This document shows positions 1 to 64,000 of a stretch of DNA of 64,000 bases, one piece after another (within the stretch, counting starts at the first letter, position 1; each line of letters begins with the position of its first letter). Source of the stretch: Takakia lepidozioides (taxonomy: Eukaryota; Plantae; Bryophyta). The notes below the pieces were generated by a model that was given only the letters and a program-made list of their open reading frames with translations, ran no database searches and had not been told where the DNA came from. The stretch lies in assembly GCA_030704615.1 (NCBI GenBank), contig CM060731.1:66030001-66094000 (forward strand). The letters run 5' to 3'. A program made the position numbers and the translations under genes.

Positions 1-730
1 CCACGTGAATGCAAAGTCTCGCTTTGGATTGACACAGACATAGAAGTGAATGTCGTCAACGACAGTCACTTTGGATTTGTGAATACACTGCTAATCAAGC
101 CTAATGATTTCTCAAAAAAAGCATTATCATTTGATGGAAAACAGAAAGTCGACTAAGGAACCCTCCCCAAAAACTGGTTTCCAATTGACATTCATAACGA
201 ACATAACACTGAGGACCTCATAATAACAGTGGATGTGAATGGCGTCAATGCCATTCACAAAATTACCAACAAAGAACCATTTAATTAGCTCCCAATCCAT
301 ATAATTCAAATTGTCGCTGGTGAATGACACAGACATAGAAGTGAATGTCGTCAACGACATTCACTCCGGATCTCTGATAACACAGCTAATCAAGCCTCAA
401 GATTTCTCACAAGAGGCAAAAGCAATGCAGAACAACTGATTGTCTGCATTGACATTCAGCAAACTGAAGTGAGGAACCCTCACTGTAAAATCTATGGACA
501 TTACAAAAACTTACATAACTCTAAGGACCTCCCAACAACTCTAGATGTGAATGTCGTCAACGCCATTCAGGGACATTATCAATTCTAATCAGGGACACCA
601 TAATTACCCCCTAAGCTCCTAATCCAGGTGAATTCAAATTCTCGCTTAAGAGTGACTCAGACAAATAAGTGAATGTCGTCAACGACATTCAATTTGGATC
701 TATGATTACAATCCTTATGAAGCCAAATTA
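1..730. repeat. Higher-order tandem array (~295-330 bp unit) carrying 24-bp hairpin palindromes GTGAATGTCG-TCAA-CGACATTCAC
   Basis: Palindrome copies at 46-69, 235-258, 341-364, 547-570 and 669-692. Spacing alternates 189/106/206/122 bp, and the intervening sequences are themselves homologous (e.g. gacacagacatagaa, gctaatcaagcct, gaggacctc/aaggacctc). Confidence 0.85.
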
Positions 731-805
731 TTTCCCAAAAAATGCAGTAGAGTTTCCAGTATGATATTGCACCTCTACACAACTCGCATCATGGCCCACT
801 CTCCT

Positions 806-1290
806 CACTACAACAGATGAGCGTTTTATGACTGCACATATGACTATTTTTTCAGTCCTATATGCGTTCATGACTATATCACTCTGCAGTGAAAAAAGCC
901 CTGTCATAGCGACTAGTCTTTAGGACTGCGTTTTGCAAGTCATAGCCGTGACTGCGTGCGTGGCACCTGGAGTCATGCTGTAGAGAGGATGTAGTCACAA
1001 CTATATGATTTATATATGACTAACTATATGACTACATGTCTACAAAGTATAACTCCATTGGAGAGGCGTCAGAGAGACATATGTAGCACTCCGGATGTGA
1101 CACGTGTCCACATGGACAACATATATGACCCACACGTGGGAAAGAATATCGTATCATATAATGCCACGTTGCCATGATGTAGTCATGAGTATATAACTTC
1201 ATGACTAAAGAGGTTTTTTAATAATATTTTAATTTAATAAATTAAATCATACAATTATAATATTTAGATTATTAATTGAATTAAATTCTC
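806..1290 (+). mobile_element. CACTA-family element end (truncated), related to the CACTA at 33827-34646
   Basis: Starts CACTACAACAG, matching the right terminus of the 33827-34646 element. It has the same dense ATGACT/AGTCAT subterminal motifs and CACGTG boxes. No matching second TIR was found; the right boundary is approximate. Confidence 0.6.
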
Positions 1291-1939
1291 ATTAGGTTTC
1301 TAGGAAAATAGAATGGAAGCCATTGTTGTCTTTTTTTATTATTTTTATTTTTGTTAACAAAGAGGGACAGTGGGGGATAGTGGCCTCTAGAACTTTATAG
1401 GTAATGGACATAAAATGTCCTTGGATACAAAGAGGAAAAATAACCTCTGGATAGAGTGCCATAGAGGCTGAAAGATGAAGACACAGCTTCGCGTACCAAG
1501 ACAAGAAAGAGTAGTAATCAGGAAGGCAAGCAAAGAAGGGGGTCTGCATAGAGCTAAAGAGTCTAGCATGAAAAGAGACTGCAGCCAGAAACTACTGCCA
1601 TAACTTGGAAACAGAAAGGCACCGAGCTAAGGAGAAGAACTGAAAATCAGCTAACAATGTCATAAGAAAGTTGGGCCCTAGGCCTAGCCTTCCACTTCCT
1701 AAAAGATCTACAGATGGAGAGACATCCCTGCAGGGGTCGTGCTCTTCAGCTCAAGACCAACCAATTGATCATCTATCCATGCAGGTTTCTTGTAGCTATC
1801 CTTCCATAGGGAATCATATGTAATCTGGAGATTGAAATCCGGCCCTCTTGGATGAATCTGGACCCATGCACTCTATCCCTGCTCCTTCAGCTATCCATGC
1901 CTCTGCACAAATCATGTATATATGTATCATGTATCAAAG

Positions 1940-1942
<3 letters not shown>

Positions 1943-1990
<48 letters not shown>
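1943..1990. repeat. (GA)24 microsatellite
   Basis: Directly visible. Confidence 0.98.
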
Positions 1991-1994
<4 letters not shown>

Positions 1995-3503
1995 TTACCA
2001 TGTCACATTCCCAATCTCTGGGGGGAGATTAAGAATACAGTTCGTAATCAAAAAAGCCCTTTAAAAATACTGGCTTGGTAATTCTTGGGTTCAAATTTGA
2101 GAAAACCATTCCAGCAGGCCTAAGAGTGAGAGCTTTGATGAAAATAATTCCCTATTACAACTTTAAAGGACTTGTATGTTCCTAAAAGCACAAGCTGAAC
2201 TGATTGTACTTCCATAAGTAGATGCAGGGCTATGGTATGTATCCCAGGGCCTTATCCAGTCACTCTGCCAAGTTTTAGAGAGATCCTCAAAAATACCAGT
2301 CTGTAATCAGGTTATAATCTCCATGGGGGAGCCTGAAAGAATGTACGTGTTCTTAAAAAGGCTTACCCAATGCCTTACTTAATACATTCTAAACTGGTGA
2401 GGCATAAACAACACTGTCCGACTCTCCAAAAGGCTAGAAAACAGGTCTGGAAAAATGCATCCAATGTCACACTTGCATCACCAAACCCTTGTCATCACAA
2501 CCAGCCCGAACCTTCACAATAAGGTCTGATTTCTAGGAGGCCCAGCCCATTTACTTCCCTGACTTAATAGATTTGGTTACCAAGAACCAGAAATCAAAGT
2601 AAAGGTTTAAGGCATATCCCCCTTGAAGCAGCTTTGAAGCAAAAAATTGCAACAACGGCAGCTTGCAGCATATCTTATCCCTCCTGCAGTAACCAGATCA
2701 TCTGCAAGCCAAAGAGTTCATGCCAAGTGAAATCCCTCACCTGCGCCCGTCCCAAAAACAAACACAAAAAATGTTTTGTGCGTTAGTGAGGATGCGCGAG
2801 GTGAATTACAGGATTTCACAGTTGCTATCCATGTCAGGTATGAACCATAAAGCATGCAAAGATCACAGAACCAGCAGAAGAAAGCATAGATGTGACACCA
2901 CAAAGAACCTCAATCTTTTGTGGAGTAGGACGCTGCAGTGTTCATCATCTGAATTTGAACGAGCACAACAGAATGCAACGGGAGGAGAGTTGAGGACAGG
3001 TTGTATCTTGTAATACAGGCCGCTTCCCCACCTCCATAACCGCCACTGCTTCATCAATGAGGAAAAAACGTAGGCAAACATAACAGTATGTCATTTGCCA
3101 TCGCGAGAGATGAAAGTGTCTGCAGTCATCGCGCGTTCAAAAAACAAGAACACACCCGTTCGGATCTTGTTGCTTGGGCATTCAGCCGCCATCGAGCATT
3201 TGTCCGCCATCGGCCTCTTCCAGAGAAAAAAAACACGCACGATATCGTGCTGTGTCTAGGGCAGAGAGACACTTAAAGGAAAACCACCCGCGATTTCATC
3301 CACCATCCGATATGGATGGTATCAGACCAGGATGAAAAATGGGCATTCAATAGGTTTAAATCAAAGGAGCATACACCTAAAATGCATTGAAATGCATATC
3401 TGCCTATAAATCATCCAGTTATGGTTATAACAGAAATTTCATTCAGTATGGATGAAACCTTAAAAATTGGGATTAAAAATATATAGTATTTCCAAAATAA
3501 GTA

Positions 3504-3794
3504 TTATGGAAAAAAATTGATAATCCCAAACAAGTAGTTGGAGAGAGGGAGAGAGAGAGAGTCACCGGGGAAGGTGGTCATCATGGTACTCCAAGACACC
3601 ACATCTTGTTCAGCCATGTTGTTGAACACTCCATTTGCATCCTTGCTACACCTACATTTGGCATACATATTGTCCACCAGGGGAGTGTTTAGAATGACAT
3701 CTGGTACATTTGCAGCTTTGACGATGCAACCATAGACCTTCTGCCCTTTTCCAGGGCTGCCAGGCTTGCACACGCATTGCAAACACATACACAC
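3504..3794 (-). pseudogene. PLS-class pentatricopeptide repeat (PPR) gene fragment
   Basis: Translation VPDVILNTPLVDNMYAKC..SKDANGVFNNMAEQDVVSWSTMM matches the PLS-PPR consensus (LVDMYAKCG...A..VF..M...DVVSW..MI). Short, with stops around it. Confidence 0.75.
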
Positions 3795-4439
3795 GTTATG
3801 TGGTCGGGCTTCAGTATCCCTTCTCTCATAATTTGCTCATAGGTCTCCAAAGCCTCCATCCCTCAAATCATGAATACTTGCTGCTAGCAGTTGACACTGA
3901 CGGCATGAAGTTCTTCCAGCAAACCCCAACCCTAATTATTACAGTATAATTCTAAATTGCATCTACTTCTCTCTAGTGTAGTCCAACATGCATTCACCTT
4001 TTTGTCTCCATTGTCTCGCCATTGACTGGGGTCGGAAAAGTGTTCATTCCAAAGCTTCTCCTCATCTCTATTACCTGTTTTTGGATACTTTCATGCTGCC
4101 AAACAGAGCAAAACAGGCTGAAATAGGTCAAAGAAGAAGGTATCCTCACCACATTGTCCTTTACCTTGTATCATGACCCATAGAGGATTTGACCGACCAT
4201 CAGCCCAAAAGGACCCCTTGTGTGTGCTGCTTGTATCTGTAGTCAAGTAATGTTGGATTGGTATGTGAGATCGAACCACCACGGTGCAGCTGAGCAGGCA
4301 GAGATTGAAACTCGGCCTGCTAAGACCAAGCTGACTCTCCCAAGAACGGCGAGCGTCTCCTCGTCTCGTCTCTCTCCCAAAAACAGCGAGCTCACAAGAA
4401 TGTTGGGATCTTCTCCTCGTCTCCTCTCCTCGTCCTCTT

Positions 4440-4545
4440 CTCCTTCCTGCATCATTTGCTCAAGAGTAGGAAGGTCTGCAAAGCCTCCATCCCACGCCCC
4501 TGCATATCCTGCGATCATCGCGTTCCATGACACAACATCAAATAG
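4440..4545 (-). pseudogene. PPR motif fragment
   Basis: LFDVVSWNAMIAGYA ... LEQMMQEG is a single PLS-PPR motif fused to unrelated sequence. Confidence 0.6.
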
Positions 4546-4611
4546 ATGGTGAAATGCAGGAGACAAAAAAGCCTAAGTCCCAGCCCGGTGAAAAGTTCAG
4601 CGGTGTAATCT

Positions 4612-4668
4612 TAAACCGTTAGATCTTAAACAATCTAGACCGTTAGATCCTGTAAAATCTAACGATTC
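4612..4668 (-). promoter_or_regulatory. Cluster of MSA-like (TCTAACGG) motifs
   Basis: CCGTTAGATC occurs twice (GATCTAACGG on the minus strand), plus AATCTAACGA on the plus strand, within about 55 bp. Confidence 0.3.
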
Positions 4669-5565
4669 AAAATAATTTCCGCCAACATACCACACATACG
4701 AGCCTTGAAGTTAGCAATGACTCAGTAGTAACATATGGCTGTGCTAGTGCAAAACATTCTCAACAGTCTAACGCTGAGCCCTTTGACAGTGTCCTGGTGA
4801 ACCAATGGTGAGGGAATTTGTTCCAGGTTTTGCCCCCTTATCTACTATGCATTGTTCGGCTGGAAACTTTCATCTACTCAAGACAGTGAAAATCTTTCAG
4901 TCTTACCACATTCAGACCTCATGCACAGACCATACTAAAATGCAGCCCAGGTGTTTCGCAATCACTATTCAGAGTTAACTCCACTTGAGCACTGGGATTT
5001 GTTCCAGAAATCGACCCTGGCAGGTGCTACAGGAAGCTCAAGCAACTTTGGGCACATGGGAATGTACATCAATTCTGTTTTATGTAATTCAAGTGTAGTT
5101 GTTCTTATACTCCCTATTCTAGTTGTACAACATATACTACTCACCAGGTAGCCCTTGCTGCTGGTAGTGTTGGTTATGACTATAAGAACACTTGGGTTGC
5201 TGGCCTTATGTGCACGTGCAGCCTCAAGAGCATTCCACTTCTTAACTGCTGCTGGAGTCTTTGCAGATACTTTTTTTCTTGATGCCAGCGGCAGAACTCC
5301 CGGCACCTGTATGTAAGCACCAGCCATGGTCTATGAGAACCATCTCATTAGTGAACCCATTAACCAAGGATTGCAAAATGGAGGTGGACTTAACAGGCAA
5401 TACAACTTGGGTACTTGGTACTGGTAGTAAAGCCTTTGCTGTTAAAGTTTATTTAGGGACAGTATATTCAGAACTGCTTTAAGAAGAGCAGCATTGCTAA
5501 CTTGGTTGCCAAGAAACATGCAATGCCTAGGATTGGTGGTTTAATGGCACACAGTTTCTTTTGCA

Positions 5566-7410
5566 TTAACTGCCCAGGCTGACCTTTGAATTGTCCTCAG
5601 GTTGCTTCAAGTTGTTGTCCAATCTTTCTCCTAGACTTCTTTCAAGACTGGACCCCTGTTCTGAAGATGCTCCCTCATCTGAACCTTGCACTCGCGGTTC
5701 AAACCTTGCACTCGTGGTCTTTTTCAATCCTCTGCCACTCCGAAAATCAGCTCCAATGTCAATGAGGTCCTCTTCCTCGGCACTTTGTCTCTTGCATTCT
5801 GGACTTAAGCCCCTTTCGGGACTTGCGGATTGATTTGGTGTCAACGAATCCTGCTCAATATGCCCATCCGGACCTTGTGGTTTGGTATGTGGCTGCACCG
5901 GTGCTAATACATTGTGCAGTCCTCCATCTAGCATTTCCACGCTGCCATGGTCACTTGTATCATCACCCCTAGACAAAGAGAGCTTCTCTGCTCCAGCTTG
6001 TTGTGAACCCAAATCCTTCCTTGCAATTTTTGAGAAGGGTGATGGCAACAAGCATTGCTCTAACATTGAAAAGCCTCTTTTCCTGTCATCATCTCTCTTT
6101 TCTCCAACGCAGAAGTTTCCATGGCCAGCTTTAGTCATGCCCTCATCTTCAAATACAGCTGGCTTCATCATATGTTCATTGGCCTTTTGCTTGGAGGCCC
6201 CTCCCTCCCTCCTGAGCTTGAGCTTTTGCCCTAGCCTGGCAGCATAGTCTCTCCTCCTCAGGATTTTAAGGCATGAAGCAATGTTCTTCAGATATCTCCC
6301 AGAATGGTGGTTGATGTGTGGGGAAGGTATGACAGCCTTGTTGCTAGGCCCAGCATCTATGCGTGGAGCAATTTTCTTCAAAGTAGCACTCTTTCCAGAC
6401 CAATCATTGGTGTGAGAGGGAGGTATGACAGCCTCCTTGCTAAGCTCAGCATCTACATGGACCCTCCCCCTGTGGTTGTTAGTCACTGGAGGGATAGCTT
6501 TCTCGCAGCCAGACTTGCTGTATACTTTGACAGCAAACTGCGAGTTTGCAATGAGGGTGAATGTCAGAATGTGATCTCCTTTTTCGATGCTATGGTAGTC
6601 CAAAAATTCCCCAAAACCTGTCCTGAAGCCCAATCCTCTGTTGTATGCCAGACCAAGCTCGCAGACATAGCCAGTTGGTCCTTTCAGGGTAACCGTCTCT
6701 TCAATCTTGTAGCCGTAGTCCCTCATGAACATGGGAGGGATTCGTGTGACAGAAGCAGAAAGTACTTAGAACATATATAATTTGCCAGAACTGTTTGGTG
6801 CATGACAACCTTTCCTGTTAGGACTAGTCGAAGGAGCTAGGTCTGTGAAAACCACAATTCACCTTGCTTTTAAGTGTATTTTTCCAATCCTGCTAAAATA
6901 TTGTTTACTTGAAAAGATTAACCATTCCTTGTTAGAGACAAATCCTGAGAAAGAGTGAAGATTTAAACAAAGAAAGAACTTTCTTACTTCCACAAAGCTT
7001 ATAACGTCCAGAGGATTCCCGAGTGAACCAAAGAAAGTAGAGGTATTTTGAAGCTACGTTGGGAAGCCCAAACGGCCCAGGGAACAACAAGAGAGAGAGA
7101 ATTTTTTTAAAAATCAGTCCATGGAATGCTCAAAGAGCTTATGGGACAAAGGAAAGGAAAACAAGGGACAGATGAGAGAGAGGAGGGTGAGATACAATGT
7201 AACATTCTCCCAGGAGATGTCTGAAGATTCTTGACAGATATGGAGAGGGTCTTTGACCAAGTCAAGATCACAGCCAATTCAAAGGTAGAAAGAGGGTGGG
7301 GTGAAGTGTTACCAGAAATAAGGAGCCGCTGCGTAGATTTTTGTCAGAAACCACCTTGACGAAAGAAGGAGCTCCTTGTTGGAGAGTAACTCAGTCATGA
7401 TCTCCATGAG
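5566..7410 (-). CDS. B3 DNA-binding domain protein (REM-like), possibly pseudogenised
   Basis: ORF 5566-6732 begins (IPP)MFMRDY...VTLKGPTG...GFRTGFGEFLDYHSIEKGDHILTFTLIANSQFAVKVYSKSGCEK, a typical B3 domain. A likely first exon near 7313-7410 encodes PSFVKVV and ends at a GT donor. The acceptor near 6745 is non-canonical and downstream frames are interrupted. Confidence 0.7.
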
Positions 7411-8481
7411 TTTCATAGCACATTTTCAAAGTGCACAATGCGCAAGCCATTTGAAACTCAACCATATGAGGCTTTGCTTCTAGAGGCAGAGCTGTCACAA
7501 CGAACGATCACCAACACGGCTAGATTGCAGTTTGGAGTTGGGCAGAAATCGCTAGCTCAAATTTCAAGGTCTATCCACGTGCTAAAAGGTGTCACAAAAA
7601 CATAGCTGCCAGACTCATATGATAGAAAAAAAAACATTTGCTGCAGACGATGTCACCGAAACCACAGACGTAGATGATGACAGACATAAATGCAGTGCGT
7701 CAAGACAAAAGGACAGTGCACGCATTGATCACTACTTGAAGTCCAGAGTCACCACTTCCTCTGCAGACTAAACAATGCACGGGAAGCAGATCAAACGTAG
7801 AACCACTCAAATGGAGGCCTCAAGTAGATCGAACCTTACACACACGACAATCCCTACTGAGTTTTGCCTCGTTGTGGTGCGCAATCCAAGGGGATGGCCA
7901 CAATGTCATTCCATCTGTAACAAAGCCTAGTCTTAATAAGTACAATCTAGTGTTAGAATTTTCTGAATCCATCAGGCCACTTTAAATCAGATGGCCTCGT
8001 GTTGGAATCAGGGAGTCAGTCCAGTGTGGCTGATCATCTGAAAAACGTCTAGGAAAAAAAGAAAACTAATGAAGTGACTTGATCGGCTGCGATCCTGTAG
8101 TCGTCCGGATCATCTAGTAGGAGAAAAATCAAAGCTGCACTTGCAATTTGTACGAAAGTTCTTGTGGATCTCAGAATTGTTCCCCACAACTTTGCAATAA
8201 GTTCTCCAAGACTTAACTACTGCTGTCAAAGAGATGGAATGATGGCATTACATCAAGGCTGTAATCACTCTGCACTGAAGTAATGGTTTTGCTAAACTAT
8301 TTGAAACGATGGAGAATCAGGGAGGGATGAACAGTTGCTATATTACTCAGAGAAACCTCAGGCATTCGAAACTGGCATGGCAAGTCACTATTTGGAAACC
8401 CAAAATGAAGCCGGGCCTGGATGGCCACCCTGTTGTCTCCCAGATCTATCTCGAGACTCCATTCAAGGGCGGCAGCTACGT

Positions 8482-8577
8482 AAGCCTGCAGCATTGTCCT
8501 CCAAGACGAAAGCTACATAAAGCCTGCAGCATGGTCCTCCAGGACGAATGCTACCTAAAGCCTGCAGCATGGTCCTG
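8482..8577. repeat. ~38-bp tandem repeat x2.5 (aagcctgcagcat-gtcctcca-gacgaa-gctac)
   Basis: Three successive AAGCCTGCAGCAT(T/G)GTCCT starts. Confidence 0.85.
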
Positions 8578-11500
8578 CTTCCTCCTCCCAATGTCAAATC
8601 ATGGCAGTAATGAGACTTGCTAAATACACTGCTAAGATGGTGGCTAGTTCGACCTGGGGATTGGTATGGCCTCGGGCAGCACAAGACGAAGGTAGTTGTG
8701 GCTGGTTAGCTTAATTCAGCTGATTACATCTATTTAGCTTGCCAGTTTCATTAACCAGTGCTAAGTTGATTCCTGGGCATGTGCCATGCTGAGTAGATCA
8801 ACATTATAATGCCTCGAAGGAAGATGGCATGGCCGCCTACATGGAGTTGCATCTGACGCAACACTAGGTCGGACATTCACCAGTGTGAATGTTTAGCCAA
8901 AACATTCACACTGTCCATGTGTGGCACTAGAGACTTCTGTACGCATCTTTGCAAGCCACTTGGTGTGTAGCAGGAGTGAAAGAGACATGCAATAATGTTA
9001 ATGGTACCAGTTGCTACTGGCAGCCATTGTCACTTATCTTGCGTACCACTGCTTTGAGTAATTCAAATGAGATGAACTAAAACACCCAAGTACGGTTGTG
9101 GAGTGGCCAAATTATGGCCAAGGCAAAAACTGCACTCCACCCATTAACAGCAGGCACTGTAGAGTAGTAGTTGGAGATGGGACATCTGCCCCTGAAAAGA
9201 CTCTTGATACCTCACACACATAAGCTGTGAAGACGTCAAGACCCATGTTTGGGCAGACCAACTCACATACATAAACACATCCTCTCCATATGACACCCAA
9301 CAAAAAAGGGGCTTTCAAACCAACATCGCCAACCGGACAACAAGTGTAATCTAAAACCATGTGGGGAGTCTTTGGATTGTTAGGCTTCCACACTGATTTT
9401 TGTGTTGATGCTTTTCCCAAAAGTATGGTAGAAGTGATGAAGCCTCTTGACTACTAACGAAGTCTCCCAAAGAGGATGATATCTAACGTTTGTAGGCGTG
9501 TATATTCAATCACAAGTTTCCACCCTCTCGAGCCTCCCGCCATCACCATCGCTTGTCACGTCTAGGGAGCAAGCAGGGGGCTGTAGAGGCAGGGAAGGTC
9601 CTGCCAACGGACGTGTATGACGTGTTGGAGCACGTAGCCATGGAGGAGGAGGAGGAGGAGGGAGATGTGAGTGGCAATCAAAGGACAACAAATGTTTTGG
9701 TGGGTTGTTTGGGTGCTGGTTTGGGAGTGTGCAATCAAACCCATGACTTTGAAGCCTCTGCCAAGAAACCTAATTGCAATGGAGCTTGAAATTAAAGCAC
9801 ATGCTGATTTCGGAGAATCTTGGAAAGCCTGTATGAAGTGAAATCAACAAACGTCTGAATTCCGATAGATTCCGATGCTGGTTTTACGAGAATCTTGGAA
9901 AGCCTCTTTTGAAACTTGTGTTCAACAAACGTTGAATTCTGATAGTTCTGATGCACGTGAAGGACTGACTGACGCGTCAAATAAAGATCATCCGACGCGT
10001 ATGACCGATGCTGAATTGGGGAGGATGGGTGCAGTGTGCCTGAGTCAAACCATACATTACCGAGTTTGTCTGAAGCTTGAAATCAAGTTTGCAGATGAAC
10101 CCGGAACCCAGTGATTCTGAATCCTGGAGGATGTATCCGGGAGCAACACTACACATTACCAAGCTTCTCCGAAGTTTGAAATCAAGTGTGCAGATTAGCC
10201 GGGAGCCAAACTATACATTACCAAGCCTATCTCAGGCTTCAAATGAAACAAACACTGGATTCGTAACGTGTGCATGTTATCACTGAGCCAAAATGTACAT
10301 TACCTACCCTGTGTGAGGCTTGAAAGTAAAAAAGCAAACCTTCTTATACTATCAGATTTAAATCTCCAGTTATTCCTACAAGAAACCGCGAGAGCCCTCC
10401 GGCCTTACTTGGTTCCGGAGAGTGTCTCATCCACACCTCACATTCATGAATGACCCATCCGGCTATCCATTGAATTTGAATTGATTTTGATGCATACAAA
10501 CGATTCTAAAGAGTCCGTGGGCAGATTGACCTAGAGCCAAATGACATGTTACAGGGCAACAAGAAGACTGATGACCTGGCTTCGACTCTGGCAAGGCTTA
10601 GGCAGCAAGTGCAAGATGACCGCCAAGCACATGTCAAGGTGAGATGCATTATTGTGCACACAGACCACATCAGGAGTATCTTGTGCGTATTGGGGGACAG
10701 GCCCCAATTCTTGCAGTAGACAACATACAATTTGCTTGCCTTTGCGTAGTACAGCTTTTGGCAAAACCTGAGAGTCTCTAAAGTGAGAGTGTTCTTCTTG
10801 CAGACTGAGGTACTTTGGGCCCTCACAATGGGAAGTTTTTGCCCTAGTCTGGGATTCCATAGAGAGCCAACAATTGCGTAGGCACTTTGGGTATACAGGT
10901 TAGAGGTTTTGCCCAAGTGTAGGAGTCTCTAAGGAGACAAGAGTATCTGCCTCAGATCTAGTAGTAGGAAGGACAGAAGAAGCAATGGTTTGAAATAGAA
11001 CTTATGGTACTTTGTATCTACTTCATTAATGGCCTCTACTTCTTAAACAGGTTAAGAAGAAATATAACTCTTATCCACTAGTAGAATTAGGACACATACT
11101 AACCTCGGTAGATGATCTCTCCATCTCAATCTGCAAGGTGTAGGAACTGACTCTAAAAGTGGCGAATGCCCGTGTGAGAGATGCATAGAGATAGGAAGGC
11201 ATGCTTACCTGGTTGTAATGACGAGTAAATCCCTATGTAGGATTGTAGTATGATTGAGACTTTGATGATTCTTTAGGTCCCCATGTGCATTGCACATACA
11301 TCCTCTTGAAATGGTTTGGCTTTGTTTGTGAGGGAGAGAAATGAAATGAAATGAAATGAGAGAGAGAGATAGCTAGCTTTTTCATATCAGAATGGTGTCT
11401 TGTAGATGAAAATGGAGGCCACAGGGTGAGGGTGAAGCACCACACTTGGAAATATCCTCATGGATCCTCATGGGTGAGTTGATTCATGGTGTTGTTTGTG

Positions 11501-14500
11501 AGGGAGCAAGAGAGAGAGAGAGAGAGCTAGCTAGCTTATATGAAATGGTGCACGCATTGTAGATGAAAATCGAGGCTAACAGGGCGAGGCTGATGCACCA
11601 CACTCAAAGTCTGGCGGAGGGACTAGCAGATCGCATCAAGCAGGTTTCTAAAGGGCAGAGACCGGGAAGTCTTGAGTCCCAGTCCCTAAAAAACGTGCGA
11701 CATCTGCAAAACTTGAGCAACCCTAGTGAAGTTGAAGCAGAGGATGAAACTGAAACAAGGCAGGATGGGTTGCCAAATCGCACCATATCTATCATCTTTG
11801 GAAGTAGTCAAGGTGGCAAAACTGCTGTGCGTCATGAGACGCTTAGTTGGGTCGAGAATGTGCCACCATAGACAACTTGGATCTACTTGGACAGGTATGT
11901 GTGAGGAGAATGCCTAATTTATAAGAGTATGAGTGAGAACTTGCGGCCCAGATTTACGGGTTTTATCATGTACAAGTGTGGGGAGGAGGAGAGAGAAAAT
12001 ATATATGAATGATTGATTTTAGGTAACTATAACTAATGCTACTCCCAGAAACAAATGAACTATCAATGTTATATTGGCTCTTACACTTGGCAACTCTCTA
12101 TCTTAAATCAAGGTGCGTTTGAGAGTGGGGTAATGCAGGAATCATCATATGGTGGTTAAGGAAAACTAATGCTACTCCAGAGACAAATGAACTTGGTTGA
12201 AGCTTTTTCATGTATACTTGTCAGTTTGCAAGTGTCTTATATCAAGGTTTGGGAGTGGGCAATGCAGAAATCACAGTATGGCAGATGATCAATCAGTCGT
12301 GGGACGATGCCGTCTTTATTATGACAATGATGTCATGAAACCCTCATTGCCAGTGATCGCAAGGAAGAAGAGGGTGGGTGTGACCACATTAAGGAAGACC
12401 CTAAACATGACTTCACAAAGGGCGAGGACTACATCATCTGGTGCTTTCTCTCAAATAGCCCCTTTACTTTCAACATCAGGGGCGAATTTTACTAGCTTGA
12501 GTCTTGTTTCCATGAATTTAACCTGTTCCTTAACTAATCATGTCTGTGGAAAGCTAGGCTCAAATTATAGTGCCTGGTTATTCAACATCAATCCTCCATC
12601 AACTAATGGTCTGGAAAGCTACAATTGATTTATGGTAGCCTTGTTAGTGAACAGTAGCTCCTTGAAAAATTCTTATTTCTATTCAAGCACTTTCTTGAAA
12701 TCAATAATGACATTTGACCCACTCTTAGATTCACGAGTTCAAAGGCATGATAGAGAAGTATGAAAATATTTAATACACTCTAGACCTGCCTACGGTGGAT
12801 GCTGTGTAGTCAAGCTTGTTCAGCTTCAAAACACTGAATGGTGAACACAGCTTACCCTTGCCAGAACACTGTGAACTATTTCAGATCATTGCAAGAAACC
12901 ACACCTTATTGCTGTAGCCATTGAGATTTATCAGGATAATTGCAAGACACCGAACATTATGAACATTTGCTACTTGTTTCTCAGGCTTACACACCCCATA
13001 TTGTAAAATGGGGTGACTGCGTATGCATCACAACACCTCACAATCTATTGGTGGGCCAAGATTTGTGAGCTTTTTAATGGTAGTGACATTAACTCACATC
13101 AATAGTAGACAACAGATGTACCTATTGACCAATGCTTAGTGGATGGTAGGATACTAACATTTTGAGATGAGTGCCAGACAGTTTCAATCAACTAGGGCTT
13201 GGAGAAAGATGGCATCTGATCCACTAGGGCTACTGCTTGGAACTCAGCTCCAAATGCGCTCGCACACTCTGAAATACAATTTAGTCTCAGGGAGCAGTAG
13301 AGAGCATACAATGACAAAGAACGAGTCATACCTCGGATGTAAGTATTGCCCAAGAAATTCTCTCACCTTGTGGATGTGCAGGATGGCTATCCAGGAGCAA
13401 GGGGTGAGTTCAGAGCTCATCCATGAGCTAAATTTATGGACATTGAACGGGAGGGTATTGAGGTAGTTAATAACGTCCTCTCTCACTCCGAACTTTGTCT
13501 TAACAAACACTTGTAAGGTCTCATCGAAGTATAGATTCCTTATGGCCTCCTAATGCAAAAAGTGAACCTCACATGTCATTGTGCTTCATGATATGCCCTC
13601 CACCTTACAGAATTACTGGAATTTTAACAAAGGTTTTATGATTGTGGTGGCTGCTTTTTGAGGGCCCCACTTTTCTGTCGTATTTCCTTTGAGCTTCCCG
13701 TGGACGTTTAATAAGGTCCTTTCTTTTTTGGCTCTGGTTTTGTTTCCTCTCTGGTTAAGACGAAGACTCCAAAGACAGACGTTTGTTGGGAAGAGCAATT
13801 CTTCCCCCGGCGGCCGGAAAACGTCAGCTCAAGACCCGACTTGGGCTGATGCCTGGATAAAAGTTAAAGAAGCTGTCAATGAAGAATTGTGTGCTCCACT
13901 TCATGAAGATGTCACTTACAAACCAGAAGTTGCGGTGCAACAGCCGTCGGCCAATGCAAGTGAACCCACAGATCTGCTTACAGCCCTGGATTCTTTGACA
14001 ATCTCTTTTGCCGACGTCTACCACTTCTATCGAGTGTTGATGTGAGGGTGCCTCTCTCCCTGCTTTGAGACCTTCAAAACGTGTAACCAAACTCAACGTT
14101 CTGGGTGTAGATATAGATAATGGGCTATCAAACTGGTAGCATCACAGTCTCCTCATGGTGTCAGTCCACTACTTATCCTCATCTCTCCTACTGTGCTACT
14201 ACAGGTATTTACCTGAACTGAAATCTAAGTTTAAGCAGAGGTCATTCCAGTTGGCATGCAGATGATGCTAACTTCCTCCCGTGTTTTCCTTACTGTAAAC
14301 CCTACCTGCATTTTCCTGTATCTCTTATACATCAAATTCACTGTCTTATAACACCAGAGTCTGAAGTATTGCAAACAATGACATATCATCATTAAGCTTA
14401 GTTTGAATAAATGATGGTCTCGGAGTGGATCTGCGGTGAAGAATTAATTGAAGGTAACTTAAGGGTGACTGGTTGTGGCAATTGATTGCAAGTTGCATGG

Positions 14501-16365
14501 CTGATCCCAGCCTCTCATCCACCCAGTAAGCTTGACATGCTTGCTATATGTATATTGCATACCCCTCCTTCCATTCTCTCGCTTTTCAAGTGAAATGAAA
14601 CAGGAGTGAGAGGAGTGCTTGCATCTGGACGTCCTTACATGTTGAAGTTGGATTTTTATAATATGCCGTAGCTCAATAGGGACCAAGAAAATGTGTCCAT
14701 GAACTCAATGGATTTCTCTGCAGAGTGAGAGGCAAGCCCCTTGGAGTGGCGCGAACGAATCTGTTCCCCCGACTCCATGTGGCAAAGATTGCTACTCTTG
14801 GGGCCCCCAAAATTTCAGAGCTGTTTAAATGTGCTCACTTGTGGGCAGAATGGGAAGATCGTCTTAAAAAAATTCAAGGCATTACATCCATTAGCTGGGA
14901 AATGGTGGGACTGGATTGCACTACCCATTTGGAATTATGTTTGCCTTTGGTGGTATCTTGAATGCATACAAGAGTTGGAGGCAGAAATTTCATCTTGGTG
15001 CAAAGCATACGACTACATCTGTTTTGAGGGGCTCAATGCAAATGGCAACAGCATGTTTATGAATCACGCATGTCATTTCGGGAGCTCATGAGCTGCGTAG
15101 GGGGTTTGATATAGTGCTGATGTTGGTAGCTCTGTTTCCATTTACTGGAAATTGTGCTGCTGGCAGTCTCGTCTCTCAATCAGTGAGCCACACTCTTCAT
15201 CAATCATTGTGGAGTCTGGATGTCAATGAAGGAGATGAAGTCCCCTTTAGAAGTAGAGAGCAGCAACCAGTCTTTTCTCATTCTCAGAAAGAGGAGGAGA
15301 GCGAGGGGGAGGGGACAAAGGACTCTTGGGCAAAGAACTTGGGGGCCACATATGACTCATCACTAGTGAGAGAAGCACTGGATAATACAGTTGAATTTTC
15401 GCAAGAGCAATGGCATCTGAGAGTCCTGAGCTTCTGGGAGAGAAAGAACCTGACGTACGAGTAAGTAACATGTCAAAGGTTTTCAAGCGTCGAGAGACAA
15501 GAGCAAGGACAGAAGACGACATGTGCAAATCCTGGAAGTCTCAGCAAAGCCATGAAGAATCTATGGCATCCCATGAGAGTGGGATGCAAGAATAAATATG
15601 CAACTCAGCAGGAGGTATATGCTCCTCAACCATCAAAGCAAGGCACGCAATTGGATGCAAGATAACATTTAGAGAGAGGGTGCCGTGGAGGCTAAGGTTC
15701 TCCTGACCATTTGAATATTGAAATGGCCATTTGAACTTGAATTTGAATACTAGTACCATTTTTATTATTTTTATTATTTTTTAAAAGCCGTATCCGAGTT
15801 CATATTTCCAAGTTATTGACATTCAGATACCCACAGTATCCCCATAGCAGTAAGCCTTCACGGCCCGGGGTGGTTATTTTTTCCACTTCTTCGTACCTTC
15901 ATCCATCCTTTAATAAATTTCCAGGGCCTCTGTCCCCTGTTTGAAAACCACCTATGCATACCAGATTCGTACTTGAAATTCAGGGGCTGCATTATTGGAA
16001 AACCTACCTGCCGTAAAAAAAAATAGCACTGCATACCAGGACCCTTTTGGTATTTCCAATCCAAGATACCAGACCAACACCTCACTTAACTGAGTGTTAA
16101 GTGAGTATGTCACCAACTTTAGGGGCTGTTATTCATGGAGGTGATTTGTTAGTGGCCAGAATGGATTACTCCTTATCTGATCCAACTAGTTTACAAGTGT
16201 ATATTGAACATAAGAATTACAAAGGTGTTTTAACAAAGAGGAGAGTAGGTATTCAACAAATATCACTCTTTTTGTCATTCCGAGTGTATATTTTTACAGA
16301 GTAAGAAAATCATAACATTTATGATGATATAACCAAAAAACAGGTACAATTTATCCAAGGTCGAC

Positions 16366-16975
16366 TGTAGTGAATCTTTCTTGGACTTTGGATAGATTAA
16401 TCGGTACAAGGAGATAACAATACTTGCACACTTGGATTCAAGTTTTTCTCAAGGGTATTGTGGAAAAGACAACTCCAATTTAAAGCAAATAAGCTCATGT
16501 AAGACATTAATGTGACATTTCATCCATTGTCTTGCAGCACTTGTTTTGCTTTCCACGATTATATAGTAGCTAGTGTAGGCTCTTAATTAGAATCTTGATT
16601 TCTCTTATCCAAATCATTCTCGGTGTGTGGTATAGGTGTAGAGCAATTCGTATTGTGATCTGTCTCATTCAACTTGTTTGTAATTTACTTTGTAGTTATA
16701 GTGAATATTTCTTGGACTATGGATAGATTGATTTGTACAAGGACATAACAATACTTGCGCACTTTCATTCAAGTTTCTTTCAAGGGTGTTGTGGCAAAGA
16801 CAACCTCAATTCATAAATTGAGGTAGGACAATGTGACATTTCAGTCATTGTCTTGCAGCACTTGTCTTGCTTTCCACGAGAGAGAAATAGAGAGATATTA
16901 CCTTCTATGTTGTTCAACTTGAACATGAAGAATGATATTTCTCGTTTAATTATGTGAAACAGAGCTCCAAGAATA
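16366..16975. repeat. Two copies of a ~200-290 bp dispersed repeat (third copy at 28896-29185)
   Basis: Shared cttggact-tggatagatt...ataacaatacttgc...caagggt-ttgtgg-aaagacaac...atgtgacatttca...cagcacttgt-ttgctttccacga at ~16366-16558 and ~16692-16975. Confidence 0.85.
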
Positions 16976-18359
16976 CATATCATTTGTTTATTATCAATTC
17001 TCGTGGGCTAGATTGCAGTCTATGACAAAGGAGGACGAGATCAGGAGTTGAGATTCTCAGCAGGTTGCTACGCATACTAGTTCGTTGTTACAAATTGATA
17101 TGTATATTGTGGATGTGATTGGTGGGGATTTTACTAGAGCAGATTTGTTGTACTGCTCCAACGTTGAGGATATATACATAATTTGCGTCATCAGGTCCAA
17201 GTCAGCGCATGGGTGAATTGGAACGGCCAGCAAAACATAAGGACCATCCGGAGCGAATCTTGCTCCGGAGAATCTCAAATTGAAGTTGAATAGGACTGGC
17301 GCCCTCTGAAATGTCCAACCATAAAGGTTGGTCACGTGAGGGCCTTGCATAACGAAGGCATGTACGAGCAAAATTTCAGTTGGAGGCATATGGGTATTCA
17401 CCTGGCCTCCTCCGGAAACGTACATTTGGAACAATGCATCCTCATGTCATCGGATGCGGCTACACAAACTTCACGTTTGAGTCTTTTCTAACATGCACAT
17501 GATCAGTACATTGTCGTCTTAAAAAATCAGAAGGCTCACCTTGAGATTGATGAAGATGGCGTGACTTGTGAAGGGAAGCCGACAGTTCAGCTTATAGGTA
17601 TTATCATAGACCGAGTGATATATGGTTCATGCAGAGGCTCATGATGCCTCCTAAAAGGATGTCTGTGCAGAAGAATAGTAACACCATCCTTGTACAATAT
17701 GAAGCCCCTTGATTCATTCTGAAGTACTCCAAAGAATATGGGATCTGTGTTCAGTAGTTGCTTTTACAACACCTTTCTCTCTCAACATCACTCACCCACT
17801 CCGGGTCAAGTTGATTTACTTGAGAATCGGTTCCTCTCTATCTATGCTCTCATCACCTTGTGCACTCTCTATGGTGTGTTGGCGGGGATAGCTGGCGATT
17901 GGTAGAGTTGTCTACCCAATGCACACCCTACCGCAATTTGCTTGGGTCCCGTGTCGTGCGCATACATATCGCTACACAACTACATCGTTGTCCAAAACCA
18001 CACAACACATATGCACACCACACACTAGTATCCCACTAGTCCACCACTAGTCCAGCCACTAGTCCAAACACTAGGCTACAACTAGTCAGTCACTAGGCTG
18101 CCACTATGCTGCCCACTATGACAGTCACTAATCCACACAATAGCCACAAGATGTGATAGTGACCATAGCCTCATTAAATCCTCCACCACTGTCCCTACTA
18201 CACTCAAACTCGATAGATCAAGAGGCCGGGTGCAAGAGTTGCCCCATCGTAGTCGCCGTCTTGCAACCTGTGAAAACTTGAGCCTGGGATCTCGTGTATT
18301 GATTCCTATGAGCTTGGCCTCCATGTCTTGTTAGCTGCCTCTAGTCATGTCCACTGCCA

Positions 18360-18578
18360 TTATCCCAAGCAGTGTGGACATAACCAATCTCCATCAGGAA
18401 CCCTCTCAAGAGGTGGTGTCAAGCATCCCATATGCCAACCTCTTGAGCATCGATCACACACCAGCATGGTGGCTGCCTCTTTGGCAGACCCACAGAGCAT
18501 GCACCTCAAAACTGCAGGTACCACTGCCCAAGTTGGGTCAACTCTGCCATCAACATGGGAAGGTGACATGGCGCACAA
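18360..18578 (-). pseudogene. PHD finger at the integrase C-terminus (copy 1)
   Basis: CMLCGSAKEAATMLVCDRCSRGWHMGCLTPPLERVPDGDWLCPHC has the complete C4-H-C3 PHD pattern. Confidence 0.92.
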
Positions 18579-18619
18579 TTACGCACATGGTCCTTCCAAG
18601 TCATGCCATCCCGACCCTC

Positions 18620-19600
18620 CTAGATCAGGACTCCTGAGGGCAACATCTCTCGAACCCTCAGAATAACACGCCCTGCAGTGACATCCAGGGTTGTAGGAGC
18701 AGTCTGCTGCAAATAAACATAGTCACCAGGGCTAAACCTCCGAACCCCAGGACGATATCCTCCACCACGTATAGTGGCATACCTCAACGTATCACGGTGT
18801 TGTGCAATGGCAAGGTTCTCAAAAGCCATGGGCATGACTTTCTTGAACAACTCTGCACGCTGACCACATACACGTACCCACACGTCTGGATCGTCAAGGT
18901 TAAGGACTTGAGCAGTGTCCCTACGAATGGCTGCACGCAAATCCGGCTCTCGGCCTGGTGAGAAGGAGGCAAGTGATGCTTGCTTGCTGAACCTGTAGCC
19001 CATGGCTAACCAAGGTACCTGAAGATCCCAATCTCCTAGGTATCCCTTCTGCAAGCCGTACTTGTGCAAACCCCTCTTCACCGTCTGAACAACTCTCTCT
19101 GCCAAGCCATCGGCCTCAGGATGATCCCGAGAAGTGGTGCGATAGTCTATCAAGGCTTTATCACACAAAGCCTGAAACTCCCCCCAAGAACTTTCTCCCT
19201 TGGTCCGTGAGTACCTCAGCTGGAGCACCGAATCGGCTAAGCACACGATCCAAGAATGCATACACAGCCCCCTCACTAGCCTTGTCAGGAAATGGAACCA
19301 ACTCAATCCACTTGGAGAAGTGCTCCACCATCACCAACACATATCTGTGGTGGCGCATAGTTAGTGACAACGGTCATGCGAAGTCAAGACTCCACCTGTA
19401 GCCCAATCCCATGATTGGTAAATGATGCAACTGTGGTGTAGGGGCGTTGAATGAAGCACGCACCCTGTTATACACCATGCACCTAGCCACGAACTGTTGC
19501 ACCTTTGTATACATACCACACCACCAATACTGCCCCTGCAGTAAACTGTGAGTGCGTCGCACTCCAAAATGCCCCAACTCCTCATGGACATGCCGCACTA
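18620..19600 (-). pseudogene. DDE integrase (copy 1), frameshifted
   Basis: HEELGHFG...CMVY zinc-finger region, WSLDF, LTDQG, HPEADGLAERVVQTVK spread over several ORFs. Confidence 0.9.
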
Positions 19601-20099
19601 ACTGTGCACGCTGTGTGGGGTGGGGAAAAATCCTCACCCGACCATCATCCCATACTCGGAGCAGGTGTATCCCCTCCCACTTGAACCTCTTGGCTCGTTG
19701 CAGGATCCGATCTCTTTCCCTGGCAGTCACAGTGGCTGCCGTGTCTCCCGTGTGGAGGTAGTCCAACACAGCTGAATCCTCATGTATATCTCTGACACCA
19801 CCTGGCTCATCATTAGCCTCAGGGTCCTCAGACACTCCGTCTATAGTCATCCCTGTTGTAGGTCCAACCTGACCTCCCGATGCTAAGATACACAAAAATG
19901 CAGATGCGTGCCATCCCGACACCATCTCCTCGTCCGTCTCACCATGCCACCGAGCTCCAGTGTCATCCTGCTAGCTCGTGCAGATGGTGTCGGCGACTCA
20001 CCATCGATGCATTTTTGTGACCAAACCCGGGATGGTCAACCTGAAAATAAACAGGGATGACTATAGACGCAGTGTCTGGGACCCTGAGGCTAATGATGA

Positions 20100-21340
20100 A
20101 GCCCATCAACCACTTGAGTGGCTGGTGATCCGTGACAAGGTGAAGAGATTGTCGTATAGATAGCACCTGAAGTGTGCCACGGCCCACACTGCAGCTAAGC
20201 ACTCTCCCTCATATGAGCTGTACTTAGCCTCTGCAGCGTTGTTCGAGTGGCTAGCATAAGCCACTACGAACTCTCTTCCCTCATCATCCACCTGTGTGAG
20301 CACCGCTCCAAGCCCCAGCATGCTCCAATCCGTATGCAGCTGAAAGGGACACCCCCTAATAGGTCGTCTCAGGATGGGCGCCGAGGTCAACCTCGCCTTG
20401 AGCTCTTGAAAAGCTCGTTCCTGCTCATCTTCCAACTGCCACTCCTGGTCCACCTTGGTCAGCTTGGTTATAGCCTTTGCAATGGCACTAAATCCCTTGA
20501 CAAACCGTCTATAATAGTTTGCCAACCCCATGAAAGCTCAAACTCGGCTCACATCCGTGGGGCGTGGAATTTGTGCACTGGCCTCTACTTTAGTCTGTTG
20601 TACCCCCAATCCTCCAGGATATATCATGTGACCCAGATACTCAATCTGGTTGTGGAAAAACTTGCATTTCCCCAGATGCAACTTCAATCCGTGCGCTCTC
20701 AAGCGCTCCAATACCACCTGAAGGTATCTCTCATGCTCCTCCACTGTAGCACTAAAGATGATGATGTCAACTATGTAGCACCGAGCAAAGTCCACCCCTG
20801 CTAGAATCCTATCCATGACTCTCTGAAACTCTGCAGGAGCGTTGTTAAGCCCAAATGGTAAGAACCGCCACTGATATAGGCAATCCTTGCCGTGCTCATT
20901 GATCCCCCAGAATGCCGTCTTCTGCTTGTCCGCCTCTTTGATCGGCAACTAGTGATATCCGGATCGTAAATCCAAAGTGCTAAAGACCTTAGCATGCCCA
21001 ATGGCATCAAAGATCTCCTCCGGTGTTGGCATGGCATACTTATCGGACTTGGTTTGACGATTTACAGGCCGGTAATCACCGCACATACGTCTCTCCGTCC
21101 AATAGCCATAGACATCCTTCTTGGCTGGCATCACTGTGGCTCAAGCATACTCTCCACCAAAGAGCTCCACCAAACCAGCCTCCCAGAGATCTTGAGTCCT
21201 CATCTGAATCAAAGACCACTCCATGTCACTGTATCTATAGGGTCTCCGAAAGATTGGCGTGTCAGTGGCCAACTCAATACAAATCTCTTGACCCTTCAGT
21301 GCTCCCAAGTCCTTCAAGTTGAAGGCAAAACAATTCATGT
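20100..21340 (-). pseudogene. Reverse transcriptase and RNase H (copy 1), interrupted
   Basis: RMCGDYRPVN, FSTLDLRSGYH, LPFGLNNAPAEFQ, CYIVDIIIFS (YIDD mutated), YLGH, LHTDWS, YSSYEGECLAAVWAV. In-frame stops are present. Confidence 0.93.
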
Positions 21341-21799
21341 AAGCCCTCAGGAACCACCGTATACGTCGTCTCTCTCCTCCGGTGACAATGGGTCCAATGT
21401 CAGGCTCCCAATTGTCCTCCGTAACTGCAACCTTAAGTCCAGTGGGCTTAGAGGTAGAGGACGCGTCCAGTGGTTGCTATGTTGCAACCTCTTGAGCAGT
21501 ACTCCCTGCCTGCTCAGTCAATGACAAAGCCTCATCCTGCCCCATCATCTCATCCTCGAGGACTTCCTCAACCCGAGAAAAATCCCCAACCTCATCCATC
21601 ACCGCCGCTTTGGCTGCCAACTCCCTCTGAACCTCGAGCACCTCCCACGTGTGCCATGGATGCCTACACCCCGTGGTCCTTACATGCTTGCCCCCACTCA
21701 CTGCCTGTACCGTCTCGGTAGGCAGAGAGACCATCGAGGGAAGTGTACTCCGCACTCTGCGTTGCTCAGCCATAGCCAAGCTGATAATCCAGGTCAAGC

Positions 21800-22720
21800 A
21801 ATTGAGATCCATTGCTTGCCCCAACACCTGACGACGTGATGCCTCAGAAAGAGACGGCACCGCCGTGGTACCAATGGTAAAACCCATTGCCCGCTCACGC
21901 TCGTCAGTATTAGGCTCCACTAACTGCTGCAACTGAGCATCCCACAAGAGGCCAGGTCCACTATTCCGGAAAGCATGCGATCCTGGGAAGCTGAGCAGTG
22001 TAGGTAATGCTACTTATGGTTGACCCACCTTGTTGACCACTGCCAAAGGCGAACGGTCATCGTGTCTCACACGCTGAGACTGCCTCCCTGTGTCCAAAAT
22101 GCTATCCACTATGAGGTGTGCTGGCCGCTGCACCCCATCAAATGCACGCTTGAGCAGTGCGGGTGGCATCAAGTTAGTCCACCATAGCCGTGGACGATGA
22201 GCCCGTGACCCCACTGTAGCTGCATCTAGCAACACTGCTGACCCAAGCCACAACCGGACTTGATACATACTGGCCATCACCCTGGCCCGAGAATCGCCCA
22301 TCAGTGGCACATTCTCCAAGATGTATGCTGGAGATACAGCTTGATGAAGCTGCAAGTGGCGCAAAACCCGCACCATCTTCCAAAACAGACCCGACCTTGA
22401 TTCTCGCAATCCATTGCCATGCCCGGCTGATGAATGTCCTTGGCAGGGCCAACCTGCCACTACTAGATCAATGGAGCCAACCCGCTTGCGCCCCCAGCAA
22501 CGAAATGTCTGCTGGCAAGGCCTGGTGATATCCACAAACTGCAGACACTGGCAACAACTCAGGGTACTGCTGCACCAACTGAGCAACATGGCGAAGTGAA
22601 ACGTGTCGTGCAGTCTCATCCCTCTCCGCATATAGATAATGTCGAACTCGTACACCTGCCTGTAACACAGCAGCCAATCCGGTGCTGATCCCGCCAAACA
22701 AGTCCAGAAGACAAATGCCT
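21800..22720 (-). pseudogene. DNMT3-like C5-cytosine DNA methyltransferase domain inside pol (copy 1)
   Basis: Motif I LLDLFGGISTG, motif IV DLVVAGWPCQ, motif VI YILENV, motif VIII RAHRPRLWWTNL, motifs IX-X ERERAMGF...RRQVLGQAMD. One frameshift (~22490) and one stop (22014-22016). Confidence 0.92.
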
Positions 22721-23129
22721 TCATCCGGATACTGCCACACAATAGGTGTGGTGTCCAATAGAGACCACTGAGGTGGTCCTGGTGCAATCCCCGCAATCTC
22801 CTCCTCTCCTGATGATATAAAAGTCTCTACCCAGGCTTGTTGCACCTGTTGATCAGCAACCTGCTGCAAATCCTTGCTCGTGCCCCACAATGGAGTCTGA
22901 GCAATCATGGCAGGCAACTCCGCCATACCATGCATGTCATCCTGCGCTCCCGGAGGTGACACATCCTCTGAATGAGCGTTGCCCTCAAGCAACTCTCCAG
23001 GCCAACTCACTGCAGCTGTGAATGCTGCTAGTGTCGGCATCTTGCCTCGCTGGGCAACCGCAACTCCTCCTATGAATGTCACAGGGAACTGCACACGCCG
23101 GTCCTCCCTTGATTGCCATCCAGGCCTAT

Positions 23130-23540
23130 ATGAAGCTGACTCCTCCCAAAAATCCAGGGTGAAGCCCATGGGGTACAACACTGCCCCACCAACCAGGACA
23201 TCGTACGAGACCGCATCTGTCACAATGGCCTTGGCTCGCATCACTGAGCCATCTGTAGGGTGATCCGGCCGTAGTCTGATAGCCAACTCACACCGTGTCA
23301 TGCCCCGAGCCTGCTCCGATCCTCCCAGAGATGTCTGTATCTGGAAAGGACAAGGCTCCATATCCGCCTCTGTGAGGCCCAAGCCTGCAATAGCAGCTCT
23401 GCCCAACATCAATGGTTGAGCTCCCGAGTCCAACAAGTCCCACAGTGGCCGGTACCTCTTGTCTGCCGGTCCACTCAAACAGAAAATGGCATCCTGGTTG
23501 TCTAACATGACAACTCCAGGTATCACCATGGCGCGCTCAA
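23130..23540 (-). pseudogene. Aspartic protease (copy 1)
   Basis: LLDSGAQPLMLG active-site motif and downstream YDVLVGG..L, in frame with DNMT motif I (ORF 22468-23661). Confidence 0.85.
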
Positions 23541-24124
23541 TGGCTGGCCTAACTGGCAACTCCATCAACCTGACAGCTGCAGCTTGCCATGGCGTCGCCG
23601 TGGCAGTCTTGACCCTCAAATCCGAGGATCCCTCCGGCACTACACCTCCCACTATCTCCACAGAAGATTAAGTAACCTCCCTACTCTCACAAAATGTAGC
23701 TGCCAGCCTGAACACCTCAGCTGGTCTTACCCCCGACGTCGCAATCATGGTAGCCGAGAACAATGGAGCCTGACACACAGATGTGGCCGCTCCCAGCAGC
23801 ACACTAGCTGCCGTAGCCTTGGCAACACTAGGTAGTGGTGCTACCCGTGTAGCTCTCCCCAATGGCATAGTAACCTCCGCCTCGGTAACAGTTGGGAAAG
23901 AACTAGGTGCCATGGATGGCGTCGACACTATCTCCGCCAATGTGAATAACTGAGGGAGCCTAGCCTGACGGCTTGCCTCCCCACGCTGTAGATCCAACTC
24001 CGCCTCTGCACCTCGTGGCTCAGGAACTCGTGCTGCTCCTCAAGTCACGGCTGCAGCAGACTCCACCTGCACTACTGGTAGTGCTGCTCCGCACATGAAT
24101 CCCATGTCTCCCATATCTCCTCCC

Positions 24125-25090
24125 TCAAGAGCAGGGAAGTGGTGTCTCCTTAGCAAATCCCACCATGACCATGTTGAGCTCTATCCGCTCTGCTAGCAAA
24201 AACACATTTGCTAAGGTGGGTTGGGCCGCTTGTAGGAGAGTTGCATCCCACACCCTTCTCCTCAGCTCCTTGTCCAATATCCCATACCAAAATTGGACTG
24301 CTTGAGCTTCCGTAATCCCTTGGGTTACATTTATCAAGCGCCTCATGCGAGTGAAAGCCTCTCTCAAGCTCTCAGTCGGCTTCCGTTGGAACTCTTGCAA
24401 GCTCCGCAACTTCTCTGTCCTCATCCCTTGGTAGTTCCTTCTTAACTCTTCGAAGAACTCCACAACAGGGTTGAAGGCAGGCACCGCCACTGGTGCTAGT
24501 GCAGCAGTAGCTTGGGTGGACGTCGTAGCTACGGTATCACCAGTCCTATTAGTCCCACTGCTGCTTGCTGAAGCTGCCGGTGCAGCGGCAGGTGTAGCCA
24601 CTGCCCTCGTGGCTCTAGTGCCCCTAGTGATGGAGACATAGTCGGGTGACCAGTACATCCTCCACTCCTCGATCTCAACCTCATGCCCCCGCCTGAACTC
24701 ATGGTAATCATCCATAGGCGGCCCCTCAAGGTGCTGAAACAGCCCCTTCCATGCCATGAAAGACGTAAATAGTTGTGGATTGCATATTTGCTGCAAATCA
24801 CACCAACTATCAAACTCTTGGATAAAATCATCCAACTCGATGGTGACCACTGCCCCAGAGTACCTTCGTGGCCGCTTGGTAGCTCCATAGATCTCCTCCA
24901 TTGTGTCCCATAACAATGACAAGGAAATAACTTGCACCGCCGGTGTGAGTCCTCCTGATTCACAATCCGAATCCGAACCTTCCGTAGAAGACACGAGAGG
25001 TGAAGGTGGCCTAAACCGCACACCTCGTCTCGTGTACCCACTAGTATCGCTAGTGCTCAAACCGGCACTGTCCCCAGCAACTAGTGGCAC
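24125..25090 (-). pseudogene. Gag (capsid-like) ORF (copy 1), nucleocapsid region deleted
   Basis: RYSG...LDDFIQEFDSWCD and LQEFQRKPTESLREAFTRMRRL...QFWYGIL resemble retrotransposon Gag. The CCHC knuckles seen in copy 2 are missing. Confidence 0.8.
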
Positions 25091-25839
25091 CTTCGTGTTG
25101 ACAAACTGTCACTCAACCGGTCATGAACATGTCCCTAACCCCCTCTCCACAAGGTAACTGGGTAGAGAACCTGTTGCGGCTTATGGTTTGGAATACTAGG
25201 TTCTTAACATAGCCTACACCTGCACCTGCATCCACCGCAAGCACTCATATGGTTGGCTGGTCATCACCTCCAACCTCACCACAGGAGAAACAATGATGAC
25301 TGACTGGTCATCACCCCAGCCTCACCAGCGACAGCATGCTCTAGGACTGGCCGGTGATAAAATCCGGACCAATCACCTATAAAAACAAGCGCCCACACAA
25401 AACTAACATGGCGCACGGTCAAGCATGCAGGTATGGAGGGGATCCAAACACAAGAAATCAGAACGACAACTCCCCCATACCAAAAACAACTCCACGGTGT
25501 TGCTCCTGCAAGGATACCCCAGCCCAAACCCGAACTGACTCTTGCCTCCACCTACGGAAAGGTCTTGGCCTAGTGAGAGGGTGGAAAACTACGAGGAAGA
25601 GAAGCTAAAGCAATGCCTAACCCCAGCATGCCCTCATCCCAACACTCTTTTTCTCATCTCTTCCCTCACTTGCATGACCATGGAAATATCATGAAGATAC
25701 TCCTCAAACCGCCCTCCACGAGCTTCAAAATGCGGCCTTCAAGACATGCCAGTCCTTAGGCAGTCCACCAGTGCTTCCACGAGTCAGCACAAGCCGTCCA
25801 CAGATCAACACGGGCCACCACAGACCAGCACAGGCCCAC

Positions 25840-26350
25840 ACAGATCACTGGTCACAGCCATCACAGCCCCACACAGGCCACAGCCTGTCACAGCCCTACA
25901 CAGGTCACAAGGTCACAGCCCCACAGGCCACAGCCTGTCACAGCCCCCAAGGCCACAGGTCGCAGCCTGTCACAACCCATCACAACCCCAAAGGCCACAG
26001 GCACAGCCTGTCACAGCCCTACACAGATCGCAGGGTCACAGCCCCAAAGGCCACAGCCTGTCATAGCCTGTCACAGCCCCTCACGGCCTCTCACAACCCT
26101 ACACAAGTCACAGGGGTCACAGGGCACAGCCTGTCACAACCCCTCACAGCCCGTCACAACCCCACAGGCCACATGGCACAGCCCCTCATAGCCCCACAGG
26201 CCACAAGGCACAACCCACCACAGCCTGTCACAGCCCGCCACAGCCCATCACAGCCCATCACAGCCCGTCATAGCCCCACAAGCCACAGGGCACAGCCTGT
26301 CACAGCCCCTCATAGCCCATCACAGCTTGTCACAGCCCCACAGGCCACTC
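25840..26350. repeat. Short-period minisatellite (GTCACAGCCC / CACAGGC) in the copy 1 leader
   Basis: Dozens of imperfect tcacagccc/cacaggccacag units. Confidence 0.9.
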
Positions 26351-26809
26351 ATGACAGTTTAGCCATTTCTCCAAGGGGTTTAGCCACGCCAAGCTAGGGT
26401 TTGTGTCTCTTGGACTCTAGGCTTCTTTGCACCGAGCTATGGTGGCTGTGAAAAAATCAGCAAGGTATTCTTGCTCTTTCGGCTCCCACACACCACCAAT
26501 AGTAGCCCTAAGCCATGAGGAAGATGGTTGCCACAAACCAAGCCTTCTTTCTCACTTAGACTCCCCAAACACGCCACTAAACTCAATGGCAAACAACCAA
26601 GCCTTGCTGGTTTCCAACCCTTGTGAGCACTCATTCAAGCGTTTTCCTTGGCCATAGCATCTGTCTTAGAGCCTATTCTAGCCCCCTACACATGCCACTT
26701 CAAGAGCCATGCTCTATCTAGGCTTGAGGTTGAAACCCCACCTCACATATGCCCTACAAGTGCTTTTCTTTCACCCAAGTGGGAACCAGCCCTAGCCCTT
26801 CCATTCTAG

Positions 26810-27180
26810 CTCTCTAAAGCTTGAAAACAAAAGCCCAATGGACTGAAGGCATGCTCCACACATGCCCCACTCCCACCATAAGAGAATCAGTCCCTTTGCT
26901 TTCTTTCTTGCACCCACCAACCTGAAAATACACGCTTCAGCGGGCTGGAAGCATGCTCCACACATGCCCTACAGGGAAACCAGCCCCTTCTTTCCTTTCT
27001 TGCACTCCCAAACCTGAAAGTACAAGCCTTCAACAGGCTGAAAGCATGCTCCACACATGCATTGCTCTCACATAAGGGAAGTCAGCCCTTCCCTCTTCCT
27101 TGCTTGCCCTCCAAGCTTGAAGATGGAAGCTTCAATGAGCTGAATACATGCTCCACACATGCAACCTCTTCACACAAGAG
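26810..27180. repeat. ~100-bp tandem repeat x4 in the copy 1 leader
   Basis: CATGCTCCACACATGC recurs at about 26850, 26953, 27045 and 27147. Confidence 0.85.
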
Positions 27181-28895
27181 GTATCAACCCCCTATCTTGG
27201 CTCCTTAGCTCCTTGATGCTCTCTAAGACAAGACTAAGCACTCCACAGCTCTTGCCAAGCTCCTGAAACCCTAAGACTTACATTTCCATCCACAAGACAC
27301 TCCTCTTGTGGTGTAAGAGCTCTTCTTCCAAGCTCTGAAACCCTAGGTGCACATTCCATGGCCTTGCCGCACCTCTTAGCTCCTATTCCGGCCCTGCTCT
27401 TGCCATGATAAGAGCCCTCTCAATGCTGAAGCTCGAGATTGAAACCCAATCTCAACATACTCCACAAAGTGCACTGATTTGCCCCAAGCCAAATCAGCCC
27501 TTTCGCTTGGTCTTGCAATCCTTCACACAATGAAAGCTCGCATTCCCAAGGCTAGTCCTCAGCTTTGCCACCAAAGCCACTCTAACCTGCTCTTGACTGG
27601 TCCTCTTCCCAATCGTGCTTGTTCATGCATGTACACAATCTGAAACCATCAAGGTGCTCTGGAATTACCTGCAGCATGGTGCTTTCATCTCTGAAGTTGA
27701 AGATCAAATGCCAAGGTCTACTACCTCGTAACCCACATCGCCTCCGCTTCTAACAACCAAGAGCTCCACGGTGCTCCTTGCATAACAACCTGGTTTCTCT
27801 CATTCTCAAGCAAAAACCACAAGTGCTACAACTAACTCGTATTTGGCACTTACAGATACGAGCTCATCTTTCTCGAGTGATAAAGAAGAATAATACAAGC
27901 ACAAGCTCATGCGAGCTCACAAAGCTGAAGCATAAACTCATGCATATATAACCTCATCACTCAAATACAAGTCAAGCCAAGTGCACCCCACGCCATGGGG
28001 AATCCACACTACGGCGCCATAGCTAGGCGCGGTGAGGCTCAACTCGAGAAAGATGAGCCTCCCGCACTTGCTGTGAAGATAACCACTCCAGGGCCTAAAT
28101 CTGCCTTGACCCCTAGATTGACACTTGGGCCAATCCCAAATGTCAATATGTAAAAGCTAGCTATTTCCTAGCTAGTTTCACACTAGTGGTAAAATAACTT
28201 GACACCCCATTCCAAAGATACATTTTGGCAATTTCACCGTGCTTACCACAAGGTCAGGCCTAGACGATCTGCTGGAATTCCTCATGGTGGTGGTGGTGAC
28301 AGTGGCGGCAATAGTGGTAATGGTGGAGGCAGTGGGGGACCCGAGTGTAGGTGCTGGGGGTGTAGGTGGGGCTAGTACTAGTCTACATCTAGTGCTAGTC
28401 GACATCTTACATGCAACAACAAAACAAATCAAATAACAAAGATGACACCACGTCGAATACGGCCCATTGCAGATACCTCCGGTCTCATTTCATAAAACAC
28501 TACAACTTTACAACTGCAAATTTGACAGTTGGAAGTCCAAGTTTCAAATTCTTTGAATTTTTTCTCCTTCTTTATAATTCATGTTTATAGGCAATTTCTA
28601 GTACCATAGTTGGACACCTATTAAGTGGGGGATTCAAAGGAAATATTTCCGCGTTAGATTCTATAGTCCTTGATGTGAAATGAGTAACCACCCACTACCC
28701 CACGGTGAGTAGGATCTCCATTTAATAAGACTTTGTCGATGACAGTTTCTTTCTCCTCCCACAGAAGAATCTGCGGAGTATTCTGTAACTACATGAATAA
28801 TGATCTATAGGCACATATATATAGCTTTAACTTGCAGAGCTCTACAATGAGCTCTAACATGTAAATAAATATTTCAAACCCATTTGTGATCTCCC

Positions 28896-29185
28896 TGTAG
28901 TTGTAGTGAATATCTCTTGGACTATGGATAGATTAATTCGTATAAGGAGATAACAATATTTGCACACTTTGATTCAAGTTTCTTTCAAGGGTATTGTAGC
29001 AAAGACAACCTCAAGTCAAAGAAAATAAGCTGAGGTAAGACAATGTGACATTTCAGTCACTGTCTTTCAGCACTTGTCTTGCTTTCCACGAGAGAGAAAT
29101 AGAGAGATATTATCTTCTATGTTGTTCAACTTGAACATGGAAAATGATATTTCTTGTTTAATTACGTGAAATAGAGCTCCAAGTA
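28896..29185. repeat. Third copy of the 16366-16975 dispersed repeat
   Basis: Near-colinear with 16692-16975, including gctttccacgagagagaaatagagagatatta...gagctccaag. Confidence 0.85.
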
Positions 29186-29870
29186 TACGAAGATTTTCAT
29201 GCATCGGAAGCAGATTTTAGCATGGCTAAATAATTCCAATAAAATGACACCGAAGCGACTAGTGAAGCCATCGCCATATCATCATGTTTACCTTGGACAA
29301 CTTGCTAGCATTGTTCAATTTGGTCTCATTTTTAACACAATTTACTCACAATCTAGTGTTATTTTTGCTTTATTAAGTTTGGCTTGCTTTTTATTTTGCA
29401 GTATAACTAGAGTCAACAATACCTTTACCTTCTGCCCCACCATATGAGGCACAGTTAAAAAAATGCAATTCTTGTTTCGCTTCTTCCCCAGCTTGTACCT
29501 CTCACACATGTATCAGAAGGGGTAATTACGTATAATTTGTTTTGGGAATTGCCTCAATGCATGTAACAGTGGATTGATAGCTGACAAAACCATCATTTTC
29601 ATGTCAATGTCCATGGAGTAAATTGCACATTACTTCTTCGTTATGCTTTGATTGTTGTATGGTGTGGCACTACAAAAAATATGCCAATATCATTGCATGT
29701 TGTTTGTTGAATACCATAGCAAACACATCAAATCCACAAAATTTAATCTAAATTCGTTTTCACAACATTGTATAAACAACAAAAAATGATACGAAACTTT
29801 ATGGATGGAAAGGGACATGGGATCTGAGAAAAACTTGAGGTTGTGGAAAGTGGTAATGCACCAACTCCCC

Positions 29871-29937
29871 TGTCGTGCACCTAAGCATCGTGCCACAAGA
29901 TACATCGTTGTCCAACCACACTTCCTAGCGCCACAAT
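29871..29937 (-). repeat. Terminal repeat B2
   Basis: Matches B1 (30270-30356) apart from 3 substitutions and a 20-bp gap. Confidence 0.9.
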
Positions 29938-30267
29938 GATACGGAAATGGTGAAAAGAGGAGAAACCACTCTATCACGTTATATAAGTCAAGCCAATGAC
30001 ACCTTTGCTAAAGGACTCCACCATACAGACCTCACCCACTCCCCATCTCAAGAACTAGAGCTATGGCGGCGAGAGAGGCCTCGGGAGGCTCGACTAGAAG
30101 AAGACGAGCCTGCCTATGGAGATAACCTCCCCACGTCCCAAGTGAGGTTCGCCACCTCACTTGGCACATGGAACCAAATGAAATCCCAATGCCAACAAAA
30201 TACAAATATAAATGTATAATGTCCTAATTCTAACTATTTCTAACTAATCACAAACAAAACCATGACA
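29937..30267 (-). repeat. Repeat A2 (331 bp)
   Basis: Matches A1 (42493-42840) with about 10 substitutions, nearly all transitions, and two indels (9 and 8 bp). Confidence 0.95.
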
Positions 30268-30269
30268 GC

Positions 30270-30356
30270 TGTCGTGCACCTAAGCATCGTGCCACAACAT
30301 ACATCGCTATCCAACCACACTTCCTAGCATATAGTCCTAGAAAGCCACGCCACAAT
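30270..30356 (-). repeat. Repeat B1
   Basis: tgtcgtgcacctaagcatcgtgccacaa...cttcctagc...gccacaat, separated from A2 by the dinucleotide GC. Confidence 0.9.
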
Positions 30357-30619
30357 CGCCCCCCTAGCTGGTGATTAGGTCCCTCTAACACCGGATAGCT
30401 TACAAGTATCCACCCAAATAAGATTATCGCTTGGTCTTCAATCGCACAAGCCCCAACACCTGAAGTCGATAGATCAAGAGGCCGGGTGCAAACGTAGCCC
30501 CATCGTTAGTCGCCTTCATGCAATCCATGATCTTCAGCTGAATATCCATGGCATTGAAATCCCACTAGCTAGACCTTGGATCACTTGTCCGCCTCACCAT
30601 TGTTATGCTCACTACCTCT

Positions 30620-33600
30620 GTCCAAGGCATCGTGGACACAACCATTCTTCGATATGAACCTCCTCAAGTGGCGGTGTCAAGCATCCCATGTGCCACCCCC
30701 TTCAGCATTTGTCACACACCAACATGGTTGCGGCGCCACCAGCATGCCCACATAGCATGCAACGTAACCCTGCAGGTACCACTGCAAGGTTGGGATCTAT
30801 CTTCCCATCCACATGTGAAAGGTGACATGGCCCACAATTGCGCACATGGTCCTTCCATACCATGTCATCTCGACCCTCCAGAATCAACACTCCTGAAGGC
30901 AACACCTCCCTGACCCTTAGAATCATACGTCATGCTGTGACATCCAAGGTCGTAGGCGCTGTCTGCTGCAGATACACATAGTCCCCAGGGTAGAAACGCC
31001 AAACACTTGGCCGATATCCCCCTCCACGTATAGTGACGTACCTCAATGTGTCTCGGTGTTAGGCAATAGTAAGGTTCTCAAAAGCCTTAGGCATGACTCT
31101 CTTGAACAACTCTGCCCGCTGGACACATGCTTGTGTCCATACATCCGGATCATGAAGGTTGAGCACTATTGCAGCCTCCCTACGAATAGATGCAGGCAAA
31201 TCCGGCTCTCGGCCAAAGAGAAGAAAGTAAAGTGAGAATGAGGCAAGTGAAGCTTGTTTGCTGAACCTATAGCCCATAGCTAGCCAAGGCAGCTGAAGGT
31301 CCCAATCTCCTAGGTGTCCCTTCTGCAAACCGTACTTGCGCAAACCTCTCTTGACTGTCTGAACAACTCTCTCCGCCAAGCCATCAGCCTCGGGATGATC
31401 CCGAGAAGTTGTGCGGTGATCTATCAAGGCTTGCTCACACAAAGCCTGAAACTCCCCCAAGAACTCTCTCCCCTAGTCCGTGAGTACCTCGGCTGGAGCA
31501 CCAAAATGTCTAAGCACTCGATCTAAGAATGCATATGCAGCCCCCTCACTTGCCTTGTCCGGCAATGCCACCAGTTCAATCCATTTGGATAAGTGTTCCA
31601 CCATCACCAGCACATACTTATTATGGCGAATCATCAATGGCAATGGGTCTGCGAAGTCAAGACTCCAACGATAGCCCAAACCCATAATGGGTAAATGATG
31701 CAATTGTGGAGTAGGGGCATTGAAAGAAGCCCGAACTCTATCACACACCATGCATCTGGCCACTAACTGTTGCACATCCGTGTGCATGCCCCGCCACCAA
31801 TACTGCCCTTGCAGAAAACTATGAGTGCGCCGCACCCCAAAATGTCTCAACTCCTCATGGGCATGGCGTACCAATCGCGCTCGTTGTGTTGGATGAGGCA
31901 CAATCCTCACTCGTCTATCCTCCCATACCCGGAGTAGGTGAGTCCCCTCCCACTTGAACCTTTTGGCTCGTTGTAGGACCAGATCTCTCTCCTTAGCAGT
32001 CACACTAGCTGCTGCCTCTCCGGTACGAAGGTATGCCAACACTGCTGCATCTTCATGCACATCCTTAGCACCACCAAACTCCTCACTAGTCTCTGGATCG
32101 TCATGCATGCTATCTACATGACTAATCGCATGGGATTGACTAGCTTGAGCTCCCTTTGCTAGAATGCACAAAAAGGCCGATGCATGCCATCCTGGCACCA
32201 TCTCCTCATCCGTCTCACCATGCCACCGAGCTCCAGTATCATCATGCTCGCTCGTGCATGGATTACAACTCAATCCTTCTGCATCCCGATTGACAATACC
32301 GGCTCGATGTACTACCTGGAAGTCGTACTCTTGAAGCATAAGTGCCCACCGTGCAAGCTTGTCTGACTCCATCAACCACTTCAATGGTTGGTGATCCGTG
32401 ACAAGGGTGAAGAGATTGCCATAGAGGTAGCATCTGAAATGTGCCACTGCCCATACCGCAGCTAAACAATCTCTTTCATAGGAACTATACTTCGTCTCGG
32501 CATCATTGTTCGAGCGGCTAGCATATGCCACTACAAACTCTCTTCCCTCATTATCCACCTGTGTGAGCACTGCTCCAATCCCTAGCATACTCCAATCCGT
32601 ATGTAGCTGGAAAGGCCGCCCCCGAATAGGCCGCCTCAGAATAGGTGCAGAAGTCAATCGAGCCTTGAGTTCCTCAAAGGCTTCCTCCTGCTCCTCCTCC
32701 CACTGCCACTTATGACCCACCTTGGTCAACTTGGTAAGAGCCTTTGCAATGCTACTAAATCCCTTGACAAACCGTCGATAATAGTTTGCCAATCCCATGA
32801 AAGCACGAACTCTGCTCACATCCATGGGACGTGGAATGCATACAATGGCCTCCACCTTTGTCTTTTGAACACCCAATCCTCCAGGATATATCATGTGGCC
32901 CAGATACTCAATCTGATTGTGGAAGAACTTGCACTTTCCGGGGTGTAGTTTCAACCTGTGCGCTCTCAAGCGCTCAAACACCACCTGAAGGTATCTCTCA
33001 TGCTCCTCAACCGTAGCACTAAAGACAATGATGTCATCGATGTAGCACCGGACGAAGTCTAGCCCCGCGAGAATCCTATCCATGACCCTCTGAAAACTCT
33101 GCAGGAGCATTCTTCAACCCAAACGGTAAGAACCGCCATTGGTACAAACAATCCTTCTCATGTTGGTCAATCCCCCAGAATGCTGTCTTTTGTTTGTCAT
33201 CCTCTTTGATTGGCAACTGGTGGTAACCAGATCGCAAGTCCAATGTGCTAAACACCTTTGCATGCCCAATGACATCAAAGATGTCCTCTGGAGTTGACAT
33301 GGCATATCTATCGGACTTAGTCTGACGGTTCACAGGACGATAGTCCCCACACATCATTCTTTCTGTCCAATTGCCATAGATATCCTTTTTAGCTGGCATC
33401 ACCGTTGCCGAGGCATACTCCCCACTTGACAATTCCACTAATTTAGCTTTGAACAACTCCATAGTCCGTGACTGGATCAATGACCTTTCCATGTCACTAT
33501 ACCGGTAGGGCCTTCGAAAGATTGGCGTGTCACTTGCCAAATCAATACGAATCTCCTGACCCTTCAAACTCCCCAAATCCTTCAATCCGAAGGCAAAGCA

Positions 33601-33822
33601 ATGCCTATAAGCCCTTAGAAATCGCTGGATCCTCCGTCTCTCTCCTCCGGTGACTGTAGGTTCAACATCTGATTCCCAATTGTCCTCAGTGACTGCAACC
33701 TTGGGTACACCAGGCTTGGAGGTAGGAGACGAATCATTTGGTTGCTGTAACCTGCCCAATCTGACTGTGGCGTAGCCTCCACTTGCTCCACCATAGCCAT
33801 CTTGAGAACATCCTCTGAGCAA
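30620..33822 (-). pseudogene. Pol RT-RNaseH-integrase-PHD (copy 2), interrupted
   Basis: MCGDYRPVN, LDLRSGYHQ, CYIDDIIVFS, LHTDWS, HEELRHFG..CMVC, WSLDF, EADGLAERVV, CMLC...CDKC*RGWHMGC...WLCPRC. One frameshift near 33090 and several stops. Confidence 0.93.
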
Positions 33823-33826
33823 GAAA

Positions 33827-34646
33827 CACTACAACATATCGCGGTAGTTATGATTGCCAAACCGTGGTAGTCATGGTTTTCATGATTTTGACCATGACTG
33901 CACCATGTTTTTATATGAAATTGACCTCCCGACTGTAGTCATATGAACGACTATCTAAATAGTCGTCTGTATGACTACATGGCTCCGGAATGGGCGGAAG
34001 GCTGGTTAACGGCAATTGACCAGATTTAGCTCACCATTCATAGTCATTTCCATGACTATAGTGTACATGGATGAGGTTACCTAGTCATGATGACTACTGG
34101 GGATTTTGTAATTTGGTGTGTATAATACAATTAAAACACCATATGATCATATGAATGACTAATGGGTGTATTGGTAAACAGGTAGTGAACTATAACTCTT
34201 ATAGTAAAGAGGTTGCAGGTTCAAACTCCTCTAAGTACAATCAAATGGATAAGATGGCCCTAGGGTTAGTAGGCGAGCTAGGGATAGCACGTGGTACCTT
34301 AGATGGACTACCACGTGGTTTTTTCATTATTATAAAATGCATTATGCCACGTGGCACAATGCGGTGCGACGCGACGTTTGACATATGTTTTTTTATTATT
34401 TTTTTAATTTTTTAAATCAATTGCGCCTCGCCACGTGGCGCGGCAGCGGTGGCTGCAGTATGGTATATATGACTGCAGTGAGAGATATCACTTGGTTCAT
34501 ATGACTGTAGTCATCCGGACTGTACCATCCTGTACTCATTGTATTGACTTGGTTTGCACGACTTACAGTCATAGAAGTCATATGTACCGTTTATGACTGC
34601 AGAATAGTCATATATATAGTCATAAATATCGCGACCTGTTGTAGTG
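33827..34646. mobile_element. Non-autonomous CACTA element (820 bp), AAA TSD
   Basis: TIR CACTACAACA(ta/gg)TCGCG at both ends. AAA at 33824-33826 and 34647-34649. ATGACT/AGTCAT subterminal motifs. No ORF. Confidence 0.93.
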
Positions 34647-34949
34647 AAACATTCTCAATCTCTTCAAAAACCTTGGTCACCTTGGCCTCCAACTGATCCT
34701 CAGTCCATGGCTCTTCCCACTCCTCATACTGCTGCTTGAGAGATCCAATAACTCTCTCTTTGCGCATCTCATCTCACATCTGCCATGGGTGTTTGCAACC
34801 CACGATCTTATGCTCGCCCCCACTCACTGCCTTAACCGTCCCGGTTGGCAAAGATGATGCACTATCCAATGGGAGTGCAGAAGTAGCCATCAATGCTTGC
34901 AATCTCCGTTGCTCAGCCATGCACAAGCCAATTATCCATGTCAAGCAAT

Positions 34950-35876
34950 TTAGATCCATTGCTTGACCCAACACTTGACGGCGTGATACCTTTGACAGAG
35001 CTGGCACATCGGTAGTGCCCGTGGTAAAACCCATTGCCCGCTCTCGCTCATCTGCATTGGGCTCCACCAATCGCTGTAGCACACTGTCCCAAATCAATCC
35101 AGGACCATTGTCTCGAAAAGCATGAGACGAGGGAAAGCTCATGAGCGTAGGCAAGGCCGCACGTGGCTGCCCCACTCGATTGACCACTGCTAGAGGTGGA
35201 CGGTCATCATATCACACCCTCTGTGGTTGTCTCCCTTGGTCCAAAATGCCCTCAACCGTGAGATTGGGTGGCCGTTGAATGGAATCGTATGCTCTCTTGA
35301 GCAGCTCTGATGGTGCAAGATTGGTCCACCACAATCGAGGTCGATGCGCGCGTGATCCCACCGCTGCTGCATCCAATAGCACCGCCGATCCAATGCAAGA
35401 CCGCACCTGATGCACACTGGCCATTACCCTGGCCCGAGAATCCCCCATAAGAAGAACATTCACCAAGATATAGTTTAGAGGTTGCACTTGCCTCGTCTGC
35501 AAGTCCCGCTATACTCGCAACATCTCCCAAAACAAATGCGATCGTGCATCATGCAAGCCATTCCCATGACCTACGGGAGAGTGTTATTGGCAAGGCCATC
35601 CGGCTATCACCAAGTCAATGGCACCATGCCGGTCCAAATCATCCGCCCCCAGCAAGGTAATGTCTGCTGGCAAGGCCTTTTGATACCCTTGAATTGCTGA
35701 GAGAGGCAACAACTCAGGATATCGGTGTGTGAGCAAGGCAATGTGGCGCATAGAAATACGTTGAGCTATCTCATCATTCTTCACATACAAGTACTTGTGT
35801 ACTTTAATCTCTGCTTGCAACACTCCTGCAAGCCTAGTGCTCATGCCTCCAAACAGGTCTAGCAAACAAATCCCTG
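34950..35876 (-). pseudogene. DNMT3-like C5-cytosine DNA methyltransferase domain (copy 2)
   Basis: LLDLFGGMSTR, IDLVIAGWPCQ followed by a stop, YILVNV (ENV mutated), RAHRPRLWWTNL, ERERAMGF...RRQVLGQAMD. Confidence 0.92.
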
Positions 35877-36269
35877 AGTCAGATGGTTGTCAGGTAATGG
35901 GCACCGTGTTCAAAGGAGCTAACTCAGGAGGTCCAGATGATGTCACTGAACTCCTTTCATTCACCAATGGAAAGGCCTCCTGCCATGCTTGGTGCACACA
36001 CTCGTCTGCTACTCAATGCAAATTCCCAATCGTACCCCACAGTGGAATATGCACAGGCACATGAGAAAGCAAATCAGCCTTGTATGCCAATTGTTTGTCC
36101 TCATCAGGTGATGGCCTATCATCTGCATGGCTATTGCCTTCCAAGAGCTCACCACCCCAAGCCACTACCCCTGAAAATGCAGCCAATGTGGGCATCATGT
36201 TCCTATGATCCACTGCTACATTCCCAATAAACCGCACTGGGAGTAGTGCACGTCGGCCATCTCTTGACT

Positions 36270-36680
36270 GCCATTCCGGCCTGTAGGATGCCGTTTCCTC
36301 CCAAAAGTCCAGAGTGAATCCCATGGGGTATAATACCGCCCCACCAACAAACTCATCATAAGACATCGCGTCCGTAACAATGGCTTTAGCTCTCATGACT
36401 GTGCCGTCCATGGGATGATCCGGCTGCAATCAAATGAAGAGCTCATGACGTGTAATTCCTCATGCCTTCTCTGAACCACCCAAAGATGTTTGAATTTGGA
36501 AAGGGCAAGGCTCCAAATCCGCCTCTGTAAGGCCCAAGCCTGCAATTGCTGCTCTCCCCAACATCAATGGCTGTGCTCCTGAGTCCAACAAGACCCGTAG
36601 TGGCCTATACCTCCTCCCGGCTGGGCCACCTAACTGAAACACACCATCCTAATTGTCCACCAAGACTACCCCAAAAATCA
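36270..36680 (-). pseudogene. Aspartic protease (copy 2)
   Basis: RVLLDSGAQPLMLG; YDEFVGGAVL; stops present. Confidence 0.85.
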
Positions 36681-37099
36681 TCATATTACGCTCAATGGCT
36701 GGCCTAGCTGACAACTCCTGCAACTATGCAGCTGCCGCTTGCCATGGTGCAGCTGTAGCTGTCTTCACCCTTGAGTCCAGGGCATCCATGCATTGCACAT
36801 TATCCACTATCCCCGCAGATAGTGCCGATGCATCACCACTCTCACAGAGTCTAGCTGCTAGTCTGAACACAGCAGCTGGCCGAATCTCCGGCAATTGCAA
36901 TTGTCATTGTAGAAAATAATGGAGCTTGACAAACAGCCGTAGCCGCCCCCAACAATGTACTGGCTGCACCTTGCTTTGCAGCACCACCCACTGGCATTTC
37001 CCGAGCCACACCAACTCTCCCCAATGGCACTCGTGGCTCTACCTCTGACACACTTGGGCAAACGGGTGCCATCGATGGCGTAGTTGGCACTGTCTCAGC

Positions 37100-40010
37100 C
37101 AATGTGAAAGACTGTGGAAGTCTTGTCTGTCGACTTGCTTCCCCCCTTTATGGATCAAAATCCACATCTGCTCCTCTTGGCTCAGGAGCACGCGTTGCTG
37201 CTCGAGTGACAGCAGCTGCAGAGTCCACATGCAATATTGGTCCTGCAAGTGCGGCTCCACACATGAAGCCCATACCAATCTGGTCTTCCCTAGGCATAAG
37301 AGGTTGTGCAGGTGGAGCTTGAACCTCAGGCCTTGGAGCTGGCTCAACATGCGTAGTGGCCATGGTAGCAAGACGTTGCTCTAGCTGGGCAAGCCTATCC
37401 ACCATGCCTTAGTCATGACCTTGACCTTGACCTTGTGTTCCCTGGTTTTGATTACAACCTCCACCGCGACCTCTGCCTCCTCTACCTCTCTGGACTACAT
37501 TGACTCGTCCTCGGCCACCATTGTTCCCTTGGAACTGGCCTGGCCGTAGCTCAGGATGCAAGTCATAACAATGGGCTTCTTCATGCCCATACTTGCCACA
37601 ATGCCCATACTGTAGTTGTGTAGGTTGTGCCTATGCCGACCCTTTGCCTCTCTCCGGGCAATCTCTCTTAACATGGGGTCCTCCACAATCCCAACATGTC
37701 ACACCCGACTGTTGTTGGCCTAAGAATGAAGGAAGTGACCTCTGCAATTGAGATCCTCTCTGTCCTTCCCTGGGTTTCGTCTGAGCCCCCTTGTTGCCTT
37801 GAGCACGTTGGGGTAGTGGTTGTTGTTGGCTAGGAGACCCACTTCGTTGTGTCTTCTTACCAAACCCCACCATGACTACTCGTTCCTCCACCATATTGAG
37901 CTCTATCTGCTCTGCTAGCAAAACACTACTACGTTTAGGGGGGGGTTAGCGACGCCAGGACCCTCTTGCGACTGCAGCGTCGCACAGGCGCCCGACTCGG
38001 GACTTGCGACGTCGGGGCGTCATAACGTCGATGCTCGGACGACGTTGTGGCATCTTGCGATGCCCTGCCGTCGTCGGAAAGGGGCCTGATCCCATCCTCC
38101 GCCAACGTACTGGGGGGGGTTGCGACGCCGGGGAATCACAACGAGACGTCGCAGCGACGCTTTTGCGACGGCCGGGCGCTCCTGCGGGGAACCGCAATGC
38201 CCGGGATTTTTTTTTTTTTTTTTTTTTCACGATTCCCCGCCGTTGTAGGAACGCCCGGCCGTCGCTGGGGCTGCGGCGCTGCGATTCCCCGGCGTCCTGG
38301 GGGCGTCGCGGAAAATTGATTCTGGGAGTAGATTGTAGAGCATAATGGGTTTGGCATCCTCAGACTATAGCCATTGTCCAACAAAAAGTTGCAATGCAGC
38401 TTTGCAAAACTTAGATATTTGTTCTTGAAGAACTCTGGGGACAAGTCTCGGTGCAAGTTCCAGCTGTGCGAGCTCATGTAGAATACGCATAATCTGCAAC
38501 ACAATGATAGGATTGAGATAGTGGTAGTCACTAGGAGCTAACTTTTGATATGTATATATATACTTGGACTGCTTTTGTGATACATAGATGTATTGTAGAT
38601 TTGTTGGTTAGTGTGCAGTGTCTTAGAAATGTTATAATGTGGAGGTCCTAGGTTCAAATATGCATTGCCTAATATATGTAGAACAATGCATGAACTGCCA
38701 TTGGACAAAACCGGAGTCAATGGTCAACGCCGAGTCAATGATCAACTAGTTTTTGAAAATTAAAATTAAAATTAAAATTAAAATTCAAAATTTCCCACCT
38801 CAATTCAAATGTACCCCCCTACTGTGACGTCGGGGGGTCGCATTTACGACCCCCGGACGTCCCTAATGCGACGTTGCAGAAAATAAAAATAAAAAATAAA
38901 AATAAATAAAAATATATTTTGACTCCCGGACGTCGCAAGTCGCGCCGGTGCCGCGAACGGGGGTCCTGGGGGGTTTGCGATTCCCCGACGACGCTAATTA
39001 GCGACGTTCCAGGAGCGACGTTTCTGCGACTTCCCGACGTCGCAAAATGCCACCGGCGCGCCTCTGACCTCATAAAGTATTTCCGTCGCTAACTGTGGCG
39101 GTTGGAGGTTGCTGGGGCATCGCTAAACCCCCCCAAACGTAGTAGTGAAAATACGTTTGCTAAGGTAGGTTGGTCCACTTCTAGGAGAGTTGCATCCCGC
39201 ATCTTTCTCATCAGCTCCTTGTCTAATATCCCATATCAGAATTGGACTGCTTGAGCTTCCGTAACCCCTTGGGTCACATTTATCAATCGCCTCATGCGCG
39301 TGTAAGCCTCTCTCAAACTCTCAGTAGGCCTCCGCTGGAACTCTTGCAAGCTCCGCAACTTCTCTGTCCTTATTTTCTGGTAGTTTCTCCTTAACTCCTC
39401 GAAGAATTCCACAACTGGGTTAAAGGCAGGTATGAGTGCTGGTGCTGCAGCAGGAGTGTGAGTGGATTTCCGAGCTCCATCTTTACTTGTCCCACTACTA
39501 GTGCTTGCAGTTGGGGATGTTGATGTAGCTGCTGGTGTCGCCGCTGCCCTTGTGCATCTAGTGATGAAGATATAGTTAGGTGACCAATATTGTCGCCACT
39601 CCTCAATTTCCCTGCCTAAACTCATGGTAGTAATCCATAGGCGGCCCTTTAAGGTGCTGAAATAGCCCCTTCCACGCCATAAAAGACGTAAACAGTTGTG
39701 GATTGCGCATCTGCTGCAAATCACACCAACTATCAAACTCTTGTATGAAATCATCAAGCTCGATGGTGCCCACAGCTCCCGAGTACCGACGTGGTCCCTT
39801 GGTAGCTCCATACATTTCCTCCACCGTATCCCACAACAATGGCACGAAAATGGCTTGCACCCTCGGCGAGAATCCTCTTAACTCTGAGTCTCAACTTTCC
39901 TCAGAAGACACTGAAGATGAAGGTGGCCTAAACCGCACACATCGTCTTGTATACCCACTAGTATTGTTGATGCTCGTACCGGCACTCTCCTCAGCAACTG
40001 GTGGCACCTC
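37100..40010 (-). pseudogene. Gag with two CCHC-type zinc knuckles (copy 2), split by a CACTA insertion
   Basis: LQEFQRRPTESLREAYTRMRRL; CWDCGGPHVKRDC (~37660-37700); a second degenerate knuckle YGHCGKYGHEEAHC (~37570-37612). Confidence 0.82.
37924..39147. mobile_element. Non-autonomous CACTA element (1224 bp), AAA TSD
   Basis: ~30-bp TIR CACTACTACGTTT-G-run-TTAGCGA(C/T)GCC. AAA at 37921-37923 and 39148-39150. Removing the element plus one AAA restores colinearity with copy 1 (tgctagcaaaaa-ac-tttgctaagg). CGACG-rich subterminal repeats. Confidence 0.95.
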
Positions 40011-40784
40011 CGTGATAAAAACTCACACTCAAACCGGCTATCAACTCGTCTATAATCCTCTTTTCCACAAGGTAACTGGGTAGAGAACCTGTTGCGGCTT
40101 ATGGTTTGGAATATTAGGTTCTTATTCTGAACCTGCACCTGCATCCACCGCAGGCGCTTTTATGGTCTGCTGGTCATCAACCCAGCCTCACCATAAGAGA
40201 AACAATGATGGTCTGTTGGTCATCACCCCAACATCACCACCGACAGCACGCTCTAGGATTGGCCGGCCACAATATTTCCGGCACAACCACCTATAAAAGC
40301 AAGCGCCCAAACCAAACTAGCATGACGCACAGTCAAGCATGCATGTGTGGGAGGAGGATCCAAACACAGGAAACTCAAACAACAACACCTCCCACAACTT
40401 AAATCAATCGATCTCCTTGCGGCTTCAATAAACCTGCAAGATGGCCAAGTCTCTATCCAAACTAGCTCTGCCTCCACTTACGGAAAAGCTTTGGCCTACA
40501 AGAATGATGGAAGACTATAGAGAAGGGAAGCTAAAGCAATCTCTAAGCCCAGAATGCTCTCATCCCATTACTCCCCCTATCGTCATACTCACACTTGCTC
40601 AAGCAATAGATAAGACTATCCTTAAAGAACCTCTCAAATAACTCTCAAGAGCCCTCAAATTATTGTCATGAACTTCTGAAATCTGCCCTCAATCAGCCCC
40701 TCACATAGACCCACCGAGGTTCAAGAAGTTCGCAAACTTGGACTCCAAACAGTCCACCAAAAGGCCCTAGGCGCCCGCCAATTA

Positions 40785-41270
40785 GTGGCCTCCAAGGTCT
40801 CCAACCAGCCCTCACGATGGCTCTACAAGCCTGCCCAATATGGCCTCCAAGGACCTCCAACAGTCCTCCAACAGCCCTTAAGAAGCTCCTCAAATCTGCC
40901 AAGTATTGGCCTCCAAGGACCTCCAACAGTCCTCCAACAGCCCTTAAGAAGCTCCTCAAATTTGCCAAGTATTGGCCTCCAAGGACCTCCAATCGTCCTC
41001 CAACCAGCCCTCACAAGGCTCCATAGGCCTGGAAAACATTGGCCTCAAATGACCTCAAATAGTCTTTCAAACAGCCCCAAGCAGACTCCACAAGCCTGCA
41101 AGACATTGGCTTCAATAGACTCCAAATAGTCCTCAAACAGGCCCCAATACCTGCAAGATATTGGCCTCAATAGACCCCAAATAGTCCTCAAGCTGGCCCC
41201 AATACCTGCAAGATATTGGCCTCAATAGACCCCAAATAGTTCTCAAAGCAGGCCCCAGAAGGCTCCAAAA
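40785..41270. repeat. 63-bp and ~53-bp tandem repeats in the copy 2 leader
   Basis: ggcctccaaggacctccaacagtcctccaacagcccttaagaagctcctcaaat-tgccaagtatt repeats near-perfectly; it is followed by ctgcaagatattggcctcaatagaccccaaatagt units. Confidence 0.9.
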
Positions 41271-41289
41271 ATATCCATAGTCAGTCGAT

Positions 41290-41750
41290 TTTTCATCCGT
41301 CACTGACCAAATTTCATCCAAAACCGCAATTTCTCATCCGCAGGTTCGATACTTCATCCGCCACGATAGTTCATCCGTCAGTGCAATATTTCATCCGTTG
41401 GCACGATTTCATCCACTGGCGCAGTTTCATCCGTTGCCGCGATTTTTCATCCGATGGCACGATAGTTCATCCGCTGCAACGATTTCATCCGCTGATGCAG
41501 TTTCATCTGTCGCCGCGATTTTTCATCCGATAGCGCGATAGTTCATCCGCTGACGAGATTTCATCCGCTGACGCAGTTTCATCCACTACAACCGATTCTC
41601 ATCCAAGAGCGCCGATTCTCATCCACTGGCTCAATAGTTCATCCGATTGGACAATGGTGGTGTTCCCAACTTTGGGGCAATGTTCCCACGCGTTCCCATA
41701 TGTTCCCACGAGTTCCCAAAGAGTTCACATGCGTTCCCACGCGTTCCCAA
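41290..41750. repeat. TTCATCCG minisatellite (~17-21 bp period) followed by GTTCCCA units
   Basis: Roughly 18 TCATCC(G) cores between 41291 and 41646. Confidence 0.9.
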
Positions 41751-42492
41751 GCTAGGGTTTGCGCCGCTTTGCCTCTACAATTTCTGCAACGAGCTATGGC
41801 TTCTATAGGCAACCAGAGGTGTTGTTCTGTTTCTTGAGCATCAATAGACCACCAAGAGTGTCTCTAACTCCCTGAGCAAGCTATTTGCCACACAACAAGC
41901 TCTCTTTCTCTATAGAACTTATTGAAACAAGCATAGAACAAGCTATTGAGCTTTCTATGACATACCCTCTTCTAGCCATCGCATGCACTCATAGTGCTTC
42001 CTTCCATGGCCATAGTGCACCTCTTAGAGCTCTTAATCTAGCCCTGCACTTGCCACTTCCATAGACATGCTCTCCCCAAGCTTGGGATTGAAACCCCAAC
42101 TCAAAGCATGCTCTACAAATACACTATTCTGCCCCAAAGAGAAATCAGATGTCTACCTCCACTCATAGCTCTCCTAAGCTTGAAGTTGAAGATTCCCACA
42201 AGCTGAAACCATGTTTCACACATGCACCGCTTGCTTCCTTAACATCCGAGCTCTTCTTGAACTCCTCAAACCCTGCAACACTTGCAGAACAAGAGCTTCT
42301 TCATAAGCTCTCAAACTTAAAATGGGGCTCTTCTTGAAGACCTCCTCTTGTACATAAATACCACAAGGCTTTCCTCTTGCAAACCCTGCAACACCTTGTA
42401 ACTTAAGAGCTATCTACCAAGCTCTCTTCCACACACAAGTGCTAACTATGCTAACACCTTGCACTCATAGATGTAAGCAGGTCTTCTTCTAG

Positions 42493-42840
42493 TGATACAG
42501 AAATGGTGAAAAGAGGAGAAACCACTCTATCACGTTATATAAGTCAAGCCAATGGCACCTTTGCTAAAGGACTCCACCATACAGATCTCATCCACTCTCC
42601 ATCTCAAGAACTAGAGCTATGGCGGCGAGAGAGGCCTCGGGAGGCTCGACTAGAAGAAGACGAGTCTGCCTACGTCTCACGTGGAGATAACCTCCCCACG
42701 TCCCAAGTGAGATTCGCCACCTCACTTGGCACATGGAACCAAATGAAGTCCCAATGCCAACAAAATACAAATATAAATGTATAATGTCCTAATTAGTTAG
42801 AAATAACTATTTTTAACTAATCACAAACAAAACAATGACA
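42493..42840 (-). repeat. Terminal repeat A1 (348 bp), 5' end of copy 2
   Basis: Direct repeat of 29937-30267; begins TGTCA on the minus strand. Confidence 0.95.
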
Positions 42841-45013
42841 CCCCAAAACAACAATGAAAAATCTTTCAACCAAAATGCCTTGTAATATCTTAGTTCCTTC
42901 CAATAGTTTCAACTAAGTTTTTCTACATGCTTTAAGAAACTGTCCATCTATGGATTGTATTCCCATTTGCAAAACAGATTACCTCTATCACTATGGATTA
43001 TGCTCACTCGGTCAATTTCTTTTTTCTGGTTCACTTGAGCACAATGTTCATGCGTTACCAACTTGATTCTCCATTTCTTGCTATCAAGCTTGATCTTTCC
43101 TTTGAAACCTACAAATTTTATTCCGTGCAACAACTATGTAGTGATCACCTTCACGTTAGCGTACCAATGGATTGATGGAACTGGGATGAACTTCCTTGAA
43201 TATCATCAATATAAAAATATAAATATAAGAATAAATCTATTTGTGAGAAAACCAATTTCTAATGAATATCGGAGGAAAATAAAATCCCTTGAGTCCCATA
43301 AGGCGACTCGAACACGACAAACCCCTAACAACAGTTGAATTCAATTGCCGGCCAAGATTTTTTAGTTAGAGAGGATGGCGCCTTACAGGGAGGAATTTTC
43401 ACGCAGGTGAGCATGGCACTTTACGCCGCGTAAGGTTCCTCCTCTCCTCTAGAGGAAGGCACTTTACGTCGGGTAAGGTTCCTGCTCTTGTGAGCCGTCC
43501 GATTTAGATGATCCCAGCCGTTGATGTTAAAGGAAATCCTTGGCTGTGTCTTTACGCCGGGTAAGGCCCTCGGATGGGGGCCTTCCTGAAACTGGGGCCC
43601 GCACTCGGCTACCGTGGCGGGCCCCTTATTTCAGGAAGGCCTCAGGGCCTTACCCTACACTAAAAATAAATACTTTCATTGGGGGTATCATTCTTTCTTG
43701 TTGAGTATGTATCTGTTTATTGGCTGTCCCTTTAGGACACAAACTTTGCATCGTGTTGGAGTCATGGAGAAAATGTGGTCAACCGACCTTACACCGTGTC
43801 AAGAGTATGATTGGTCTAAGAAAGCTATTAACTGTAAACCATCGTTGCAGCTTGTCAAAATTGTTGCTTCAATGGACAAAGCCTCTCGCGGTTTGCGGCT
43901 TTGTTTTTGTTTCCAGAGGGAGAAGACTCCGGCCATAGCCGTCCTAGCTAATAAGAGCCACTTCACCTTCCGGCCATGACCAGATTTGAAGAGAGACAAA
44001 AAAGGAATCCCAACGTTCCTGAGTTGTAATCCAGCTTTTTCTCATCCTGAAGTAGAGATCCCTTTTCACACTTACATTTTCAAGGATGTTTTCACACTGT
44101 GATCAAATCCTGTCTCTTAGACCATACCTTTGAGAAAAGCATGACTAAATCCTGATTCCCACATCAGTACCCACCTTCTGTTTTGGTGGAACTGCAGTGT
44201 GGAAAGAGTGTGATAAAAACCAGCAGGCAGGTGAGTGGTCAATGAGATGGAGAGGACGGAGGACACGGAAGGATCTGATGTGGTGGCCTGCCGCCTCCAG
44301 ACTTACAGTGGGGCCAGGCCCAGGGTGCAGGAGCTGTGATGAGCGGAACCCACAATGGGTCTGCACACGAGAGGCATGGTGGCTCCAAGTCAAGTCCATT
44401 GTGGCAGCCAATTCACATCGTAGGAAGACGGATTTGGTCTACATGGGCACATTTCTGTGTGCGTATATTAGGCTAGCCATGTACTGGAGGAGCATGCATG
44501 ATGTTGCCATCTGATTGCTGCTGCTCAGTAGCTTGCTTGCAGTTCACCTGCAGATTCTTTCTGGACTGTAACGAGTTAGAGCCATAGCAGACAGCAAGTG
44601 CGATTTTTTCTCCAATTGGCAGGCAATGCTGTGATGGGGACGTTCGCACAGACGATGGATGTGTTTCGGACGGCGTCGTGATTCTTTGCTTGTACTGACC
44701 GGTGTGGATATTGGAAATCGTTCGCAAGGTGTGCAGCTGCCTAATTGTATGTGTCACTGTAATAATACTCGTTTCGCTATCTCGATAACCTCCATGCAGG
44801 CAGAATCTCAAAATTCCCTTGCAATTTTGTTTATGAGGGAAGTTTTGCTCTCATCTGTCGGAGTGGAAGATTGCAAATTGTTGGGGCGGAGTCTTCGAGG
44901 TTTTAGATTGACTGGTATGGGACCAGCTCGAGGGATGTTATGTGCGTGAAATAGTGCGGTTCCTGTTGCAGGGAATTTATCGGCTGTCTCATTCCTCTGC
45001 ACGGAAGTAAACG

Positions 45014-48000
45014 ATGGGGGCGCATTCGCAATCAGATGTGAAGGGACGTGATTCTAAGGTATGTATGAGAGGAGAAGAAATGAATGAACTGAAATGGTAC
45101 TTTATAACGTCCGTGGGGTCAAAGAGCGTATGGGACAAGAGGAAGAAAGGAAGAAAGAAATGGAGGAACTGTATAAATTCACAAAGAGCTCATGAGACAA
45201 AGGAAGAGAGCAAAAGAGAAAAGTGGGGCTCCCAACAACTAGCTACTACAACTAAAAAACTTGAGTGATTCCTTATTGTGGAACAAGAGAGAGAGCTTTT
45301 GTGGCCCATATCCTTTTCCAACATTTTTTGAACTATAAAGGGTGTTTGAGACTGAGAAACAGATACATCGTGAAGGTATTTCTAATGGCAAACTGCTTGT
45401 TTGTTTTTTGGCTTTCTATCCTGGTATTGTGCCAGAGTGCGAGGCTTGAAAAGAGAAATTCAGTGCAGATAGCTCTAGAAGAGATAGGACGCAAGGGGAT
45501 TTCCTTATTATGCATACCAACAGACAGCTGCTACTTTCTGCCAATTTTTTTATTTGCTCTTGTGGAGGTCCAATAATTTACTACCACATTGAAGGTGACA
45601 CCACTAATGACCATCAGACCATGTTTGCTACATAATTGTCTGTGACATGAAGGTGGGAACAAAGGAGAGAAGCTGATGATGTGATGACTTGATGTTGGGG
45701 CAGGGTCATTTCATGGCATGTGTGATATGCTGGTTTCTAGGGGCTGCGTTCTTGTTTCCATGGAATGCTCTTCTTACTGTGGAAGATTATTATTATGCGA
45801 TCTTTCCTGTAAGTTACATTCCAACCTTTCTCTGAGACAAGTGTACCTGACAAACTTCATGCAGATTGGATATTTCCTAGTGTTTTACTTCCAAAGTGGC
45901 ATAATTTTCTCAAAAACAATGTTTGTCTCAATCTGCCGTAGGTACCGTGGCAGGTGTGAGGTTCTTGATGTTGAACTGAATACTTCTATGTGTGGATTAG
46001 AGATGGGTCTGACTGGAAAGGGGGCTTGAGCAGAAGGACCACCCGTCAAGGGTATTCACGCTCATATATCAACCGGTAGCGCTGGTGACAACATGTATTT
46101 TCACATGGTATGAGGCACGGTGCAGCACTCGGTTGCGGGTCCTGGCTGGCTTCTCTTTGTTCTTTGTCATGATGCTCATGCTTCCTATTGTAAGTGCCCA
46201 TCTTGATCATGCATCTCTCTTGACCACTATCACAGCACAGTCAGCAGATCCTTAGAAAGGACCCAACATTGGCACTAACCAATGCAAGGCTAGACTAGTA
46301 GAATCGACTGAAATATGAGACTAAAAGGAAGACATCACTAACCAATGCTAGGCTAGAGTAGACTAGAGTAGACACAAATACCAGACAGCCTAACCACTGT
46401 GTGTTGGGTGGGCAGTTGGATCTGGCAACCTCAGGACGGGGGGGCATAGGGGCATTCATTGGTGTATGTTTCATTATTGTTGGCCTTGGAATTGCTGATG
46501 GCGTTGCCCAAGGTGCACTTGTTGGAGACCTGTCTTTAATGGACCCAACTTATATTCAGGTGTGTTTGTATACTACAGTAGGGAAATGGTCTTAGTGATT
46601 CGTTACAGCTATTTGTTCTCTTCCTTCTCCAGTATCTTAGGGCCCAGGATGTTTCCCAAAACTTGTAGTACCGTGAATGTTTTCAGTAGCAAGCATTGCG
46701 CGAGTTGTGCTGGGTAAGCAGCTCTTGGCAACATCATGCTGTCCAAATTAAGTGTTAAAGGTTTGTGACCATTTAGCCCCTGGGCATGAGTAAAGGCCAC
46801 CCCTATACACTACTTGACCTATTTGTGCTGTACTTGTGGAGTCGCGAACATGGGTTTGCTGCAGGTGTAAGCTTTGTACAATTGCCAGTTCTGGCATGTC
46901 CTACCAATTGGTTTACCTTGTTTCCCTGTTTATGAAGGGGGTTGGGTGATGGATGCATAGGCATACTCAGGCGGGCTTGCGGCATCAGGAATAGCCACAT
47001 CTCTGCTACGAATGGTTACTAAAGTGGGTTTTGGAGATACAAATTCTGACCTCCGGAAAGGCGCCTGTAAGTGTTTGTATGCCTAAGCTTTGCTTCTCAT
47101 ACATGTGTGGAGTTGCTTGAGAGCATATGCTGTAGGTTTTGTAGGAGGCACAGGAAGGAATCAGCCACCATGTAATATGGCGCGTGTGCATGCATGCAGT
47201 GACCTTCTTTGGAATAGCTGCGGCCAGTGAACTGGTTGGTGTGGTGCTTTATGCGGTTGTGTTCCCACGTCTGCCAGTGGTAAAGGCATTCCGCCTTTCT
47301 GCATCGCAGCAGGGCTCCTTAACTGTTGCTGATGACCTGGCTGCTGGTGGTGTGCAAGGTGATCTCAAGGTGCTTCCGTGTTCCCTCGATAGCCTCATGG
47401 GATGTTTTTGAAAAAGCCAAGACTGATGTGGACCGTGGCGTTCGGGTTTCACTTGTTTTTCTGCTTTCTGTCTCTTTTCTTTCGTTTTTACTTCTGAGGG
47501 CTCACTCATGTATGGTTGTGAGGATGGCAGGATGCAGAAGCTGGTAAACCACCATCGCGGCTAAGCGTGATCCAGTTATCTAAACAGAATTGGGACTACT
47601 TGCTGGACATGGTGGTCATATATACATTATCGTTGTCTATCTTTCCAGGGTTTTTGTATGAAGACACTGGACATCACCATTTGGGCACATGGTAACACCA
47701 TATCTACCTCAATACCTTGCTTTCAGTTTTGGTGTAGGTGATCAGGCCAATTCAGAACCTGAAAATTCCTTGGCGGCCAATCCAAAATTACACCAACCAT
47801 GTGGCTAGCTGCTGGCATAAATCCATTTCCTTTGGTGGTAAGCTATGAAATTGTAAATGCATGCTATCATGTTTCTCATTAGCCTCAGTGTGCTGCCATA
47901 GCACTCTTTGTGAGTGACAAGCGAAGGTAAGTGCCAGCCAGTTGGGCAAGGGCTTTCCCTGAAGCTCTTGGGTCCTTGTTTGCTCCTGCCTTCAGCAATC

Positions 48001-48822
48001 ATATCTAATGGGTCCCTTGCGCGTCCCAAATTTCCTTGGGTTTTCCTTCCAAATAAATACTTGAGAGTTCAACACAGTAGAAGCCTTCCAGATTGTAATA
48101 TGAATGGTGATGCCGATGCTATAAAGCTCAGAATGCAGAAGTCTAAGTGCGTTTTAGGGCTGTGGGTCATAAACATCTGATGCCTTTCTTAGCCACCTTT
48201 TTATTGATAGTTTGTTCTGCCAGGCCTTCCCCATTCTCCACATGACAGATGAGCCGGTACTAATTGGGGAAGGGATGGATGGTGATAGGTATGCACTGGT
48301 GCTTATCGCATTGTATAATGCTGGGGACTTCGTAGGCCGTTACTTTCCCCTTATCGATCGCTTGTTGCTGAAGTCACGACCATGGCTCACGTTTTCTTGC
48401 CTGGCTCGCGTTGCATTTATCCCTTGTTTCTATTTTACTGCCAAATATGGAGCTGAAGGGTGGATGCTGTTTCTGTGCCTCATGTTGGGTGTGACAAACG
48501 GATATCTCACTGTTTGTATCTTCATGACCGCTCCCAGGGGATATAATGTAAGTGAGATTTGTTGATTTTGATGCATTTCACCACAGACAGACTGTGTTTT
48601 GCTTCATTTCAAATGTTTCTTTTTGACCTTCTATGTGTGCCAGATCCAAGTTGTGTTGTCTCTCACTGCGTTTAAACTTAAAATATTCTGTGTTGTGGAA
48701 TGGTTGTGATGCAGGGTCCAGAGCAGAATGCGCTAGGCAATATTTTGGTGGTCTTCTTAATCACTGGCCTTTTTGCGGGGGTTACAGCAGATTGGCTGTG
48801 GCTGATTGGGAAAGGTTGGTAG
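45014..48822 (+). CDS. ENT3: Equilibrative nucleoside transporter, ENT3-like (9 coding exons, ~417 aa)
   Basis: Exons 45014-45058, 45704-45808, 46034-46189, 46416-46559, 46961-47066, 47200-47369, 47531-47691, 48289-48547 and 48715-48822 have GT-AG boundaries and join in frame (1254 nt). Motifs: FPWNALLTVEDYY, HPSRVFTLIYQP, LSIFPGFLYEDTG, GVTNGYLTVC, GPEQNALGN...WLWLIGKGW*. Confidence 0.93.
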
Positions 48823-51072
48823 ATGTACTCTAGGCCAGTGTGACAGGGTGTATGGTGAAGTTGCTACTGAGTGGTGGACGCCCGAGGGGATTACATTCCT
48901 TCGACATACAATCTCCTATCCAAGATCCTGCATTGCAAGCACCAACTGAAGCTTTGATAATATCCAGCACCAAATTAGGAGGGACCTGCAACAGTATCTG
49001 GCCCTGTACCTTAGAGCAGATTATATTTCCCTGTCCCTCCACTGCACTAATTCGTATTCCAGTCTTCAAAATGTCCCATGAATTCCTGTACTATAACTCC
49101 ACACTTTTGGCTGAAATCTGCTGATGCTGGTTAAAGGAACTCCCGATGTGATGTAGAACGACAAGAGTCAAGCTGCGTGTTAGCGTGTATTGCATCTTTC
49201 TCACAAACAGGGAGGTTGCTGCAGGATATGTCAGTGGAAGATTAGACTAGGATAATATCAGTTGCACCTTTCACATTCTTTCCCAAGCATTGAAGTTGAA
49301 GAACTTTGCTCAAACCATACATGGGATCAGACATCATATTTTACTTTTGAAAGTGTTTTTCTGAACACTCCCTATTGAGGCAGAATGCAGCATGGTATTG
49401 CTGGCATCCATAGCATCCACACTTTGTGCCAAGGTCATGTGTGTAACTCATGCAGAATTTGGCTGTGATGCATGGCCACCTCATTTTGTGTCTTGAAAAG
49501 GGAGCCACCTTTCACATTTTTTGTGTTGAACGTGAAGCTAGTCATGCAAAGCATTGTCACCTTCTCTCCTAATCCATGTTCTTAGAACCAACCATACCAG
49601 AATGTTATAGGTGTTTCATTTGCTTGAAGTTTTCGTTTAATACCTGATAGAGCTAATCCTGGTTCTCGTTCTCCTCGTGATGGACCTGGAAGGGGGAATG
49701 GCGTATTACCAAGTCAATAGATGGCTTCTGCTGTAGGAGTCCTCATGAAGTGGGCAATACTTAAAAGAGAAGCTTCCTGAGGAGAGAAAATCAAAATGCT
49801 CTACGCACCATGTGGTTGTAGTGGTTGGATGGAAGAAAATTGTCAGTAGCTCAATTAATAAAACCAGATTTGGTATCTCAAGCTATTCCAGTTCTTTTGG
49901 TACTCAAGAAGTGACTCTATGTCTTGACCCAATGCTCTGGAGGAGTGACAATGTTAAGCAAAATCGACCTCGAGCTTGTGTACTAAAAGATTTAGATGAT
50001 AATTTCAAAATCTGCAAGTTCTGCAATAGGTTGGATACCAAAGAATTAAAAATAGTCTTACTTGACAGCATGGGTCAAGCAGACTGAGAAAAGTGCTGCA
50101 AATGAACTAAACAGCAGTACTGAAGTTTGTGCAAGCATTCCTGCATGGGTCAGCACCACTGCAGAGCTTCATGTCCAGATGCAGCAGATGATGGGGTTAG
50201 AAGGCAAAAATTTGTGCGGCCATGGACACGACCAAGTTATATGCGAATCAGAAGCGTACCTCCAGGGAACTTGCAGGAGGGACACTCATCGTCAAAGTGG
50301 CTGGGGTCGAAAAATGGACTGTTGAGAGGCATTACTCAATTTGGTATTGAGTCTCAGAGCTTTTATTGAGAGGCTCCCTAGGGTAGAGTGTGACAAATGC
50401 CTTTCTCCACTTGACGCTTTCCCAGAATGGATCAAGATGATTGAAAAGGAAGCGCACTACACTCCACTTGCAAGGCATATCTTTGCATGAGCAAGTGACA
50501 CTCTCTCTTCAACTCTATAACTTAAGATATGGTTGTGCGGCAGCACGAGACAGAAGTTCTTGTGGTGTACAGACAAGTAACCTATTTGCTCCCTCCAAAT
50601 ACTAACCCACCTAACAGGAGTTGGTTCATGGCTCAGTCGTGAGGCTGCCACCGCATATGCACAGCTTCAATGAAGTCCCCAGTCTAATACGACTTGTTGC
50701 CTCTGTACCCTTGCCCTTGCTGACTTCAACATCCTTTTTCTAGCAGGGTGAAGCACTACACATTCACTGCCTGGTCCAGACATCTGCATCCCTGGGCCTC
50801 CTGGTTCGTAGATGCATAATGCATTTCTGGTTTTCTTGCCAGAAAGCAATACTGTGAATATTTTCAGATTGCAGATTTGTCTTATCCACTTCCTGATATT
50901 GACCTACCAATAATTGGCCAGACTGGACTCCTGGCTCAAGTCCAACTTCCCTTGTAACACCACTGATGGAATCTGTTTCTCTGCTCTACACATCCCTGTT
51001 GTAAGAGACAATACATTGTGAGATTGTGTTAAGGGAACTACCTGAAGGCAAGGTTTGAGTAGCGAACTGGCT

Positions 51073-54000
51073 TCAGATTTTGCTAATGCTTGCTGTGTGC
51101 TGGCCAACTGTGAGGCCTGATTTGCCGTCTGTCCTTAATAACCCACTATCTGCATCAAAACTTGAACAATAACGGTCATCAGCAGCTCCCCCCCGCAGCC
51201 TTTTCACCTGCTGCATAGACTCCGTTTCTTGTACTATGGCCCCCCCTGTTGGTATTTCATTGCTGTGAGTGCCCTCTGGAATGGTCCCCGTTTCTGCCTG
51301 CGTCTGTCCCTGGCTAGCCTCCTGTGGCGCTCTTCGTGTTGAGAGATCATTATCAGCACCTGATGATGCATGTAGATCAGGGTTGTCATCTTCCACACTT
51401 GAGCTGTTTCCTGCTCCTCGAAACTCTTCCTGTGATTTTGCTGATGCATCCAAGACACCAGCAGGTCTGTGGGTGTGTTCCGAAGGAGCTCCTTCCAAGC
51501 ATGTCCCATCTGCCTTTGGCAAGGTCCCCTCTTCCACATCAGACCCTGTTCTTACACACTTCAGAGACTCATCCCGCTCTTGATCGGAGATAGAGTCTGA
51601 CACTCGGCTGTTTTCTCCCGACAGTTTGTGTCCAATTTCAGGACTTGTGGATACATACCCTTGTTGTTTGGGTCCCTTGCTATCCTGATGGTTGGAAAGC
51701 TTGCTGCCTTCTACAGTGGTGCTAATCTCTGCAGATGTATGAAAGCTACCCCTACTCCACCTATCGACACTTAAGAGTTGCGGATGTATCCCTGATTCAC
51801 CTGCACTCCCTCCCACCCCTCCTTCACCAACGGGTGGAATGCCTCCAAAAGCTGGAGATGAAACACCTACAAGCTGGGGGGGGTTAATTACTTTTCCCAC
51901 GCCGGTCTCCCCTGACCCAGACCCGTCACTGTGATCCCCCTCGTCAATCCCATCACCAAATTGTCCTTGACCAGAAGGACCTGCAGCAGGTCTCCCTTTG
52001 CCACCAGGACTGCACCTTTCAAATCTACTGCCAGCTGTCCCACCCCTTGGTCTCCCTCCACCATGAGGCAAACTTTCATCTCTTTCCCTCTTCCCACCAA
52101 CTCGAAGACCCCGTCCTGCAACTCCTCTAGTGCTGCCACCAACATGATCAGAATGACCCCTGCTTGCTTCCCCCTGTCTTTCATCATGCTCCTTGGACGA
52201 TCCAGCAACCTCCTCATCACTGGAAGCACTTGAGAGTCGATCAGGACATGCTTTGTGCCCTTGGTCCTTTTCAGGAGAGACCAACTTCAGCTCCATTGTT
52301 GTTCCATCCTGTCGAAGAACAAGCTTGGGAGGTCTCTTAAAGGGTGGTTTTGGGGGTGGCACAATTGAGAATGGAGAGAACGGAGGCCCGCTGTTATGGG
52401 AGGCCCAAGATGAACCTGAAAGGTCCTCCCGTATCCGGCGTAGACCATCAACATTGAATCCTAGTGATGGGGCTGCTGCAGCAGGGATGGCATAGACAGC
52501 ACCCTTTGGCGAATGGTATGCGTTTAGTTGCTGCCATGCCACCTGCTGCAGTGGCGGCGGCGGCGGAAATGGTGGGGCTGAATGTGAGTACCATGCTGCT
52601 CCCTTCATTGTCGGCACCATGAGGCCCGGTCCAGGTGTGAGGTGCCCATCATATGGGCGCAGCTGCACACCTAAAGCTGGAACTGCCGTTGGTGGCAACG
52701 AATAGCCTTGAGTGTAAACGGAAGGGGCAAAGCCTGGAGGGGGGCCTTCACCCTCTCTTACCACAGGAAAGAAAGGCATACCCTCATCAGCTTTGTAGGG
52801 GCCATTTGTGGGAGGAGGGGGCCTCATGGCAATGACAGGTCGGTATGCACCTTCTGGTCGATGAGGCCATACGCATTGCTGCTGCTCAAACCAAACATTG
52901 TCGCCCCTCACCTCCTCCTGCAGTGGTCGTTGCGGCAAAATTGCTGTTCCAGAACCCTGCCATTCCCAGGGCACAGCATGTCATTTTGGCCTTGTCCTCA
53001 AACTTCCAACATACAGACCCAAGCTTGAAGCATAATCCAATGACCACCTAACCCCAAGGAGACTTACTAACCCCACTGTACACCACAATCAGAAATCGAT
53101 ACAATAGGTAGAGTCAATTGGTAATGTTGCTGTTGCAACCAAGCAACTCCAAGTAAGTTTGGCTTTTGAGAGCTTAACACAATAGCAGGGTTGAATCCTG
53201 GGTTTAATTAAGGAAGAAATGATTTAGCTCCAGTTCACAACACCCTCCTTCCCAGCTCTGTAAAGCAAGTAGAGAAAAAGCAGGAGAAGAGAGGATTTAC
53301 CTGGCCTATCCAAGGGGCTGGATGATGCAGAGGTTTGTCCTCTACCTCCAGTTGCAGTGAATGGCGTTCTTTCTTCCTGGTGGTCTCCCCAGGTTGCCAA
53401 TCCCCACTTGCAATTTCGTCTGTCCTTCTCTCCACAGTCTGTCCCCACAACCCACCCAGAAAACTTTGAGTTGCCATGGTTGGTGTGGGGCGAAAAGGAG
53501 CCTCTCTCACAGGAACTTCTGTTCTCGAGTCAGTAGCATGCAAATCTTCGGGCCGGGCCCGCTTGATGGAATGCTTGGCCCAGCCCGGGCTCTGCTGTAC
53601 CTGCACATCCTCCATCTCCACCTCGCTGCCACCCTGTCCTGCTGCATCCTCTTCGTCCTCTTCGTCCATGTTCTCTTCAGGTGGACGCTCCAGGTCAAAA
53701 GTTCGCCGTTTTAACCTTCTACTCCCATCTCGGCTGGACTGTCCTTTCATCCTGTCTTCCACCATGCTACTTGCAACTCCTGCTTTCTCAGTGATTTCTT
53801 CATGGTTTGAAGTTGAACCCTCATATTCCTTTTCCAAAGAAGGTGCTTGCATGGTTGTGGATGAATTTGTACTATTGATATTGGATTGGCAAGGTGTTGC
53901 ATCACTGTCATTAGTATCTTTCTTCTTTAACTCGGACATAAGAAACATCTGAACTTTGTACACTCTATGCAGCTCCTGCACCTGTTATCCAAGTAGAACA

Positions 54001-54805
54001 GATACCTTTTCAGCACAAAGAAGAGTCAGAGAACAGGAGGTCAGCAGTCGACAGTGTCTGCAGCTATAATCTGTCTGTTCTCTCAGAACCAGTCAAACAG
54101 ACTCATGGCCTTGTGTCTACAGCTATTCATTCCCTACTGAAAGCCGGCCGTAAGCACAACTTCAGAGGTTGACAGCCCTTGCAGTGCCCTCGTCACATAC
54201 ACCATTTGCAACCTCTCAGACCATCTTGATGGGAATACCTTGTCTTCCTGGCAGAAAATGCCAACTGCAATTTATACCGAAGAATAGAAGCATGGGAATC
54301 TGAAACACAGTTAGGGGAGCTGCTTGTCCTGATAGATTTTGTACCCCTATACTGCATGGCGATGGATGCACGTGTGCAGCTGCCCCAACAAGACCCCAGC
54401 TGGTTCACAGTACCTGCTCGCGAAATAGGGCATCCTGCTGCAGCATGGTGTGGCGTACGTGCTCGGGAAGTGGCTGCTCTGTGTCTTCACAGTTGCCATC
54501 ATCCTTTGTGGACTGTGGTTCCTTGGCACCAGTCTTGCATGTTGACAACGTGCACTTCTGAAAGTCTTCTACACTTGGTGTCTGCAAGCCATTACTTCCA
54601 AGGCATCACTGACTGCACAAAACAAGTTTGGACAAATACTAAAAGTGTCCACATATGAGACTTGAGAGAGTGGGAGGGTGACCACCTCATGGTGGTAAGG
54701 ATCTTGTTTTCTGGCATCTTCCTTGCAGGGGCCCACGCCAGGGTGTTGCAGCCTGTTGAAAGGTCTGTTGGGGCTCCTGCTCTGCTGCGCCGGCACACAG
54801 CCCAT
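51073..54805 (-). CDS. DUF863-like plant protein (multi-exon; 5' and 3' ends uncertain)
   Basis: Exons ~54581-54414, 53981-53301 and 52956-51073 join in phase 0. They give VRHTMLQQDALFREQ|VQELHRVYKVQMFLMSELKK and RRTFDLERPPEE, resembling the DUF863 N-terminal motifs, followed by a long disordered region. Candidate ATG at 54805. Confidence 0.65.
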
Positions 54806-56565
54806 ATCATCCTCCAATGAGTGGTCATTGAGCAATGGCCGGCTTACTGACCAGCTTGGGACCTGCACCCAGTACCAATCAGGGGCTATTCTCGTCATTA
54901 CTGAACAAAGACACAGGTGTGAAGACCCACGAAGGAGTCTGCGAACAAAGTGTAACACTTCGGTGGAGCAAGTGTAACGGACAGCATCTCACAGCTACCA
55001 GCCAGTAGGACCAGAATCCAATATTGGAAGTCAAAGAAGCTTTCTACCCTGTTCTGTCATCCTCCTGTCCTCCACTATTCCACGAACTCCTGACCTTCCC
55101 ACCCCCTCTATCTTTCATTTCATGTGTACCTCTCTTCACCTTCTCCCGCACAACTTCGATAACCACCACCCCCCATCCCCCCCCCCCTTGCATAGGCAAT
55201 CAATGGCAACAATGTACCACAGTCATGACAGCCAGGCGGATGCTGAAAGGGGAACGGGGAGAGATAATTGACCTCTTGCACATCGGAGGCCTTGTTAAAG
55301 TTGAAACCTCCTGGAAACAAGACAGCCAAGGCGTGCTCTCCGGGGTGGCCTGAGTCTCCAATCGCCCTCAATCCTCCACCACCTGCCGATGCCTGCAGTC
55401 CTTCTAAGACGTCCCCTTTGCTGGACTCGTGACACTTCCCTCCCTTCATTTCACTTACTATTCGATTCACCCTCTGCTAATCTGATCCTCGCACCATTTC
55501 CCAGCCTTCACTCTGAAACACTTTAGCCCCAAAGCTCTGCAAAGCCTAGGTAGGCTCAGACGGCAAGTGACACCTTTGAATCCCGCGCAGCATTGAATGC
55601 AAGAACGTGCTTGGATTTGCTTGATCCTCCTGGACAAGACATGTAATCCCGAGCACTATCACATTGCAAGGACGAGTCTCACTAGCACACGGCCAAGTCT
55701 CACAGGCCATGTGCATTCTTCCCAAGTAACCAAAAAAAAAAAAAAATGCTTCTCCAAGTCCGATCCTCCAGCCGACCTCGGAGGAAGGCCTGCTACACCT
55801 ACGGCATCTAATCTGACAAAGGGATCACAAGAGATTCTCACTGATGAACGATCTCAGTGAAATCTTCTACTCCAACTCTACAACACAAGACGAAAGTGTT
55901 CTGTTCTGTGTGTCAGACGGTGACACAAGCTCTCCGGAGAAAAGCAACAGATTGATGAGTGTTGACAACCGCAAATCCCTTCACCTAATCCGCAGGCAGA
56001 CATAACTTTCTTCACCTACTCCATCTGCTGCTCGCCCTGCACGATTCCCTCACACCTCTGTCTGCAGATCATTCCATCAGGCTCGAGCACAAACCCTAAT
56101 CAGGATTCACGGCCCGATTAATCTCAAATCTTTATCGCGCAGCTTATTCGCGCGCACTCAGTCGTCAGCAGCGTGGGCGCGCCCGCTTGATTCGCGCAAC
56201 ACGATAAGCCCACCACCCCTCTCCCATTGGTCCAGAACCTTGCAAAAGCGATCTTCCCCGCCCCACGTGGCGCCGCGGAGAAGACATGCGCGAGCAAATA
56301 TCTGCACTTCGACGCAGACGTGGTGCGCCGTGATTCGCTTCCTGGGCCCCACCCCCCCGCCTCCTCCCCGCACTTTTGCTGCCATGATCTGCGATGCTGC
56401 ACTTTCGCTCGCTGATCATTTCTCTGCCACCCCGTACATTGCAATGCGGCTGCCAGGCTTCGAACCCACGATCGCAGTCATACCTTTCTCATATTTTGGA
56501 GAATACATTCCTTGTTTTAGGGCTGAGACGGGACTCGGACCCAGGCTGGGCCGTGACATCCTCGT

Positions 56566-56763
56566 GTGTAGGTGTTTGCTTTTGGGTTGTTTCTGGAGGG
56601 CCCGGGTTCGAAATCTGTCTCGCACAAAATCTCGTATCCAGGCCGACAGCCTTGACGGGATTCGAACCCTTGCTCGTGACGGCAGTGGATCGCGTCCAAT
56701 CGGGTGTAGGTATTTTGTTTTTGGGTTGTGTCTGGAGGGCCCGGGTTCGAATCCTTTCTCGCA
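56566..56763. repeat. Two ~60-bp direct repeats with Pol III B-box-like cores
   Basis: gtgtaggt...tttgggttgt-tctggagggcccgggttcgaa-...tctcgca at 56566-56623 and 56704-56763. Confidence 0.75.
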
Positions 56764-59700
56764 TGACATGTCACATCCGAGCCGACATCTGTGAGTGGGG
56801 CAGGGGGGGATTTCCTTACTTTTAAAAAGAGGGGGTCCACCTATCTATTTTGTTTTTGTTGTCGTTACCCAATCGGTTATGTCCGCATGGCCAGGGTATT
56901 TTGTCCATTAATATGATTTAAAGGGCCTTTGTCCCCTTTTGAAAGAGGATAGTGTTGATGAGTCCTTTTTGGATGGGCTTATCTCTCTTTTTTTTGAAAT
57001 TAAAAAAAAAAAAGGGAATTGTCTCCCAGGTGTAAAAGAAAAAAAATAAAAATTTGTCCCTTCTTATTGTGGTCACGGGTTCGACCCTCACCTTCTGGTG
57101 TAATGGCTTTATTGCCGCTCTGGGTTTAAAAAAACAAAATTATAATGAACAGGGGATATTGGCCCTGAGGAACTTTATGGGAAACTATTTGAAGGGAAAA
57201 ATTAAACCCTTCCATGCCCATAGGCTGCCATAAGGCCTGCCGCTCGGTTTTTATTGCTTCCCTCCTATCAATAAATCTCAGATTTTCAAAAAAAACCCCT
57301 AGAAACGACTCCATCGCATACCGGTAGTCGGGATTTGTAACCCACACTTTTGCTCCGGGTATTGCCATCTGATGGGCTTTTGCTGTGAGCCTGTGGCACT
57401 TGATCCGGACGTAATTCTTTCTATTCAACCTTGGTTATTTTTTGTTGGCAAGCAACTTATGGCCAGCTGAAAAAGCTGATATTTAATAAAGTGGTTTTTC
57501 CCCAAAAAAACAACAAAAAAAAACCACTGTTACTACTTTATGGGTTTCCAAGAATGAAATAAAACTTTGGTCCATTATCTATAAAGTATTGAGGCAAAAA
57601 AAGAAAAAGAAAAAGGAAAAAACGAACAAACCTTTCTTCGAATTGTCCATCACGGCCGTGTGGATTCGGGCCTTATGGCGGCCTTGGGGCCTGTAAGGGT
57701 TTTAAATTTTTTCCCTTCAATAATCTTATAAAGCTCTCAAGGGCTTCCTCCCCTTTTCCTTATTAAAAAGAAAATAATTGAAAAAAAACAAGCTGGCTAC
57801 ATTGGAGCTGAAAGCAACCTTGCAGAAAAATAAAATTAAGTGCATTTCCAGGCCCTGCTTCTTCCCCTGCTCTTATAAGAATAAAAGAAAATTCAATAAA
57901 GCTCTCAAGGGTTTCCTCACCTTTCTCAAAAAATAAAAATAAAAAATAAAAATAAAAAGTAAAATGGGCTGTGGTTTTGTAGCAGAGAAGATAATGCCTA
58001 TGCTTTTCCCAAAAAAAAAACCTTTAAAAAAAAAGGGGAACCAAAAGCCTTGCCAAAATTGCCGACAGGGAGTCTTCAACTCTGTCTGTCTTGTCTGTGT
58101 CTTATTTCTTCTGAAAAAGTCCATGGCATCCAGCGGATAAGCAAGAGAGAAGTAGGCTTGAGCAGTTCCGAGGTACATCCCGTGTGAACAAGTGTGGGTA
58201 CTTGAGCTGTGCACGAGCCCACATGTGGGCCTTAACTCTCTCATTACTAAACTCCCAAATCTCACAGCCCGCTCTACTTTGCTGATTTCACTAGATCTGG
58301 GATCCCAGCAGGAAACATGGGCACGCACATTGAGGAAGGGGTCCACGCAGAGAGGCTGGAGTACCTCGGATTTGAATGGAGTCTTCAGAGTCTTCACAAT
58401 CCGCAAATGCACGGTCCCACATTCCTAGAATCCACTTTGATGGGAGCCTATAGCCCAGGAATGCTACTACCGAATCCATCCATGCAGATTAGTGCTGTGT
58501 CCAACTAATGCCGCACGCTGCATATGCAGTCAGATTCCAGAGCGGACAAATTCGCCCCAGGAAAATAGGGTCCGTGTCCAGAAACCTGGCCCGCATGATT
58601 CCCGCCACTGTCATCAAGGCAGACCAGCAAGGTTGTGTGCATGCAGACTCTGTGAGTCACGCGAGTGACGACAAAGATCTCGTGAGACTAAAATACAGAA
58701 AGAAAAACCCAGAAAGGGATCTCGATCCGCAGGCTAGACTCGAAAGTATGGTCTACTGATCTTTTTTTGAAAAAATTTGTTATTTGGATACTAGGTAGAT
58801 CTTCGTCTGGATCACTACTATATGATAGACAAGTTGTTGCAATATCTACTTACCCAATGAGCGGAAAGAATGATGCTAATCCGTGAGAGGTGAGGTGAGG
58901 TGAGGTCCGTGGAAGTCTAGTCTACCAAGGGCGATCCTCTAGTAGATCTTCAATCTTTCCGGACTCCAGTTCCGAGATGTTACGGTCATTGATCATTGGG
59001 CGGAGCGACTGTGCAGTTGCATGTCATTGATCACCTCGGTACGGTGGGTGGTTTTAAGCTTTTATGCACGATAGCTTTTATGCATGGTTTATGTTTCAAG
59101 TTGAAACCGACAGTCAACTCTCTCAGTCTCTGACTGTACAAAGGGTCCTTTTAGTTGAATCGCATGTGACTCAGACAAAGCTAGCCTGGAGTAGCTTTCC
59201 ATCTTGAGAAGGGATGCAGACTCCAGAGCAAAGTCCGGATGGAATGACTTTCCCACGCTTGATATTTGTGGATTTCGATGTGCAGAGCAAATCTCTCTAG
59301 GGGCCAGCTCTTTGCCAGTTGGCTTTGCTTTGATTATTCCCCTGAGACGTGGTTCAAGCTTTGAAATCCTCTCTTTTATTGGACGTGTGCTCGTCTGCGC
59401 ATAAAGTTTGCGGAATGCTGCGCCCTCGTTTCATGGGTACGAGATGCGGAAGTTGCCTACTCATCTCCCGGTGAACTTTTAGTCTACTTTGTTTATGGAG
59501 GTGTACAGTGTACAGCTCCTGGTGTGGGCCCAGGAGCATACTCGATTCCCAACAGTAATGCCATGAGATTGCTGATTCCCACAAGAACTAAGGGGAAAGA
59601 AGAATCAACCATGTCACACCTCTGAGGACATACAAAATGTCGTCAGAACACAAATCTTCTCCCTTGACTAACACGCCATGTTTGCGTAAAGTAAACAGTA

Positions 59701-60520
59701 CCACTAGGAATCTTGAAGCTTGCTTACATTCTGGAATCGGTTGGCGGTTTGGCCGGGTCCCCAGTTCTCCTCTTTCAATTTTTGGAGCCTCTGATTTCAA
59801 TATCTACCTGTTGACTTCCTTGGCCGTCTTTTCCCATGAAGATCCCTCTTAACAACAGTTTTCATTGGAGATTTAGTTCCGATCTGAGGGTGGAAGGCCA
59901 GGCTGCACATGACATTAGCTGCCAGAGAAGAATCAGATTTCAGGTAGCTACCAGATCAAAGTAGTTGTAGAGTGAAAAAAAAATTCTTTCTAAGCAAAAG
60001 AGGGTCCTTCTAGACTTGCTTTCCAGCTCCTCCCAATCATAGAACTCATGTGGTTACTATCTGCCAAGAAGCAGTTTGAAAGAAAAATCATTCTTTCCTG
60101 CGCAGGAGGAAGAAACCCCATTGGTGAAATAAGTGGTCATGCAGAAGGCATTCACTGAGCGAAATCCACTCCTAGCAAGACTTATTTTGAAACCCCATGT
60201 TGCAACTTGGTGTCTTAGCCATCTACAGCGATAAACACATGTAGCGGGCATTAAATAGTTTAGTTTCTTGTGTGGCAAAAAGTTTGGAGTGTCAGCATGA
60301 TGTGCGTTGCTGAAAGATTGTGGGCTTGTCCTGGGCAATTCTTTTCAGGCTCCAAAGAGTCCACGAGGATGCTGTAGCATCCACTGTGATTTAGTCTCCA
60401 ATTGTGTATGTCAGCTTGAGGATGGACCCTTCACAAGGGAACCATCCATCATGTTCTTTTGGGGGGGAGGCTCAACCTCAAAGTTGGCACTTGACCAATA
60501 TGAAGCAGGTCCATTTGTGG

Positions 60521-62943
60521 TCATTTTTCCAAGCTTGAGCTACCCACTTTTGCTTTCAGATGTTGCATAATCATGGTAGCCAGCATGTCCACCCAAATGT
60601 CAGGCAGACCAGGGAGGCACCAATGTAAACAATCCTGGCCCCACACAGTCTGGGCATCTTTGCTCCCTAGCCAGATGGAAGGATGAGCATCAGCTCGGAA
60701 TTCACTCATCAAGGCCACGTCCAACAATTTCATGCTTGTAATGCCTTGCATGGCATGCTTGATCAAGTGATTTACCTCGCGCTCTTCACGGTTCACCCCT
60801 CCATTTGCAGGTTCAAACAACGCCTCCACCTACGGGGCACATGCTGCCTATAGTAACTTACCTTTTGAATACCATTACTGCTGTTCCAAAAACCTCAAGT
60901 GTCCAAACTGATTGCAGCTTCAGATGTAAATAACAGGGCACCCTTGATGTTGCTTATGACTCCCTCACACTACTCAACTTTTTCGACAGCAGATTCTTGA
61001 AAAGGCAATGAAGTTAAAGGTGGGTTTCATAACGACGCCAAACTACGTCACTCCACCAAGTTGAGGCAGTGGAGCAGACTGTGGCTTACCTACAGCTGGG
61101 CTATAGCATCATGAGAAAAAAGTGGTGCTGCATTTCCATTGGGGTAATCTCCTACAGATACAGCTCTAAGCTTTCAAATATGCTCTTTACCCTGGCCTTC
61201 CTTACCACATGAGATCCCCATATTGCACCAAAGAATTATGAATCTCCGATGATGAATCAAGGGTGCAGGCTGTACCTGGGTGCTGTTCAAAAGCAGGGAG
61301 CTAGTGCAGCTTCCATTCTGGTTCCAATCACCACCCTGAAAATGGCGAGGTGTTTGCAAGCGCCACACCTTCAACACAGTTGTTGGCACCTTGCGCTCAA
61401 TGTATTGCATGGTGCTCTCAAGAACTGCAGCCAATCCCTCTCGTAGGCCCAAAGGTGGCAGCACTGGCTTCCCTCCCTTGAAAAATAGCAGAGGCATTTC
61501 CTTAGGGAACTTGGCCTGTTCCCACCTGATCAGGCTCCACACCGACCAGACCAAATCATGCCTTGTACAGCTCTCTTCCACAAAACTCCACAGGCTTTGA
61601 AATCCAAGTCCAGCCTGTCTAACACCTCACCTCTAACATCTACATCAGCAGTGCCTTGCATCCTGATGCACCTTTTTTATCATTGAGATACAGGAAAGCC
61701 AAAATCCCCAAAAAATTAGGGAGCTCGCAAACTGGACTGAAACGAAGGAAAGCATGTGCAACATGCCAGTGGGAAAGGACTAATCACCAATGCCCAGTGT
61801 TGAAAACAAAAACATCATAGAAATCAATGGCATAAAGCCAATCAGCAGCTGGCCGATCAATATCCACGCGGTACCCTGTCTTGAAGCCTAGCTTCTCTAA
61901 CGGTCCACCGGGGTCCCCTGCCATCCATCTTCCTCCCAACAAGCACAGCTATCTGTCATTCTGCCTTCCTTCACTTACCTCTCCCAGAACTTTTTCTCAT
62001 GACTATAGAACACTCGGTATTCCTTCTCCCTCCTGCAACAACCATCTGGATAGAACTGGACCTATTACATCTAACATTACACAGACAACCAGATGATTAT
62101 TGAACTTTGCAAAACATTCAAGAGTGTAATACACGAACGCCCCACAAAATCAATAACGTCGTAGAAGCTACCTCATAACTTAGTGTGATCATTATGAAGA
62201 CTGCAAAGGATGCCTCAACAATTACGACGAGGGAGTTGGTATGTCTGTGACTAGGAGAGAGAATGAGAGCCTCACTTTTGATAGTCGGAAAGGAGCACAG
62301 CCCGATGGTATGCGACAGTCACATTGAAGCCTGGGAAGAATGCTCCTCTCCAAGCCCTTCTCCTCTTCCATCTCTTTGCTTTTCCATCAGCTGTGCTCAG
62401 TATACAAAGCAAAGAAATCATGAGATTTTCATTCAAAGAATCACCCACGAAGGCCAGTTTCATATTTCTCACGGTGCTTAGAAAAGAATAAGGTTCGATC
62501 CCAGGCAGACTGCAATGCTTCGGCACCCATCTCCATTGAGAAATCCTTTCCATCCCGGGTTTTTTGTTCTTCCCACAATTCCAGGCATTCCTCTGAAACA
62601 AACAATATTTGGAGTAGAGAGGCTTCCTGTAAGAATCCAACTTCCAGTGGCCCACACTAAAATCGCACGATGGGACCTCATTGCTCAGTTCCCTAGCTTG
62701 CTCCTCCTCACCTGGTCCACCGTCATCCCTGTGTTTCGATACCTTCCCTACGTTTTCCTCCCCGTCATCATCAACCCCAGGTTCCTCTGAAGATGCATCT
62801 TCCCAGGACGGGCCCTCTGCAGCCGCAGCAATTTCCACCTCAACAAACGGACTTGAGTAGGAAGTCGGGAGGAACCGCCGAAAGACGCCAGAACAGGAGA
62901 GTGCAAGTAGCAATAGGAGCACGGCAGCTGCAAGCGCCCGCAT
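60521..62943 (-). CDS. TBL12: Trichome birefringence-like (TBL/DUF231) O-acetyltransferase, TBL12-like (4 exons, ~455 aa)
   Basis: Exons 62943-62276, 61928-61788, 61525-61276 and 60829-60521 join in frame (1368 nt). N-terminal hydrophobic anchor, CDFSVGHW, FVGDSLNEN, FNTGHWW, DCLHWCLPGLPDIW. Confidence 0.92.
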
Positions 62944-64000
62944 ATCGCAACTCACAAAGCAAGTCTCATCTAGTTTTGTTTCATGTTCCTCGTCGTCTTC
63001 TTCTTCCTCCGCCTTCTTGTACCACCAACCTCACAAACCCCACATTTCAATCGATATGTACTGTTGTGCACAGCAATGAAGCCGGGCTCACATTGCTTTG
63101 CCTGTGTGTGGACTGAGGACACATCACTTCTTGGCTACCTACCCATTGAATGTGATGCAAGAGAGCAAGGACGAGGATCCGGATTACAGCAATGCAGTAT
63201 GCTCTGCTTGAGTTCTCAGTTACACAACACTTGCACGAACTGCCAAGACGCAATCCAGATTGTGAAACATCCCTTTGGGCCCATGCCTCTGAGCAGCGCG
63301 TAATAAGACTGGTGAAGAAGAGTAGGTGAAGGGCTGGCATGTAGACAACCTACTGGTCTTGAATGTGAAGCCTCATTTGTTGATAACAAGTGATGTGCAA
63401 TTTTCAGATGGTGCACACAAAAGATCTTAACTGGAGGTGGAGCAGAGATGATACTGCCTTCCACAGTGTCATGCAGTACTCATGAGCCTGCAAAATAAGA
63501 ATGGTGAAAGCCCTTGATGAAGGTGCCCAACCTTCCAGCCAAAGCCCGGTGTACACACTACACACTCTGGCCAGCAGGGTACACAACCCTGTCAGAGATG
63601 GGCTCTGTTTTAACAATCAACTACATACCCTCCACATCTTTACAGAATTTCAGGAACCATTGACCACTGTTGACACCAAAGAGGCCCCTTGGGTACCCTT
63701 TATTGCCAGGAATCAACACTCTTCAGGCTACCACTACTGTCTGATTGTTAAGTTCCAGAATTGGATCTCTTTATTTGTAAGAGGCTCTAAAGACACAATA
63801 CACCTAAAGAAGCTTTCACCAACGGGGTGGGAACGCTTTGGAAGCTTGGTTGTGAAGTGCTCAGGGTGAGATATGTTCCATTGACAGGCACCCAATACTC
63901 TAACAAAGCTCTGTACAAGGGATACAGAGGCGCTTCAGTTGGTGGACATGTACTGCTTGCATAGATTTCCACCTGCATTTGCTACAAGTGGGGCACTTTG

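Follow-up and report, generated by a model that had tools for sequence, protein, structure and literature searches.

Decayed Gypsy-DNMT3 retrotransposons of Takakia lepidozioides carry an integrase-terminal PHD finger predicted to bind unmodified histone H3 and tether integration

Results

Two dead Ty3/gypsy copies in the window

The window, a stretch of 64,000 nucleotides of the Takakia lepidozioides genome (contig CM060731.1, positions 66,030,001 to 66,094,000), contains two minus-strand Ty3/gypsy copies with the domain order gag-PR-DNMT-RT-RH-IN-PHD. The copies are 79% identical in DNA. Their features, in window coordinates, are as follows.

Copy 1
18369..18503, minus strand: PHD finger, C4HC3, 45 codons in open frame; PF00628 E 1.8e-12; pLDDT about 76-84
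18554..19970, minus strand: integrase with H2C2 zinc domain, core and SH3-like C-terminal domain; PF17921 E 4e-15
20106..21416, minus strand: RT and RNase H, several in-frame stops
21567..22826, minus strand: DNMT3-like C5 methyltransferase domain (PF00145), interrupted by a stop at 22014-22016
22495..25108, minus strand: gag and protease region; gag at 24125-25108, with a weak PF03732 match under the Pfam cut-off
27818..28147, minus strand: probable 5' LTR remnant, 63-69% like the copy 2 LTR

Copy 2
29937..30267, minus strand: 3' LTR, TG..CA ends
30627..30761, minus strand: PHD finger, all eight ligands present, one in-frame stop inside
30627..33095, minus strand: RT-RH-IN-PHD in a single frame colinear with an intact relative, 4 in-frame stops
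34726..36723, minus strand: protease-DNMT region, 9 in-frame stops
39239..39877, minus strand: gag fragment; PF03732 E 1.6e-4, under the Pfam cut-off
42493..42840, minus strand: 5' LTR, 92% identical to the 3' LTR of this copy

The reading frame of the copy 1 integrase is lost through frameshifts near 19200 and at about 18554, and its tail contains a TAG stop (18620-18622); this stop and the frameshift at about 18554 fall between integrase and PHD. The RT-RH-IN-PHD region of copy 2 (33095-30627) aligned with an intact relative over 827 residues at 66% identity. Both copies are dead, and function at this locus is now ruled out for either.

The LTRs of copy 2 are ordinary direct repeats of about 330-350 bp with TG..CA ends, accompanied by no further LTR pieces. 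A 3' LTR of copy 1 was not found by sensitive blastn in the window. Repeats of 280-290 bp at 16697-16976 and 28902-29188 were rejected as copy 1 LTRs because they are unlike the copy 2 LTR and occur in AT-richer DNA, 0.7-1.2 kb beyond the region homologous to copy 2. CpG depletion, taken as a mark of methylation-driven decay, did not set the copies apart: the observed/expected ratio was 0.46-0.61 within them, not different from flanks at 0.40-0.44. These flanks hold coding pieces of a B3 protein (5569-6765), a nucleoside transporter (48173-48562) and a PMR5N/PC-esterase (TBL) protein (61177-63030). The two copies thus lie amid genes, an observation on n=2 insertions that is uninformative on targeting either way.

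Both copies belong, in decayed form, to the streptophyte Gypsy-DNMT3 retrotransposon family. Among the relatives listed, the nearest named ones come from Marchantia, Coleochaete, Klebsormidium and Closterium, and Marchantia polymorpha, not K. nitens, supplies the closest of them, with 78% identity over RT-RH.

A canonical PHD finger follows the integrase

The initial annotation placed a C4HC3 PHD finger after the integrase in both copies, and this was confirmed, the first interval being exact and the second one base off. The copy 1 finger, read in the minus-strand frame 18503..18369, is CMLCGSAKEAATMLVCDRCSRGWHMGCLTPPLERVPDGDWLCPHC. The 72-residue open stretch containing it (18363-18578, minus strand) matched PF00628 with 47.5 bits (E 1.8e-12), where the curated cut-off is 24 bits. 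Both copies show the pattern C-x2-C-x11-C-x2-C-x4-H-x2-C-x14-C-x2-C; the copy 2 finger (30761..30627) keeps all eight zinc ligands around an in-frame stop at ..DKC*RGWH... Since the copies are only 79% identical in DNA and dN/dS between their PHD fingers is 0.17 (48 usable codons), the finger is not there by chance.

An AF2 model of the finger, built from 12 sequences and of moderate confidence (mean pLDDT 71), reached pLDDT 76-84 over the finger itself. Foldseek searches of the PDB with this model returned 60 matches at E <= 0.001, and all of the 50 matches listed (50/50) were PHD fingers.

The finger is fixed to the integrase across the family

We compared the window copies with the 120 best-listed relatives. 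A PHD finger is carried by 78 of them. In an alignment of 75 fingers, from elements 37-67% identical to the window query, the zinc ligands were invariant in 75/75. In the 74 proteins with a locatable finger, it starts 36-57 residues, mostly 41-42, past the end of the integrase match. The finger is in frame with the integrase in intact relatives, in line with the linkage initially proposed: in the single-ORF protein P0163 (2811 aa; DNMT 1380-1481, IN 2384-2552, PHD 2765-2808), in the single-ORF protein P0019 (2358 aa) and in ORF2 of locus L001, which encodes RT-RH-IN-PHD. Among metagenomic copies the median dN/dS was 0.34 (79 of 136 pairs with usable dS). The PHD finger has evolved under purifying selection, with dN/dS of 0.17-0.34. 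Clustering of copies was considered as a hint of targeting: of 34 metagenomic loci of at least 12 kb, six had a second family RT or PHD site, a count that has no background rate and in which three loci seem to be the same place.

The finger was also said to occupy the position where chromoviruses carry a chromodomain. A model of an intact relative bore this out, placing the finger about 20 low-confidence residues past the SH3-like C-terminal domain of the integrase. The SH3-like barrel (pLDDT about 90) and the PHD (pLDDT 78-89) are joined by a linker with block-mean pLDDT of 55-60, below 50 at residues 178-184. The whole-model pTM is 0.38, so that in the model barrel and finger behave as beads on a string. 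No chromodomain was found in Pfam scans of the window ORFs and 8 relatives, and PF00385 is absent from the domain lists of the 120 listed relatives.

The methyltransferase is a separate module

The DNMT domain of copy 1 matched PF00145 with E 6e-12 (22014-22826, minus strand), and its solved-structure matches were DNMT3A or DNMT3B in 16/16 cases. This domain occurs at two positions in pol: PR-DNMT-RT-RH-IN-PHD in type-A elements, including the window copies, and RT-RH-DNMT-IN-PHD in type-B elements. The PHD is retained in both architectures.

The finger might serve the methyltransferase rather than the integrase, reading chromatin unmethylated at H3K4 in the way an ADD does and thereby targeting the element's cytosine methyltransferase to it or licensing the enzyme there. 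We regard this as unlikely. The two domains do occur together often, in 41 of the 50 DNMT-bearing proteins among the 120 listed and in 29 of 38 metagenomic loci scorable for both (loci that are not independent), and a DNMT lies immediately upstream, at the DNA level, of seemingly PHD-only proteins such as P0004 (L001, L002). Yet each also occurs without the other: P0065, P0091 and P0115 have a PHD without detectable DNMT despite long N-termini, and a Closterium-like clade (8 rows, 5 with DNMT in the protein) has DNMT but has lost the PHD. In type-B elements, where the DNMT directly precedes the integrase, an uncleaved DNMT-IN-PHD protein is conceivable; in type-A elements RT, RNase H and integrase intervene, and in P0163 about 1,280 residues separate the DNMT match from the start of the finger. 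The finger keeps a fixed spacing to the integrase, whereas the DNMT moves between two positions. In addition, de novo methylation by the K. nitens Gypsy DNMT was not observed in yeast, an outcome called inconclusive by the authors in the text of PMC5890265.

The likeness to the ADD-plus-catalytic logic of cellular DNMT3, drawn in the initial annotation, was not supported as stated there. No ADD domain was present among the best 60 of 135 solved-structure matches, and the finger has the canonical C4HC3 form of a PHD rather than that of an ADD. Because PHD occurs without DNMT, DNMT without PHD, and the DNMT at two positions, "ADD-like reader/writer" is an analogy only. We conclude that the PHD goes together with the integrase and not with the DNMT, which is a separate module of the polyprotein linked to the finger by evolutionary co-occurrence and by no physical cassette. 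The tree came from a quick IQ-TREE search, and the deep branches of the 93-row clade that holds the window copy are poorly supported in their order.

Predicted contacts with the H3 tail

In H3K4me3-reader PHD fingers the cage Trp occupies position -2 relative to the zinc-binding His. The window copies both read RGWH here, with Gly at -2 and Trp at -1, as had been noted from the sequence. The aromatic cage Trp for H3K4me3 is absent in both copies, and Gly takes its place in 66/75 family sequences. The corresponding cage residues are W32 in BPTF and W238 in ING2 (PMC4225485).

Solved structures closest by sequence (best 60 of 135) included CHD4, PHF12, KDM5B/A PHD1, ATXR5, BHC80, DPF3, ORC1b, BAZ2A/B, UHRF1 and AIRE. 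The 50 fold neighbours listed for the modelled finger belong to the same PHD set, most of them superposing on 47-53 columns with an rmsd of 0.7-1.8 A, and include UHRF1 PHD structures with PAF15 and Stella peptides; ING, BPTF and TAF3 fingers were not among these 50. The closest solved relatives by sequence and modelled fold (KDM5 PHD1, CHD4, ATXR5, BHC80, BAZ2A, UHRF1) all read the unmodified H3 tail.

Apart from the zinc ligands, no positions of the finger are better conserved than those that hold H3 A1 and R2 (75 sequences). An Asp follows Cys3 (C-D) in both copies and in 70/75 of the family; its equivalent in KDM5B, D328, forms a salt bridge with H3R2 (PMC4225485). Before the last Cys pair lies a P-x-G-x-W segment, VPDGDW in copy 1, with P in 72/75, G in 62/75 and W in 65/75 family members, equivalent to the P347/G349/W351 of KDM5B that anchor H3A1 (PMC4225485). 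The contact to K4 differs. KDM5B D308 hydrogen-bonds H3K4, and BHC80 contacts K4 through D489/E488 (PMC4225485), whereas the D308 column, placed by sequence alignment only, is Ala in both copies (PAVLRC and PAGLRC). In the family this column is A in 30/75, E in 9/75 and D in 6/75, and the neighbouring column is D in 25/75.

Reading of an unmethylated H3 tail, as first proposed, is therefore supported by the neighbours, the A1 and R2 contacts and the missing cage, but its K4me0 specificity is not, owing to the change from D308 to Ala. With that column Ala in the window copies and variable in the family, the finger may or may not discriminate K4 methylation. The finger itself likely binds the unmodified H3 N-terminal tail.

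A different ligand, whether another histone state, a non-histone protein with an H3-like N-terminus or a host factor for nuclear entry or intasome assembly, seems improbable to us. CHD4 PHD2 is an example of H3 reading combined with K9 methylation, and PAF15 is an H3-like ligand of UHRF1. The missing K4-contact acid in the window copies would fit such a ligand, as would the UHRF1 complexes among the fold neighbours and the loop from Cys2 to the beta-strand, which is acidic in the type-B clade but not in the closest relatives of the window copies, where it is neutral or basic. However, conservation of the finger outside its zinc ligands is greatest exactly where A1 and R2 would be held, and all close neighbours take an N-terminal A-R-T-K-like peptide in the same groove.

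Discussion

Our data point, with fair though incomplete assurance, to streptophyte Gypsy-DNMT3 copies having a PHD-tipped integrase that binds unmodified H3 and tethers integration. The PHD at the end of the integrase would dock on the unmodified H3 N-terminal tail, and the docked finger would tether the integration complex to nucleosomes in the manner of the chromovirus chromodomain. That the finger is instead an inherited passenger or a structural integrase cap with no role in transposition is very unlikely: the finger-less Closterium-like clade still has multiple members and both window copies are dead, but the ligands are invariant across elements 37-67% identical to the window query, dN/dS is low, and the finger is kept in both DNMT architectures.

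Tethering of this kind has a precedent. Chromoviruses likewise place a small histone-reader domain, presumed to be a chromatin tether, after the integrase C-terminal domain (Gao et al. 2008, cited in PMC6673714 and 10.64898/2026.05.21.726589), and chromodomains direct Gypsy integration (Gao 2008, cited in PMC6673714). In contrast, the window family has a PHD, which is predicted to bind the unmodified H3 N-terminus instead of H3K9me. By analogy, the PHD may affect target-site choice. In Chlamydomonas, the PHD-bearing Gypsy-7a_cRei inserted into intergenic DNA 2.6 times more commonly than by chance (PMC9940879).

Gypsy-DNMT3 of streptophytes, to which the window copies belong, has been published before, and so have PHD fingers of green-algal Gypsy elements. 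One Chlamydomonas element with a PHD, REM1, was reportedly described by Perez-Alegre in 2005. The Gypsy-7a_cRei element (Craig et al. 2022, PMC9940879) and the Chlamys PLEs (PMC8557442) are likewise green-lineage retrotransposons with a PHD in the polyprotein; there the PHD is described as a common accessory domain, and insertion is suspected to be targeted. Unlike the present comparison, the text of these reports gives no fixed post-integrase position, no link to a DNMT and no typing of the finger. A Chlamydomonas eustigma protein (P0113) falls in our type-B clade.

Gypsy-DNMT3, or KnitGypsy-Dnmt3, of Klebsormidium nitens (de Mendoza et al. 2018, PMC5890265) is similarly a streptophyte Ty3/gypsy LTR element with an intronless DNMT3-related domain in pol. 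The 93-row clade of the window copy also includes P0076 (PHD 1193-1237), a K. nitens protein named "putative retrotransposon protein". The term PHD has 0 occurrences in the text and three supplement text files of PMC5890265, a search confined to text (Fig. 4c may draw one), and KnitGypsy and PF00628 have 0 occurrences in the supplement text. KnitGypsy-Dnmt3 is described as having DIRS-like split repeats (A-coding-B-A-B; PMC5890265), whereas copy 2 has plain direct LTRs; copy 1 is too decayed to judge.

The idea of an "epigenetic toolkit" has also been published, for EpiLTRs (Fernandez-Moreno et al., bioRxiv 2026, 10.64898/2026.05.21.726589), which combine chromatin reader and DNA methyltransferase domains in one retrotransposon. 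Besides a chromodomain, these elements are described as encoding a DAM adenine methylase and a DNMT that groups as sister to DNMT4, while the window family has a PHD and a DNMT3-like domain and no DAM. Among cellular proteins, the fingers that read unmodified H3 (KDM5B PHD1, 2MNY/2MNZ; BHC80, 2PUY; ATXR5, 5VAB; BAZ2A, 4Q6F; UHRF1; AIRE; CHD4) are 36-49% identical to the window finger, at rmsd of about 1-2 A in the model, and share with it the C-D Asp, the P-x-G-x-W anchor and Gly or a small residue for the cage Trp. They differ from it in the acidic K4 contact, KDM5B D308 and BHC80 D489/E488 in PMC4225485, which is without counterpart in the window copies.

A broader scenario, doubtful but possible, is that an old green-lineage Gypsy clade picks chromatin by an integrase that reads the unmodified H3 tail, that PHD-bearing lineages then captured a DNMT3-like domain at two sites in pol, and that reader and writer were co-selected, the element landing on unmarked chromatin and methylating either its new copy or the DNA around it.

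Two dead copies are all that the window contributes by itself; what is useful is the picture at the level of the family, with a PHD fixed after the integrase, a finger typed as a likely reader of unmodified H3, two positions of the DNMT and one clade without PHD. If the PHD tethers integration, there would be two independent cases of a histone reader that guides the integrase of an LTR retrotransposon, the first being the chromodomain of chromoviruses, and the elements guided by the PHD would also encode a DNA methyltransferase. With reader and DNA methyltransferase in one element, the family would offer a natural system, in early-diverging plants, for a transposon that both picks and modifies chromatin.

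A PHD finger follows the integrase in two dead retrotransposon copies

Parts of a Ty3/gypsy LTR retrotransposon were found in minus-strand stop-to-stop frames at ~18.2-25.1 kb (copy 1) and ~30.5-40 kb (copy 2). Comparison of the window with itself showed that the copies are colinear (18207-26759 versus 30463-42118), with a DNA identity of 73-81%.

Features of the two copies and their flanks
24125-25108, minus: copy 1 Retrotrans_gag (Pfam, weak, below Pfam's cut-off)
22014-22826, minus: copy 1 C5 DNA methylase (Pfam, E 6e-12)
between the methylase (DNMT) and PHD matches, minus: copy 1 RVT_1, RT_RNaseH and Integrase_H2C2 (Pfam)
18369-18503, minus: copy 1 PHD finger, C4HC3 (PF00628 on the 72-residue open stretch 18363-18578, E 1.8e-12)
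27818-28147, minus: copy 1 5′ LTR remnant (weak similarity)
30627-30761, minus: copy 2 PHD finger, C4HC3 (ligand pattern, sequence reading)
29937-30267 (331 bp) and 42493-42840 (348 bp), minus: copy 2 LTRs, 92% identical, TG..CA ends
25819-26350 (copy 1), 40789-41257 and 41386-41583 (copy 2): C-rich tandem arrays
5569-6765, minus: B3 DNA-binding domain coding piece (plant)
48173-48562, plus: nucleoside transporter coding piece (plant)
61177-63030, minus: PMR5N/PC-esterase (TBL-like) coding piece (plant)

The initial annotation had placed a C4HC3 PHD finger after the integrase of both copies, in the chromodomain position, and this was confirmed; the copy 1 stretch scored 47.5 bits against PF00628, for a cut-off of 24. 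Copy 2 is full length, and a sensitive blastn search found no 3′ LTR of copy 1. Since the coding pieces in the flanks are those of plants, the host is a streptophyte. A gap of 750 bp separates the two copies, and genes occur in the same region.

The C-rich arrays consist of CACAGCC-like units that beat at 10 bp and lie, along with ~66-76 bp repeats, between the 5′ LTR and gag, and more repeats of ~100 bp occupy 26780-27190. Repeats of ~190-290 bp, 87-93% identical and in AT-richer DNA, bracket copy 1 (16366-16558, 16697-16976 and 28902-29188), one of them partly duplicated in tandem; a small non-autonomous LTR element may enclose copy 1.

Conservation of the integrase tail extends as far as an A-P-C-H-L-P motif (window ~18555-18580; kept in 80% or more of 74 relatives), which closes the SH3-like integrase domain ~20 residues ahead of the PHD. 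We modeled the last 250 residues of ORF2 from L001, a metagenomic locus, on a 28-row alignment. An SH3-like barrel (121-171, pLDDT ~90) and the PHD (193-237, pLDDT 78-89) were joined by a linker of block-mean pLDDT 55-60, falling below 50 at residues 178-184; the pTM of 0.38 leaves the placement of these domains relative to each other undefined. In chromoviruses a chromodomain, rather than a PHD, occupies this site (PMC6673714; 10.64898/2026.05.21.726589).

Both copies have decayed, and the finger evolved under selection

Both copies are dead. Copy 1 has 8 in-frame stops from RT to integrase (21416-19167), a change of integrase frame near 19200 and a TAG stop in the integrase tail (18620-18622); at ~18554, within or beside the A-P-C-H-L-P motif, another frameshift parts the tail from the PHD. 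The RT-RNase H (RH)-integrase (IN)-PHD part of copy 2 (33095-30627) aligned in a single frame with an intact relative (827 residues, 66% identity) and has 4 in-frame stops, of which one falls within the PHD. Comparison of the two PHDs over 48 usable codons gave a dN of 0.18 and a dS of 1.08, and the ratio of 0.17 indicates that the lineages diverged with the finger under selection. Among 20 intact 45-codon metagenomic PHDs (17 distinct), dN/dS had a median of 0.34 across the pairs with 0.1 < dS < 2 (79 of 136), and 87% of these 79 fell below 0.5.

PHD and DNMT across the family

With the RT-RH-IN frame from copy 2 (546 residues) as query, relatives were sought among longer proteins only. From 7977 scored candidates, 3051 matched at E ≤ 1e-20, and the best 120 of these were re-scored with the window's own domains. 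PHD was present in 78, DNMT in 50 and both in 41, the 33 proteins with neither being animal and seed-plant Gypsy elements. In the 74 proteins with a locatable finger, the integrase match ended 36-57 residues (41-42 in most) before the PHD started. It is in frame with the integrase in intact relatives: in the 2811-aa protein P0163 a single ORF encodes DNMT (1380-1481), RT, RH, IN (2384-2552) and PHD (2765-2808), the 2358-aa protein P0019 holds the entire domain string in one ORF, and L001 ORF2 also preserves the frame.

Within these 120 proteins, DNMT precedes RT, as in the window, in 12 (type A) and lies between RNase H and integrase in 38 (type B), reflecting either two captures or one capture and a relocation. 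PHD was found in 37 type-B and 4 type-A proteins. Type-A proteins P0006 and P0022 lack an integrase match, leaving PHD unscorable, and 6 others, 2 named Closterium ones among them, end 47-101 residues past that match with no finger. Type-B proteins (P0051, P0097, P0113 and others) extend 90-600 unassigned residues beyond the PHD. Closterium-like proteins P0039, P0043, P0044, P0054 and P0066 keep DNMT and lack PHD; precomputed Pfam lists also assign zf-CCHC to P0039, P0044 and P0066.

A quick IQ-TREE search on 118 RT-RH segments grouped all PHD- or DNMT-bearing rows in one 93-row clade (SH-aLRT 100), leaving 25 animal and seed-plant elements outside. Type B formed a 41-row clade (support 100). 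The window copy paired with a protein from Marchantia polymorpha (78% identity, support 89); P0002, found in a metagenome, is the next row outward, and P0001, a transcript from Coleochaete scutata, the one after. The window copy's 35-row group includes the PHD-bearing K. nitens protein P0076. The position of a Closterium-like PHD-less clade (8 rows, support 99) inside groups of PHD-bearing rows reads as PHD loss. A clade including Tetraselmis contains PHD proteins (P0065, P0091, P0115) with 850-1800 residues before RT and no detectable DNMT. PHD is thus the more widespread of the two domains and tied to the integrase. One 1043-aa RT-RH-IN-PHD protein (P0151, P0004 cluster) is filed under 'uncultured Synechococcales cyanobacterium', most likely from a mis-binned eukaryotic contig.

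A metagenome scan built on ten aligned close relatives yielded 80 loci, in which seemingly PHD-only proteins proved to be pol ORFs with DNMT just upstream in the DNA. L001 has gag-PR-DNMT (ORF1, 976-5082) and RT-RH-IN-PHD (ORF2, 5086-8226) in a common frame with one stop between. Both domains were present in 29 of the 38 loci scorable for both, PHD only in 3, DNMT only in 1 and neither in 5 truncated or rearranged copies, many of the 38 being near-duplicates, so that the counts are not independent. The lone stop between the two ORFs (L001:5083-5085; L002:4661-4663) recurs in loci that are 90-95% similar and otherwise open; it could be either a mutation common to both loci or a programmed readthrough setting the product ratio. 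In P0163 and P0019 these parts run on without a stop.

The PHD is predicted to bind the H3 tail

The best 60 of 135 solved-structure sequence matches to the finger included CHD4 PHD1/2, PHF12, KDM5B and KDM5A PHD1, ATXR5, Lid, BHC80, WSTF, KMT2C/D, DPF3/DPF2, ORC1b, BAZ2A/B, KAT6A, UHRF1 and AIRE. The 72-residue open stretch of copy 1, modeled with AF2 (mean pLDDT 71; finger 76-84), retrieved the same set from the PDB, mostly at rmsd 0.7-1.8 Å, several of them bound to unmodified H3 peptides; the 50 fold matches listed include no finger of ING, BPTF or TAF3.

KDM5B PHD1-H3K4me0 contacts, taken from PMC4225485, were mapped onto 75 aligned family fingers. The H3A1 anchor P-x-G-x-W (P 72/75, G 62/75, W 65/75), the H3R2 salt-bridge Asp (70/75) and the peptide-pairing β strand M-L-[LV] are retained. 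R-G-W-H precedes the third ligand pair in both copies, bearing out the annotated Gly in place of the cage Trp of H3K4me3 readers, two residues before the zinc-binding His; Gly holds this position in 66/75 fingers. The K4-contact column (KDM5B D308) is Ala in both copies and variable in the family. The Cys2 loop, acidic in type B, is neutral or basic in the relatives nearest to the window copies.

H3-tail binding is therefore a well-supported prediction from homology, and absence of K4me3 preference is supported. The proposal that the finger reads unmethylated H3 is partly supported: the A1 and R2 contacts are kept, the K4 acid contact appears to be missing from the window copies, and the finger may or may not discriminate against K4 methylation. 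By holding the intasome on nucleosomes via the free unmodified H3 N-terminus, the PHD would bias the landing sites of new copies. We lean towards such tethering and biased insertion, inferring both binding and targeting.

The DNMT domain matched DNMT3A/DNMT3B only (16/16 solved-structure matches); it is DNMT3-like and a module separate from the PHD. The suggested likeness to the ADD-plus-catalytic arrangement of cellular DNMT3 fails as a structural claim, because the finger type differs, the DNMT match of P0163 is separated from its PHD match by ~1,280 residues of RT-RH-IN, the place of DNMT is not constant in the family, and each domain occurs without the other. Given their frequent co-occurrence (41 of 50 DNMT-bearing proteins, 29/38 loci), the two may still be linked more loosely in function, above all in type B, which has DNMT, IN and PHD side by side. 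The initial observation is thus confirmed and its interpretation partly supported.

Relation to known elements

Both copies in the window are dead members of a family already known. Gypsy-DNMT3 has been reported from K. nitens, with a DNMT inactive in yeast, a result called inconclusive by its authors; the available text and supplement text make no mention of a PHD (PMC5890265). EpiLTRs are retrotransposons combining reader and methyltransferase, with chromodomains; the accessible part of the preprint names streptophyte Gypsy-DNMT3 in passing and leaves the PHD finger unmentioned (10.64898/2026.05.21.726589). Two Chlamydomonas studies treat PHD fingers as a common accessory domain of TEs (PMC9940879; PMC8557442), and PHD-bearing Gypsy-7a_cRei shows a 2.6-fold excess of intergenic insertion (PMC9940879). 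Our literature search on integrase-C-terminal PHDs in Gypsy found no paper placing or typing this family's finger. For the Gypsy-DNMT3 family, the PHD tip is thus a genuine feature, conserved yet under-described.

Follow-up and report, generated by a model that had tools for sequence, protein, structure and literature searches.

Two minus-strand retroelement copies in the Takakia window

The window analysed here, a stretch of 64,000 nucleotides of Takakia lepidozioides (contig CM060731.1, positions 66,030,001 to 66,094,000), carries two decayed Ty3/Gypsy-type copies on its minus strand (Table 1), which belong to a family with the domain order Gag-CCHC-PR-DNMT-stop-RT-RH-IN-PHD. The order PR-RT-RH-IN with a DDE integrase, the TG...CA ends and a target duplication of 4-6 bp were all found, as in Ty3/Gypsy elements. 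Two full direct LTRs at both ends were not found, and copy 2 instead has the split form A-internal-B-A-B and copy 1 the form A-internal-B. No Pfam match to a tyrosine recombinase, the trait of DIRS, Ngaro and PAT elements, was found in the 24 ORFs scanned, which gave an rve integrase instead. These data indicate that both stretches are defunct members of one Ty3/Gypsy-type family, in which a DNMT3-like C5 methyltransferase domain (DNMT) forms the end of the Gag-protease frame.

The family is abundant, and its metagenome loci have no common DNA with the window outside the elements and about 70% identity inside, and hence do not stem from the host of the window. The zinc-knuckle stretch of the copy 2 Gag is deleted from copy 1, as seen from a gap in the self-BLAST. 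In addition, the repeat at 16366-16976 and 28896-29188 was considered as the LTR of the DNMT element and rejected on self-BLAST and end coordinates.

Table 1 Features of the two element copies in the window
Feature	Position	Strand	Basis or remark
Copy 1, whole element, form A-internal-B, decayed	17952..28204	-	termini TGTCA...CGACA in element sense
Copy 1, 5' repeat A	27878..28204	-	TG...CA ends; position and sequence like copy 2 A1, by eye
Copy 1, primer-binding-site position	27863..27877	-	complementary to 28042-28058 in repeat A; predicted self-priming
Copy 1, Gag capsid part	24200..24868	-	PF03732 E=1.7e-4, under cut-off
Copy 1, aspartic protease (LLDSGAQ 23416-23436)	23071..23463	-	domain profile matches, motif position
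Copy 1, DNMT3-like C5 methyltransferase	21762..22719	-	PF00145 E=6.2e-12
Copy 1, in-frame stop TAG + CAA CCA between DNMT and RT	21471..21479	-	predicted readthrough signal
Copy 1, RT and RNase H	20040..21272	-	PF00078, PF17917, PF17919
Copy 1, DDE integrase	18956..19634	-	PF17921
Copy 1, C-terminal PHD finger	18369..18503	-	own-profile match
Copy 2, whole element, form A-internal-B-A-B, decayed	29871..42840	-	flanks CCCC / CCCC
Copy 2, repeat A1	42493..42840	-	92% identity with A2
Copy 2, primer-binding-site position	42481..42492	-	complementary to 42650-42661 in A1
Copy 2, Gag with CCHC knuckles	37499..39791	-	broken by CACTA-ended insertion 37924-39147
Copy 2, protease, in DNMT frame	36226..36624	-	PF13650 E=0.005, under cut-off
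Copy 2, DNMT3-like C5 methyltransferase	34909..35877	-	PF00145 E=2.6e-8 (translation read with X at stops); model and fold search
Copy 2, CACTA-ended insertion in DNMT-RT linker	33827-34646
Copy 2, RT, RNase H, integrase	31191..33540	-	Pfam and profile matches
Copy 2, PHD finger	30627..30761	-	PF00628 E=1.3e-9
Copy 2, polypurine tract (about 30356-30364) then repeat B1	30270..30364	-
Copy 2, palindrome GACAGCTGTC at B1-A2 joint	30264..30273	.	outer element ends are its two halves
Copy 2, repeats A2 (29937-30267) and B2 (29871-29935)	29871..30267	-

The methyltransferase domain and its relatives

The original prediction placed a DNMT3-like C5 methyltransferase between protease and RT in both copies, and the domain was indeed found there on the minus strand. 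In copy 1 the motifs are LDLFGG (22690-22707), AGWPCQ (22440-22457), ILENV (22308-22322), RAHRPRLWWTNL (22170-22205), ERERAMGF (21879-21902) and RRQVLGQAMD (21807-21836). The motif wording predicted for both copies is therefore right for copy 1, but copy 2 has LDLFGGMST and VNV rather than LDLFGGIST and ENV, the Glu of motif VI being lost. Motif I of copy 1 shares the protease frame (ORF 22468-23667), as had been claimed; the DNMT of this copy is broken by a frameshift near 22470-22490 and a stop at 22014-22016. In copy 2, protease and DNMT lie in a single frame with three stops within the DNMT. Both PF00145 matches pass the curated cut-off in the Pfam HMM search that had been proposed as a check.

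Motifs I, IV, VI, VIII, IX and X run linearly from I to X, not with VI-X before I-V as in plant DRMs, which bears out the exclusion of a permuted DRM. The proposed likeness to DNMT3 was also recovered, since profile searches and fold searches of the PDB both put the domain nearer to DNMT3 than to DRM, DNMT2 or bacterial enzymes. The family profile scored DNMT3A at 88 bits, DNMT3B at 78, DRM at 56/43, M.HhaI at 37 and DNMT2 at 25, and all 32 of the 32 matches listed by Foldseek for the AlphaFold model (pLDDT 96) were DNMT3A/B/C.

The domain had also been proposed to be a selected part of the polyprotein. Between copies 1 and 2, dN/dS is 0.13 for the DNMT at a dS of about 1.5, which indicates purifying selection, compared with 0.07 for RT and 0.20 for Gag. 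The DNMT is present in 43/43 loci that have both a protease and a pol domain further downstream; most loci stem from a single host family and do not count as independent. A host DNMT3 fragment caught by chance and drifting neutrally, or an assembly artefact, would fit the broken state of both window copies, but is refuted by this dN/dS and by the 43 loci, and the same domain order recurs in Marchantia, Calypogeia, Sphagnum and Closterium proteins; we give this explanation next to no probability.

The catalytic Cys, the ENV Glu and the RxR Arg are kept in at least 90% of 62 aligned rows. The DNMT is likely to be catalytically active in live copies. Retention as a DNA- or RNA-binding module, serving end protection, particle structure or RNA methylation rather than DNA methylation, would suit the nucleocapsid-like position at the end of Gag, the replacement of the motif IV Pro in many relatives (GWECQ in 7/56 and 32/95 rows of two domain orders) and the inactivity of the Klebsormidium enzyme in yeast (PMC5890265). 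However, the active-site Cys, Glu and Arg are nearly invariant, the DNMT2 score is far under that of DNMT3, and two DNMT3-type domains of Symbiodinium retroelements methylated CG in yeast (PMC5890265), so that such a role appears quite improbable.

The presence of the family in land plants, part of the original prediction, stands because the TBL12 gene of the window groups with Physcomitrium in a four-exon tree, which is without liverwort, hornwort and clubmoss orthologs, and because annotated relatives occur in Marchantia, Calypogeia and Sphagnum. The best exon-1 match of TBL12 is the fern Pteridium, a placement rejected by the four-exon tree (p-AU 0.006), as were those with Selaginella (p-AU 0.004) and with the SM000052 row (0.044), which we take to be Spirogloea. 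Several stop-free Gag-PR-DNMT proteins occur in Marchantia polymorpha (e.g. Mp_4g09160, BBN08134.1). In green-algal relatives the DNMT has moved to between RNase H and integrase, and many algal relatives have an open frame that spans both DNMT and RT (P0214, P0288, P0390, P0403, P0444). Three Klebsormidium RTs fall into the same wider RT group (SH-aLRT 85), their records being partial and without a DNMT. No vascular-plant member was seen among 68 DNMT matches or the best 120 of 793 second-frame matches, a weak absence since most matches are unnamed and annotations mask elements. In viral contigs, one distant methyltransferase (L080) was found and placed outside the DNMT retroelement family.

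The stop codon, the primer site and the split repeats

Because an in-frame UAG CAA CCA stop separates the DNMT from RT, the DNMT is the last domain of the Gag-protease frame rather than just one more pol domain. The stop lies at the identical place in 28/28 loci with DNMT and RT in frame, out of 41 examined, and is followed by CAACC in 40/56 loci. At 21471-21479 no variant of at least 1% is listed among 926 contigs of run X1, nor in runs X5, X8 and X12, in which the neighbouring bases do vary; by contrast, about 99% of summed depth differs at the stop within the DNMT. The stop is also conserved across lineages, and the protein ends 77 residues after the DNMT in seven Marchantia proteins and 79 after it in one Calypogeia protein. 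This conservation across loci and runs rejects the possibility that the copy 1 stop before RT is a decay mutation. In copy 2 the stop is absent and the frame is shifted at that site.

The type I readthrough motif of tobamoviruses is UAG CAR YYA (PMC3542737), a consensus that fits the stop and the six next bases of copy 1 and of locus L010, whereas a peat-moss-like family with CAA CCC is one base off. By this analogy, RT-RH-IN-PHD is probably produced by readthrough of UAG CAA CCA. Reinitiation or a separate RNA could instead supply the second frame, as an in-frame ATG lies two to four codons past the stop in the peat-moss-like family (two codons) and in locus L015. However, copy 1 and L010 have no such ATG, their first Met coming about 47 codons on and being absent from copy 2, and the six bases past the stop match the readthrough motif and are invariant in the host family; we thus hold this alternative to be unlikely.

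The primer site is exactly complementary to repeat A over 17 nt in copy 1 and over 12 nt in copy 2, a match found in 0/2000 control windows for each. The site differs in sequence between the two copies with pairing preserved, that is, it co-varies, and the predicted fold of the copy 1 primer site and repeat A supports the pairing. Reverse transcription is therefore likely self-primed by analogy with Tf1.

The GGGGGGCGA-B order of copy 2 recurs in metagenome loci, the A-internal-B-A-B form being likewise present in L030, L042, L043, L049 and L057, and palindromic joints of the B1-A2 type are also present in other loci. The 4-bp target duplication is exact in copy 2 (CCCC/CCCC), has one mismatch in copy 1 (CCCG / CCCC, plus strand) and is exact in 7/8 loci with both ends. 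Read from these sequences, the split repeats equal joined LTRs opened at the internal GACAGCTGTC palindrome. In a fuller scheme, which we favour with some reserve, the full LTR would be B-GC-A, the ends would be joined and the DDE integrase would open the molecule at the internal CA-GC-TG palindrome. Against this scheme, a symmetric two-LTR circle should also yield a mirror form in which B precedes the 5' A, yet 0/23 5' ends (19 distinct) showed it. Ends built in the way described suggest that integration follows a route not usual for a DDE integrase. Moreover, LTR finders needing two full LTRs would presumably miss the family, which may explain why it has not been reported from land plants.

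Possible function and comparison with known elements

Since the DNMT lies ahead of the stop, its production probably reaches Gag-like levels. We propose that a Gag-protease-DNMT protein ending at the conserved stop would be produced at such levels, that the DNMT would be packaged in particles and methylate the newly made cDNA of the element, and that this cDNA would already bear host-like methylation on entering the genome. Gag-level production with likely packaging and likely methylation of the element's own cDNA is the best explanation overall, and in our judgement a reasonably probable one; that this cDNA is the main substrate has about an even chance. Bulk production is not required for retention of the DNMT, because many algal relatives have it in one frame with RT. 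CpG observed/expected is 0.45-0.54 in the elements and 0.40-0.43 in the flanks; the elements thus show no extra depletion, which speaks against the explanation.

Alternatively, host chromatin rather than free cDNA could be the target of the DNMT, either at the site of insertion or beyond it, with the integrase PHD finger as guide. Both domain orders pair the DNMT with a PHD finger, a module that recognises histone tails (PMC6673714), and in green-algal relatives the DNMT stands directly ahead of the integrase. However, DNMT and PHD finger are on opposite sides of the stop in the Takakia family, and Closterium-side relatives with a DNMT gave no PHD match, so we consider a chromatin target unlikely. 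Returning to cDNA methylation, we suggest, tentatively and at less than even probability, a green-plant-wide DDE-integrase lineage reaching the bryophytes, with self-priming, a Gag-level DNMT ahead of a readthrough stop, palindrome-opening integration and pre-methylated new copies. Methylation may mark which of two palindromes is cut.

The question of what retrotransposon-borne DNMTs do dates from 2018 and was limited to algae that are poor genetic systems. By comparison, M. polymorpha is a model plant with methylation mutants, and its stop-free proteins therefore make activity, context, readthrough and cDNA methylation testable with natural sequences. In addition, hypothetical bryophyte proteins of this DNMT family may distort DNMT counts in bryophyte genomes.

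Among self-priming elements, Tf1/Sushi and Tcn1 likewise have a primer site complementary to their own repeat and not to a tRNA end, but they are chromoviruses with ordinary LTRs (PMC6317226), whereas in the Takakia family the repeats are split and a PHD finger is present. In HIV-1 two-LTR circles, as far as the available part of the source goes (PMC4372172), a DDE integrase likewise opens joined LTRs at a palindrome, there the end-to-end junction and a side route; in the Takakia family, by contrast, the palindrome is inside the LTR and yields the ends of every copy examined. The available REXdb descriptions of Phygy, Selgy and Tcn1 name no PHD finger or methyltransferase. Troyka elements, considered as a split-LTR parallel, have CG...CG ends and 3-bp duplications and are known from animals only (PMC12440569), and identity with them was rejected on the TG...CA ends and 4-bp duplications of the Takakia family. 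EpiLTRs of Cymbomonas and Euglena (bioRxiv 10.64898/2026.05.21.726589) are likewise Ty3/Gypsy-like and encode a chromatin reader along with a cytosine DNMT, but that DNMT is the sister of DNMT4 and is accompanied by DAM and a chromodomain. SymbioDIRS-Dnmt3 (PMC5890265) also combines a DNMT3-type domain in a retroelement polyprotein with split repeats, and its methylation of CG in yeast has been shown, but it integrates by a tyrosine recombinase, in contrast to the DDE integrase (PF00665, PF17921) and 4-bp duplications found here.

KnitGypsy-Dnmt3 of Klebsormidium nitens (de Mendoza et al. 2018, PMC5890265) is an element of this type and shares its split-repeat structure, having a Gypsy domain set, an unpermuted intronless DNMT3-like domain under purifying selection and DIRS-like split repeats A-coding-B-A-B. 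Its enzyme gave no methylation in yeast, a result that the authors call inconclusive. Here, in contrast, the host is a land plant, and whereas the DNMT of KnitGypsy-Dnmt3 lies in the Pol ORF with RT, that of the Takakia family occupies the same frame with a conserved stop between. The available text on KnitGypsy-Dnmt3 does not mention readthrough, self-priming, a palindromic joint or a PHD finger. What is new beyond the kind of element described in 2018 is the conserved stop, the palindromic joint, the co-varying self-priming site, the moved algal DNMT and the stop-free Marchantia proteins.

The methyltransferase domain and its selection

Two decayed Ty3/Gypsy-type copies (copy 1, 17952-28204; copy 2, 29871-42840) follow the order Gag-CCHC-PR-DNMT-RT-RH-IN-PHD, with a methyltransferase (DNMT) domain. 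Motif mapping bore out the linear motif order of the original prediction in both copies, as well as the shared frame of motif I and protease in copy 1 (ORF 22468-23667); motif VI, expected to be ENV in both, is VNV in copy 2. The proposed Pfam search matched PF00145 in both copies, with E=6.2e-12 in copy 1 (ORF 22014-22826) and E=2.6e-8 in copy 2, which was queried as a translation with X in place of stops.

Features of the window and how they were located
Feature	Position	Strand	Method
B3-domain protein	5566-6765		
Copy 1 methyltransferase motifs	21762-22719	minus	six-frame translation and motif mapping
Copy 2 methyltransferase motifs	34909-35877	minus	six-frame translation and motif mapping
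Nucleoside transporter exon	48173-48565		
Long unannotated ORFs with QVQELHR motif (presumably DUF863-like)	51073-53984		
TBL12 ortholog, four exons	60548-63030		

The predicted resemblance to DNMT3 was supported by PDB, profile and fold searches. The best PDB match of a single DNMT domain was DNMT3A (E=1e-11; M.HhaI, 2e-3), and the family profile (62 rows) scored 88 bits against DNMT3A, 78 against DNMT3B, 56 and 43 against DRM, 37 against M.HhaI and 25 against DNMT2. With the AlphaFold model of the domain (pLDDT 96, pTM 0.93), all 32 rows listed by Foldseek were DNMT3A/B/C, with TM by target of ~0.8 for DNMT3 catalytic-domain chains. At least 90% of rows in the family alignment retain each of the catalytic Cys, ENV Glu and the two RxR Arg residues.

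DNA identity between the copies ranges from 69% (PR-DNMT) to 78% (RT-IN). By the Nei-Gojobori method, with stops and frameshift ends left out, dN/dS of the DNMT is 0.13 (296 codons; pN/pS 0.27, bootstrap 0.20-0.34), far below 1, with dS close to saturation and dN raised by post-insertion decay; the values are 0.07 for RT and PR, 0.09 for RH and IN and 0.20 for Gag. The observation is real, and the DNMT domain is selected. Of 79 metagenome loci, the 43 in which both protease and a pol domain downstream of it are present all carry the DNMT between the two (43/43), in line with the expectation that most members carry it, a count partly biased to carriers by a search with a single protease pattern and a single DNMT pattern. 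In run X1, 26,563 contigs cover 21300-23700, protease and DNMT equally, a depth that does not equal copy number; the organism behind the best-matching runs, X1 among them, has the family in abundance.

Both copies are dead through frameshifts, stops, deletion and insertions: copy 1 has lost its zinc-knuckle stretch, and copy 2, whose protease and DNMT share a single stop-interrupted frame, contains two CACTA-ended insertions. These are non-coding (33827-34646 and 37924-39147, AAA duplications) and possibly young, because they are much less CpG-depleted (0.88, 1.26) than the surrounding DNA. The 5' leaders are long (about 2.7 kb), with short tandem repeats (25700-26350; 40700-41650) wholly different between the copies. 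Copy 1 is bracketed by a separate ~290 bp repeat, 90% identical (16366-16976 / 28896-29188), possibly the LTRs of an older element that received copy 1 as an insertion. Among the host genes, the four-exon TBL12 protein (63% identity) groups with Physcomitrium (support 98/95 and 98/98) in a tree without liverwort or hornwort rows; grouping with fern rows, Selaginella or the row SM000052 was rejected (p-AU 0.006, 0.004 and 0.044). On this evidence the host is likely a bryophyte.

A stop between methyltransferase and reverse transcriptase

In copy 1, TAG CAA CCA (21471-21479) separates DNMT from RT in frame. Of 41 loci with DNMT end and RT start, 28 are in frame and 28/28 have a stop at this site. 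Most belong to a single peat-moss-like family; the independent lineages are the window (TAG CAA CCA), L010 (TAG CAA CCA), L015 (TAG TAG CCA) and the peat-moss-like family (TAG or TAA, CAA CCC). A pattern search found a stop with CAACC in 40 of 56 loci, no match in 14 and another codon in two, both with an insertion there. No variants of at least 1% were found at the nine bases in runs X1 (926 contigs), X5, X8 and X12 (6, 1 and 1), and neighbouring positions 21459, 21469, 21470, 21482 and 21483 vary. Unlike this stop, the one within the copy 1 DNMT is different in ~99% of depth. Records known as proteins alone end after the DNMT (77 residues in seven Marchantia, 79 in one Calypogeia).

UAG CAR YYA is the tobamovirus type I readthrough motif (PMC3542737, excerpt). 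Frame 1 would comprise Gag-PR-DNMT and the second frame, RT-RH-IN-PHD, would arise by readthrough, and therefore the DNMT would be produced at Gag levels. Against this model, copy 2 is frameshifted at the site and has no stop, several algal relatives are fusions without a stop, and one family has an ATG directly after it.

Split repeats and priming

Copy 2 has the layout A1-internal-PPT-B1-GC-A2-B2 (A and B, split repeats; PPT, polypurine tract) with CCCC flanks on each side, and copy 1 is A-internal-B between CCCG and CCCC. B-GC-A begins at the polypurine tract and ends directly before the primer site, and would therefore be a full LTR. The B-A joint is the palindrome GACAGCTGTC, halves of which form the outer ends of the element. 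Both A-internal-B-A-B and A-internal-B forms occur in the metagenome family with the same joint, whose bases are GC in 3/7 loci and AT, AT, AC and TC in the remainder. The 4-bp duplications are exact in 7/8 metagenome loci with both ends, two loci being one insertion. The A-B seam is mostly precise, with primer-site bases retained in L006/L023 and filler in L030; ligated cDNA ends can retain extra bases, as at imprecise seams. The LTR ends would join, and integrase would then open the molecule at the internal palindrome; HIV-1 integrase can cleave two-LTR circles at the palindrome formed where their ends meet (PMC4372172, excerpt). Against this route, the mirror form predicted by a symmetric circle was found at 0/23 5' ends. 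A one-LTR circle, or recombination between the B repeats, may have produced the short form.

The bases following the 5' A complement a stretch ~170 nt upstream within A, over 17 nt in copy 1 and 12 in copy 2 (each reached by 0/2000 controls) and 16, 11, 9, 9, 6, 0 and 0 nt in seven metagenome loci; the pairings involve three different sequences. This complementarity fits self-priming, matching Tf1/Sushi and Tcn1 (PMC6317226, excerpt).

Relatives, mechanism and precedents

Searching with the DNMT gave 68 proteins, and the close named ones are from Marchantia polymorpha (many), Calypogeia fissa and two Sphagnum species, and the second-frame search added Riccia sorocarpa, a Coleochaete scutata transcript, Klebsormidium and Closterium. 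The window copies group with Marchantia, Calypogeia and Sphagnum in the DNMT tree (67 rows picked among search matches; SH-aLRT 98) and likewise in the RT tree (98), with Coleochaete next. The order RT-RH-DNMT-IN-PHD forms a separate clade in the DNMT tree (99), including Hariotina, Monoraphidium and a Chrzof1 record, which we take to be Chromochloris. A large green-algal clade (P0043-P0071, P0199-P0328, L071) carries the DNMT after RNase H and ahead of the integrase, with no mention found in the literature examined. Calypogeia has a second, more distant RT lineage that groups with a record having a fused DNMT-RT (P0432, P0442, P0444), so bryophytes may have two such element lineages. Going by their Mp_Vg gene names, four Marchantia members (P0368, P0369, P0370, P0373) lie on the male sex chromosome. 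A second-frame protein whose NCBI source is an uncultured cyanobacterium (P0526) probably stems from a metagenome bin contaminated with eukaryotic sequence.

We infer that a packaged DNMT most likely methylates pre-integration cDNA: made in bulk, it would enter particles, be freed by the protease and methylate cDNA ahead of integration, and a new copy would therefore resemble host DNA. CpG depletion analysis gave no support for this mechanism. Excerpts of PMC5890265 contain the proposal that element-borne DNMT methylates cDNA, and report no activity of the Klebsormidium DNMT in yeast.

The bioRxiv preprint 10.64898/2026.05.21.726589 names 'streptophytes (Gypsy-DNMT3)', and its supplements may include land plants; PMC12344493 gives streptophytes and dinoflagellates (both excerpts). 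A search of three supplementary files of PMC5890265 found neither Marchantia nor Sphagnum, and one of the PMC12344493 supplement gave no match. Full-text searches of the openly readable literature turned up neither a land-plant description nor the readthrough stop. Within that literature, the predicted novelty holds for land plants and not for the kind of element, which was known from Klebsormidium. Three features were not found in print; the element is a land-plant version of the Klebsormidium type, and KnitGypsy-Dnmt3 of Klebsormidium nitens has the same A-coding-B-A-B plan as copy 2 (PMC5890265, excerpt).
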